A DNA stretch of 62,952 nt, the filler included, from Octopus bimaculoides (lineage: Eukaryota), in NCBI RefSeq assembly GCF_001194135.2. It is 4 parts of 4 records of this genome, joined end to end, with 100 filler letters (N's around TTAATTAATTAA, not from the genome) between each part and the next. Parts side by side here need not be neighbours in the genome. Positions count along the whole stretch, not along the records: positions 1 to 30,980 come from NC_069010.1; 3 more parts are not named here. One strand, given 5' to 3'. The notes below the pieces were generated by a model. The model did no database searches and was not told the DNA's origin. It saw only the letters and a list, made by a program, of their open reading frames with translations. Of this stretch, positions 1-62,952 are shown piece after piece; the first letter of the stretch is position 1; each line of letters begins with the position of its first letter. The translations under genes and the position numbers were made by a program.

Positions 1-51
1 CTTTTAGGGAAACGTTGTCATCTGCTGGTATTGATTCATCAATTAGAAAGC

Positions 52-94
<43 letters not shown>

Positions 95-95
95 G

Positions 96-294
96 TGGTG
101 GGCTAGTAGGATCATTAGCATGCTTAGCAGCATTTCATTTGTTGTGAAGTTCTGAGTTCAAATTCTGCCAAGGTCAACTTTGCCTTTCATCCTTTCGGGG
201 TCGATTAAATAAGTACCAGCTACGCACTGGGGGTCGATGTAGTAGACTTAATCCCTTCCCCCAGATTCGAGATTTTGTGCTTCCAGTAGAAAGG

Positions 295-329
<35 letters not shown>

Positions 330-541
330 GGTGGTGGGCTACCAGGATCATTAGCATACTGGGAAAAATACTTAACAGCATTTTGTTTGTCTTGAGGTCC
401 TGAGTTCAAATTCCACTGACGTCAACTTTGCCTTTAATTCTCTTGGGGTCAATAAAATAAGTGCCAGTTGAACATTAGGGTTGATGTAACTGACTGTCTC
501 CTATCCCCAAAATTTTAAGCCTTGTACCTTTAGTAGAAAGG

Positions 542-573
<32 letters not shown>

Positions 574-747
574 CATTATTATTATTGTTATATGCTCTGA
601 GTTCAAATCCTATCAGGATTACTTCGTTTTTTTAATCCCATGAGGGTCAGTAAAATATAGTATTGGTCAAGTACAAATGTCATTGTAATCAGCCAGACCC
701 CTCCTGCATAATATTGAGCTGTGTACTTGTACTGGAAAGAATCATCA

Positions 748-778
<31 letters not shown>

Positions 779-1465
779 AAAGGCAGCAAACTGGCAGAAT
801 TGTTAGCATTCCAGGCGAAATGCTTAGCAGTATTTTGCCCGTCACTACATTCTGAGTTCAAGTTCTGCCAAGGTCGACTTTGCCTTTCATCCTTTCGGGG
901 TCATTTCAATAAGTACCAGTTATGCACTGGGGTTGATGCAATCGACTTAATTCCTTTCCCCAAATTCGAGGCCTTGTGCTTCCAGTTGAAACTATTATTA
1001 TTAAGTCTGTGAGCTGGAAAGAATCGTTAGCACACTGGACGAAATGCTTAGTGGTATTTCGCCTGTCGCTGTGTTCTGAGTTCAAATTCCACTGAGGTCG
1101 ACTTTACTTTTCATCCTTTTGGGGTCCATGAATTAAGTACTAGTTGAGTACTGATGTTGATGTAATCAACTTTCCCTTCCCCCAAATTTTAGGCCCTGTG
1201 CCTATAATAGAAAGGATTATTATTATTGTTATTATTATTATTATTATTATTATTTAAGGTGGTGAGCTGGCAGAATTGTTAGTCAGCAGGCAAAATGCTT
1301 AGCAGTATTTTGTCTGTCTGTATGGTCTGAGTTCAAATTCCACTGAGGTTGACTTTGTCTTTCATGCTTTCTGGGTCAGTGAAATAAGTACCAATGAAAC
1401 ACTGGGGTCGATGTAATCGGCACATCCCCCAAAATTTTCAGGCCTTTATCATATAGTAGAAATTA
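96..1465 (+). mobile_element. Chain of about 6 tRNA-headed SINE copies (family A) separated by (ATT)n tracts
   Basis: Repeated unit gagctggcagaatcgttagc...ttctgagttcaaattc...ggtcgactttgcctttcatcc...aagtaccag...aaagg+(ATT)n. More copies at about 2085-2300, 2966-3305 and 3770-3850. Confidence 0.85.
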
Positions 1466-1493
1466 TTATTATTATTATTATTGTTATTATTGA

Positions 1494-2049
1494 GTGAGAG
1501 AGCAGTGCATGCCATCAAAGTGACACTGGAGTAAAATATACGAAGCCCAATATACCCATCATGACTACCCGTCTGATAAGGGTACACCAGGCACATGCAT
1601 CACAACCATATGTGCTCGACATGGTGATCTCAATATCAAGATAAACAGCGCATCACGTTGCAGGTGGGGGCCCAGTTAGAATTTTCTTCAGGTCAAGTAG
1701 CCCATCCCACTCAAAAGGTCCCTGAATAAGGTTTGTTTAAGGATGTTGAGCAAAACACCCATGTTTCCAAAGGTGAATTATTCAAACCCCAAAGAATTCC
1801 TCTCAACACATGGCTATGATGTTCCCCCACTACTTGTGTTCATGATCAGAGATGCACATATCATCAGCCACCAAGGGACATGCTCAGCTGGTTAAGGTCA
1901 AACAACTGACAAGCAAATCTGTGGTATTAAGCAGAATATTTGCTGTAGCCGATCTTTTTATACCAAGACAGAACAATGTATATAATGACACTTCCAATCA
2001 ATTAAGATCAGAAGCCATGAGAGCCACTGCCTGGTACTGCATCCGGGCG
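1494..2049. mobile_element. About 560-bp non-coding interspersed-repeat-like insert within a (TTA)n tract
   Basis: Complex, more GC-rich block flanked on both sides by (TTA)n, with no credible ORF. Family not identified. Confidence 0.45.
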
Positions 2050-2083
<34 letters not shown>

Positions 2084-2597
2084 GTCTGAATTCAAATTAG
2101 GGTCGTCTTTGCTTTTCATCCCTTTGTGGAGGTGGTGGTGGTGGGGATTTGCGGTCGAGGAAATAAAAATTATCAGTCAAGTTCTGGGGTCAGTGCCATC
2201 GATTTGTTTACTATCCTTCAAAATGTCGGCCTTGAATCCTGCACCACACTGGCGTCCCATGTGGGCGATTGTTACTGGCCTTGCACCAAAATTTGAAACA
2301 GTTATTATTATGATTAACATCACCGTTATAATGTTGTAGCTGCTGTTTTTAGCATCTGCCCATCCACCTCTTGGGACCATTTCTTTATTTCAATATAAGT
2401 TATTTTCTTGTTTGTTTTCTTTTTTTTTTTATATATATATATCTCTTTTCTATATTCAGTGTAAACCAAAAAAAAAAAAATCTCTGTGCTCCATTTTTGT
2501 TCTCTGTCTTTGTAATGTTCCCTGTCCCTTTTATGTTACTCCTCTTTTTTTTTAAATAAAAATATTATTATTATTGTTGTTGTTGTTGTTATTGTTA

Positions 2598-2955
2598 TTA
2601 CCTCCGCTTTAGTGAAGACAGAGGTATTGTTTCAGTTGTGTTCGTTTGTTCGTGGACAGGATATCTCAAGAACCGCTGGATGGATTCCAATGAAACTTTC
2701 AGGGATGTTTGGCCTTGTGACTGGCACAAACTGATGAGATTCTGGGATCGATCTGGTACTGGACAAGGATTCTGGATTATTTTCTCCAGTTTTTTACTTA
2801 ATTTCTGAGAGCAGTCGGGTTCATTTTTAGTATTCTCGTTTGTGAGAGCATTCGAGTTTATTTCAGATATTCTCATTTTAAAGATCATCTCTGACTAATC
2901 GTTGAGAGGACGTTGGTGTTGCCTTGGCGGAGGTTTGCACTCTCTGAGTGCTCTT
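2598..2955 (+). mobile_element. Non-autonomous Helentron/HINE-like element
   Basis: Subterminal inverted repeat ACCTCCGC (2600) / GCGGAGGT (2927) followed by a 3' palindrome GCACTCTCTGAGTGC (2937-2951), in a T-rich site. Confidence 0.55.
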
Positions 2956-3150
2956 GTTATTATTAGTGAGCTAGCAGAATTGTTAGCATGCTGGATGAAC
3001 TGCATAGGAGTATTTCATCCATCACTACGTTCTGAGTTCAAATTCCACTGAGGTTGATAAATTAAGTACCAGTGAAGCACTGGGATCAATCTAATCAACT
3101 TATCCCCTCCCCACAACATGGCTGCCCTTGTGGCAAAATTTGAACCATTG

Positions 3151-3190
<40 letters not shown>

Positions 3191-3305
3191 GACAGCAAGC
3201 TGGCAGAATCGTTAGGAAGCTGGGCGAAATGCTTAACAGCATTTGTTTTGGCTTTATGTTCTGAGTTCAAATTGAGCTGAGGTTGACTTTGCCTTTCATC
3301 CTTTC

Positions 3306-3760
3306 AATCATCATCATCATCGTCGTCGTTTAACGTCCGCTTTCCATGCTAGCATGGGTTGGACGATTTGACTGAGGACTGGTGAAACCAGATGGCTAGA
3401 CCAGGCTCCAATCTGATTTGGCAGAGTTTCTACGGCTGGATGCCCTTCCTAACGCCAACCACTCAGAGAGTGAAGTGGGTGCTTTTACGTGTCAAAATAG
3501 TGTATTCTCAAAATAGTGTATTCTATGTGCCACCTGCACAAGAGCCAGTCCAGGGGCACTGGCAACGATCTCGCTCGAAAGTCCTTACACATGCCGCGGG
3601 CACAAGTGCCAGAAAGGTGATGCTGGGCACAGGTGCCATCACAAATTCACTTTCGCTTGCCCCAATAAGTCTTCGCAAGCTGAGTTTCGTGTCCAATTTA
3701 ACTCGATTTCGATTTCACTTGCCTCAACAGGTCTTCGCAAGTGGAGTTTAGTGTCCATGT
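3306..3760 (-). mobile_element. RTE-clade LINE 3' UTR fragment with (TGA)n tail
   Basis: Same sequence block (ttggcgttaggaagggcatccagctgtagaaac...ccatgctagcatggaaagcggacgttaaacgatgatga) as the one following the ORF2 end at 22.4-22.8 kb. Confidence 0.75.
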
Positions 3761-4002
3761 TGATAAAATTAAGTACCAGTAGAACACTGGGTCAATGTAA
3801 TCGGCTTATCGCTTCCCTTGAAACTGCTGGCCTTGTGCCAAAATTTGAAACAATTATTGTTATTTGAAAAGGAAGTTGAGGGTGGAGAGGTAAGTGTTGC
3901 CGGAATTTAAGACCATGATATAGCACGCATTTCATTACAATTATAATTTTTATGTTCAGTTACATTTCTCTACCAAAGTTCCTGTTGCATTTCAACCAGT
4001 AC

Positions 4003-4251
4003 TCTTACTCTTTACTCTCTTTTACTCTTTTACTTGTTTCAGCCTTTTGACTGTAGCCATGCTGGAGCACCGCCTTTAGTCGAGCAAATCGACCCCAGGA
4101 CTTATTCTTTGGAAGCCTAGTACTTATTCTATCGGTCTCTTTTGCTGAACCGCTAAGTTACGGGGGACGTAAACACACCAGCATCGGTTGTCAAGCGATG
4201 TTGGGGGGGGGGGACACAAACAAAGACACACAAACACACACACACATATAT

Positions 4252-4290
<39 letters not shown>

Positions 4291-4454
4291 CGACGGGCTT
4301 CTTTCAGTTTCCGTCTACCAAATCCACTCACAAGGCTTTGGTTGGCCCGAGGCTATAGTAGAAGACACTTGCCCAAGGTGCCATGCAGTGGGGACTGAAC
4401 CCGGAACCATGTGGTTGGTAAGCAAGCTACTTACCACACAGCCACTCCTGCGCC
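4003..4454 (-). mobile_element. Full-length tRNA-headed SINE (family B) with internal (TA)n/(CA)n microsatellite
   Basis: Reverse strand reads ggcgcaggagtggctgtgtggtaag...ggttcagtccc (A/B-box-like)...gaaactgaaagaagcccgtcg-(TA)n-...gactgaaacaagtaaaagag tail. Confidence 0.85.
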
Positions 4455-4914
4455 AGTGTTTCCAAAATTTTTACGTAGTGACTCCCAAAGATTTATTGTT
4501 GGTGTTAATGTTGATGATGATGATGATGATGATGGATGTGGTAGTGGTGGTGGTAGTGATGGAGGCCATGATGGTGGTGGTGGTGGTGGCCATGATAGTA
4601 GTAGTGGTAGCAGTGATGATGATGACGATTCTGATGATGTACAGGCTAAAAAAATTTCATCTTGCGGCTTATAGGATTACAGCAATCACTCGCAGGATGC
4701 ATAAATATAAATATAGATATATTTTTCTTTACATGTATGAGTCTCTATGTGTGTGTGTATGTGCGTGTGTATGTGCGTGTGTGTGTGTGTGTGTGTTTGT
4801 GTGCGTGTGTGTGTGTGTGAGTTGGTTATTATCTCCCCTATGTTATATCTTTGTCTATGGTTCTTTTTAAACTTAATCACACCTGCTTGAAGTTCACTAT
4901 AGAATCAAGAGAGA

Positions 4915-4927
4915 CACAGAGAGAGTG

Positions 4928-4964
<37 letters not shown>

Positions 4965-5565
4965 CACAGAGAGAGAGACACACAGAGAGAGACACACACA
5001 CACAGAGATAGACACAGAGAGAGAGACACACAGAGAGAGACTGACAAAGTGAGCATATGAGAGAGAGGAAGGGAAATAAGGTTGGAGTAACAGGTAGTAA
5101 GAGTGGTGGTGGGAAGTAGGTGAAAGGGTGTTTCAATGAAGGTGGCAGTTAGAGAGAGAGAGAAACACAGAAAGAAAGAGAGGAGAGAGGGAGGAAAACA
5201 AAGACAGATAGATAGGAGTAGTAGGAGTGAGGGTGGTGGTGGTGGTGGTGGTTGCAGTGGTGCTACAGGTAAAATAGGTAGATAGATAGATAGTGAGAGA
5301 GAGAGAGAGAGACACAGACAGACAGACAAACAGAAAAGGTAGGGGCAACTGTAAGTGACAATGGTGGTGGGTGACAGGTGAAAGAGTACTTAAGTGGTTA
5401 TAGCAGGGGTGGGGCAAGAGAAACAGATAATAGACAGCCAGAGAGAAAAAGAGAGAAGACTGGAGTAACAGCCAGTTAAGTGGTGGTGATCTGTACCACA
5501 GATAAATCAGTGAAAGAGAGATGGATAGAGAGAGAGTGAAAGAGATAGACAGGTAGATAAAGACA
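4915..5565. repeat. Compound (GA)n/(GGT)n/(GATA)n microsatellite field
   Basis: Directly visible low-complexity repeats. They explain the spurious S/L/C-rich ORFs here. Confidence 0.9.
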
Positions 5566-5859
5566 AAGACAGTTGTGTGTGACTTGGCTCATTAAAAGGT
5601 GTTTGTAATCTTTGATATTGTACTGTTGTCCGTCGGTCGGTTGGTGGGACAGTTGGTCGCTTGGTCTGGTCTGTGGTTCATCATAAGTTCCCTTGAGGTT
5701 TACTAAATAATGGGACTAAACGGACATCTGTCCAGGTAGGAGTGCTTTAGTATATATAATATATATTATATACACTATATATGTATGCATGTTATATGCA
5801 AACATATACATACACGTGTGTGTGTGTTGTATGTTTCTATTTGCTGACTATCCATCTAG

Positions 5860-5890
<31 letters not shown>

Positions 5891-6512
5891 TTTGGATAGA
5901 TAGACAGATAGATATAGAGATACACAGATGTATGTATCTGTCTATCTATATAACTATCTATCTATCTATCTATCTATCTGTATGTCTGTCTGTTTGTCTA
6001 TCTGTATGTCTGTTTGTCTATCTATCTAGATAGATAGACGGATATAGAGATAGGTAGATGTATGTATCTGTCTATCTAGCTGTCTGTCTGTCTATCTATA
6101 TAGCTGTCCGTCTATCTATATAGCTATCTGTCTATCTATCTATATAGCTGTCTGCCTGTCTATCTATCTATCTATCTATATGTCTATCTGTCTGTCTGTC
6201 TGTCTGTCTATCTGCACACACACACATACATTTTAAAGCCTATACTGTTTACACTGTAACCTAATTGCTATATACTTCCTTCATGTATTTAGTATATATG
6301 TATATTCACAATTATTTATAAGGATGAATCAAGAAGTAATGTAGATAATAGTTGCAATACTTTCTGACTCACCCTCATGTTCACGTGTTTGTGTGTGTGT
6401 GTGTGTGTATATNNNNNNNNNNNNNNNNNNNNNNNNNNNNNNNNNNNNNNNNNNNNNNNNNNNNNNNNNNNNNNNNNNNNNNNNNNNNNNNNNNNNNNNN
6501 NNNNNNNNNNNN

Positions 6513-6689
6513 TATTACATACAAAAATAAGAGGAATGACCAGCAAAAGTGGACTCCTATATTGCTAGAAATAGATGCCGAATCATCTAACCCTTTTTCA
6601 TATTTTTCGTGGTTAGATGATTCGGCATCTATTTCTAGCATATAGGAGTCCACATTTGCTGGTCATTCCTCTTATTTTTGTATGTAATA
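6513..6689. repeat. Near-perfect 80-bp inverted repeat with 18-nt loop
   Basis: 6513-6592 is the reverse complement of 6611-6689 with 1 mismatch and 1 indel. Confidence 0.9.
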
Positions 6690-7404
6690 TCTATCTATCT
6701 AATATATATATCGGGGTCATTCCTCTTATTTTTGTATGTAATATAATTTCAATCTTCGGATTTTTTTAATATGCTAGACCACTGGTTTTAATTGATTAAT
6801 ATCAATTTCTACCCTTATAAATAAATTTTAGATAGATAGATAGATAGATAGATTGGGCATACAGACAGACCGAGAAGTATAGATGCAGACATAGATCTAT
6901 GTGTTGTTCAGAAGTTTATTTCTTAATCATATCATCCTGGGTTCCGTCTCACTGGCTGTTTGCATGTCTGTCTAAATATTTATTTATCTCTCTATGCATG
7001 ATGTCTGAGTTTATTTAACCAACATTCTTACTAATTAACCGATTTGTTATAGATTAGTAATGTGGTTAAACAAATTGACCAAATTATGTGACGGCTATTA
7101 TTGTTGTTGTTGGTGATGGTGTTATTGATGAGGTGGGGGAAACTACACTCGTCGACCTTTCTGCATGAAAAACAAATAGTCAAGTTGGTACTGACATTAT
7201 TTAATGCTATATGAGCCTAAAAAATGTAATTATCTAAAACGGTGGGAAAGAGAATGATTAACCTAATTATAAATTGTCGTTAATAAAAAGCAAGAAGAGA
7301 CAAACTTGAAAATATAAGGGTAAAGAGAGTATGAACTTCCCTAAGTAGGGGAGACAACTTTTGACATGTTTTAGCTTTATTACATCTCTGTATAGCATAT
7401 TAGT

Positions 7405-7692
7405 GGAGGCGCAATGGCCCATTGGTTAGGGCAGCGGACTCGCGGTCATAGGATCGCGGCTTCGATTCCCAGACCGGGTGTTGTGAGTGTTTATTGAGGC
7501 TCCGGCAGGGGATGGTGGTGAACCCTGCTGTACTCTTTCACCACAACTTTCTCTCACTCCCTGTTTCTCTTGTACCTGTATTTCAAAGGGCCAGCCTTGT
7601 CACACACTGTGTCACGGTGAATATCCCCCCGAGAACTACGTTAAGGGTACACGTGTCTGTGGAGTGCTCAGCCACTCGCACGTTAATTTCAC
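7405..7692 (+). mobile_element. tRNA-headed SINE (family C), 3' truncated
   Basis: ggaggcgcaatggccc..tggttagggcagcggactcgcgg...ttcgattccc head plus the core gagaactacgttaagggtacacgtgtctgtggagtgctcagcc shared with the 30022 and 41510 copies. Confidence 0.85.
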
Positions 7693-8180
7693 ATCGGAAT
7701 AAGAGAGAGTGAAGGAAAGAAAGTAACAGATATAAAGAGAAAGACGGTAAGTAAGAAAGAGAGAAACAGTAATAAACTAAGAGAAAGTGAAAGGGTAAAA
7801 GAAGAATGAGAGAGATGGAGAAAGGGAGGAAGTCACATGACCAAAAGTTTATTATTGACAAAACTTTAGTGGAGATGGGAAGAAGAACAAGGGAGTGTTA
7901 GGTGATGGTAGGAGTAGATCATTATAGTGGAGGAATAGAAGGAGGTTAAAAAGCAATGAAGGAGGGGAGGAAGAGTGAAATGAGGAAACAGACGAAAGGG
8001 AGAAGGACAGACTAAGTAAACAAGTAGAGGAAGAGGAGGAGGAGTGGTGCATAATTATTGCGGCTTTTTTTTTTTTCAATAAATTTTATTCAACAAAAAT
8101 TTGAACAAAACGCCAGGCAGAAACTGAAGTAGATGGTGGATATGTTCCGGAATAGTCATTTAAAGTTGTTTTCGTTAAAT

Positions 8181-8482
8181 GCAGGAGTGGCTGTGTGGTA
8201 AGTAGCTTGCTTACCAACCACATGGTTCCGGGTTCAGTCCCACTGCGTGGCACCTTGGGCAAGTGTCTTCTACTATAGCCTCGGGCCGATCCAAAGCCTC
8301 GTTAGTGGATTTGGTAGACGGAAACTGAAAGAAGCCTGTGATATAATTTCTTGGGAGAGAAATACTTTTGCGGCTGAAGATAGCTTTGTATTGTCATTTA
8401 TACACTGATATAAAGCTTGAAACACGTGTACCGCAGAATCCTTTGTGTTTTTTGTTTTTATTTTTTGCATTTACAATTCATA

Positions 8483-8520
<38 letters not shown>

Positions 8521-8790
8521 GTATGTGTGTTTGTCCCCCCCCCCCNNNNNNNNNNNNNNNNNNNNNNNNNNNNNNNNNNNNATGTTTGTATGTCTGTGTT
8601 TGTCCCCCCAACATCGCTTGACAACCGATGCTGGTGTGTTTACGTTCCCGGTTCGGCAAAAAAAGAGACCGATAGAATAAGTACTAGGCTTACAAAGAAT
8701 AAGTCCTGGGGTCGATTTATTCGACTAAGAAAAAGGCGGTGCTCCAGCATGGCCGCAGTCAAATGACTGAAACAAGTAAAAGTGTAAAAG
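8181..8790 (+). mobile_element. SINE family B copy
   Basis: Head gcaggagtggctgtgtggtaag, internal microsatellite and gap, tail ...gactgaaacaagtaaaag. Confidence 0.8.
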
Positions 8791-9421
8791 AGTTGCTTTT
8801 GTTGAATAAAATAAATGTATTGTAAAAAAGCCGCAATAATTATGCACCAACCTAATAGAAGAACGAGGAGGAGGAGAAGAAGCAAATGTAGAAATTGTAA
8901 AGAAGGCGGAGAGGAAGGGGTAAAGTAAATGGAAGAAGGAGGAGGAGGTGTAAAGGAGAGGAGAGGTGTCAGTAAAGAGAAGGCGAAGTAGCGAACGATG
9001 GAGGAGGGGGAAGTGGAGTAGTGAAAGAGAGGAGAGACAAGGGTGGTGTGTGAGGGGGTCTAGGAGGAGAAGAAGTAGTGAAAGATGGTGAAACAGGTGA
9101 AGAAAGCAATAGAAGCAGAGACGAGGGTGGTGGACGTGTAAGGAGGTAGGGGGAGGTGGACAAAATGAAGCAAGTGTTGAGAGGGAGGGGAAGAGTAGTG
9201 AACAAAGTGAGACATGGGTGGTGGTGGTGGTGCTGGCGGTGGGAAGTTAAGTAAGTCATGTGATTGCACTGACATTTCTTGCTGGACAACAACTATCATC
9301 ACCACACCCAACCATCAACACAAGCACCACCATCACAACCATCTACCATCATCCCCATCCCCATCGCCACCACCACTACCACAATCCCTACCACCACCAC
9401 CACCACCACCACCGCCATCAA

Positions 9422-9644
9422 TCATGCATTATCTCATAGCTTTGGGATTTCATTGAGGTAATTGTTTATCTTTAGAATGATATTGTAGGGTAGGTGTGAT
9501 TTGGTTATTTTTAGAATGATATTGTAGGGTAGGTTCGAGAGGCTGGATCTGGCCTTCTTTTGAATTAATCATTCATTATCTCATAGCTTTGGGATTTCAT
9601 TGAGGTAATTGTTTATCTTTAGAATGATATTGTAGGGTAGGTGT
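9422..9644. repeat. Local tandem duplication of a MITE-family internal segment, next to a gap
   Basis: cattatctcatagctttgggatttcattgagg...gtagggtaggtgt occurs at about 9429 and 9575. Related to the internal sequence of the 23343-23781 MITE. Confidence 0.65.
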
Positions 9645-10324
9645 NNNNNNNNNNNNNNNNNNNNNNNNNNNNNNNNNNNNNNNNNNNNNNNNNNNNNNNN
9701 NNNNNNNNNNNNNNNNNNNNNNNNNNNNNNNNNNNNNNNNNNNNNNNNNNNNNNNNNNNNNNNNNNNNNNNNNNNNNNNNNNNNNNNNNNNNNNNNNNNN
9801 NNNNNNNNNNNNNNNNNNNNNNNNNNNNNNNNNNNNNNNNNNNNNNNNNNNNNNNNNNNNNNNNNNNNNNNNNNNNNNNNNNNNNNNNNNNNNNNNNNNN
9901 NNNNNNNNNNNNNNNNNNNNNNNNNNNNNNNNNNNNNNNNNNNNNNNNNNNNNNNNNNNNNNNNNNNNNNNNNNNNNNNNNNNNNNNNNNNNNNNNNNNN
10001 NNNNNNNNNNNNNNNNNNNNNNNNNNNNNNNNNNNNNNNNNNNNNNNNNNNNNNNNNNNNNNNNNNNNNNNNNNNNNNNNNNNNNNNNNNNNNNNNNNNN
10101 NNNNNNNNNNNNNNNNNNNNNNNNNNNNNNNNNNNNNNNNNNNNNNNNNNNNNNNNNNNNNNNNNNNNNNNNNNNNNNNNNNNNNNNNNNNNNNNNNNNN
10201 NNNNNNNNNNNNNNNNNNNNNNNNNNNNNNNNNNNNNNNNNNNNNNNNNNNNNNNNNNNNNNNNNNNNNNNNNNNNNNNNNNNNNNNNNNNNNNNNNNNN
10301 NNNNNNNNNNNNNNNNNNNNNNNN

Positions 10325-10505
10325 ACACGTAAAAGCACCCACTACACTCTCTGAGTGGTTGGCGTTAGGAAGGGCATCCAGCTGTAGAAACTCTGCCAAA
10401 TCAGATTGGAGCCTGGTGCAGCCATCTGGTTTCACCAGTCCTCAGTCAAATCGTCCAACCCATGCTAGCATGGAAAGCGGATGTTAAACGATGATGATGA
10501 TGATG
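10325..10505 (+). mobile_element. RTE LINE 3' end fragment
   Basis: Diagnostic 3' UTR block ending in (TGA)n. A similar fragment lies at about 11085-11220. Confidence 0.75.
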
Positions 10506-11529
10506 GGTACTCTGTTCTCATTCCTAAGGTATTTTTTGATGATGTTATTATTATTTATTCAAGTTACTTGTCTGGGATTGAACCCGGAATAACCTCCTAA
10601 GCAGACCTAGTGCAGATATGAGTAGAATATGGGAACTAATATTCAGGGAAAATACAAAAATGGTAGGTTTATAAGCCCTAAACTTCAGTCTATAATTGCC
10701 CATGGGCATATAGCATAGTGCTGTAACAGACACCTTAACAGCAGTTTTCACTAAGGGCGCTGTCAATCTATTTTTAGCTATGATGAAATCTTAACTAACT
10801 CAATCTAAGGCTATAAGGTGTCCATTACAGTGCTTAAGAGCATGGGCTATTAACCCTAATATTCTAGGTTCAATCCCAGGCAGTGACTTGAATTAATAAT
10901 AATAGTAGCAGAGACTCCAGCAAATAAAATCTAAAGAAGGAATTGTAATTCCGAAATATCATTGGACTATAGTTTACCAAGTTACAACAGGTATACAGTC
11001 CATTTTTTGTTCTATAGTGCATTGTTATACCTTCCTAAACTTTTTTATTCTTTACAAACATTATTATTGTTTAGTTTTGTCATTAGGAAGGGCGTCCAGC
11101 CATGGAAACCATGCCAAATCAGACTGGAGTCTGGTGCAGCCTTCCAGCATGCCAGCCTTGGTCAAACCGTCCAACCCATGCCAGCATGGACAACAGACTT
11201 TACATAATGATGATGATTTTGAAATAGATATATATGGAGGCACCGAAATCTTTTAAGTGCTCAGGACCTCTATGGATTTTAATCAAGCCCTGCTCGCTTC
11301 AGCTGGTGAATTAAACCAAGTGAGAGGATGGTGTTAACAGCACTGCATCAGTAGGCAAAAGATGGGTAAGGCTTCTCAAGGAGTCACCAGCTAGGGGAGA
11401 GAAACCTGCTCAGGTCAATGACCTAATGTTCAGACAGAAGCAAATCTCAGGTTGAGGCATGTGGTCGTGGCTAACAGCTTGGAGAGAAATAAGTGCCACC
11501 AACTTCTCTTGCCTGTTATACACTCATGA

Positions 11530-11698
11530 TGATGACAGCCAGACCAGGACCCAAACAGGATCAGTCATCACCCAGTTTAACATCAAAGAGAGGGCAGGCC
11601 TCAGTTTTGCAGGCTCACAGAGGGCAGCAGAAGACAGAGGTAAGTTTGTGACATCATCAATAAATGCCCCAACGACTACATGGTCAAGGGATAGGAAT
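11530..11698 (+). pseudogene. Degenerate LINE (RTE-like) ORF2 C-terminus
   Basis: NIKERAGLSFAGSQRAAEDRG resembles the RTE C-terminal pattern GRP..W.DNIKEWTGL....RAAEDR..W. Confidence 0.5.
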
Positions 11699-11962
11699 NN
11701 NNNNNNNNNNNNNNNNNNNNNNNNNNNNNNNNNNNNNNNNNNNNNNNNNNNNNNNNNNNNNNNNNNNNNNNNNNNNNNNNNNNNNNNNNNNNNNNNNNNN
11801 NNNNNNNNNNNNNNNNNNNNNNNNNNNNNNNNNNNNNNNNNNNNNNNNNNNNNNNNNNNNNNNNNNNNNNNNNNNNNNNNNNNNNNNNNNNNNNNNNNNN
11901 NNNNNNNNNNNNNNNNNNNNNNNNNNNNNNNNNNNNNNNNNNNNNNNNNNNNNNNNNNNNNN

Positions 11963-12268
11963 AAATCGACCCCAGGACTTATTCTTTGTAAGCCTAGTAC
12001 TTATTCTATCGATCTCTTAATGCCGAACTGCTAAGTTACGGGTACGTAAACACACCACCATCGGTTGTCAAGTGATGTTGGGGACACACACACATATATA
12101 TATATATATACGACAGGCTTCTTTCAGTTTCCGTCTACCAAATCCACTCACAAGGCTTTGGTCGGCCCGAGGCTATAGTGGAAGACACTTGCCCAAGGTG
12201 CCACGCAGTGGGACTGAACCCGGAACCATGTGGTTGGTAAGCAAGCTACTTACCACACAGCCACTCCT
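11963..12268 (-). mobile_element. SINE family B copy
   Basis: Same head/tail blocks as 4003-4454. Further minus copies or fragments at about 13530-13660, 14098-14240, 15655-15860, 16418-17097 and 18325-18480. Confidence 0.8.
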
Positions 12269-12860
12269 GTTTTTTTTTATTTAAAAAAATTTTTTTTAGA
12301 GTTTATGGTATTGATCAGTAGTTCTTAAATGGGGTCCATATAAAATTTTTGGGGAGTCCCCATAAGCCAAATAGTAAATAGGGTCAACAGTATTATTTTA
12401 ATGGTCCATGAAAGAATTTTTTTAAAGGGCGTGTAAAGACTAACATTTAATTTTCCAAGCTGAGATTCGAAACTGATCCACACCACTGGCCCAACAAGCA
12501 CAAAAGAAATTTCTTTGTCCTGTCAAAAAGTGATGAATAGATTTCCATTTGACCTCCAACTTGAGCTGTGTCACTGAGGGTTCAACTGGACTGGACAGCA
12601 GGCGACCTAGATAGGTGTGTCTGTTCTTCTAGCTAGGATGACCATCACAAATACAACCAGAAACACAACAGATGGACAGACAGCTAGCAACAGGCAAGCA
12701 ATCAAGAGAGAGCTAGATGGCAGGTCATTAGGAAGCAGTGACCAACGACACAACACAGTAGCAGAACACTTATATAGTTCCACATATTTATAATTGTATT
12801 TATTTATATAAGGGCATTACTATACAAGAATGCCTCACGCTATGAGGGACTCTAAGGTCT

Positions 12861-13191
12861 TCATATACACATAATTTTTCACGTCTGGCCGCATAGCCTT
12901 TTCCGTTTGTTTTCCTGTCTTGTTTTTTGTCCGCCACTACATTTCCTCCATGGCACAGGTTTAATTTGTGTATACAAATTTAATTTGCGGTCCATGGGAA
13001 GAGCCATTTTAACGATGCGTCCTGCCCAACTCTTCGAAACGCCGGTGTTAAAATGGGGGTAGCTGATGAAGGAAAATGTTCTCTATGTGGCTTGTGTGTT
13101 TTCTGTACTCTGGTTATTATTATTTTCTTGTCTACGTTTTGTTTGCAATGTCCTGTACCCAGATATGCACCTATATACAGGTAGACATAGG
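12861..13191. repeat. About 330-bp dispersed repeat, direct copy at 19977-20308
   Basis: Nearly identical blocks from tcatatacacataatttttcacgtctggccg to tacaggtagac. Confidence 0.85.
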
Positions 13192-13626
13192 NNNNNNNNN
13201 NNNNNNNNNNNNNNNNNNNNNNNNNNNNNNNNNNNNNNNNNNNNNNNNNNNNNNNNNNNNNNNNNNNNNNNNNNNNNNNNNNNNNNNNNNNNNNNNNNNN
13301 NNNNNNNNNNNNNNNNNNNNNNNNNNNNNNNNNNNNNNNNNNNNNNNNNNNNNNNNNNNNNNNNNNNNNNNNNNNNNNNNNNNNNNNNNNNNNNNNNNNN
13401 NNNNNNNNNNNNNNNNNNNNNNNNNNNNNNNNNNNNNNNNNNNNNNNNNNNNNNNNNNNNNNNNNNNNNNNNNNNNNNNNNNNNNNNNNNNNNNNNNNNN
13501 NNNNNNNNNNNNNNNNNNNNNNNNNNNNNATCGGTCTCTTTTTGCCGAACCGCTAAGTTACGGGGACCTAAACACACCAGCATCGGTTGTCAAGCGATGT
13601 TGGGGAGGACAAACACAGACACACAA

Positions 13627-13666
<40 letters not shown>

Positions 13667-13667
13667 G

Positions 13668-13889
13668 AAGGCGGCGAGCTGGCAGAAACGTTAGAAAGCC
13701 GGGCGAAATGCTTAGCGGTATTTCGTCTGCCGCTACGTTCTGAGTTCAAATTCCGCCGAGGTCGACTTTGCCTTTCATCCTTTCAGGGTCGATAAATTAA
13801 GTACCAGTTACTCATTGGGGTCGATGTAATCGACTTAACCCCTTGTTTGCCCCTTCTATGTTTAGCCCCTTGTGGGCAATAAAGAAATA

Positions 13890-13890
<1 letters not shown>
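13668..13890 (+). mobile_element. Well-preserved SINE family A copy
   Basis: aaggcggcgagctggcagaaacgttag...gagttcaaattccgccgaggtcgac... Confidence 0.85.
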
Positions 13891-13924
<34 letters not shown>

Positions 13925-14598
13925 CAAATTAAAAGGGTAAAGGATTATCAATTTATTAATTCATTAATAAATCAACAATTAATAATTTTTATCAAGCCCA
14001 TCGGTATGTAAGCACCATTATTGGTGGAGAACTTTAAAAGCTCATATATATTTATAAACATAATTAAGGGATCAGCAAATATTTGCTTCACACATATACG
14101 ACGGGCTTCTTTCAGTTTCCGTCTACCAAATCCACTCACAAGGCTTTGGTCGGCCCGAGGTTATAGTAGAAGACACTTGCCCAAGATATCACGCAGTGGG
14201 AATGAACCCGGAACCATATGGTTGGCAAGCAAGCTACTTTATTTCATAAATATTTGCCATAAAGGCTTAATTTTTTTTTGCTTAATTTTTTTTTTTTTGC
14301 TTAAATTTAATTTTTAATTCACAAAAAGTTTCTGAAAATTCCCTAAAATGAAAAAGTTATGAGGGGTTATACGGTGTGGTATTTAATTTAAATTAAATTT
14401 TTTTTTTCAGAATTGTATGAATTCTCGTGTGAAGAACACAAATTCGCAAAAAAACTTTCCAAAAATTCCAAAAAAATAAATTCTGAGTGGGTGCTTCAAT
14501 CTGAATTCCTGCGGAAAGAAATTTAAACAAGATCCAGTTTTTACAATCAACGTATTACAATTCCTAATTTTACCTACAACATCCGATATCAGATGTAA

Positions 14599-14651
14599 AC
14601 TTCCGCTTTTGACATGGACCCTGGCTTTTAGTTAACACGTGCGTTTTCACC
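14599..14651 (+). promoter_or_regulatory. Putative RBM19 core promoter/5'UTR with an ETS motif (ACTTCCG, 14599) and an extended E-box (AACACGTGCG, 14634-14643)
   Basis: Both motifs are directly visible within 55 nt upstream of the ATG. Function is inferred. Confidence 0.55.
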
Positions 14652-14687
14652 ATGTCTCGTTTAATTGTTAAAAACCTACCGAAAAAT
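14652..14687 (+). CDS. RBM19: RBM19 exon 1 (36 nt, MSRLIVKNLPKN)
   Basis: CACC-ATG start context, 12 codons matching the conserved RBM19 start, donor AAT|GTAAGT at 14688, phase 0. Confidence 0.92.
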
Positions 14688-17600
14688 GTAAGTTATTTCT
14701 AAATTTACTCAAATATCAGACTACAACGATGTATAATGGGTTGTTTCCTATAATATTTCTCGTAGTTATTGAGTAAAATAATTCGATATTACTTCTGTTT
14801 ACGGTTTGGGGCTCAAAATCCGTTAGAGTCTGTGTTGATTTTTTTTTTTCCCTAAGGCAGCACACCTACAATTTAGTGTCCCATCTACTTTCGCTAAAAG
14901 TCTATGACGTCATGTGTGTATGTATATATGTATAACATTGTCTTTCATTAGCTCGACAGAATCGAACAGATAGTGCCCAAATTTATTTCATGTTCTATCT
15001 TTTACTTGCTCTACTATGCCGTTATTGTTTACTCCCATGTCTATTCTGATGATCAAAGGTGTTCCAACTTTGATAGTCATGTTTTTTTATTCAGACTTAG
15101 TGTATCTAGGACTACATTATCTAATGTGCCTGTGCTTATTATTATTGTTGTTCAACATTAGGTCAATCCTAAACCAGTACATGTAAAATCAAAGTTATTC
15201 CAGCTGTGATCATCCCATCTTTTATTCAGACAAAGTGTATCTAGGACTACATTATATAATGTGCTCTAGCTTGTTGTTTAGCCCCAGGTCAGTCCTGATC
15301 CAGTAGACATACAACCAGTGACGTTCCAGCTGTGGCCATCCCGTCTTTTATAGTGTATCTAGGACTACATTATCTAATGTGTTTCGCCATATTGTTGTTT
15401 AGCCCTAGGTTATCCTGGTCCAGCAGACTTATAATCAGCAATATTCCAGCTGTAACCTTCCTGTCTATTATTCAGACATAGTTTACCTAGGACTACATTA
15501 TCTAATGTGTCTTATCTTGATATATTGTTGTTTAGCCCCAGGTCGTTCCTGATCCTGTAGACCTATGATCAAAAGCATTCCAGCTGTGAACATCCTACCT
15601 TTTATTCAGACAGTGTATCTAGGACTCCATTATCTATATAGAAATAGATGTGTCTGTGTTTGTCCCTCTTCCACCCCTTGACAACTGGTGTTGGTGTGTT
15701 TACATCCCCATTACTTAGTGGTTTGGCAAATTGAATAAATCAAACCCAGGACTTATTTTTTTGAACCTATTACTTTATCGATCTCTTTTGCCAAACCACT
15801 AGATTACCAGGGACATAAACACACTAACACCAGTTGTTAAGCGGTGGTGGACAAAGACATGCACTCACACACACACACACGTAGATAGATAGATACAGAG
15901 TGTGGTGAATAAACTGTTGTCTAAATCAAGGGTTTTCAAACTGTGGTCCGCAAACCACAGGGGGCCCGTGGACAGCAAATACTTTTTATGGGCAATTTGA
16001 TTTTATATACGTTTTTTAATCGAAATCTTTTCATTGACAATAAACCTATTTGTTAAATACTGTTAAATAAATAAATGTAAAAATATATGTTATTTTAAGC
16101 AAATATTTATGTATAAATTTCATAAGCGTTTATAAGGGGGTCCTTATAAGGTAAAGCCTGAAATATAAAGGAGTCCACAAGTCAAAAAGTTTGAAAACCC
16201 CTGGTCTAAATTATGCAAAAATGAAAATAACACTGACATTTCATTTTAACAGATATATTTACCAAAATTACATAAAAATATCTTGAAATACTAAAGAGGA
16301 AATCTATTCAATAGAATCGCTGTTGGCTTCAAACAATGGCTTCCAGATGACTAGGAAATTTCCTGCGACTCTTCTGAATGCTGCCATAATCCTTGCCTTC
16401 GGTTCATCTTTGGTGTTACTCTCTTTACTCTTTTACTTGTTTCAGTCATTTGACTGCGGCCATGCTGGAGCACTGCCTTTAGTCGAGCAAATCGACCCCA
16501 GGGACTTGATTCTTTGGAAGCCTAGTACTTATTCTATCGGTCTCTTTTTGCCGAACCGGTAAGTGACGGGGACGTAAACACACACCAGCATCGGTTGTCA
16601 AGCAATGTTGGTGGGGCCAAACACAGACACACAAACACACACACACATATATATATATATACACATATATACGACAGGCTTCTTTCAGTTTCCGTCTACC
16701 AAATCCACTCACGAGGCTTTGGTCGGCCCGAGGCTATAGTAGAAGACATTTGCCCAAGATGCCACGCAGTGGGACTGAACCCGGAACCATGTGGTTGATA
16801 AGCAAGCTACTTACCACACAGCCACTCCTGTGCNNNNNNNNNNCAAAGCTTTGGTCGGCCCGAGGCTATAGTAGAAAACACTTGCCCAAGGTGCCACGCA
16901 GTGGGACTGAACCCGGGACCATGTGGTTGGTAAGGAAGCTACTTACCACACAGCCACTCCTACGTCTACCAAATCCACTCACAAGGCTTTGGTCGGCCCG
17001 AGGCTATAGTAGAAGCCACTTGCCCAAGGTGCCACGCAGTGGGACTGAACCCGGGACCATTGTGGTTGGTAAGCAAGCTACTTACCACACAGCCACTTTT
17101 TTTTTGGTCTCTCACTCAACTGCGCCCCCACACATAATAATGAAGGGGTTTGCAGTCTGGGATGTTAGGGGTGATGTGGTTGCAAAAATTGTCTGACAGC
17201 CATGGCTGGGTTCTCCTGCTTGTGTGGCATGGGGGCAGAGTCCTGTTGCCAGACATAGGGCCTTCCATCAGCCACCCTCTTGACTTAGGGCAGCACTACT
17301 TCCTCCAGGTACTTGATGTAGGCCTCCATGTTGAGAAGTGTGAGACCATGTGGGAAGATGAATGGAGGCATAACGTTGCCATCACTAGCGATCACTCCAA
17401 ACACCATGATGTTGACTGGATGTTTGATTTTTACCACTCTCGGTACATGTCCTCAGGTTGACACCCAAACACTCTGAAATGTTTGTATTTTAGTTTCAAT
17501 CATGAATGCCAAGCAGTACAACATGTCGTTTCCAAATTTCTGGCAGAGTGAATTGCAACATGGTGCTGTTTTTTTCACAGACGGTGCCCAGTTAACTCTA

Positions 17601-20600
17601 CTATGCTGTGTAGTTGACAAAATCAAAAACAAATAATGCACATGCGCAAAGTTAAAAATATAAAATGGTAGCAATTTACCCNNNNNNNNNNNNNNNNNNN
17701 NNNNNNNNNNNNNNNNNNNNNNNNNNNNNNNNNNNNNNNNNNNNNNNNNNNNNNNNNNNNNNNNNNNNNNNNNNNNNNNNNNNNNNNNNNNNNNNNNNNN
17801 NNNNNNNNNNNNNNNNNNNNNNNNNNNNNNNNNNNNNNNNNNNNNNNNNNNNNNNNNNNNNNNNNNNNNNNNNNNNNNNNNNNNNNNNNNNNNNNNNNNN
17901 NNNNNNNNNNNNNNNNNNNNNNNNNNNNNNNNNNNNNNNNNNNNNNNNNNNNNNNNNNNNNNNNNNNNNNNNNNNNNNNNNNNNNNNNNNNNNNNNNNNN
18001 NNNNNNNNNNNNNNNNNNNNNNNNNNNNNNNNNNNNNNNNNNNNNNNNNNNNNNNNNNNNNNNNNNNNNNNNNNNNNNNNNNNNNNNNNNNNNNNNNNNN
18101 NNNNNNNNNNNNNNNNNNNNNNNNNNNNNNNNNNNNNNNNNNNNNNNNNNNNNNNNNNNNNNNNNNNNNNNNNNNNNNNNNNNNNNNNNNNNNNNNNNNN
18201 NNNNNNNNNNNNNNNNNNNNNNNNNNNNNNNNNNNNNNNNNNNNNNNNNNNNNNNNNNNNNNNNNNNNNNNNNNNNNNNNNNNNNNNNNNNNNNNNNTAT
18301 ATATGTATGTATGTATGTATACACACACAACAGGATTCTTTTGGTTTCTGTCTACCAAATCTACTCACATGGCTTTGGTCAGCCCAAGACGATAGTAGGA
18401 GACACTTGCACAAGGTGTCACACAGTGGGACTGAACCTGGAACCATGTGGTTGGGAAGGAAGCTTCTTACCACACAGTCAACTTTACCTTTTTTTTAAAA
18501 TCATTCTTAACTTCTGTTTATTCCAGATGACCCAGGAACGTTTACAGGAAATATTCGGGGTCAAAGGTCACATAACCAACTGCAACCTCAAATACACCAA
18601 AGATGGCGTTTTCCGCAAGTTTGCGTTTATTGGATACCGAAATGATGAAGATTGTTCAGCAGCCATCAAATATTTCAGTAAAACTTTTGTTGATACCTCC
18701 AAGATACAGGTAAGGGGAAAAATATCAAAAGGTAGTTGCGATACGGATGCATTGATTGAGATGAATTAGTGTGTCTGTTTGGAAGCGGGTAGTATTGGCT
18801 GGCTGGACATTCAGACATTCAAGCTGTCTTGGTGGCAGTATGTTTTTGGCACTGTAGGCAAGCACATCTGTATACATCATCATCATCATCATCATGCTAG
18901 CATGTGTTGGACGATTTGACTGAGGACTGGTGAAACCAGATGGCTACACCAGGCTCCAATCTGATTTGGCAGAGTTTCTACAGCTGGATGCCCTTCCTAA
19001 ACGCCAACCACTCTGAGAGTGTAGTGGGTGCTTTTACGTGCCACCAGCACAAAGGCCAGTCAGGCGGTTCTGGCAACAGCCACGCTCAAAATAGTGTATT
19101 TTATGTGCCACCCGCACAAGAGCCAGTCCAGGGGCACTGGCAACGATCTCGCTCGAAAGTCCTTACACATGCCGCGGGCATAAGTGCCAGAAAGGCGACG
19201 CTGGGCACAGGTGCCATCACGATTTTGCTTTCGCTTGCCCCGATAAGTCTTCGCAAGCTGAGTTTCATGTCCAATGATACAGATAGATAAATAGAGAGAA
19301 AGAAACATTACACATAAATCCAAGTATAACTAGATGTTCACATGCATAAATCAAGAGAGAGGGAGAGACAGGGTTATTACACATACATACAAACATAACT
19401 GGAGGTTCACAGAGAGAGAGAAAGGGAGAGACACATTAAACATAAACATAACCAGGTGCTAACACATAAACAGAGAGAGAGTGAGGGACATTACATAGAC
19501 ATATAAACATAACTAGTTGTTCACAGAGAGAGAGAGAGAAGCATTATGCCTACATACAAACATAACTAGATAGATAGATAGAGAGAGAGAGAGAGATTAC
19601 ACATGTACAAACATAACTGGATGTTCACTGGGAGGGAACAATATTACACATGCATACAAACTAGATGTTCACACACACAGAAAAGTGAGTGAGAGAGGAA
19701 TAGAGAAAGAGAATGAGACATTACACATGCATACAAACATACCTAGATGCTCATACACAGAGAGAGAGAGAGCATGGGAGAAAGAGATGTTACATATACA
19801 TATGTGGTTGGCAATAGGAAGAGCATTCAGCTGTAGAAACATTGCCTGATCAGATTGGAGCCTGGTGCAGCCTGCTGGCTTGCCAGACCTCGGTCAAACA
19901 ATTCAATCCATACCAGCATGCCGAGCAAACACGCGAACTTACTTCGTCCCGACTTTCAGTTCGTGCCTCACAGCGTTCATATACACATAATTTTTCACGT
20001 CTGGCCGCATAGCCTTTTCCATTTGTTTTCCTGTCTTGTTTTTTGTCCACCACTACATTCCTCCATGGCACAGGTTTAATTTGTGTATACAAATTTAATT
20101 TGCGGTCCATGGGAAGAGCCATTTTAACGATGTGTCCTGCCCAACTCTTCGAAACACCGGTGTTAAAATGGGGATAGCTGATGAAGGAAAATGTTCTTTA
20201 TGTGGCTTGTGTGTTTTCTGTACTCTGGTTATTATTATTTTCTTGTCTACGTTTGGTTTGCAATGTCCTGTACCCAGATATGCACCTATATATACAGGTA
20301 GACGTAGGCATGCACATACCTGTACGTATATATGCATATACTCATTTATTATTTGTTTTATATATATATATATAAACATCGTTAAGGGATCAGCAACAGT
20401 TGCTTCACCACATACCGAAGTTCAGAAATAGCAGCTAAAGTGCTAAAGCTCCAACAGATAGTGCTTGTAGCTCACAAGACTGATTAGTTTCGTTGTTTTT
20501 TTCTTCTTGTTTTGCCTTTGTGAGTTACAAGTACTGTTATCTATTGGAGCTTTAGCACTTTAGCTGCTATTTCTGAACTTCGGTATGTGGTGAAGCAACT

Positions 20601-23600
20601 GTTGCTGATCCCTTAACGATGTTTATAAATTTATAAGAACTTTTAAATAAGTTCTTCACCGATAATGGTGTTTACATATCGAAATGCTTNNNNNNNNNNA
20701 ATATAACAATACATAAAGAAGGGCTAGAGTTGAAGTGCTCAGCATGAGCTAGAATTCATTTTATAGTAAAAATGGATGCATAAGGGGGGAAAACCACAGG
20801 AACAATACCATATGTCAACGCAAGAGATAATATGTGTGTGTGTGTGTTCAATTCCTTCAAGAATCAATAAATAAATTTATAGTTTTCAGTCTCTAAAGTG
20901 TCTAAAAGGTACGGTAAAAAGACAGGCAAATACAAGGATATAAACTTTAGAAATATCATGAATGTTCAAAATATATACATACATTGCTTGTATGTGAAAC
21001 ACGTATATAAATATATATTGTACCTGTATTTCAAAGGGGCCAGTCTTGTCACATTCTGTGTCATGTTGAATCTCTCCGAGAATTACATTAAGGGTACACG
21101 TGTCTGTGGAGTGCTCAGTGGCCAGTCAGGCTCCTGTATTTGTTTATCTTGATCTCTTCTTCATTATGGGCAGCGATACTTGGGTTTTGTGGCCGATGCA
21201 GCGAGGCTGGGGAATGTGTCTGTGATCCATGTTACTTTCCCTCAGTGGAGCATTGAAAGATGAAGATCTGCTTGCGACAGTGAAGAAGGGCAATGATTAT
21301 ATCTGTAACAACTTTCATTTTACCAGGTGGAGCCTGCTTATGACTTAGGGGATGCAAACAGGCCAAGATCCTGGAGTAAATACTCTGCAGAAAGCTCCAA
21401 TTATATTTACAAGGAAAAGAGCAAACCCAAACCGGATCCCGAAAAGAATGAAATGGACAGCAAAAACAAGGTACTTACATCTGTGTGTATCTATCTATCT
21501 ATCTAACTATCTATCTCTCTCTCTCCATCTGTCTATCTCTCTCTCTTACTATCTACCTTTTAAACAAAAAAAAAAAAGCCTGAGGTGACCGTAGGCTTTT
21601 CTCTTCACGGATAAACCTAATCTGTTCCCCCCCCCCCTTTTTTTTTTTTACATTGACTGTGATACTCGATCCCTATTGATCGCCTCCCCCCTTTATTTTA
21701 TTTCATTTTATTTATTTTTTTTTTNNNNNNNNNNNNNNNNNNNNNNNNNNNNNNNNNNNNNNNNNNNNNNNNNNNNNNNNNNNNNNNNNNNNNNNNNNNN
21801 NNNNNNNNNNNNNNNNNNNNNNNNNNNNNNNNNNNNNNNNNNNNNNNNNNNNNNNNNNNNNNNNNNNNNNNNNNNNNNNNNNNNNNNNNNNNNNNNNNNN
21901 NNNNNNNNNNNNNNNNNNNNNNNNNNNNNNNNNNNNNNNNNNNNNNNNNNNNNNNNNNNNNNNNNNNNNNNNNNNNNNNNNNNNNNNNNNNNNNNNNNNN
22001 NNNNNNNNNNNNNNNNNNNNNNNNNNNNNNNNNNNNNNNNNNNNNNNNNNNNNNNNNNNNNNNNNNNNNNNNNNNNNNNNNNNNNNNNNNNNNNNNNNNN
22101 NNNNNNNNNNNNNNNNNNNNNNNNNNNNNNNNNNNNNNNNNNNNNNNNNNNNNNNNNNNNNNNNNNNNNNNNNNNNNNNNNNNNNNNNNNNNNNNNNNNN
22201 NNNNNNNNNNNNNNNNNNNNNNNNNNNNNNNNNNNNNNNNNNNNNNNNNNNNNNNNNNNNNNNNNNNNNNNNNNNNNNNNNNNNNNNNNNNNNNNNNNNN
22301 NNNNNNNNNNNNNNNNNNNNNNNNNNNNNNNNNNNTTTTTTTTTTTTTTTTTTGTTATTCCCATTTGTATTTTATTTATGTGGTGTGCAAGAGAGATGAC
22401 TGCGCTGGTATGGCCATGTGATGCAACATGGATGGAGACGGCTGTGTACAGAAGTGCCGACCTCTAACATGTGGAGGAAACCTGTGGCAGAGGTAGATCC
22501 AGGAAGACATGGGGACAAGGTGGCGAAACATGATCTTCGAATGTTGGGCCTCACAGAGGTGATGGCAGATGACTGAGACCTTTGGTGATGATGCTGTGCT
22601 TGAGAAGACCCATCAAGCCAAGTGCAATCATAGTCGTGGCTGATGCTGGTGCCACATAAGACACCTGTGTCAGTGGCATGTAAAGAGCATACGTTACGCT
22701 CTTGGAGTAGCTTGGTGTTAAGAAGGGGATCCAGACGTAGAAACCATGCCAAATCAGACTGGAACTTGGTGTTCCAGTCAAGCTATCATCCAACCCATAC
22801 CAGCGCGGTAAGCAGAAGCTAAATGATGATAACAATGATGATTTATTTCTAATATACTCAATAAAGGCAATACTAAATTAAAATAGCAATCCATCTACTA
22901 TACTGAATGTATAAATGTATATACAGTGTTGATAGGCCAAATACTACAGTATTTACATTATTTGCATTGGACAGATAGGTGTCTTCATCTTGTTTGTTGT
23001 TACCACAATGTTTCGGCTGATGTACTCTCCAGCCTTCATCAGGTGTCCTGGTGGAATTTTGAACCCAGCCCTTTATTTGACTAATGGGGTAGTTGTAGTA
23101 GTAGTAGTAGTGGGCAGCAATAGTGCACCCAATGCATTTCAGTTTTTTTGGTCCTTTTCAATGACTGAAACTTGTGGCCAGACATTTATTGATACCAGAA
23201 TTCATCTCTTCTGATACTTATTTTGTTTTTAACACAGCTTAACCATTAAGCAAAATAGGCACATACTTACAACATCGAGGGAAGAGTGTGGGGTGGGGCA
23301 CCAAAGAAATGGTAAATGGTTTACAACACAAAAGAAATCACTTTAACCCTTCAGTATTCAGATGTAAAGCTTGTTTATTCATGTTCATCATCATCATCGT
23401 TTAACGTCCGCTTTCCATGCTAGCATGGGTTGGACGATTTGACTGAGGACTGGTGAAAACCAGATGGCTACACCAGGCTCCAATCTGATTTGGCAGAGTT
23501 TCTACAGCTGGATGCCTTTCCTAACGCCAACCACCCAGAGAGTGTAGTGGGTGCTTTTACATGCCACTGGTATGAAGGCCAGTCAGGCGGTACTGGCAAT

Positions 23601-24349
23601 GGCCACGCCTTTGAATTTATCCTGCGTTATCTTGTAGCCTTCAGATTTCAATGATGAGATTGTTTATTTTTGGACTGACACTGTAGGGTAGGTATGAAAA
23701 GCTGGATCTAGCTTGTTTGAGACCATAAAACAGGTAGAATATTTTATCTAAATATGGCTGGCTTAAATGCTAAAGGGTTAAACTTGCTAAAATAATGATA
23801 GTGGTGTTGATGTTTGTGATGATGATGATAGTTATTATTATGGAGATGATGGTGATGATGATGATGATAAACCAGACAAGAGATTATGTCTATCATTAAT
23901 TATTTAGTCATTTACCTTTTCGTTCTTTCTGTTTTTATTCAGCTTTATGAGAATTCTGAGTTTTTGGAATTCCTGGAAGCGCACAAGTTGTCTGGAAAAG
24001 GGGCCAAGAATATGTGGAGCAACGACACAATAGAATTCCTTAAGAAGTCATTTGATTCACAGAACAAGAACAAAGGAACCAATGAACCGTCTGAGGTTGT
24101 CTTTGATGATTCTGGCAATGAATCTGCAGATGATAAATACGAAACCATGGCTAAAAATAGTAAGCCTCTTCCTTTCATATTTCATGTCTGCAAACAAATC
24201 ACTTTTCTTAGTTTTCTTCTTCTATATAGGCACAAGTATGGCATGGCACTTTGAGCAACCTTTTTCTACTATCGTCTCAGGTTAACAAAGGAATTGTATA
24301 TGGACATGGTTGAAAGAAAGTGAAGAGGCTTTTTGTGTGTGTGTATGTG

Positions 24350-24392
<43 letters not shown>

Positions 24393-26838
24393 ATATTATT
24401 CTTTTACTTGTTTCAATCATTTGACTGCAGCCATGCATGAACACTGCCTTTAGTCGAACAAATCAACCCCAGGACTTATTCTTTGTAAGCCGAGTACTTA
24501 TTCAATTGGTCTCTTTTGCTGAACCGCTAAGTTATGGAGAAGTAAATGCACCAACATCAGCTGTCAAGTGATAGTGGTGGGGACAAACACAGACACACAA
24601 ATACATACATGTATATATGTATATATATATTTTATTATATGTATTTATTTTCTCCTAATTAATAAATAACTCGGACAAAATAAATTGGTTAATATTCGGT
24701 TAAAATGTCTTACGTTTAAGCTGGTTCCCATGCATTTCCCTGAAGAGAAGATTACATTTTTAACATCGCCGATTCCTATGGAAGGTATAATTTGTAATCT
24801 TTGAAACATATGTCGGAATAAAAGTATGCAGTTAACATGCGTTTTACTCCATTCATTAAAAATATATGTATATATATATATATATATGACGAGCTTCTTT
24901 CAGTTTCCGTCTACCAAAATCACTCACAAGGCTTTGGTCAACCCAAGGCTATAATAGAAAACACTTGCCATGCAGTAGGACTGAACCCGGAACCATGTGG
25001 TTGGGAATCAAGTTTCTGAAACTTTTCTATTAAACAGACAACTGTCAGGTCATCAACAGTTCGTGTTGGTAGAAGTTTGCTGTGAGCCTTTGATGTAGAG
25101 TGTTGAGTCTCGTGTAATAGTAATAATAGAGCATTGTGTATATACTTTCATCCCACCTGCTTTGTTATATTATATATCCAATACAAGGATATAAAAGTAT
25201 ATTTGTTTTTTATGATCCAGCATGTAAAAAGCACCCAGCATACTCTGTAGGGTGGTTGGCATTAGGAAGGGCATCCACCTGTAGAAACCATACCACAACA
25301 GACAACTGGAGTTTGGACAGCTCCATGTCAAACTGCCCAACCCATGCCAGCATGGAAAACAGATGTTAAATGATGATGATGATGATGATGATCCAAACAC
25401 TAGCTTAATAAAAAAAAATTATTTTACTAAATCCTGCCAAATCTGGATTATTTTAAAAATTAATAAACACACAGGCACAGGAGTGGCTGTGTGGTCAGGG
25501 TTCAGTCCCACTGCGTGGCATCTTGGGCAAGTGTCTTCTACTATAGCCTCGGGCCGACCAAAGCCTTGTGAGCAGATTTGGTAGACGGAAACTGAAAGAA
25601 GCCCGTCGTATATATGTATATATATGTATATGTGTGTGTCTGTGTTTGTCCCCCTAGCATTGCTTGATGACCGATGCTGGTGTGTTTATGTCCCCGTCAC
25701 TTAGCGGTTCGGCAAAAAGAGACCGATAGAATAAGTACTAGGCTTACGAAGAATAAGTCCCAGAGTCGATTTGCTCGACTAAAGGCGGTGCTCNNNNNNN
25801 NNNGGCACTTTTTCGCGCAGCTATTCTCATCCATTCTCCCCACATGTCCATACCAGCACAATCGTCTCTCTTGCACCCCACAACTGATGCTTCTTAGGTT
25901 CAACTTTTCTCTCAAGATACTTACAGTCCGTCAGGTATGCACAAAAAGACAACACCAAGAGATCCCCTTGAGAATAAAATGACAGAAGATCCTAAGGTGA
26001 TGTTAATGTTATTATTTGATGTTGTTGCTTAGCCCCTGATTTGCCCCGATTCAATAAATCTATGATCATAGGGCCCACACTACTATGAGCCATTAAGACC
26101 CAGCAGTACTTGAGATGGGAGAAGGGTCACCTGGTGATTTATAGTTGTTGAGGTACTTTCTGAATGTGAATAGGAGGTTAGCTTCTTCACTGCTTATTTG
26201 TAGGATTTTCGAGCGAGATCGTTGCCAGTGCCCCTGGACTGGCTCTTGTGCGGGTGACACATAAAATACACCATTTTGAGCGTGGCTGTTGCCAGTACCC
26301 CCTGACTGGCCTTTGTGCGGGTGACACGTAAAAACACTCACTACACTCTCTGAGTGGTTGGCGTTAGGAAGGGCATCCAGCTGTAGAAACTCTGCCAAAT
26401 CAGATTGGAGCCTGGTGTAGCCATCTAGTTTCACCAGTCCTCAGTCAAATCGTCCAACCCATGCTAGCATGGAAAGCGGACGTTAAACGATGATGATGAG
26501 ATGCAAGCATGGCTTTGTATTGGCACAGATGTGGCTGTGTGGTTAAGAAGTTCACTTCCCAACCACATCGTTTCAGGTTCAGTCCCACTGCAGAGGACTG
26601 AATATACACACACACATAGGAAAGGGTGCTGAAAAGTTCCTGGCTTTGAGTGAAAGAAAACACAGGAGGCTCAGTTAATTACGATTTTATTGAAGATATT
26701 CCCCTCTCAGATTCACACACATATTGCAGCGGTCCTTCAGTTTCTCTAAGCTCTGTAAAAGAACTCAGAAGTTTAGGCCTCCAACCAGGCCTTTTGCGAT
26801 ACCCTTAAGGCCAGGAACCTTTCAGCACCTCCTCGCGC

Positions 26839-26872
<34 letters not shown>

Positions 26873-27579
26873 TTATATATAGGCGCAGGAGTAGCTGTGT
26901 GGTAAGAAGCTTGCTTTCCAACCACATGGTTCTGAGTTCAGTCCCACTGCATGGCACCTTGGGCAAATGTCATCTATTATAGCTTCAGAGAAAGAGAGAG
27001 ACAGACAGACAGAAAACGGTGAAGGGAGAGAAAAAGGGAATTAGAGAAGGATGGAGGAAGAAAACAGTAAAGAGTAGAGTCGCATCAAAAAGGTTGAGAT
27101 AAACTTACTTAGAAATGGATGTGTGGCGTTCAATTAAATAATTATATAAATAATATCTCTCTCCCTTTCTCTTTTTCTCTCTCTTGTTGCTCACACGTGA
27201 CCATCATCCATCTTTCTTTTCCTGCATGGATGTTCAAAGGACTGGACGTTTTCTTTCTGTTTTCAAAGAAAATATTTCTCTCAGTGTTCACTATTTTCCT
27301 CTCGTTCTGGCCTAATGACCCTCCATGTTTGTTTTCATTCGGTTTCCTTGTATGTCTCCACTGTTCTGTTTTTGTTCCCAGCTTTCACGCTCCATAAATC
27401 CTAAATTTTATTTTAGAATTTATGGGAGCAACTGTCTTTGAAGACTCATATTGTTGTTGAATGCTCGAAATGAGGAGTAGATAGACGGCCGACAATGGAT
27501 GAAAAGTTGTTCTCTGTTTACTTGTTTGTTTTCATATTTCATGTTGCTTATACAGTTGGTGACGTCCTGTACCCATGTA

Positions 27580-27614
<35 letters not shown>

Positions 27615-30597
27615 ACTATTATTATTTAATTGAATGCCATGCATCCATTTCCAAGTATATATATATATATACACAACAGGCTCCGATGTGGTTTCTGTGT
27701 ATTAAATTTGGTCACAAAGCATTGGTCAGCTGGTCGGTCTGGGACTAATAGGAGACACTTGCCCAAGATGCCCTGTGGTAAACTTGAAACTGCGTAGTCA
27801 CAAAGCTGATTTCTTGTAGGTATATACCATTCATATCTCTAAAAATGACACATTTTAATGCCCATAATCATTTGTGTTTTCTTTTTTTATTTCTATTATT
27901 TCACAGCCTGAAACCCAACCAGTAAGATACTCCGTTCGAATGAAGGGCCTCACTGGTCGATATCACTCTGTAAGTATACATTAGTCTTTTTTGTAATGAT
28001 ATTGTGCTGTTTTTGTGGGGTACGTCTCGGGGACAGCAGAGTGACTGCCAAAAGAGTAAAGGAGTGACTGGACATTCCATGTAGCATCACAAATTTTGTC
28101 ACATAAGATGATTTCTCGGTGGTCATGTGGCATGCACTGATCCTTTCCAATGTTGGGTAGCCTGGTTTCTTCTGATCAGTGTTGTAACAAATTGAAAGTT
28201 CTTCTGGGCTGGTTGTTGATTCTCCACAGAATCATCAGATGATGGGGCTGCCATCCTGGTGTTGAGCCAATGTTCTGTGGGTCTCCATTAACTTGGAATC
28301 TCACCAGGAGACAGGCCAGCCTAGAGGGTACCCTACAAGAAGCAAAGCTCCAGATGGTATTGCTCTCTTGGATTTATGGAACACATGGTGTTGAGCTGAT
28401 GTACCATGGGTCACCATTAGTCTGGAACCTCTACTGGGATACCGGCTCACTTAGGAGGTACCCCACCAGAAGCAAAGTCCCAGATGGTATTGCTTTCAGA
28501 TTTATGGAACACATGGTGTTGAGCCAACACAACGTGGGTCACTGTTAATCTGGAACTACTAGGAGCAAAGCTGCAGATGGCATTGACCTTTTGGGTCTTC
28601 AGAACATACAAGCCCCCTTGCCACAACAAGGCCAGAACCATGGATGACCCCAACCTCATCAAGCAAGAGCATGAAGCAACGAAAGCAATCTAGGACTGTC
28701 AAGGTTTCTAGGGGATGGCCATAGGTGAAGTATGGCTTGGTGGTTAAGAAGTTTATTTCCTAATCCCATGGTTCTGGGTTCAGTTGCACTGTATGTATGA
28801 CACTTTTGCCAAGTGTCTTCTACCATAACACTTGCCTGACCAAATCCCTGTGAGTGAATTTGGTAGACAGAAACTGAAAGAAGCCTGTTGTGTATATATA
28901 TATATATTTAAGTCACAGTATATAGATTCAAGTAATCTGGCAGTACTCAGTAAAAAAGCTCCTTAATGTATCATTCTACAAACCATATACAATATATAGT
29001 AAGAACCAGGCTTTACAAAAATGTAATAAGTGCCAGGGTTGATTTGTTCTACTAAAATTCTTCAAAGTGGTGGCCCAGAATGGCCACAGTCTAATGACTG
29101 AAACAAGTAAAACGATTAAGAAAATATGTGTGTGAGAGTCTGTGTATACACAAACATATACATTCTGCAAAGACTATTTTCCTAGATGTCTACAGAGAAC
29201 GAGTGGAGATGAAGAGATGAACCAGATATATTTTGGCAAATGCATCTTCCTATTTTAGAGTCTTTTTTTTTTTTTTTGGTGGTGGGTAGGGGACATTTAC
29301 ACATTTTGTCAATCCCAGAGTACTGCTGAAGAATACCTTTTTTTTTTTGAAATTTCAGGACACTATAAAGGAGTTCTTCTACCCCATCAAAGTGAAACAA
29401 GTCCACATACCCCGTGGTCTCAATCACAGACAGTTTGGTGAGTAAACAGTTTGGGATAAACCAGTTTATGTTGGTGTTGTTGGTGTTCAGGGTCGGGAAG
29501 GTGGCGTGGCTGAGGTTGATGGTGGTAGTGATGTTGGTGATGATGAAGGTGGTGGTGGTGGTGGTGGTATTGTAGAATAAGAAGCAGCAGCAGCAGCATT
29601 GGTTACAGTGGCTAAGTGATCAAGAAGTTTGCTTTGTAGCCACAAGTTCCCAGGTTCAGTTCCACTGTGTGCATCTGAAACAATGTGTCTTTTACATTAA
29701 GCCCCAAATCAATCAAATCTCGTCAGTGAAACCAAACTGTTTGAGTGGATTATAGTTGTAATTCAAGAAGCACAGCTTTGTCACTCCATAAGTCATGCTA
29801 ATCCTCTCTAAGAGTGTGTCTGTGGAATACTCAGCCAGGTTAACCATAAATTTCAAGAAGCAAGTTATTGAGTTGATTGGTTGCAAAATTGAATGTTAGT
29901 CATTGAAATCAAAGGAGGGACCCCCCCTCTATACTTTCGTATAATAATCCTTTCTACTATAGGTACGGGGCCTGAAATTTTACGGGAGGGGGTTTAGTTG
30001 TGTGGTACTTATTTCATTGGTGGAGGCGCAATGGCCCAGTGGTTAGGGCAGCGGACTCGCGGTCATAGGATCATGGTTTCGATTCCCGGACCGGGCATTG
30101 TGAGTGTTTATTGAGCAAAAACACATAAAAATCCACGAGGCTCTGGCAGGGGATGGTGGCGAACCCTGCTGTACTCTTTCACCACAACTTTCTCTCACTC
30201 TTACTTCCTGTTTCTGTTGTACCTGTAATTCAAAGGGTCAGCCTTGTCACACTGTGTCACGCTGAATATCCCCCCCGAGAACTACGTTAAGGGTACACGT
30301 GTCTCTGGAGTGCTCAGCCACTTGCACGTTAATTTCACGAGCAGGCTGTTCCGTTGATCGGATCAACTGGAACCCTCGACGTCGTAAGCGACGGAGTGCC
30401 AAAAAAAAAACTTATTTCATTGACTCCGAAAGGATGAAAGGCAAAGTCGACCTCAGTGAACTTTGCACTGTACAAAGGAAGCAGGGAGCCAAATGAAATA
30501 AAATCTGTCTGTCTGTCTGTTTCAGGTATTGTGTTTGCTGAATTCTTTAATCCTGAAGATGTAAAATTGGCCATGGAGAAACAAGGGAAGTTTATCA
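14652..30597 (+). CDS. RBM19: RBM19/MRD1 orthologue, 5' partial multi-exon gene (7 exons found, RRM1 and most of RRM2; 3' part missing after the spacer at 30981)
   Basis: Exons with canonical GT-AG boundaries, spliced by eye, give MSRLIVKNLPKN-MTQERLQEIF...KDGVFRKFAFIGY...FVDTSKIQ-VEPAYDLGDANRPRSWSKY...-LYENSEFLEFLEAH...MWSND...-YSVRMKGL...-DTIKEFFYPIK...-GIVFAEF. This matches the recalled RBM19/Mrd1 N-terminus (MSRLIVKNLP, KDGKFRKFGFIGF, KPRAWSK, EFQEFL, TWAND). Confidence 0.93.
15040..15635. repeat. Degenerate tandem array, 5 units of about 118-135 bp, in RBM19 intron 1
   Basis: Core CTAGGACT(A/C)CATTAT starts at 15106, 15241, 15359, 15487 and 15619. Confidence 0.85.
15927..16203. mobile_element. 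hAT-type MITE, 277 bp
   Basis: TIRs caagggttttcaaac / gtttgaaaacccctg, flanked by an 8-bp TSD GTCTAAAT (15919-15926 and 16204-16211). Confidence 0.85.
17103..17681 (-). mobile_element. Internally deleted Tc1/mariner (DD37D/maT-like) transposon
   Basis: Minus strand KHPVNIMVFGVIASDG.VMPPFIFPHG...RPYVWQQDSAP...HYYVWGAVE with stops and frameshifts. Its 5' end matches the start of the 58.57-kb copy. Confidence 0.85.
18527..18709 (+). CDS. RBM19: RBM19 exon 2 (RRM1 core, 61 codons)
   Basis: Acceptor TTCCAG| after a pyrimidine tract, RNP1-like RKFAFIGY, donor CAG|GTAAGG, phase 0/0. Confidence 0.95.
18879..19278 (-). mobile_element. RTE LINE 3' UTR fragment (long variant with duplicated hairpin module)
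   Basis: Same block as 3306-3760 and 26205-26500. Confidence 0.75.
19290..19800. repeat. Degenerate minisatellite (about 55-65 bp units) in RBM19 intron 2
   Basis: Recurrent acataactagatgttcac...(GA)n...ttacacat units. Confidence 0.75.
20371..20627. repeat. Perfect 84-bp inverted repeat in RBM19 intron 2
   Basis: 20371-20454 is the exact reverse complement of 20544-20627. About 25 bp of further imperfect pairing lies inside the arms. Confidence 0.95.
21327..21470 (+). CDS. RBM19: RBM19 exon 3 (VEPAYDLGDANRPRSWSKYSAESS...DSKNK, 48 codons)
   Basis: Acceptor TTTACCAG|, open frame with the conserved RPRSWSKY motif, donor AAG|GTACTT, phase 0/0. Missed by the ORF track. Confidence 0.9.
22372..22840 (+). 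mobile_element. RTE LINE 3' fragment (ORF2 C-terminus + 3' UTR), degenerate
   Basis: GVQER..RWYGHV...CGRGRSRKTW...KHDLRMLGLTE...LEKTHQAK, then the 3' UTR block and (TGA)n tail. Confidence 0.8.
23002..23048 (-). ncRNA. Degenerate minimal type-I hammerhead ribozyme motif (family 1), antisense in RBM19 intron 3
   Basis: Minus strand gacac-CTGATGA-a-ggctg(gagagtacat)cagcc-GAAA-catt-gtgg. Homologous to 49106-49153. Confidence 0.55.
23343..23781. mobile_element. TTAA-flanked (piggyBac-like) MITE with a nested RTE 3' fragment (about 23386-23609)
   Basis: Ends TTAACCCTTcagtatt / aatgctaAAGGGTTAA, interrupted by a (CAT)n-tailed RTE piece. Confidence 0.7.
23943..24159 (+). CDS. RBM19: RBM19 exon 4 (LYENSEFLEFLEAHK...MWSND...MAKN)
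   Basis: Acceptor TTTTATTCAG|, conserved EFLEFL and WSND motifs, donor A|GTAAGC (phase 1). Confidence 0.88.
24395..25010 (-). mobile_element. SINE family B copy split by a hammerhead-bearing insert in its microsatellite
   Basis: Tail half at 24395-24600 and head half at 24885-25010, with foreign sequence between them. Confidence 0.75.
24729..24831 (+). ncRNA. Type-I hammerhead ribozyme motif (family 2), sense strand of RBM19 intron 4
   Basis: ttcc-CTGAAGA(24740)-gaagattaca...tgtaatcttt-GAAA(24803)-C-atat-GTC(24812-24814)-ggaa. Stem I TTCC/GGAA extended by TGCAT/ATGCA. Confidence 0.75.
25478..25793 (+). mobile_element. SINE family B copy
   Basis: Head, microsatellite and tail blocks. Further plus copies or fragments at about 26881-26985 and 28725-29110. 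Confidence 0.8.
25805..25942 (-). pseudogene. RTE LINE ORF2 fragment
   Basis: Minus strand LREKLNLRSISCGVQERRLCWYGHVGRMDE, matching the RTE RL.WYGHV.RM motif. Confidence 0.75.
26205..26500 (+). mobile_element. RTE LINE 3' UTR fragment
   Basis: Diagnostic block ending in (TGA)n. Confidence 0.75.
26617..26835. mobile_element. Mariner-derived MITE, second copy at about 33873-34100
   Basis: Inverted ends ggtgctgaaaagttcctggc / gccaggaacctttcagcacc, and a homologous internal sequence at 33.9 kb. Confidence 0.7.
27907..27969 (+). CDS. RBM19: RBM19 exon 5 (PETQPVRYSVRMKGLTGRYHS, RRM2 RNP2)
   Basis: Long pyrimidine tract + CACAG|, RNP2-like VRMKGL, donor TCT|GTAAGT. The 5' phase does not match exon 4 (see findings). 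Confidence 0.8.
28258..28600. repeat. Tandem array, about 2.7 units of 128-129 bp, in RBM19 intron 5
   Basis: ggtgttgagc at 28258, 28387 and 28515, with agcaaag..cagatgg.attg recurring in each unit. Confidence 0.85.
29359..29437 (+). CDS. RBM19: RBM19 exon 6 (DTIKEFFYPIKVKQVHIPRGLNHRQF-G)
   Basis: Acceptor TTTCAG|, IKEFF.P motif typical of RBM19 RRM2, donor G|GTGAGT, phase 0/1, in frame with exons 5 and 7. Confidence 0.88.
30022..30409 (+). mobile_element. Full-length SINE family C with A-tail and 13-bp TSD, nested in a minus-strand SINE family A
   Basis: TSD ACTTATTTCATTG at 30007-30019 and 30410-30422. Family A halves lie at about 29945-30020 and 30410-30470. Confidence 0.9.
30526..30597 (+). 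CDS. RBM19: RBM19 exon 7 (G-IVFAEFFNPEDVKLAMEKQGKFI, RRM2 RNP1)
   Basis: Acceptor TGTTTCAG|, RNP1-like GIVFAEF, donor A|GTGAGT, phase 1/1. Confidence 0.88.
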
Positions 30598-30693
30598 GTG
30601 AGTTGAACCCTTCACTTTGTCAGTTACTGTTCTGTTATCTTGCTTTCATTATCATCGTACCATTCTCTTTCCCCTATCCCTCTTTCTCCCCCC

Positions 30694-30732
<39 letters not shown>

Positions 30733-30980
30733 GGTTCACACTCACATATACTTGTATGTGTACATGCGCATGTACAAGGTTATGATCGTAACTATTTGCG
30801 TACATATCAGCATATGTATCTATATGCGAGATGCTATATACATTTTTGTATACGCGCATATGCGCAATCTAAATTTTTATGCACGTTCACTATATGTTCT
30901 TGCTTATTTTCTCTCTCTACTTCTTCCTTCCTATCCCCAGCCTTTCTCTCTTCTCTTTTCTTCCTTTTTTTCCATTTCTT

Positions 30981-31080
30981 NNNNNNNNNNNNNNNNNNNN
31001 NNNNNNNNNNNNNNNNNNNNNNNNTTAATTAATTAANNNNNNNNNNNNNNNNNNNNNNNNNNNNNNNNNNNNNNNNNNNN
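30981..31080. other. Artificial 100-bp assembly spacer N44-TTAATTAATTAA-N44
   Basis: Identical layout at three positions. The 12-mer has stop codons in all six frames. Confidence 0.9.
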
Positions 31081-31802
31081 TATATATATATATATATATA
31101 TGTATGTATATATATATATACACGACGTTTTTCTTTTAGTTTCCGTCTACCAAATCCACTCACAAAGCTTTGGTCGGACCTAGGTTATAGTTGTAGACGC
31201 TTGGCCGAGGAGTCACGCAGTGAGACTGAACTTGGAACCATGTGGCTAGGAAGCAAATTTCTTACCACACGGCTAAAACTACGACTATATACATTTCACT
31301 GATGCTGCTTTCCTCGAGAGCTTTTCAGACTTTCCACCCTGAACTCTATCACAATTTCCAATTAATATACAAAAATATATTTATGTATTGAGTACTTACA
31401 AGCCTCGAATATTCTTTTAATCCTCCACATAGCTCAACTTTCTTTGCGAAGCGTGCCGCACGAGACGTAACACATCAACAGCCGGGTAGTTTTTCGTTAA
31501 TCACGTGGACTGAAAATTATCTATGTCTGTCTTAGTATTTTCATATAACATTCTTATTTAGGGATAGAATTAATTGGTGTTCATGTGGTATTGATAGGAA
31601 GTTCGATTCCAATTAAAGCTTAGTTGCTTGTGTATTTATAAAAGAAATCATTTTCTCGCATCATTGAATTTAAACTTTGATGTAAACACAGAACGAAGGT
31701 TCAAATCCAGTTAACATTATATTTAAGATTTTGTTGCTTTACTTTCTAATTAAGATGAAAGAAATACTTTGTTATCTTTGTTGAGGCACTCTTCAAAGCA
31801 GT

Positions 31803-32200
31803 TTAGAGGTACTTGGGAGGCCTGTAAAGACCAACAATGATTATGTCTTCGGCCTTTTTGAATAGTGATACAAATTCACAATAGCCATTGGAAAGTATGT
31901 CCTTGGCATCAACTGAAAAGTCGTCATAGAGAAAGATGGCTGTCCCCACTTTATTTCGGTCTGTGCGATCTGCACGGATGGTGGTGAAATCTTTTATTTT
32001 CACCTCGGCATCCATATGTGTGCTGTTCAGGTGAGTTTCTTTAAGAATAAAGAAAGGAAAGCAATGTGCTGTTTCGTCAAGCCAACTGTCTATGTATGGG
32101 ATCGTCCATTTTTGGGTAATGGGTGATGGGTTGATGCCACGTACATTTAATAGGAATGTCGAGGTAAGGCTATTTTGATGTTTGCATTGTTCTAAGAGCT
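31803..32200 (-). mobile_element. LINE ORF2 N-terminal APE-type endonuclease fragment
   Basis: Minus frame TFLLNVRGIN...FFILKETHL...IKDFTTIRADR..NKVGTAIFL...IIIVGLYRPP, with the APE motifs N-x-x-G, ET(H/W)L, R.DR, and YRPP. Confidence 0.85.
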
Positions 32201-33004
32201 CAGTGTTGTTTTATGTTGTTCAGAGGTAGCAATGTGGGTAGTTTTTGTATGGAGCTGTGTGTGTGTGTGATTTTCTAGTTGGTGGTGGGTGTGTGTTGCC
32301 TATGTTTTGCCTAAATTATTGCTGAAAGCACGTTGGATCTCCTGGCTTAGGTCGGCATTCATATTTTCTATATAAGTTAGTAAAACGAGTTGCCTCTTTG
32401 GTTTGCCACGGCATTAGATAAATACTGGCGTTCATTTACTTGGCTAAAGCCGTCAATGTAGTGCTCCAGCACAGCCGCAATTCAATGAGTGAAGCAAGTA
32501 AAAGAGTATACACACACATATATATATACACATACACGCACACATATACACAAGAGAGAGAGAGAGAGAGAAAGAGAGTGACTGTATGTGTGTGTGTGTG
32601 CTCAAAGGCGCGCGATCCATTTTACATTATTTTTTCTTTCGTTGTTTTTAGATTGTATCTTTGAGAATGTAACATATCTTCGCCATCAACATTCCTCCCT
32701 GCTTGGTCATTCATGTGTATGCATCTACACCCAGGTCATCCTGTAGAAACACAGGCAAGTTTCGGAAGGTCAGAGAGCTAAATAGAGCATTATAATAAAA
32801 TAACCATTTCCGGTAGGCGAACAAATACTTCAATGGAATTCGAACCTGCGTAGTTTTGGTGACTGAATATGAAAAAGGAGAAGAAAAAAAGGAAGATTTT
32901 ATCAAACAAGTTAACTAAAACAAATGTTTGTACCGATTTTACACAACACCACCCAGATTCACAAGGGTATGTGTGTAAAGGCCTTTATATATGTACACAT
33001 ATAC

Positions 33005-33041
<37 letters not shown>

Positions 33042-34216
33042 NNNNNNNNNNNNNNNNNNNNNNNNNNNNNNNNNNNNNNNNNNNNNNNNNNNNNNNNNNN
33101 NNNNNNNNNNNNNNNNNNNNNNNNNNNNNNNNNNNNNNNNNNNNNNNNNNNNNNNNNNNNNNNNNNNNNNNNNNNNNNNNNNNNNNNNNNATATATATAT
33201 GCGTGTGAACCGATGTATTTGAGAGTTTCACCATAATCTCTGGGGCAGCCACATCTAGCAGGAAGTCAGCAATACTTACAATCATACTGTCACAAAACAT
33301 GCAACAAGAAAGAACTGTGATATATATATATGTGTGTATGTGATATTTGTATATAAGTATATATATATATATGTGATATTTGTATATAAGTATATATATA
33401 TATATGTGATATTCATATATATATAAGTACATTCGTCACAAAAGTGACAGAGGGTGCTAAATAAGTCTTACCCACGTGAGAGCACTTTTCTAACGACTGA
33501 CAAGGGGAACAAACTCCCTACGGCAAGTGGGATGGTGTCATAGTATATATGTATAGTATTCTTCTCGCAAGTCCTTTATACTAATTATTCATCTCCTTAC
33601 CGTACTTTTATTTACTTATTGTTTCCCCGCGGAATAAACAATGTCTGGAAGCAATAAACAATGTCTGGAAGACTCACACTGTAAAGGCGCACCTTCGATG
33701 CAAATCTGATAAAGTGATACTCTGATGTTTAAAGCCACCAAATATTACATAAATTTTCACATCGAATTTTTGCGTAAACTGACGTCGCAAGCAGAATTGA
33801 CACAGAAACAATTATAACTGATCATTAAAGATGTGTTAAACTATTTCTTTGTCTTATTATTTGGATTACATATACGAAGAAGGGTGGGGAGAGAAAAGTT
33901 TCTGGCTTTGGTTAAAAGAAAATACAGGTGGATCAGTTAATTATGATTTTATTCAACACATTCCCCCTTTCAGATTCACACCATTTATTGCGGCGGTCTT
34001 TCAGTTTTTCTAAGCCCTGTAAAAGAACTCGGAAGGTTGGGCTTCCAACCAGGCTTTCGTACACCCTGAAAGCCAGGAAATGTTCAGCAACCGCCTCGTG
34101 TATGTGTCCTTTTATTTGTTTTAGTTATGAGAATGTGGTCATACTGTAGTGGCGATTTGAAAAGTTTAGTTGATATCAAATAGACCCCACGAAATACACA
34201 TACGAAATATATATAT

Positions 34217-34418
34217 ATCCTTTCTACTATAGGCACAAGGCCTGAAATTTGGGGGAGGGGGACAGTCGATTGCATCGACCCCAGTGCATAACTGGTACTT
34301 AATTCATCGACCCCGAAAGGATGAAAGGCAAAGTCGACCTCGGTGGAATTTGAACTCAGAACGTAGCGGCAGACGAAATACCTCTGAGATTTCGCCTGGC
34401 GTGCTAACGATTCTGCCA
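34217..34418 (-). mobile_element. SINE family A copy
   Basis: Reverse complement of the family A unit. Others lie at about 42545-42715 and 56862-57060. Confidence 0.85.
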
Positions 34419-35738
34419 ACACACAAACAACACAGTTTTCCACAGAGTTTCCGTCCACCAAATTCTTTGCAATAAGACACCTGCATAAAGTGTTCGTAAA
34501 GTGAGCTTCTCAACCACACACATCCATATGTTAATGTGTGTGTGTGCCTGTGTAACACATACATCTATATACATAAATGTGTAATGGTGTTCGTGTGTAT
34601 TTGGGGTTACTCTAACCCCACCCACACCGTCCAACCGATTTTAATAAGTATTGGCACATAGGTAGATCACATGCCCTGAAGTTCAAATAAGGCTGGAATT
34701 TTTCAAAAGCTCGATAATGTTCGGTTGGCATCAATTTTTGTGAGCTCATTCGGATGTTTGAATGAAAATTTTCATAAACGATGTTATTTTTCCAGCAGAT
34801 TTTACACTTTTTGTCCGATTTTGATGAAAATCGATGAGTGAGCGAGGCTCATGGCAGTGAGCTGATGTCAGTATATAGCGTTGATGAAAAATCGATAATT
34901 GCGCTTGAGCAGTGGTTTTATAAAATCAATAGGCTTTTTGCGTGCAAATACCCATAGGGACATTATTTTTGGCCGTAACTTTTATATTTTCATGTAAATG
35001 GTCACATGGATTCTATTTTATGACATAGCCCTAACACCTTTCTTCGCATTTTGCTGAGATTGGACACGCTGATCAATTTTGTATAGAGAGTAGCATTAAG
35101 GGGAGAAAAATAAATAAACATCTCTCTCAACGGGTCGAGGTACACCCAAAAGTTTGACTGCGATTTCAGACGGTTCAGTATGTAGAAGTATGTCGAAAGC
35201 GTTAACCGGGTAAAATCCCTGTCGTACCAGATATAAGATCTTTATAGGTAATAGTTAGCACGGGGAACGTAAAAAGTTTCAATACAAGGTCAGAAGTGGA
35301 CTTAACTTCAACACGGAAAACACGAACAACGTCGAGTCCAACAGCTAATATATATATTTAAGCACACACACACACACACACACACAAACGAACACAAATG
35401 GGGTTTAAAATTTACGACAGCTGTTTCGGTAGAATTTTTAGTGATGTTTTCATGGATTACATCATAACATATAATCCACCATCCTCAGCTAACATTTTGA
35501 ACAAGTTGTTTTACCTAACTTTAACCAATGTTATTGCAACTAGCCATTTCTGGCGTCCTACTTATTCATGTGCCAAGATTCTAATGAATTCTATGGCTAA
35601 TATACATGGTGCACCAGCATGACCGCAGCCACTTGGCTGAAACACATAAATAAATAAAAAAATACGTGTGTATGTTGTGTGTGTGTGTATGAAGGCTTAA
35701 TTATTAGACGAGAAAAATTAATCTCAATNNNNNNNNNN

Positions 35739-35790
<52 letters not shown>

Positions 35791-37670
35791 CAGTGGCTTT
35801 GTGTATGTGTGTGTGTGTTTGTGTTTGTTCGTTTAGGAAGATGTAATACGTTAAGACGTGTGTGAAATGTTGATAAGTGGAATTGTTTTAGATATAACAG
35901 ATTGAATACTGCAGCTATAGATATAGGATATCTCGGACGCGGAAGGGGGCGCAGAGAGACAGCTAAACGGAAACGTAGTAGTAGTAGTAGTAGTAGTAGT
36001 ATTTGTTGTAGTAGTAGTAGTAGTAGTAGTAGCAGCAGCAACAGTAGTAATAGTAGTAGTAGTAGTAGTACTGGTGGTAGCTTAGTGATTCTGGGCGTAA
36101 TGGTGGTAGGGTAGGTATGATTATAGTAATATTAGTATTAGTGGTGGTCGTAGTCGTGGTCTTAGTAGACGTAGGGGTGGTTTGTAGTTGGAGCGCTGTT
36201 GCTGTAGCAGTGACATTGATTTTAAACATGGCCGTATCATTTGTATCAATGTATGGGTTCTGCTTCTCCTGGTGGTCATAGTAGCAGTAATGGTGGTGGT
36301 GGTGTTGGTGGTGGTGGGGTAGTGGTGTTAGCACTACCGATGGTGTTGTTTGCGTACGTGTATGTATGTGTCTGTTGTGTGTGTAAGTGTCAGTAAATAT
36401 ATGTATGTGCAGTTTGTTGTTGTTGTTGTGGTGGTAGTGGTAGCCGGTAACGTAGCGGTGTTGTTGTTGTTGTTGTTATTTTAAGACACCCTCTTAATGA
36501 TATGTCCGTTTCAGTAAGTCACCTGACCCTTGATGCTTATGACGTGGGTAGGGAGAGGGACGAGCCTCAACCCATAAAAGACGATTTACTACGGAAACGT
36601 TGCAGAAACGTGTAACCGAAGCTCAGAGGCATTCTCTATCTGTCTCATACACACACACACACACGTATAAGTATATATATAGTTGTACAGACAGCATTTC
36701 TCATATTTGAATTTAATGAAGTGAAGTTATGCAAGCAAACATTTGATAAAAACTCCCTTTAAGGTGTAATCATAAATACAACCAGCTTGAACGAAACACG
36801 ATCGTCTCTTTCACAAGATTGCTTTCAAGACAAAATCCACTCTCAGAGGCATCGTTTTTTCAAAACAATTCGATCATCTGATTATCCTAATCCACCAAGG
36901 GAAGGTATGTCGGAAGAAAATAATTCAACAACGCGGGTTGATGAGCCGTAAGACGTGTGGCCAGAACCTCCTGGAAAATAACCATAGCGAGGGACATTCC
37001 ACAGTTGAATTAGAACAGTCACAAACATTGAAAGAAGACATGCACCCAAGACCAGAGCTGAAAACACCTCCGAAAGGGGGTGGCCCCGCCACGTCAAAAC
37101 GGTAGAGGAGTAGGGGCCGAAACCGGACGTGGTTCCTCCTGATGATGTCTTGAGCTAACTGGATCCTATAAAGGAGCTGTTGTGGTAGCAGACTACAAAA
37201 CATAATTGAAATTCCTCTAATGGTCTTAAGTGCCTAACTGCTGAAGAGGGAGTTTTACATCACGAATCACTTGGATAGTCTTATTCAAACTGAAGGATCA
37301 TTCGACATGAGATTTTTTAGTACAGCACGATGTCAGCTAAGAACCAAAACTCCGAAGTGACTCTCAACCTTTCCTTTATAAAATNNNNNNNNNNNNNNNN
37401 NNNNNNNNNNNNNNNNNNNNNNNNNNNNNNNNNNNNNNNNNNNNNNNNNNNNNNNNNNNNNNNNNNNNNNNNNNNNNNNNNNNNNNNNNNNNNNNNNNNN
37501 NNNNNNNNNNNNNNNNNNNNNNNNNNNNNNNNNNNNNNNNNNNNNNNNNNNNNNNNNNNNNNNNNNNNNNNNNNNNNNNNNNNNNNNNNNNNNNNNNNNN
37601 NNNNNNNNNNNNNNNNNNNNNNNNNNNNNNNNNNNNNNNNNNNNNNNNNNNNNNNNNNNNNNNNNNNNAC

Positions 37671-38075
37671 ACAGGCGCATGAGTGGCTGTGTGGTAAGTA
37701 GCTTGCTTACCAACCACATGGTTCCGGGTTCATTCCCACTGCGTGGCACCTTGGGCAAGTGTCTACTATAGCCTCGGGCCGACCAAAGCCTTGTGAGTGG
37801 ATTTGGTAGACAGAAATATGTACATATGTATATATGTATATATATATGTATGTGTGTGTATATGTTTGTGTGTCTGTTTGTCCCCCCAACATCACTTGAC
37901 AACCGATTGGTGGTGTGTTTGCGACCCGTAACATTAGCGGTTCGTCAAAAGAGCCCGATAGAATAAGTACTAGGCTTCCAAAGAATAAGTCCCCGGGGTC
38001 GATTTGCTCGGACTAAAGGCGGTGCTCCAGCATGGCCGCAGTCAAATGACTGAAACAAGTAAAAGAGTAAAAGAG
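37671..38075 (+). mobile_element. SINE family B, full length
   Basis: Head, internal microsatellite and tail intact. Confidence 0.85.
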
Positions 38076-38646
38076 TATATAATGTGTGTGCGCGTGTGGA
38101 TTTATGTGGGTTCCTGTGCGCGCGTAAATGTGTGTGCTTGTGTACGCATGCGCTTTTCAGGAAACGCCATGTTGTGTTATTTTAAATATAAAGATAAGTT
38201 TTTACTTTGAAGTAGTTTCCGCTTTATCTTCTAATGTAATGCTTCAACTAAAAATACATATACATACACATACACATATACATTCATATACATACATAGA
38301 TGCATATATACATATGTGTACATATATGGGCGAAGGAAAGAAGGGAGAAAGAGATGGTTTAGAGAAAACTGTTAGAACGTGCCTCTTGTTACAATTTTTC
38401 TCCAATACCCCGCTCCACAGTCAGTACCTTAAAATATTCTATTTGATAACGCATTGCTGTCCCCGTCCTGTCAGTCTTTTACCAACTTTGAGCATAAGAC
38501 ATTTCGAAATGGGGATTCTTCAACCTACTAACATTTGAATTTCAGTAAAACGGAAGAATAACGTTAAAAATTACAAAATTAAAACACAGAAAAACATAAA
38601 ATAATTATCACTCACATTTAGAGAGAGAGAGAGGGAGAGAGAGGGA

Positions 38647-38688
<42 letters not shown>

Positions 38689-38947
38689 GAGAGAGAGAGG
38701 NNNNNNNNNNAGAGAGAGAGGACAGAGAAAGAGAGAGAGAGGACAGAGAAAGAGAGAGAGAGGACAGAGAAAGAGAGAGAGAAAGAGCGAAGGCGTGCAG
38801 AAAAACAAAGGAACCTACACAAAAACCATATTTAAATAAAAATCTAAGCAGAAACAATGGACGAGAATGGTGGTCTGTGTAAAATTTATCGAGCAAAAAC
38901 CTTTTTTAATATGTCTACATCAATAAATACATTGGTGATAATAATTA

Positions 38948-39169
38948 CTCTTTACTCTTTACTCTTTTACTTGTTTCAGTCATTTGACTGCGGCCATGCT
39001 GGAGCACCGCCTTTAGTCGAGCAAATCGACCCCTAAGACTTATTCCTTTGCAAGCCTAGTACTTATTCTATCGGTCTCTTTGTCCGAACCGCTAAGTTAC
39101 GGGGACATAAACACACCAACATCGGTTGTCAAGCAATGCTAGGGGGACAAACACAGACACACAAACATG

Positions 39170-39201
<32 letters not shown>

Positions 39202-39450
39202 NNNNNNNNNNNNNNNNNNNNNNNNNNNNNNNNNNNNNNNNNNNNNNNNNNNNNNNNNNNNNNNNNATATATATATATATATATATATATATATACGACG
39301 GGCTTCTTTCAGTTTCCGTCTACCAAATCCGCTCACAAGCCTTTGGTCGGCCCGAGGCTGCAGTAGAAGACACTTGCTCAAGATGCCACGCAGTGGGACT
39401 GAACCCGGAACCATGTGGTTGGTAAGCAGGCTACTTGCCACACAGCCACT
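38948..39450 (-). mobile_element. SINE family B, full length
   Basis: Same blocks on the minus strand. Another diverged copy lies at about 42855-43225. Confidence 0.85.
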
Positions 39451-40712
39451 CAGGTGATCTTTTTGAGTTTGTATCCGCTGAATCGAGGCTGACCTTATGG
39501 TTAAACAACAATAACATTAGCAGCAGCAGCGTAGCCACGGCGGGAGGTTGAGGAAGCAAGTTTAAATGTTTCCTAAATTTATTCTTTTTTTTTGTTCTTG
39601 TTCCTGCTATTGTGTTGTCACTCCCTAGATATGCTCTGACCCAGATGACTTACGAACAAATATTTCCAGCTGTGACTTTCACATTTTCTTTTTCAAACAC
39701 AGCGTCACAACCTGCTTCATGTATCTTAGGCAAAAGATAGGAGACTCATGACTTTTTTTTACTGTTAAAGTCTTTCGTCACTGATGAGAAGAAGAGAGGA
39801 GAAAGATATTCTCCAACAGAATGGACTCTGCTAAAAGAATCCAAGGACCAAAATATGCTGCTAAATTGGAAGATGACATGTAGAAATATATGGATGCTTT
39901 CTCACTCCGAAGGAGTTGTAAAGTCAATTGGAACGTTTGCTAAGATCGTCTTTTTAGACACCCGTCCTGGCCGAGTAGATTTAAAGGACCTTTCCACTTT
40001 GGCTGTCAAATTTCAAAAACTTAACGTTTATTGAAAATTTTTAAATTTGGAACATTAATGTAGTTTTCCAACCGGAATCTTAGGAGATATTTCCCTTTTT
40101 TCAGAAATTAAAAAAAAAAAAGTTATAGAGGTTTAAAATTTGATAATTTTCACCCAGTCAGAAAATAGGATTTGGAAGCTGTCATTTTGTACGTAGCACC
40201 CGTGTTGTCAACTGTAAATAAATCAAATTCTGCTTTACGTACGCTATATAATCCCTATTTTTGAGAACTTTCAGAAAATTTTTGCGAGTTTGTATTCTAC
40301 ACACGGGAATTCATGCGACTACTCAAAAATAAAACAAAAATTTCTTTGGTGTGTGATTTAAGGTCTATTTCGCTGCTATTTTTGGTACATCTGACCCACC
40401 TCAATGAGTGAAATATATTTATCAACAGTGGAGGCGCAATGGCCCAGTGGTTAGGGCAGTACTCGAAAGAGATTGCGAAAAAAAGATCATAAAACTAATG
40501 ACACAGATTTAAGGGCTTTGCTGTCNNNNNNNNNNNNNNNNNNNNNNNNNNNNNNNNNNNNNNNNNNNNNNNNNNNNNNNNNNNNNNNNNNNNNNNNNNN
40601 NNNNNNNNNNNNNNNNNNNNNNNNNNNNNNNNNNNNNNNNNNNNNNNNNNNNNNNNNNNNNNNNNNNNNNNNNNNNNNNNNNNNNNNNNNNNNNNNNNNN
40701 NNNNNNNNNNNN

Positions 40713-40897
40713 CGATATACATTAAGTGCCGACTACATAAACAAACGATTCTTCGTTTTATTTGCTTTTTTCATTTTAAATTTGCTTTAACCCTAACCCT
40801 AACCGTAGGGTTAGGGTTAGGGTTAGAGTTAGGGTTAGGGTTAGGATTAATTGTTTCAGAATCGTTTGTTTATGTAGTCGGCACTTAATGTATATCG
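40713..40897. repeat. Perfect 40-bp inverted repeat enclosing divergent telomere-type (TAACCC)n/(TTAGGG)n arrays
   Basis: 40713-40752 is the reverse complement of 40858-40897. Hexamer arrays lie at 40788-40848. Confidence 0.9.
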
Positions 40898-41509
40898 GCT
40901 GAATGGACGTCAGTGATTGGTTGAAATTACAGAAATACGACAACTTTAACATGGAATAATTTATGGATTTCTTTTTTTTTAAAGAAGACTAAGAGAAAAA
41001 GATGTTTTATATGACACATTCTACCAGTGTTCCAAGTTTCAAAGTGTTTCGTTAATGAAAAATGTGGCCCCCGTTTTAAAAAAGATCCCACAATGTAGTT
41101 TTATATAATAGAAAAAGACGTTGGAGAAATTTGTTGTGGTCAGAAGGAGACAGGTGGTGGAGGGAGCGAAGAAAACCCACCTGATTGGAAGATAACAGAT
41201 GAAAGACAAGACACTTCGCTTCGTCGTGCCTCTTTGACTCCATCAGGAGGTGAAGACTTGAAGTAGGAAGAACAAAAGGAAGGAACTCCTACGCACACGC
41301 GAGCACGCACACACACACACACAAATATACTGATATGTGACATGTGTGTCAGCTCTGAGTTTCCCCCTGGCTGGACTGTTGACAACTGTATACAGAGCAT
41401 TCACTCCACCATAAGCTTGGGATATATTTGATTATGTCTGCTGAATTTAGGGGATTTAGCTGCTATTTCTAGCAGGCCTAAAGGCAGCATGGTGGCTCTA
41501 GTATGTGGT

Positions 41510-41848
41510 GGTTGGCACTTCGTCGGTTACGACGTCGAGGGTTCCAGTAGATCATATCAACAGAACAGCCTGTTCGTGAAATTAACGTGCAAGTGGCTGA
41601 GCACTCCACAGACACGTGTACCCTTAACGTAGTTCTCGGGGATATTCAGCGTGACACAGTGTGACAAGGCTGGTCCTTTGAATTACAGGTACAACAGAAA
41701 CAGGAAGATAGAATGAGAGAAAGTTGTGTTGAAAGAGTACAGCAGGGTTCGCCACCATCCCCTGCCGGAGCCTCGTGGAGCTTTTAGGTGTTTTCGCTCA
41801 ATAAACACTCACAACACCCGGTCTGGGAATCGAAATCGCGATCCTACG
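41510..41848 (-). mobile_element. SINE family C, truncated at the spacer
   Basis: Reverse complement of the 30022 copy. Confidence 0.85.
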
Positions 41849-41948
41849 NNNNNNNNNNNNNNNNNNNNNNNNNNNNNNNNNNNNNNNNNNNNTTAATTAA
41901 TTAANNNNNNNNNNNNNNNNNNNNNNNNNNNNNNNNNNNNNNNNNNNN
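41849..41948. other. Artificial 100-bp assembly spacer N44-TTAATTAATTAA-N44
   Basis: Same layout as 30981-31080. Confidence 0.9.
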
Positions 41949-42150
41949 GGTGGTGGTGGTGGTGGTGATGATGATGATGATGATGATGATGATGGTGATG
42001 ATGATGGGAGTGGCTGGTGGCAGTGACGCTGGTGGCGATGATAATTATAGTAATGATGGGGTGGGTGGTGGTGATGGTGGTAGTGGTGGTGTCGGCGATG
42101 ACGACGTCGACGACAACGACAATGATGACGTTGATGTTGATGACCTTCGA

Positions 42151-42205
<55 letters not shown>

Positions 42206-43847
42206 ATCATCACAATCATCATGGTGGTAATGATGATGATTTCTGATGTAACACAAAGCTGAATATTTGTGTTACATGCTGAATAAGGTGCAGGCAGAAC
42301 TATGTGTTTGAAAAGTTAGTACGCTCTTCCGTGTTCGATCATACGTGTCTGGTACTTACGTCACGCGTTTTCTCTTTTGACAATATCCTTGATGTGACTA
42401 ATATCTTCTGAGAAGAATCTGGTTGGCGGAAATTGAGGAAGTTCCTCGTGTATATTGTGGTAAGAACTTCAAAGTTCTTTAAAAGTACTTTCACTACTTT
42501 TCTTAGACAGCTATTATTTTATTACGTATTGTGGCCGCTTATGCTAGCACAAAGCCCGAAATTTTTAGGGAGGAGGCCTGTCGATTAGATCGACCCCAGT
42601 ACGAAACTGGTACTTAATTTATAGACCCCGAAAGGATGAAAGGCAAAGTCGACCGCGGCAGAATTTGAACTCAGACGAAATACTGCTAAGCACTTCGCCC
42701 GGCATGCTAACGTTTCTTGTATTTTGTGTGATTAAATAACTGCTTTGTATTTAGTAGCTAAAGGAGTAAATGTCTTTAGTTCACTAGCGGCTGATGATGT
42801 GAAAATTCAGAGAAACGTGTTGACATCTCTAAAAGTAATATCTTTCATCTTTTATTTGTTTCAGTCATTAAACTGTGACCATGCTGGGACACCGCCTTGA
42901 AGAATCGATCCCAGTACTTATTTTTTGTTGAGGTTGGTACTTATTCTATCGGTCTGTTTTGCCGAACCGCTATGTTACGGGGACATAAACTCACCAACAC
43001 TGGTTGTCAACAGGTGGTTAGAGACAAATACACACACACACACACACACACACACTACATATATATATACGATGGGCTTCTTTCAGTTTCCGTCAACCGA
43101 ATCCACTCACAATGCATTGGTCGGACCCAACCCATAGTAGAGGAGACTTGCTCAAGGTGCCACGTATAGAACTGAACCCAGAACCATGTGGTTGACAAGC
43201 AGGCATCTTACCACACAGCTACGCATTGTTGGTAAGAATTTTCTTTATGCAGTATACCTGAGGTTTTCATGTCGTTTTTGTTTAATTCAGAAAGGCATGA
43301 CCTCATAGTACCTTCAACCTGTTGAATCGTTGTGCATTCTATGTAGTAAAATACCTTGCTTGTATGAATAAAATTGTACTTATTAGGTTTCGCTGCCTCT
43401 CACGAGGCAATTTTTATGCGTTCTCTGGAAGCGAAGATAATTTTAATAGCTAAAAAATTTATTCTGTATGGTATTTACGATAACTTTATTCGTCTTTGGG
43501 CGTTCAAATTCATGTCAATGGTTAACTCTGATTTATTTCTCATAGCTAATTTTTGTTTTAAGCATGAAAATTACCTTGGCCATTAACGTTTTCAATGCGC
43601 TTTGTCCAATAGTGTTTCTTCGCTTCTAGAAAAAAAAAAGTCTTTTTCCTGAATGGTTTGTTAATTCCGTAGAAGTTCTGATTCTTGAAATTATCTTCAC
43701 TACTCATACACCAATCTGTGTACATTGACTAGCGTCGGTTGTTGTTTTTGCTGCTGCCAGTTCAACCTCAAAGGTGAGATTACCCTGTTTGATATATATA
43801 TATATACATATATATGCATGTATGTATGTATGTATGCATGTATACAG

Positions 43848-43878
<31 letters not shown>

Positions 43879-45040
43879 TGCACAACCATATTCTCTACAA
43901 CATGTATTGAGTACTCCTTTCTCATTCGTTCGACATAAATTTACATTTAGTAACATCACTTTACGCTCTGAATTCAAATCCTGCTGGAATCAACTTTGTC
44001 TTTTATTATTCAGGGTGTCCAGTGCCATGGTCCAAATAATCGACTTTACTCCTTCTAAATGAATGACCTTAGGCTTAAGTTAGACATCAATATTTCCTTC
44101 TCCCCGTTTTTGGCTTCGTCATAAAAAAAATTATTTTAAGGCATTAGGTTATCAGAACCATTTCAATGTCCCAAATCATAGAATAGCAATCTTTTGGTTT
44201 AGGTTCCTCAAAGTATTAAATTCGAATCCATTTTGTGGTTGTTAAAATATACGATAGTAGTTCACTTAGTTTCATCCAGTCAACTGTGTGTTCCCTCTTA
44301 CAAAGCAACTGAACCTCTACTTGTGTAAGAAATCAATTGTAAATCAATATTGTAATGACTGAGTTAGATTCTGATTTTGGTGTATAATTTCGATTCTGCG
44401 TTCATGTAAACAACCTTTCCTGCTTTTCCCGTAAATTATCAATATTAACCTTTTTGTCTGTCCAAAGCATTTTCATAGGTTTCTTCTAAACGTCTACACT
44501 TGTTTTCAGACTATCAGCCAACCCTTGTTTCAGACATTCTGAGTAATATTAAGCTTTCCTTTCGCGTGTGATACACAGGACAAGCAAAGGGTTAAACTTT
44601 CTTTAAAAATAAATACCATTTCCATATTTACCACAGCGCTTCAGAATCAAGCTGCTCGTGACTATGGTTCCCTACTATATTATAGAGGACTGGCCTGAAA
44701 ATAATTATCGTTCAGGAAAACAGGAAATCATGTAATTTGTAAATGTCTGCGAAACTTGTCAAAGTTGTCAGACCAACGATAAAACAATTTGGTTAAGAAG
44801 AAATCTGAGAAGGTATTCAGTGAGCGTTCCACTTGATAGTAAGCTAACACGAAACAGGTTAACTCTGAATTTATCTCTGTATTTATAAGCGAGCATCAAG
44901 ATGAATACTGTTAGAATTATTGCAAGTCAAGGGTACCGAGAACATACGTTCTGGTACAATTTTGAGTTAATCTGATATGAATAATATACAATTGATAAAC
45001 AAGATGTATCTAAATATAAATCTATTTATTGCTCCCCCGC

Positions 45041-45135
<95 letters not shown>

Positions 45136-46149
45136 ATGTATGTGTGTGTATCTGTGTGTGGGTGTGTGTGTGTAGGTGTGTGTGTATGTGAGTATGGGAG
45201 TTACATAATCAAACTGACCCCAATACTTACCTCAAACCTATTTCGTCGACTTCCAAGGCAAAATCAACTGTATCGGATTTGCGTGTAGTTAAAACAATGA
45301 AAGAAAAACTGTCAGTTAAATTACTGCGTATAAAATCTATACAGTTTTCGTTAAAAAAAAATCGCTAACAGCCTGGGAATAGACATTGCAGAATAAACAA
45401 GCTGAGAATAGATGCTGCGGAGAATAAACATAAGGGAATAAAACAATTTAATCAAAAGATATAAATTATAGCCATGAACATATTCCTTCAATAAACATTG
45501 TTTCATTTTCATAAGTATTGAAAGAAAATCGAAAATTGTAGAACCTATTCATCTGACCTTATGTCTTAGTTGCGGCCCTTTACGTTGTGTGTTCAAATTC
45601 CTTTAATCTTTCTGGGTTCGATAAAATAAAGTACCAGTCAATGTGATCAATTAACCTCCCACTTCATAATTTCTGGCGTTGTGCTTATATTAATAACTAT
45701 TATTACTATTATGACAGAAAAATGTAGAAGCAGAAGTGGAGTGGATAGAATCATTCCTCTTAAAACCTGCTATGTTTATATGGTACTGGGGGAAACAATG
45801 CAGAAGTATGTAAAAATGTCAGAGAAAATTCTCAATTAGCTAGAAGCTTTCAAAGAGAGCCCATGTGTCAAAATGATGCTGAGTCTGTTTAGGGAGCCGT
45901 AAATAAAACTAAAACTAAAATGGGAAAAGATTATTTTCCTCTAGACAATCTGGTGATGTCTGGAAGTAAAGTCACTTCTGAGGGACGTCAGTTTACAAAA
46001 TTTAGACATGGTAACACTTAACGATATACGAACATCTGATCCTCACATAGAAGCATAGATTTAAAACTAGAGATCATTTATATACTGAAAAGGGCTGGAT
46101 GATCAGACTTCTTCAAACCTCGACAAAGCTTTCTAAGAATATCTAACTC

Positions 46150-46340
46150 GTTAGTATTAGTGGGCGGTTGTAATGATATCCGAGACGCACACAAACACTT
46201 TGCAGAACCATCAGATATAAAGTGCGTGTAAAAACCTCTCAAACCTACTCAAACATTTCCAAATGTCTGACAAGTATCAAATGGATTTCTCGAAAACATC
46301 AATATGGACTAGAACATGCTAGGATGGTCTTCTATAAGGT
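46150..46340 (+). pseudogene. Possible degenerate SGNH/esterase-like LINE ORF1 remnant
   Basis: LVLVGGCND (GxND block) followed about 150 nt later by a frameshifted DGL-like block. Many stops, weak signal. Confidence 0.3.
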
Positions 46341-47959
46341 GCGCTATAATTCTTGATTGATGGCCATGTAGACCACACTTTGTTACCCTTACAATAAACA
46401 TAGATATGGGATTCAAGAAATGAGATCAGTGAGCTAAATAAGCAGGAATTGGCAGTAAGTAATAATAGATAGCAAGTGGTAATGTTAAAGATGGAATTTA
46501 GAGTAGAATTTATTAGTTTCAGTGAAGAACTAGAGATGTAAACTATTATATTCGAGGGAGATTTTGTTGGTTGAATCGAAGAGAATATTGAGACAAGCAT
46601 CACATCCAATGTGAAAGCAACCAAGATGTTCCTCGACTACATTTTAATGCGAAACAGGAAAGCAGCTGCGATTTTCCAACTAAGGAGCGAACTCCCCGAC
46701 AGCAGAAAACAAAGACGCTTGATGAACTCATGGTACAATGTGACAATTCAGTCTTTGACAAAGATCGATGGATCGTTACTCTCCGATTCAAAACAAGAGT
46801 GTGCATTCATGATGATGACAATCAGCCCATAGCCCCCACCGGATCGGCCGTCGCTCTGGATTTACAGAGTGCAGCAGAAGACCGACAAATTGGCAAAATC
46901 TAGTTGCAACGTCATCAACAAATGGTCAAGAGATAAGCAAATGGAAGGAACAATGAGCACTACACTCAGCAAAAGGGACTGCGATATTATATTGTGTTGC
47001 TTAAAGATTTTCGTTACATTCCTCAGCATATGGATCTCCTTGATATTAAAGGTTCCCGTTAAATCCCTCGCTTCATAGTGGAATTTTAATTCTCGCCTTT
47101 GATTTTGTAGTTGGGCGTTATTGTTTCCCGTTAACGAAAATTACTGCAAAGAAAAGAAGGTGATATGAAACAATTCCCAATGAAATCGTACCAGTAGTCT
47201 AGGCGAGCAAGCAAAGGAACTTATAGGTGGCCAATCAATCTGCTAGTAATAGCAGTCAAATTGCATTCGAATCAAACTTCGCTGTCTTAAAAAAATGGAC
47301 ACAAAATTGTTACGGATGAAACATATTTAATCAAAGGTCTTTTCTATCAGAGTTGACCTAAAACTAAACAATAGCAATGCCAGCAGCAGAGCAGACAAAG
47401 GTAATTTTCCTTTGGCAAATGAAGTGATACATTTTAGTAAAGTAATTTGCTTCAAGCCAACTGGATTAAATCAGTTATACAAAATCCACTACAACATTAA
47501 TTATAGAATAAATGATGACGCTATAAAAAAAATAAATAAAACGTTCATTGGAATGTCTTTCGATGAAGCCATACAATTTTATTTCTCTATAATTGGATAC
47601 AATTCTTGAAGGATATTCCTGCCATGATTATATTTACAACAGGATTTCTGTATGCTTCGCCATATTGCAGTTAGGTTTCTTTCAAATGGGATTTATTTTC
47701 TTCAAGTGCATAAATAATTATTTTCGTTCTCATGCATTCCACCATATATTTATAAAACCAGTTGGCAACTGGCAGAGAACTAATAACAATTAGAATATTT
47801 ATATTTTGAACCTATTTTACAGGTTTCACAGATAATCGCTATTGATTAATAACAAAGAACAATGAGTAATCTGGTGTCGAGCTATGTCCATGAACTGGTT
47901 TCGATTCTGAGTTCAGCTATTTCTCTTAATTTATACAGTTGATAACATTGTTCTATATT

Positions 47960-48120
47960 TAAGAGATAAGGAATTATTTACATTATTTACATTTGACGGA
48001 TATTTGTCCCTTATCTTGTTTGTTGTTAACTCAACGTTTCGGCTTATATACCCTCCAGACTTCATCAAGTGTATTGGGGAAATTTCGAACCTGGGTTCTC
48101 ATTCCTAAGGTATCTTTCGA

Positions 48121-48125
<5 letters not shown>
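47960..48125 (-). mobile_element. Hammerhead-bearing (Penelope pLTR-like) module, degenerate copy
   Basis: Reverse complement of 49056-49205. Core mutated to TTGATGA. Confidence 0.75.
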
Positions 48126-48153
<28 letters not shown>

Positions 48154-48164
48154 CATTATTCAGT

Positions 48165-48340
48165 AGTTTTATTTTTATAACGTGCTTTCACTTCACTACC
48201 GAGCGCAGCTCTGTGCGCCTTGGGTATGTGCTGTGGTTTGCTGTGGTGCTCTTATGTTTACTGTATTGAAAGTGTTTTGCGTAGAATGTGTGCAGTACCC
48301 AGTAGTGCAATTTTCTGTATGTTATATATATTTGTAAGTC
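48165..48340 (-). mobile_element. 3' end of an RLE-type (R4/Dong-like) non-LTR retrotransposon ending in (AAT)n
   Basis: Minus strand LTNIYNIQKIALLGTAHILRKTLSIQ* (stop at 48258-48260), matching the recalled R4/Dong C-terminal K.ALLGTA.ILR motif, then a short UTR and the (AAT)n tract. Confidence 0.75.
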
Positions 48341-48914
48341 NNNNNNNNNNNNNNNNNNNNNNNNNNNNNNNNNNNNNNNNNNNNNNNNNNNNNNNNNNNN
48401 NNNNNNNNNNNNNNNNNNNNNNNNNNNNNNNNNNNNNNNNNNNNNNNNNNNNNNNNNNNNNNNNNNNNNNNNNNNNNNNNNNNNNNNNNNNNNNNNNNNN
48501 NNNNNNNNNNNNNNNNNNNNNNNNNNNNNNNNNNNNNNNNNNNNNNNNNNNNNNNNNNNNNNNNNNNNNNNNNNNNNNNNNNNNNNNNNNNNNNNNNNNN
48601 NNNNNNNNNNNNNNNNNNNNNNNNNNNNNNNNNNNNNNNNNNNNNNNNNNNNNNNNNNNNNNNNNNNNNNNNNNNNNNNNNNNNNNNNNNNNNNNNNNNN
48701 NNNNNNNNNNNNNNNNNNNNNNNNNNNNNNNNNNNNNNNNNNNNNNNNNNNNNNNNNNNNNNNNNNNNNNNNNNNNNNNNNNNNNNNNNNNNNNNNNNNN
48801 NNNNNNNNNNNNNNNNNNNNNNNNNNNNNNNNNNNNNNNNNNNNNNNNNNNNNNNNNNNNNNNNNNNNNNNNNNNNNNNNNNNNNNNNNNNNNNNNNNNN
48901 NNNNNNNNNNNNNN

Positions 48915-48970
<56 letters not shown>

Positions 48971-48974
<4 letters not shown>

Positions 48975-49046
48975 TCACTGCCTGGAATCGAACTCTGAAT
49001 GTTGGGGTTAGTTACCCGCGATCTTAACCACTACGCCATATGCCCG
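48971..49046 (-). mobile_element. tRNA-derived Pol III head (SINE-like) followed by (AAT)n
   Basis: Minus strand cgggcataTGGCGTAGTGGttaag...gaGTTCGATTCCaggcagtgacctg, with A and B boxes but no complementary acceptor stem. A homologue lies at 10704-10892. Confidence 0.75.
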
Positions 49047-49105
49047 TGGGCATATAACATCGAAAAATACCTTAGGAATGAGAACCCAGGTTCGAAATTT
49101 CCCCA

Positions 49106-49153
49106 AGACACCTGATGAAGGCTGGAGGGTAAATCAGCCGAAACGTTGTGTTA
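49106..49153 (+). ncRNA. Minimal type-I hammerhead ribozyme motif (family 1, Penelope-type)
   Basis: gacac-CTGATGA(49112)-a-ggctg(gagggtaaat)cagcc-GAAA(49140)-cgtt-gtgtt. Stem I gacac/gtgtt, palindromic AACGTT in place of helix III. Confidence 0.75.
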
Positions 49154-49334
49154 ATAACAAACAAGATGAGGACAAATATCCGTCAAATGTAAATAATGTA
49201 AATAAGTTGATAACATTACCTAAAGTTACAAACTTTAGTTATTCCTGCATAAAATTAGTTTTCTAGAACATATGAATGTACTATTAACTTTCGCCGCGTT
49301 TACACCCCTACTTACTCACCGCTCTCTCTCTCTC

Positions 49335-49431
<97 letters not shown>

Positions 49432-49473
49432 ACATACATACATACATACATACATACATACATACATACATAC

Positions 49474-50727
49474 AAATGGCTACATGCTAGCAACTTCAAC
49501 TGCTAAAAATATGAAAGTAACTCATAATTTCTTTGTAGACGACCTGAAGATTTATGCTAAGAGTGTTAACATTGCCAAAAAAACAATTGGAATTAATAAC
49601 ATTTTCAGCTGATATAGGCATGGAATTTGACCGAAAGAAATGTTCATATTTGGTTATAGAACGAGAAAAGTCAAGCCCCCCCCCAACCCCAAACCTGTGC
49701 ATCAACGGTCTCTCTATCTCTCCCATTCCACACAAAGAATGTTACAAGTACCTAGGCATAGACAAAAATGTATCATATGAAGGCACTGTGGATAAAGGTA
49801 GAGTGACCCGAAAATATTTCACCAGATTTAGGAAAATATGGCAGTCGGAACTCTCCTCTTACAACAAAACAATATCCCACAATGCATTTGCAGTACCGGT
49901 GCTGATCCCAACATGTGGGATACTTGATTGGTCTGTAGAGGAAGGAAACCCACTCCATAGATACCCAAACCCGCAAAATCCTGACAACTGGGAACTTCCA
50001 CAGAAACAGTGATGTTGACAGGCTCAGCCTAAGAAGAAATAAAGGTGGTAGAGACCTGAGATCAGTGAAGACGGCCTTAGAATGCCGTATGGCATCACCC
50101 AAGCAACACCTGCTAAACAACAGCAGCAAAAATAAATATATAAATGCAGTGCTGAAAAGTGAAGTGAGCAACATTGTACGAGTTGACAGTGAACATTCTC
50201 TTCCTGATGACCTCCTATACAGTTACAAAACAGCTGGACTCTTACCTGAGAGAAGACCTGGATGGAAAGCGCTCAGCATACAAAAAAAAAAAAAGACCAT
50301 ACATGGGTATGTTGCCCGGAGGCTTGAAGAAGACAATAGAATTAACACGATGCGCAGCCTCTCTTGGACACAAGACCACTACATCACAACACACTTTGAA
50401 GGCTATGAGTTTGCAATTCAGGAATAGGAGATTGCCACAAAGTACTTGGTGAACAAGACAAACAGTGATGCTCTTGTAATCCCAAGGTGCAACCTCATGT
50501 GTAGGCTATGCCATGTTTCTGGGGAAGACATTATGCATGTGATTAGCAGCTGTCCTAAAATTTCGTCACTGTATTACCGCCCTATGCAGTACGATGTTGT
50601 TGCTAAAACAACTTACAATACCCTCCGCAAAAAAGACTGTCCTGAAATAAACTTAGAAAATCCCTCTGTTATGGAATACATTCATAAACACCAATTCCTT
50701 GTTGCTGTCACATATTGTGAAATTTGA
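49474..50727 (+). mobile_element. Degenerate R4/Dong-clade non-LTR retrotransposon fragment (RT C-terminal half + CCHC finger)
   Basis: HNFFVDDLKIY, YKYLG, SDVDRL...GGR, EGYEFAIQEQEIATK and CRLC...EDIMHVISSCP across several frameshifts. Confidence 0.88.
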
Positions 50728-52951
50728 AAATTTTGATATATTGAAATAATTCTCCACGTTAAATCCGATTTTGTTATTTATTTATTCCAGAAGAATTGCA
50801 GAAAAATTTTACTGAGGTTTAAAATTTAATCAGTTTTACCTAATCAAAAAACAAGATTTGGAACTAGCATTTTCTGCATGATAGCTGTCTATCACAAAAT
50901 GATAGAGAGATCATTGCGAAGAGGAATTTTTATTAAACAAACGAAAGCAAAGCATTACGACGACCAAAGTTGTAAGAACTTCTGAAGTTTTAATAAGTTT
51001 TAATGAATAAAGTCATGTGAAACGGTCGAACAGACATGTAAATAATTTAAAAAGTAAAAAATCCTCAACGAAGTGTTTTTTGCGAACAATTGCACAAGTC
51101 TGTCTTGATCAAGAGGCCTATTTGTCGGGGAAGACATGGTCTGAGATGGAATAAACAAAAATTTATATGACATACTCACGCACGGTGGTGCACCAGCATG
51201 ACCGCAGCCACTTGGCTGAAACCCATAAATAAATAAATAAATAAATACTATTGTAAAAATTGCCCGGCAACGACAGGCTATTCAGCTAGCGGTAAATAAA
51301 ACACAGATGTATATTTGTACGTTTTCTAAAACTTTTATATTAGCGACGTAAAGTTTGTCATAAGAGTTCAAGTGGAACCCCAATGAGTTATAATACACGC
51401 ACTCAGACATAGACACACACTTTTGACATTCGCACATAACCACACTCACAATACACACACACATAACCACACATGTACATACGCACACGCACATACACAC
51501 ACATACGCACACACGCTCACCACGTAATACACACTCACGTACACACACGCACACATACACCCCCCCACACACACACACACAAACCTTTATATAAGCAGGT
51601 ACAAGAGTTAGGCTCTGTGTGTCGATTTTTAGCTCTGACTACAAAGTATGGTTTGCAAATGAGAGTTTATCCCAAGTAATTAAATCCTGGAGATATAGAA
51701 CTTAATCCTGTCCGTCACGTGATCTAAGACACGTTATAAAGTTAATTTTCTGCTTCTGTTAAAATAAAGAAGAAAAAAAAGGGCAGAAACGCTAGAAACT
51801 TATTTGAAGACACGAGCTTGTGAGTTGATAGCCACCACCCACCTAATTACCCTAGGCCATTTACGTTTCTGTACACGCAGAGACTGACATAGGATATTAA
51901 TTAGAAGACTCGGCAAAGTTTTGGACAGAATATAATGGTGGCATTACGATACATCCTTTTGTATTTTGTAATCAAATCTCTCCCGACTTTATTTTGCCTT
52001 CCCTCTTTCCCAGGTTGATAAATTAAGTACTAAACAATAACCGACTACGACATATTCACCTAAATCTTTCGAAGACGGTGCTCTAGCATAGCCGCGCTAT
52101 AATAAAAAAAAATCAGTAAAAGAATAAAAGAGTGAAACTAGTTTTTTCTTGAATGAGTGTAGTGCACCAAGTTGCCACAAAGTTCTTAGATTATTCATCC
52201 TATATACATGTGTGCTCACTTATATATTAATTTTTGGTAATTATTTCGAGTTGAGAGTGAGAGTTAGAGGGCGAGGGAGGAAGAGGGAGAGAAAGAAAGA
52301 GGGAAAGAGGAAGGTGCCAACATGAATTTTCTGACCATCAACACACTTCTTCAGCATTTCCGTCGTCTCTACTGTCACCGTCGATGTCTCTACCGTCGTC
52401 GCTGCCGTCGTCGGTGTTCTTTNNNNNNNNNNNNNNNNNNNNNNNNNNNNNNNNNNNNNNNNNNNNNNNNNNNNNNNNNNNNNNNNNNNNNNNNNNNNNN
52501 NNNNNNNNNNNNNNNNNNNNNNNNNNNNNNNNNNNNNNNNNNNNNNNNNNNNNNNNNNNNNNNNNNNNNNNNNNNNNNNNNNNNNNNNNNNNNNNNNNNN
52601 NNNNNNNNNNNNNNNNNNNNNNNNNNNNNNNNNNNNNNNNNNNNNNNNNNNNNNNNNNNNNNNNNNNNNNNNNNNNNNNNNNNNNNNNNNNNNNNNNNNN
52701 NNNNNNNNNNNNNNNNNNNNNNNNNNNNNNNNNNNNNNNNNNNNNNNNNNNNNNNNNNNNNNNNNNNNNNNNNNNNNNNNNNNNNNNNNNNNNNNNNNNN
52801 NNNNNNNNNNNNNNNNNNNNNNNNNNNNNNNNNNNNNNNNNNNNNNNNNNNNNNNNNNNNNNNNNNNNNNNNNNNNNNNNNNNNNNNNNNNNNNNNNNNN
52901 NNNNNNNNNNNNNNNNNNNNNNNNNNNNNNNNNNNNNNNNNNNNNNNNNNN

Positions 52952-53015
<64 letters not shown>

Positions 53016-54015
53016 GTATTGAAATATTCTCAGATAAATACACAATTATTCTTTAATACATGCATACTAAGCAATATTGGTTGATTTAAACAGTAAATAC
53101 CTCTCATTTGCAGTATATTCTTCGTATTCTGAATGAAAAAGAGCTCAAATCTTTCGCTACTTTCTTTGCGAGATATACCTGTTATAACTTATTGATAGTC
53201 TATGAGAGAACTAGCATATTATAAACTAGAATTGAGACTCAAATATATTACATATTCCGATTTGGGCATTAAGTATCTAACGAGATGTTTAATGTGTCAT
53301 CTAGTCAATAGCGTTGGCATGAAGACAGAGAAGGAAGATATATGCAGTTAGCTAGTTCTTTGTAGTTTGATATCGAGATGAGAAAGAGAGAGAAAGAACG
53401 AATGGGAGAAAGAGAGAGAGGTGGATCGTGGTGCGATTAGATCTGTGTATGCACGCGTATGTACCGGCTATCAATTGATGCTGGAATAACGTAGACAGTA
53501 GACATGTATCGTCCAAGATTTATAGTGAGGAAAAACGGGAACGTGAAACGTTCATGTGTTTATGCTAATGAGATTTACTCGTCTTGTTTAAAATACTATG
53601 TCCAATTCCTACTATAAAATTGGTTTTGTGAGAATTGTTTCAACCACGCTTGCGTTTAGTTGACTATAAGTGGACTCAGTATCACTGAATCATCGACTAC
53701 TCTTCCCACTATTCTCTCTCCCTCCACCTTTGTCTGCCTGTCTGTCTGTCTATCTATCTGTCTCCCAATTTGTTTATCTTGTTATTTTCTTATTTTGCTC
53801 TACAGTTGTCTTTCTGAGTGTATTTCTCCATTTCACTCGCTTTCAGTATCCACTTTTTCTCTCAACGTCAATTTCTTATGCCTACATTTAAAAAAAAAAA
53901 AAAAAAAAAAAAAAACTTGCGTTGGGCATTTCTTCTGTCCTTATTTCACACTCGTTTTTCCTAGCTATGAATTTTGTGTCTTAGTGTCTATCCGCTCCTT
54001 CTATCTATGTTACTC

Positions 54016-54115
54016 NNNNNNNNNNNNNNNNNNNNNNNNNNNNNNNNNNNNNNNNNNNNTTAATTAATTAANNNNNNNNNNNNNNNNNNNNNNNNNNNNN
54101 NNNNNNNNNNNNNNN
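54016..54115. other. Artificial 100-bp assembly spacer N44-TTAATTAATTAA-N44
   Basis: Same layout as 30981-31080. Confidence 0.9.
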
Positions 54116-56021
54116 TATATATATATCCACAAATATATATATATATATATGTCCCTCTTTATTTCACGCTGTCCCTCTCTCGTAAAACATGAACTATGCA
54201 ACCCTCTCTCACTCTGTCTTTGTATATAGAGATTGTGTGCCAGAACAAGTGAGAGACGGAGAGAGAAAAACAGGGAGAGTGAAAGGGAGAAATGCAGATA
54301 TAATTTGTCTTTGATTTGCTACTTGAAATATATTTTCAATCGTACTTCCAAAGCATGTATGTGTATGTGTAGATTATATAAGCAAATATACCAACGCACG
54401 CGTGCACAAACACACACACAAGCATGCACCCACACACACAAATGCAAACACAAAAACGCACGCACACACATACACAGGTATAGACATATTCATACTTGCA
54501 TTTTTTTATACTTATAAACGTGGACATTTTATATCAATCAATCATAACGGACATGTATGGTGTCACCACTCAATCCTAAAATATAGACATTCATGCATAC
54601 ATACGTTTACGCGCAAACGCACGTTTCTGCAATAATTGTATGTATATAAGCATGTATGTATGCATACGCACATATATACATGCATATATATATGTATATA
54701 TGATTACATACAAGTATATATCCATACATTTGCATGTTCATGTGTATGCATATCAAAGTGTGCGCGTTTGTATCTCTATGGATCACATGCCTATATTTAC
54801 GATTATTGATTAAAAAGCGATCCTTTATGTCATAATGTTTGTTGAAATAAAGAAATTATAAAAGACCTCTGAATATGTATATACAAATTTAACTANNNNN
54901 NNNNNNNNNNNNNNNNNNNNNNNNNNNNNNNNNNNNNNNNNNNNNNNNNNNNNNNNNNNNNNNNNNNNNNNNNNNNNNNNNNNNNNNNNNNNNNNNNNNN
55001 NNNNNNNNNNNNNNNNNNNNNNNNNNNNNNNNNNNNNNNNNNNNNNNNNNNNNNNNNNNNNNNNNNNNNNNNNNNNNNNNNNNNNNNNNNNNNNNNNNNN
55101 NNNNNNNNNNNNNNNNNNNNNNNNNNNNNNNNNNNNNNNNNNNNNNNNNNNNNNNNNNNNNNNNNNNNNNNNNNNNNNNNNNNNNNNNNNNNNNNNNNNN
55201 NNNNNNNNNNNNNNNNNNNNNNNNNNNNNNNNNNNNNNNNNNNNNNNNNNNNNNNNNNNNNNNNNNNNNNNNNNNNNNNNNNNNNNNNNNNNNNNNNNNN
55301 NNNNNNNNNNNNNNNNNNNNNNNNNNNNNNNNNNNNNNNNNNNNNNNNNNNNNNNNNNNNNNNNNNNNNNNNNNNNNNNNNNNNNNNNNNNNNNNNNNNN
55401 NNNNNNNNNNNNNNNNNNNNNNNNNNNNNNNNNNNNNNNNNNNNNNNNNNNNNNNNNNNNNNNNNNNNNNNNNNNNNNNNNNNNNNNNNNNNNNNNNNNN
55501 NNNNNNNNNNNNNNNNNNNNNNNNNNNNNNNNNNNNNNNNNNNNNNNNNNNNNNNNNNNNNNNNNNNNNNNNNNNNNNNNNNNNNNNNNNNNNNNNNNNN
55601 NNNNNNNNNNNNNNNNNNNNNNNNNNNNNNNNNNNNNNNNNNNNNNNNNNNNNNNNNNNNNNNNNNNNNNNNNNNNNNNNNNNNNNNNNNNNNNNNNNNN
55701 NNNNNNNNNNNNNNNNNNNNNNNNNNNNNNNNNNNNNNNNNNNNNNNNNNNNNNNNNNNNNNNNNTATATATATATATATATATATATATGTAGATACAT
55801 ACATATACACACATGTGCACACATACACACGCACACACGCGTGCAGATCTGTAGCTTGATATTTTAACGCACGTATATATATATATATATATGTGTGTGT
55901 GCGTGCGTGTGCGTGTGTATACAGAGAGACAGAGCGGGATGGATAGATAAATAGAAACATAAATAGATAAATAATTATTACATATGTATAAATATATATA
56001 TATACACACATGCACGCTCAC

Positions 56022-56062
<41 letters not shown>

Positions 56063-57088
56063 CTACACCACACTAACATATATGTTAGGCAGAAATATGG
56101 GAAGACAGAACTACACTGAAATACCTAAAGATGAAACGTGTAACATGATACGTATATGTTGCTTTTTTTTTTACTTCCACGGATATTCATTCCTTTACAA
56201 TCCTTCTTTGAAATATACATTTAATATCTATCCATTCATCTATTTATCAATCTATTGATCTATCTCTCTCCATTTATTTTGTAGGTTGTTCCTCGCAACT
56301 AGAATATCTGCCAATACATACCTACATATGCGTATCTATAACGCATAGACTTATATACATAACGAGGAAATGTTTTATATACACAAACACACACACATAC
56401 ATAGGTATACACGCAGACACATGTACACACACACACACATATATGAATATATATAATGACACATATATATATATATACATACGCATACTTGTAATATTCA
56501 AATAATTATAAAGCATACAGCAACATGCTGCCTTAATTTCCTTTTCATGTTCTAATACAATAGGACTTTTGTTCTTCTCTCGACCATTCATAATCGTATA
56601 CAAAAAACACAAATATATATTGATACATGAGGGTGTGTGTGTGTCTGTGTATGTTGGGGGGTGGGGGCGGTCTCATTAAACACAAGTTCACACTTTCATA
56701 GGATTATATATACATTTGGTTAAACAGAGAATTTTCATACTGAATTCGACTTACTCTTTTGACGGAAAACTTTTGTGCGGCTGCCAATGTTTCCTAAATT
56801 ATTTACAAAGTCCCTCCACCAAAATTGATATAACAAGGTATCCCACATTCTTTTCTAGTCTAGGCACAATGCCCGAAATTTTTGGGAAGTCAGCCAATCG
56901 ATTAGATCAACCCTAGTACGCAAATGTTACTTAATTTATCGACTCTAAAAGGATGAGAGGCTAAGTCGTCCTCAGCGGAATTTGAGCTCAGAACATAAAG
57001 GCAGACGAAGTACCGTTAAGCATTTCTCTCAGCGTGCTAACCTTACTGCCAGCTCGGCGCCTTCAGATATCCTATATTTACAGCCTCA

Positions 57089-58492
57089 ATGAATTCCTGC
57101 TTTTCAACTTACACGAACGCATTCCACGATGGCTCCCCATACCACAAACCTAACCAATATCTTAAATACATTGACATCCACTTCAGTCACCAAGAATCCT
57201 CTTTCGATAACATAATGAAGGGCATCCAAACCCGCATATCCGACCTCTCTTCCACTGAGGAAATGTTCAATAATCCCGCAGCATATTATAATCAACCACT
57301 TGCTGCTAACGGCTTTTCCCAACAAATAGAATATATACATTGCACCAGACTCAAAAAATACGTATCTCGAATCACACCACAAACACGCACCAATCATCAC
57401 AATCGCAACCAACTACACACACTCGTCGATAGAACTCTGGAAGATCTTACACCTAGGCAATCTAGACCCCCCCACACACACACACACACACATTCATTTA
57501 ACACTAGGTCAAAAACGAAAACAACTAAAACAGCTAACAACAGGCCTAGACGCTCGTATACTTTCTCCAAGTATATAGATAGCACTCCTTTATCTAAAAA
57601 CTTAGATAGCACTACTCCCAACCCCCTAACAAAAGCAGCGGACGCTCTATTCTCAGGTACACACCCCCATTCTCACTTAACGTTGAGAACTTAGCTAAAT
57701 CTTTCTTTAAAATACTACACTCTAAATTTCCTCAGTAACATAGATATCATTCTATCTTTAATCGATTTATCTCATTCTCCCTCACCCAACTTCTAATCTA
57801 ATGTAGCAGCATCTAATAAGCAAGAGCCAACACACACAACTCCAGAACAGATACCCTTACATTAGACCACAGCCACAACGCACCTCATCCTGCTGACACT
57901 ACCCGGAACACCACCACAACCTTTACCACCCTTACCAATAGTACAATTAATAACAGCAATAGTAATAATAGCAATGATGGTAATGATAACGTTAATAATA
58001 ATTCTAATATAGAATCTTCTACACCCTTCTTTAACCTCTCCTCTGCCGATATTACCTCCTCTATTCCTGAGCACAGTCCCCAAAATACACCTAATTGTAA
58101 TTGCCCTCCTGGAACCATCTGCCCGTTACAAGCCCATTGCAGAAGATATAATGTAATTTACAAATGTACTGTATTTAATCTACTACACAACTCTACAGCC
58201 ATATTCATAGGATCAACCAAACATTTTAAGCAAAGATATGCCGCTCAACTTCATTCTTTTAGATACGATAAACATAGTAAATCTACAACACGTGCCAACC
58301 ACATACATCATATACATATATACAAATATACCCTGTACTCTATCATGGTTCATACTGGATTCAAGACTCCCCTACCGAGGTCAACGCTCAACTTGCAAAC
58401 TTTGCCTGAAGGAGGTACTTCACATATTAAAGCACAGATGTCCGGCACTGTTAAATAAGCATAATGAGACACTAAGCACATGCAACCACCGC
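57089..58492 (+). mobile_element. Degenerate Penelope-like element (RT thumb + GIY-YIG endonuclease)
   Basis: YHKPNQYLKYIDIHFSH...IQTRISDLSSTEEMFNN, then NCNC....CPLQAHC...NVIYKCTV...FIGST..FKQRY..., then SWFIL...CKLCLKE...LLNKHNE...CNHR, with frameshifts. Confidence 0.88.
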
Positions 58493-58512
58493 TTTTTTCA
58501 AAAAGTCATGTT

Positions 58513-58566
<54 letters not shown>

Positions 58567-58568
<2 letters not shown>

Positions 58569-59749
58569 CTCAGGGTGGCAAGTGTAAATCGTCACCATTT
58601 TATATTTTCAATTTCGTGCATGCGAATCGTTCGTTTTCGATTATATAGACTACACAGTATTGTAAGATCGATTAGGCAATTTACCCTGCCGGACGTTTGA
58701 AAATACCACGCAGTTCTGCTTGGCATTCACGTTGGAGGCACTTGTATTGACATTTTAGTGTGTTTGATTGTGAAATTGAGGACAGTGCAGATGTTTCGGA
58801 TGTAGACGGGTGAGTCTTATAGTGATTACGAAGGTACGGCAACTAAGAAAACTCACTCTGAGCGTTCTAATAAGAAATGATCTCCTTAATTTGTTGGTGA
58901 GATCGATTCCCATAATTGACAACGATCCCTCCAAATCAATCAGATTCACTGTCATGGACAAATGAGTGTCGTATAAGGCAGGTAGTGCATGAAGACATTC
59001 GGTGTTTCTCATAGAAAGGTATGGCCTAATTTTTAACCCAAGCCATGAAGAGTAAGAGGAAATGCCGCATTACGAAGATTTTCTGCAAAATGAAATATCG
59101 CCTCCTACCGAATATGCTTTTTCTTCCAGGAGCAAATGGCTTCCCTGTTTGCAAAACATGGAGTGATAAAGCGAGAGTGATAGAAATTTCACATCCAATC
59201 AACATCATGGTGTTTGGAGTTATCACTAGCGATGGCTACGCAATAATTCCATTCATCTTCCCATACGGCCTCAGAATCAACACCATAGGCTACAGCAAGT
59301 GCTTCGTTGAGGTTGTGCTGCCCTGGGTCAAGACGGTGGCTGCTGGAAGGCCCTATATTTAGGGTCAGGACACTACATCTTGTCGCATAAGCAGGAGAAC
59401 TCAGTCATGATTGTCAGAAAATTTCTGCGACCGCATCACCCCAACATCAGGCCACCTAACTCCCAAAACTGCAAACCCCTTGATTATTATGTGTGGTTTA
59501 GCGAGGACCAAGAACATTCTATGTAACACTACATATTTACTAAAGGCAAATATATGGCATCATTCACCAACATCATCAAGGAGACCGTCCGGAAAGGCTG
59601 CAGGAGATTCCGAAGTCGTCTAGAGGTCATCAGCGAAGGATGATTTTGTATTATTGAATAAATTTACTCGTTAGTTTTTCAAGATAATTTTATGTAATAT
59701 TTGTTAAAATGAGAAGTCAATGCTATCTTCATTTTTCAGTGATTTACAC
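58567..59749 (+). mobile_element. Near full-length degenerate Tc1/mariner (DD37D/maT-like) transposon
   Basis: HPINIMVFGVITSDG..PFIFP.GLRIN...VVLPWVKTVAAGRPYI..QD...LDYYVW. Partial inverted ends GTGTAAATC (58582) / GATTTACAC (59741), in TA/CA microsatellite. Confidence 0.85.
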
Positions 59750-59801
59750 TATATATATATAAGCGAAATACAATACTATATATATATATATNNNNNNNNN
59801 N

Positions 59802-59843
<42 letters not shown>

Positions 59844-60155
59844 CATACCTATATGTGTATATGTGTGTGTAGGCTTATATATGTATTTGTATGTATGCAT
59901 GTATATATGCGTATGCATGTGTGTATATACGTGTGTATATATATGTATACATATATATATATGTGTATACATATGTGTATATGTGTATATAACTACGTGT
60001 GTTTGTATGTATATATATTTGCAGGTATGTGTTGTCCATACTACTTTCTAGTAGCGTCCAAATCTCTAACGGATTTTTCAAATGAATCACGTCATAACAT
60101 TATCCAACTATAGTTATCATACTCGGTCATAATGTCTTACGTTTAAGATGATTCC

Positions 60156-60256
60156 CATACATTTCCCTGAGGAGAAGTTTACATTTTTAACATCGCCGAT
60201 TCCTATGGACCGCATAAATTGTAATTCTTCGAAACATATGTCGGAATAAAGTATGC
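60156..60256 (+). ncRNA. Type-I hammerhead ribozyme motif (family 2) with fully canonical core
   Basis: ttcc-CTGAGGA(60167)-gaag...cttc-GAAA(60231)-C-atat-GTC(60240-60242)-ggaa. Stem I extended by CATAC/GTATG. Confidence 0.8.
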
Positions 60257-60820
60257 AGTTNNNNNNNNNNNNNNNNNNNNNNNNNNNNNNNNNNNNNNNN
60301 NNNNNNNNNNNNNNNNNNNNNNNNNNNNNNNNNNNNNNNNNNNNNNNNNNNNNNNNNNNNNNNNNNNNNNNNNNNNNNNNNNNNNNNNNNNNNNNNNNNN
60401 NNNNNNNNNNNNNNNNNNNNNNNNNNNNNNNNNNNNNNNNNNNNNNNNNNNNNNNNNNNNNNNNNNNNNNNNNNNNNNNNNNNNNNNNNNNNNNNNNNNN
60501 NNNNNNNNNNNNNNNNNNNNNNNNNNNNNNNNNNNNNNNNNNNNNNNNNNNNNNNNNNNNNNNNNNNNNNNNNNNNNNNNNNNNNNNNNNNNNNNNNNNN
60601 NNNNNNNNNNNNNNNNNNNNNNNNNNNNNNNNNNNNNNNNNNNNNNNNNNNNNNNNNNNNNNNNNNNNNNNNNNNNNNNNNNNNNNNNNNNNNNNNNNNN
60701 NNNNNNNNNNNNNNNNNNNNNNNNNNNNNNNNNNATATATATATATATATATATATATAAATATGTCTATCTATCTATTTATCTGTCTATCTATCTATAT
60801 ATCCCATTCTCCCTCTCTCC

Positions 60821-60861
<41 letters not shown>

Positions 60862-62952
60862 TCTATCTATATAGAGATTGATAGATAGGTAGAGTGACAG
60901 ACAGATATGCGTATGCATACATATAATTATAGATGTATAAATGGTTCGTGTTAGTGCGCGCGTGGTATTAGAAGCTAGAGAAAGTTATAATGCCATAGGT
61001 AAAGTCAGCAATAAGTGGGGAGTTCATAAGTAAATTGAAAATCTGTCTTATGTTGACAGCGTATTGCTATCAATATATTTCATTATATCCGTATGAAGTG
61101 AAGTTTAATATGAAACAATCCATGCTTATTAATCCATTGGCTGCTACCGCTTTAAAATATGATCACAGAAAGGATAAATATATATATAAATTAATAATCG
61201 ATTCGTTCTGGACTCTCATGCAGTGGCTTTTCTTACATGTTTCTTCTTTTCTTATCCATAGTAGTTATTATTGAATTCAACTCTTTCAGCAACATGAGGA
61301 AACATATAAATTATATATTGATCCAAAATCATGATACTCTAAGTAGGAAAGCAGAAGCAATAATGAAATAAAATCGACAAAGTAATAGTAATTATTAAAA
61401 TAGAAATGGGATACGTAATTAGTTTGACCTGAATACATGATCGTGTTTTATATCATCTGGAACAGAACAATAATAAATGAATTAGAGTAGAACTGAGTAG
61501 AAAGAGAGATGGTTCAATAACACGTCTCGTCATAAATCAAGGCCTGAAATCATTGATTTCAACGTCACAGACGGAAATAGAAATTGTTTTTATTTGCAAA
61601 TGTCTTTTTTTGCGAACATTAAAAATCATATCTTTAATTGCTCTCTTTGTTCAACCTTTCTCCAATGGAAATTATGATACGTCCGTGTAATGTGAAAATG
61701 CATTTAGGTAGACAGAATATCGAAGTTCTGAAATAAAGCAGAATTTTAAGGAAGATTTCAAAGGACAGAAAAGTGACCTACAGTGGACGAATTATTGAAG
61801 TGGGTGAGAGAAACAATTTATAATTCAAAGCATAGAGCTTGGTGTCTGGTGATTACATATGAGGATTTTCACTAATTATTCATTTTTATAATTTTCATTT
61901 TCAAAAACGATTAAATTTATCGACATCATTTGCACCAAAGGGAACTGTAACACTCCTCACCTCAATGATTGAAATATGAATTGTACCATAAAATTATATT
62001 TTTATACCCATTGAAAATTTACTACAGGTAAATTATGAACCCGTGAAGGTACTGAACAGTTAATACACAAACCAAGCATTCAGAAATCGATTAATACCAA
62101 TATATCAATGAGAGTGTGTTTTGTTTTAGCTATAGAGCAACAAAGGAATTTCTCATAAAATGTATTCTTATGTTTGACGACACCGTTATATCAAAACTAT
62201 AATTCTGAAAATTGTGAATGACTTCAAACATTATTGACATTCTATTTCTGTAGAATGTGGAAAAGAATTATAGGTGTGGTACACTTGAATGAAAGTTCAA
62301 TTTACATACTATTTTGTAACCGCCTAATTACTTTTTTACACAAGATATTGTTAGAATGATAGAACTACAAAAATTGTAACAGCATGGTGTCTTTGTTATT
62401 CATCAGATCGTTCGCTAATTGGTAGTTCATAAAGTGCCTAAAGGTCGAGAAATTTCGAAAGAAATTATGTAAATTTCTGTGTGACATTTAAATATAATGC
62501 AATGAACCTTTAAGGAATAAATTATCAAATGATTTTCAAGAACAGAATGTTCTTACATTATATATATATATTCTAAAATGACATTTATATGTTTTAGGTG
62601 TTTCAGTTATTAACGGTGGTACAGAGTGATATTTCAGTTTGTTAATCTAATATATTCTACGGTTGAGTAATTAGGATTATGAGACGGAGGTTCTGTTAGT
62701 AATGGATGGCAAACCATGAACTGAGTCAACTGGATGACGGGGACGGTGGTCAATCATCATAGTGATTAGCGAACTGTTTATCTTCCACACACGTTCATCC
62801 TTTCAAAATTTGACCGCAAATAATCCGCAATTTATATGAAAATTTGTCGCGCAACTTGGCAAAATGTATTTTTCTATTTCTAATTATCATTTCCCCTGTG
62901 GATATCCATATGTCACTTATATGTATGTATATATATATATATATATATATAT

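What the first reader, a model, noticed from the sequence alone, without database searches (positions are those of the whole stretch)
24729..24831. Near-canonical hammerhead ribozyme in the sense strand of RBM19 intron 4
Seen: core CUGAAGA, a 10-bp stem II (gaagattaca/tgtaatcttt), GAAA, helix III AC-AUAU-GU (self-complementary ACAUAUGU), a GUC cleavage triplet, and stem I UUCC/GGAA with a distal UGCAU/AUGCA extension. The only core defect is G10.1-U11.1 instead of G-C; the 60.2-kb copy has G-C. Inference: the RBM19 pre-mRNA could self-cleave in this intron, affecting co-transcriptional splicing or yield of an essential ribosome-biogenesis gene. The G-U change could be attenuating or simple decay.
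Basis: partly seen in the sequence, partly recalled or inferred. Interest (0 to 1): 0.7.

Follow-up and report, generated by a model that had tools for sequence, protein, structure and literature searches.

The report
Solitary hammerhead-like motif in an intron
A sequence with every conserved core base of a hammerhead self-cleaving RNA does sit in an intron of an RBM19-like gene, but it lies inside a small piece of DNA inserted into a repeat, folds poorly on its own and is most likely an ordinary, weak or dead relic of a mobile element, not a regulator of the gene.

Summary
The motif is a type I hammerhead on the + strand with predicted cleavage after C24814. My descriptor scan finds it as the only perfect-core hit in 30,980 bases; chance expectation is 0.018 per piece for the loosest form and under 1e-4 with a stem II this long. 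Rfam does not call it at gathering. A search of 24722-24838 alone returns only Hammerhead_1, at 15.9 bits against a threshold of 34.

- Helix III is 2 bp plus an AUAU loop. The ACAUAUGU palindrome makes a full helix only between two copies.
- Stem II carries a 36-nt loop.
- Position 10.1-11.1 is G-U.
- With native flanks the three-helix fold is 1e-5 to 2e-4 of the ensemble, because a hairpin at 24815-24850 takes one strand of stem I.
- No partner copy lies in the piece.

The motif sits in a ~222-bp, 30% GC insertion in the TA microsatellite of an antisense SINE, 570 nt into the intron after the fourth coding exon.

Best reading: a solitary, dimer-type hammerhead from a retroelement of the Penelope-like or retrozyme kind, with little or no activity. 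No related copy could be retrieved, so family membership is untested. Interest is low.

The parts
24632..24853 (+). About 222-bp AT-rich insertion (30% GC) that carries the motif. Its boundaries are blurred by the microsatellite. A 9-bp direct repeat, TATATGTAT, at about 24637 and 24854 could be a target duplication, but it is not significant.
   Evidence: Alignment A1: three other SINE copies run straight through the (CA)n/(TA)n tract where this locus has the extra DNA.
24731..24739 (+). Stem I, 5' strand: distal UGCAU (24731-24735) and proximal UUCC (24736-24739).
   Evidence: Pair probability is about 0.5 in the isolated 103 nt and <=0.014 with native flanks.
24740..24746 (+). Core C3-A9: CUGAAGA.
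   Evidence: Aligned to the Hammerhead_1 consensus.
24747..24802 (+). Stem II: 10 bp (24747-24756 with 24793-24802), closed by a G10.1-U11.1 wobble. The 36-nt loop (24757-24792) contains an inner hairpin, UUCC-UAU-GGAA.
   Evidence: Pair probabilities are about 0.64-1.0 across all contexts tested, with the closing G-U pair the weakest. Rfam treats it as a 52-nt insertion.
24803..24806 (+). Core G12 A13 A14 A15.1: GAAA.
24806..24813 (+). Helix III: A15.1-U16.1 and C15.2-G16.2 with an AUAU loop. This is the palindrome ACAUAUGU, which forms an 8-bp helix only between two copies.
   Evidence: Monomer pair probability is 0.02-0.06. Two copies cofold into a double hammerhead at -41.6 kcal/mol, against 2 x -17.0 for monomers.
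24812..24814 (+). GUC triplet. The predicted scissile bond is between C24814 and G24815.
24815..24830 (+). Stem I, 3' strand: GGAA (24815-24818), a 7-nt bulge UAAAAGU (24819-24825), and AUGCA (24826-24830).
24815..24850 (+). Competing hairpin that sequesters the 3' strand of stem I.
   Evidence: Energy is -9.6 kcal/mol and pair probabilities are 0.72-0.92. It is present in the MFE structure of every longer context.
24396..24631 (-). 3' part of the host SINE, antisense to the gene, ending in its internal (CA)n/(TA)n microsatellite.
   Evidence: 80-84% identical to copies at 4022-4262, 16425-16661 and 25609-25793.
24854..25012 (-). The rest of the microsatellite and the 5' part of the same SINE.
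   Evidence: 81-85% identical to 4266-4426, 12094-12245 and 16647-16806.
23943..24159 (+). Fourth coding exon of the RBM19-like gene. The acceptor is cag| and the donor |gtaagc starts at 24160, so the motif starts 570 nt into the intron.

Best explanation
The motif is a solitary copy of a retroelement-borne type I hammerhead of the dimer-dependent kind found in Penelope-like elements (PLEs) and animal non-LTR retrozymes.

Shown:
- The core bases, the three helices and the GUC site are present.
- The motif lies in an insertion of about 222 bp that landed in the TA-rich microsatellite of an older SINE.
- That SINE sits antisense in the intron after the fourth coding exon of an RBM19-like gene.

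Inferred: in its source element, two copies on one multimeric transcript would pair their ACAUAUGU palindromes into an 8-bp helix III and cut each other.

In the pre-mRNA the copy is alone and handicapped. Helix III is 2 bp. No loop is placed for stem I-stem II contacts. The 10.1-11.1 pair is G-U. A downstream hairpin competes for stem I. It is therefore expected to cleave very slowly or not at all, and to be neutral for RBM19 expression.
For: - Complete core, and the only perfect-core hit in the piece. Chance expectation is <=1e-4 per 31 kb at this stem II length.
- Hammerhead_1 is the only one of 4227 Rfam families matched on 24722-24838. The match covers the full model with the same core assignment.
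- The architecture fits published animal motifs. These have a helix III of 1-2 bp capped by a 2-4 nt palindromic loop. PLE variants have a long helix II (7-8 bp) and a short helix I (4-5 bp) (PMC4209133). Invertebrate motifs have a 2-bp helix III plus a tetraloop, and retrozyme units are a few hundred bp with low GC (PMC7229834).
- Two copies are predicted to fold into exactly the double hammerhead.
- The motif is inside an insertion in a TA microsatellite. PLEs are reported to favour microsatellite and (TA)n targets, and cephalopods carry old PLE remnants (PMC8557442).
- The monomer fold is disfavoured: 1% of the ensemble when isolated, and 1e-5 to 2e-4 with native flanks.
- Single min-hammerheads showed no detectable cleavage in vitro.
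Against: - No second copy of the insertion, or of any similar motif, is in the 31 kb.
- No reverse transcriptase or endonuclease reading frame was evident by eye among the translated open frames; no domain search was run.
- No tandem array is present.
- No relative could be retrieved from any collection, so membership of a repeat family is unproven.
- The 36-nt loop in stem II, the missing unpaired base between A9 and 10.1, and G-U in place of the highly conserved G10.1-C11.1 are atypical of PLE hammerheads.
- The insertion is not unusually structured (z +0.57 and +0.10), unlike retrozyme RNAs.
- Its short A5 end and possible 9-bp flanking repeat would equally fit LINE-type retroposition.
- The Rfam score is well below gathering.
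Confidence: 0.55

Rival explanations
1. Chance look-alike. An AT-rich insertion with a fortuitous 10-bp hairpin happens to be flanked by CUGAAGA and GAAAC, and a microsatellite-like ACATATGT follows. It never was a ribozyme.
For: - Rfam finds nothing at gathering or in the 801-base search. The best score is 15.9 bits against 34.
- The hammerhead fold is not the MFE structure, and the region is no more stable than shuffles (z -0.53).
- No homologue or second copy was found anywhere.
- ACATATGT-type strings are common here because of the (TATATG)n microsatellites.
- Extrapolating one search gives about one or two motifs of this quality per 2-3 Gb genome by chance. With many windows scanned, one would eventually turn up.
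- Relaxed scans give chance-level weak hits elsewhere.
Against: - All 11 fixed core positions are right, and so are the commonest natural choices that my descriptor did not demand: C15.2-G16.2, C17 and a palindromic loop 3.
- Expectation per 31-kb piece is <=1e-4.
- The motif sits in an inserted, hence probably mobile, segment in the kind of target PLEs prefer.
- The dimer fold comes out as the cofold MFE structure.
Confidence: 0.27
2. One reading: a working, possibly attenuated, intronic ribozyme that cuts the RBM19 pre-mRNA co-transcriptionally and tunes splicing or yield. This would be analogous to the conserved intronic hammerheads of amniotes.
For: - The motif is on the sense strand, 570 nt into the intron, with a complete core.
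- Conserved intronic hammerheads derived from retroelements are known in the RECK, CTCL and DTNB genes (PMC6155905).
- Just after transcription of 24831, before the competitor hairpin emerges, stem I has a pair probability of about 0.5.
Against: - Helix III pair probability is 0.02-0.06.
- The full fold is <=2e-4 of the ensemble in native context.
- There is no loop-loop contact geometry, 10.1-11.1 is G-U, and no dimer partner is present.
- Minimal hammerheads without tertiary contacts are nearly inactive at cellular Mg2+. This rests on established knowledge (De la Pena 2003; Khvorova 2003, as cited).
- The motif lies in a secondary insertion in a SINE, so it is a recent passenger.
- Vertebrate retrozymes are reported to be depleted from introns (bioRxiv 10.64898/2026.07.22.740005).
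- No conservation data are available.
Confidence: 0.07
3. The 3' end of a 5'-truncated non-PLE retroposon, such as a LINE 3' UTR or a small SINE, in which the hammerhead-like motif has no role in the element's life cycle.
For: - The insertion ends in AAAAA.
- It is flanked by a possible 9-bp direct repeat, TATATGTAT.
- No PLE reading frame was evident among the translated open frames.
Against: - The flanking repeat is not significant inside a microsatellite: 52 of 500 shuffles score as well.
- This reading does not explain the complete hammerhead core.
- As far as I know, hammerheads have not been described in LINE 3' ends. Their known carriers are PLEs, Terminons and retrozymes.
Confidence: 0.08

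Closest known systems
Minimal or atypical type I hammerheads of Penelope-like elements (Cervera & de la Pena 2014, PMC4209133; Lunse, Weinberg & Breaker 2017)
   Same: - Complete core.
- Long helix II and short helix I (4 bp).
- Tiny palindromic helix III and loop 3 that makes a full helix only in a dimer.
- Expected low activity as a single copy.
- Target in an AT-rich or microsatellite sequence.
   Different: - No unpaired base between A9 and 10.1.
- G-U instead of the highly conserved G10.1-C11.1.
- A 36-nt loop on helix II.
- No flanking pLTR or RT-EN reading frame.
- No second copy within 31 kb.
Animal non-LTR retrozymes (Cervera & de la Pena 2020, PMC7229834)
   Same: - Type I hammerhead whose helix III is 2 bp plus a tetraloop.
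- Low-GC unit of about 200-300 bp.
   Different: - A single unit, not a tandem array.
- Helix II is 10 bp, not about 4 bp, with no recognisable loop 1-loop 2 contacts.
- The RNA is not predicted to be highly self-paired (z +0.57).
Conserved intronic hammerheads of amniotes (HH9 in RECK, HH10 in CTCL; Rfam RF02275 and RF02277)
   Same: A sense-strand hammerhead in an intron of a protein-coding gene, thought to derive from retroelement ribozymes.
   Different: - Those are canonical, fast and deeply conserved.
- Here there is no Rfam match to those families and no conservation evidence.
- The predicted fold is poor.
Newt satellite 2 and avocado sunblotch viroid double hammerheads (Forster et al. 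1988)
   Same: Helix III is too weak in a monomer, and two copies pair to make an extended helix III. The cofold prediction reproduces this.
   Different: Those occur as tandem multimers on one transcript. This one is alone.
Naiad PLEs with 'HHR_half_core' (Craig et al. 2021, PMC8557442)
   Same: - (TA)n insertion bias.
- Core halves CUGANGA and GAAA separated by an unusually long spacer (35-50 nt reported; 56 nt here).
- Old remnants reported in cephalopods.
   Different: This is only a lead.

Membership tests
Hammerhead ribozyme, type I (Rfam RF00163) | Conserved core C3 U4 G5 A6 N7 G8 A9, G12 A13 A14, A15.1-U16.1, and H17 at the cleavage site. | tested here: met
   CUGAAGA at 24740-24746, GAAA at 24803-24806, U24813 and C24814.
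Hammerhead ribozyme, type I (Rfam RF00163) | Three helices radiating from the core, open at helix I. | tested here: met
   Helix I is 4 + 5 bp, helix II is 10 bp and helix III is 2 bp with a 4-nt loop. Helix III is marginal, with pair probability 0.02-0.06.
Hammerhead ribozyme, type I (Rfam RF00163) | G10.1-C11.1 closing pair of helix II. | tested here: not met
   G24747-U24802 is a wobble pair.
Hammerhead ribozyme, type I (Rfam RF00163) | Covariance-model score at or above the curated gathering threshold of 34 bits. | tested here: not met
   No hit in the whole-window gathering search or in the 801-base E<=10 search. The score is 15.9 bits, E 0.2, when only 117 bases are searched.
Hammerhead ribozyme, type I (Rfam RF00163) | Loop 1 or bulge to loop 2 tertiary contacts that give activity at cellular Mg2+. 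| not testable with these tools
   The geometry looks unfavourable: a 10-bp helix II with a 36-nt loop faces a bulge after the fourth pair of helix I. No 3D modelling was available.
Hammerhead ribozyme, type I (Rfam RF00163) | Site-specific self-cleavage. | not testable with these tools
   This needs in vitro transcription or RNA end mapping.
Hammerhead ribozyme, type I (Rfam RF00163) | Helices supported by compensatory changes among homologues. | not testable with these tools
   No homologue was retrievable.
PLE-associated min-hammerhead | Located in the pseudo-LTR flanking an RT/GIY-YIG reading frame, usually with another copy nearby (<50 kb). | tested here: not met
   No RT/EN-like frame was evident by eye in the translated open frames of the piece; no domain search was run. 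No second motif was found. A 5'-truncated solo insertion would also look like this.
PLE-associated min-hammerhead | Long helix II, short helix I, and palindromic 15.2-16.2 and loop 3. | tested here: met
   Helix II is 10 bp, helix I is 4 bp and the palindrome is ACAUAUGU.
PLE-associated min-hammerhead | Unpaired nucleotide between A9 and G10.1. | tested here: not met
   Helix II starts directly after A9. Shifting the register breaks the helix (direct reading).
Animal non-LTR retrozyme | Tandem repeats of 170-400 bp, each with a type I hammerhead. | tested here: not met
   TRF finds no array at the locus, and self-BLAST finds a single copy.
Animal non-LTR retrozyme | Unit RNA predicted to be highly self-paired. 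| tested here: not met
   MFE is -31.7 kcal/mol for 204 nt, z +0.57.
Amniote intronic hammerheads HH9/HH10 | Match to RF02275 or RF02277, and deep conservation at the orthologous intron. | tested here: not met
   No Rfam match. Conservation could not be tested.

The most novel reading that the evidence does not exclude
An invertebrate, probably cephalopod, has kept a retroelement-derived hammerhead in the sense strand of an intron of the essential ribosome-biogenesis gene RBM19. There it would act as a slow, G-U-attenuated or protein- or dimer-assisted self-cleaver that modulates splicing or transcript yield. That would be the first exapted intronic hammerhead outside vertebrates.
Probability: 0.04. 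Interest if true: 0.6.

Novelty: new member of a known kind. Interest (0 to 1): 0.2.

Why it matters
If it is what it seems, it adds one more dispersed, retroelement-derived hammerhead motif to the very many already catalogued in animal genomes. That is useful for repeat annotation of this genome and little else.

It would matter only under two conditions. The copy would have to be conserved at the orthologous intron, and it would have to cleave in vivo. It would then extend the idea of domesticated intronic ribozymes, known from amniote RECK, CTCL and DTNB, to an invertebrate and to an essential nucleolar gene.

The case also shows a limit of motif matching. A perfect catalytic core does not imply an active ribozyme when helix III, the tertiary contacts and the folding context are poor.

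Tried and rejected
- Rfam at gathering over the whole piece gave nothing. The E<=10 search on 24400-25200 gave only microsatellite-driven pseudo-miRNA hits and no ribozyme. Only a 117-base search surfaced Hammerhead_1, below threshold.
- I tried to find other copies through translated open frames across the element, the exon ORF and a SINE ORF. All three protein searches came back empty, so the protein collection holds nothing from this organism.
- A metagenome scan with a pattern of the core plus the base of stem II gave three unrelated chance matches without hammerhead structure.
- Scans of genome contigs and viral contigs with element and SINE patterns found nothing.
- Full-text searches for the element and SINE sequences, and for 'hammerhead ribozyme' with RBM19, found nothing.
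- I rejected the idea that the insertion is slightly more than one unit of a circular or tandem element. There are no terminal repeats beyond the microsatellite.
- I rejected a rod-like retrozyme or viroid-like fold (z +0.57 and +0.10).
- I rejected a PLE-style register with a bulged base after A9, because it breaks stem II.
- ARAGORN finds no tRNA-like head in the SINEs.
- The supplement with Naiad PLE consensus sequences is not held.
Full report
**Observation.**
- Distal stem I: UGCAU 24731-24735 pairs with AUGCA 24826-24830.
- Stem I: UUCC 24736-24739 pairs with GGAA 24815-24818. A 7-nt bulge (24819-24825) lies on the 3' strand.
- Core: CUGAAGA 24740-24746.
- Stem II: a 10-bp helix, 24747-24756 with 24793-24802. 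It is closed by a G-U wobble at 10.1-11.1 and capped by a 36-nt loop that contains a small inner hairpin.
- GAAA 24803-24806, the palindrome ACAUAUGU 24806-24813, and GUC 24812-24814.
- The predicted scissile bond is 24814/24815.
- This is the topology of a type I hammerhead, open at helix I.

**Is it more than chance?**
- I wrote a descriptor requiring stem I >=4 bp, CUGANGA, stem II >=4 bp with a loop up to about 70 nt, GAAA, helix III >=2 bp, UH, and G-U pairs allowed.
- It hits this site and nothing else on either strand of 1-30980.
- In 400 Mb of first-order Markov sequence with the window's composition, the loosest form occurs 0.29 times per Mb per strand. That is 0.018 per 31-kb piece.
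- With stem II >=8 bp there was 1 hit, and with >=9 bp there were none.
- The motif is therefore very unlikely for one window.
- Extrapolation gives roughly one or two such motifs per 2-3 Gb genome, so on its own it is not significant genome-wide.
- Allowing one core mismatch and a bulge gives four more weak hits with stem II of 4-5 bp. That is about the chance level, and none resembles this one.

**Rfam.**
- The whole piece gives no family at gathering score.
- An E<=10 search of 24400-25200 gives only microsatellite-driven pseudo-miRNA hits.
- A search of 24722-24838 alone returns one family of 4227: Hammerhead_1 (RF00163), at 24734-24819 on the + strand.
- That match scores 15.9 bits against a gathering score of 34, E 0.2. 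It covers the full model with the same core assignment and a 52-nt insertion where the model expects about 10.

**Gene context.**
- Exon 1 is 14652-14687 and reads MSRLIVKNLPKN, with donor gtaagt.
- Exon 2 is 18527-18709 and encodes RRM1 (E 2e-17).
- Exon 3 starts at 21327.
- Exon 4 is 23943-24159 (LYENSEFLEFLEAHK...), with donor gtaagc at 24160.
- An RRM RNP1-type exon follows at 30527-30598.
- The PDB search confirms an RRM domain but does not single out RBM19.
- 'Sense strand of RBM19 intron 4' is therefore reasonable. The motif begins 570 nt into that intron.

**Local context.**
- This is the most informative result. The sequence on both sides of the motif is one SINE, antisense to the gene. 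Its 3' part is 24396-24631 and its 5' part is 24854-25012.
- Other copies of this SINE, at 4006-4440, 16409-16820 and 25480-25800 (reverse complement), run uninterrupted through an internal (CA)n/(TA)n microsatellite.
- At exactly that point this locus has an extra ~222 bp, 24632-24853, with 30% GC.
- The hammerhead motif therefore arrived with a secondary insertion into a TA microsatellite.
- The insertion has no other copy in the piece and no terminal repeat beyond the microsatellite.
- It is not in a tandem array.
- No reverse transcriptase or endonuclease reading frame is evident nearby among the translated open frames, though no domain search was run on them.
- It is not unusually structured (z +0.57 and +0.10).

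**Folding.**
- The MFE structure of the bare 103 nt (-17.0 kcal/mol, z -0.53) is not the hammerhead. It keeps stem II but pairs CUGA with UCGG.
- The best hammerhead-compatible structure is -14.9 kcal/mol.
- Stem II forms with probability of about 0.64-1.0 in every context tested; the closing G-U pair is the weakest and the inner pairs are about 1.0.
- Helix III forms with probability 0.02-0.06.
- Stem I forms with probability about 0.5 in isolation and <=0.014 once 20-30 nt of native 3' flank are present.
- The cause is a hairpin at 24815-24850 (-9.6 kcal/mol, pair probabilities 0.72-0.92) that takes the 3' strand of stem I.
- The complete three-helix fold is about 1% of the ensemble for the isolated RNA and 1e-5 to 2e-4 in native context.
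- By contrast, two copies are predicted to cofold into a double hammerhead with an 8-bp helix III, at -41.6 kcal/mol against 2 x -17.0.

**Comparison with known hammerheads.**
- Most animal hammerheads are type I, with a helix III of 1-2 bp capped by a 2-4 nt palindromic loop. This blocks efficient cleavage by a single copy but allows it in dimers (PMC4209133).
- Penelope-like element variants have a long helix II (7-8 bp), a short helix I (4-5 bp), a highly conserved G10.1-C11.1 pair and an unpaired base after A9. They have low activity in vitro, and single motifs show none that is detectable (PMC4209133).
- Invertebrate motifs typically have a 2-bp helix III plus a tetraloop. They sit in low-GC units of a few hundred bp, the non-LTR retrozymes (PMC7229834).
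- PLEs favour microsatellite and (TA)n targets. Some Naiad PLEs carry the two core halves 35-50 nt apart. Cephalopods hold old PLE remnants (PMC8557442).
- Retrozymes are proposed to be non-autonomous PLE derivatives and are depleted from introns in vertebrates (bioRxiv 10.64898/2026.07.22.740005).
- Conserved intronic hammerheads exist in amniote RECK, CTCL and DTNB (PMC6155905).
- The present motif shares the palindromic mini helix III, the long helix II, the short helix I, the low-GC small unit and the TA target.
- It fails on G10.1-C11.1, on the unpaired base after A9, on tandem or paired arrangement, and on the Rfam threshold.

**Explanation and likelihoods.**
- Most likely (about 0.55): a solitary, probably decaying copy of a retroelement-borne, dimer-dependent hammerhead, carried into the intron by an insertion into the SINE's microsatellite. 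It would have little or no cleavage activity as a lone copy and no role in RBM19 expression.
- A chance look-alike (about 0.27) cannot be excluded. No relative could be retrieved, and a genome of this size should hold one or two such motifs by chance.
- A non-PLE retroposon fragment (about 0.08) is suggested only by a short A-run and a non-significant flanking repeat.

**Limits.**
- The SINE recalls cephalopod (octopus) repeats to me, but that is memory, not a test. Text searches for the sequence found nothing.
- None of the collections holds DNA or proteins from this organism.
- Copy number, covariation and orthologous-site presence are the decisive tests, and none could be run.

Noticed in passing
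window 4006-4440, 8200-8790, 11960-12250, 13530-14235, 16409-16820, 18300-18470, 24396-25012, 25480-25800, 26550-26960, 28740-29110: One SINE family of about 400 bp, with an internal (CA)n/(TA)n microsatellite, fills much of the piece in both orientations. Copies are 72-85% identical. ARAGORN sees no tRNA-like head. It recalls cephalopod SINEs to me, but the organism was not verified.
   Followed up: partly
window 16693-17097: A tandem triplication with a 132-bp period (83% matches) of the SINE's 5' part, directly after a full SINE copy. A 10-N gap lies inside it at 16834-16843.
   Followed up: no
window 3386-3750, 9584-9640 and 10325-10441, 18934-19290, 23457-23651, 25213-25365, 26096-26440: A second interspersed repeat family, recognisable from recurring translations such as GLVKPDGYTRLQSDLAEFLQLDALPNANHSESVVGAFTC and NQMARPGSNLIWQSFY. 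It occurs in both orientations and was not classified.
   Followed up: no
window 14652-14687, 18527-18709, 21327-?, 23943-24159, 30527-30598: Coding exons of an RBM19/Mrd1-like gene on the + strand. They run from the start codon (MSRLIVKNLPKN) through RRM1 and the linker, and include a later RRM RNP1 exon (GIVFAEFFNPEDVKLAMEKQGKFI). The introns are 2-6 kb and packed with repeats.
   Followed up: partly
window 24815-24850: A 13-bp imperfect hairpin, GGAAUAAAAGUAUGC...GCAUGCGUUUUACUCC, immediately after the predicted cleavage site and still inside the insertion. It competes with stem I. Whether it is part of the source element's design, as an alternative fold, is unknown.
   Followed up: partly
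window 24643-24685: A near-palindromic AT-rich hairpin at the 5' end of the insertion, with arms ATTTATTTTCTCC and CGGACAAAATAAAT. Rfam reports it as a sub-threshold mir-4520-like hairpin on both strands (E 0.41 and 3.7), which is almost certainly meaningless.
   Followed up: no
window 6413-6512, 8546-8581, 9645-10324, 11699-11962, 13192-13529, 17682-18297, 21725-22335, 25794-25803 and others: There are ten runs of N (assembly gaps), some inside repeats. The piece comes from a draft assembly, so a further copy of the element could be hidden in a gap. The nearest gap is 25794-25803, about 960 bp downstream.
   Followed up: no
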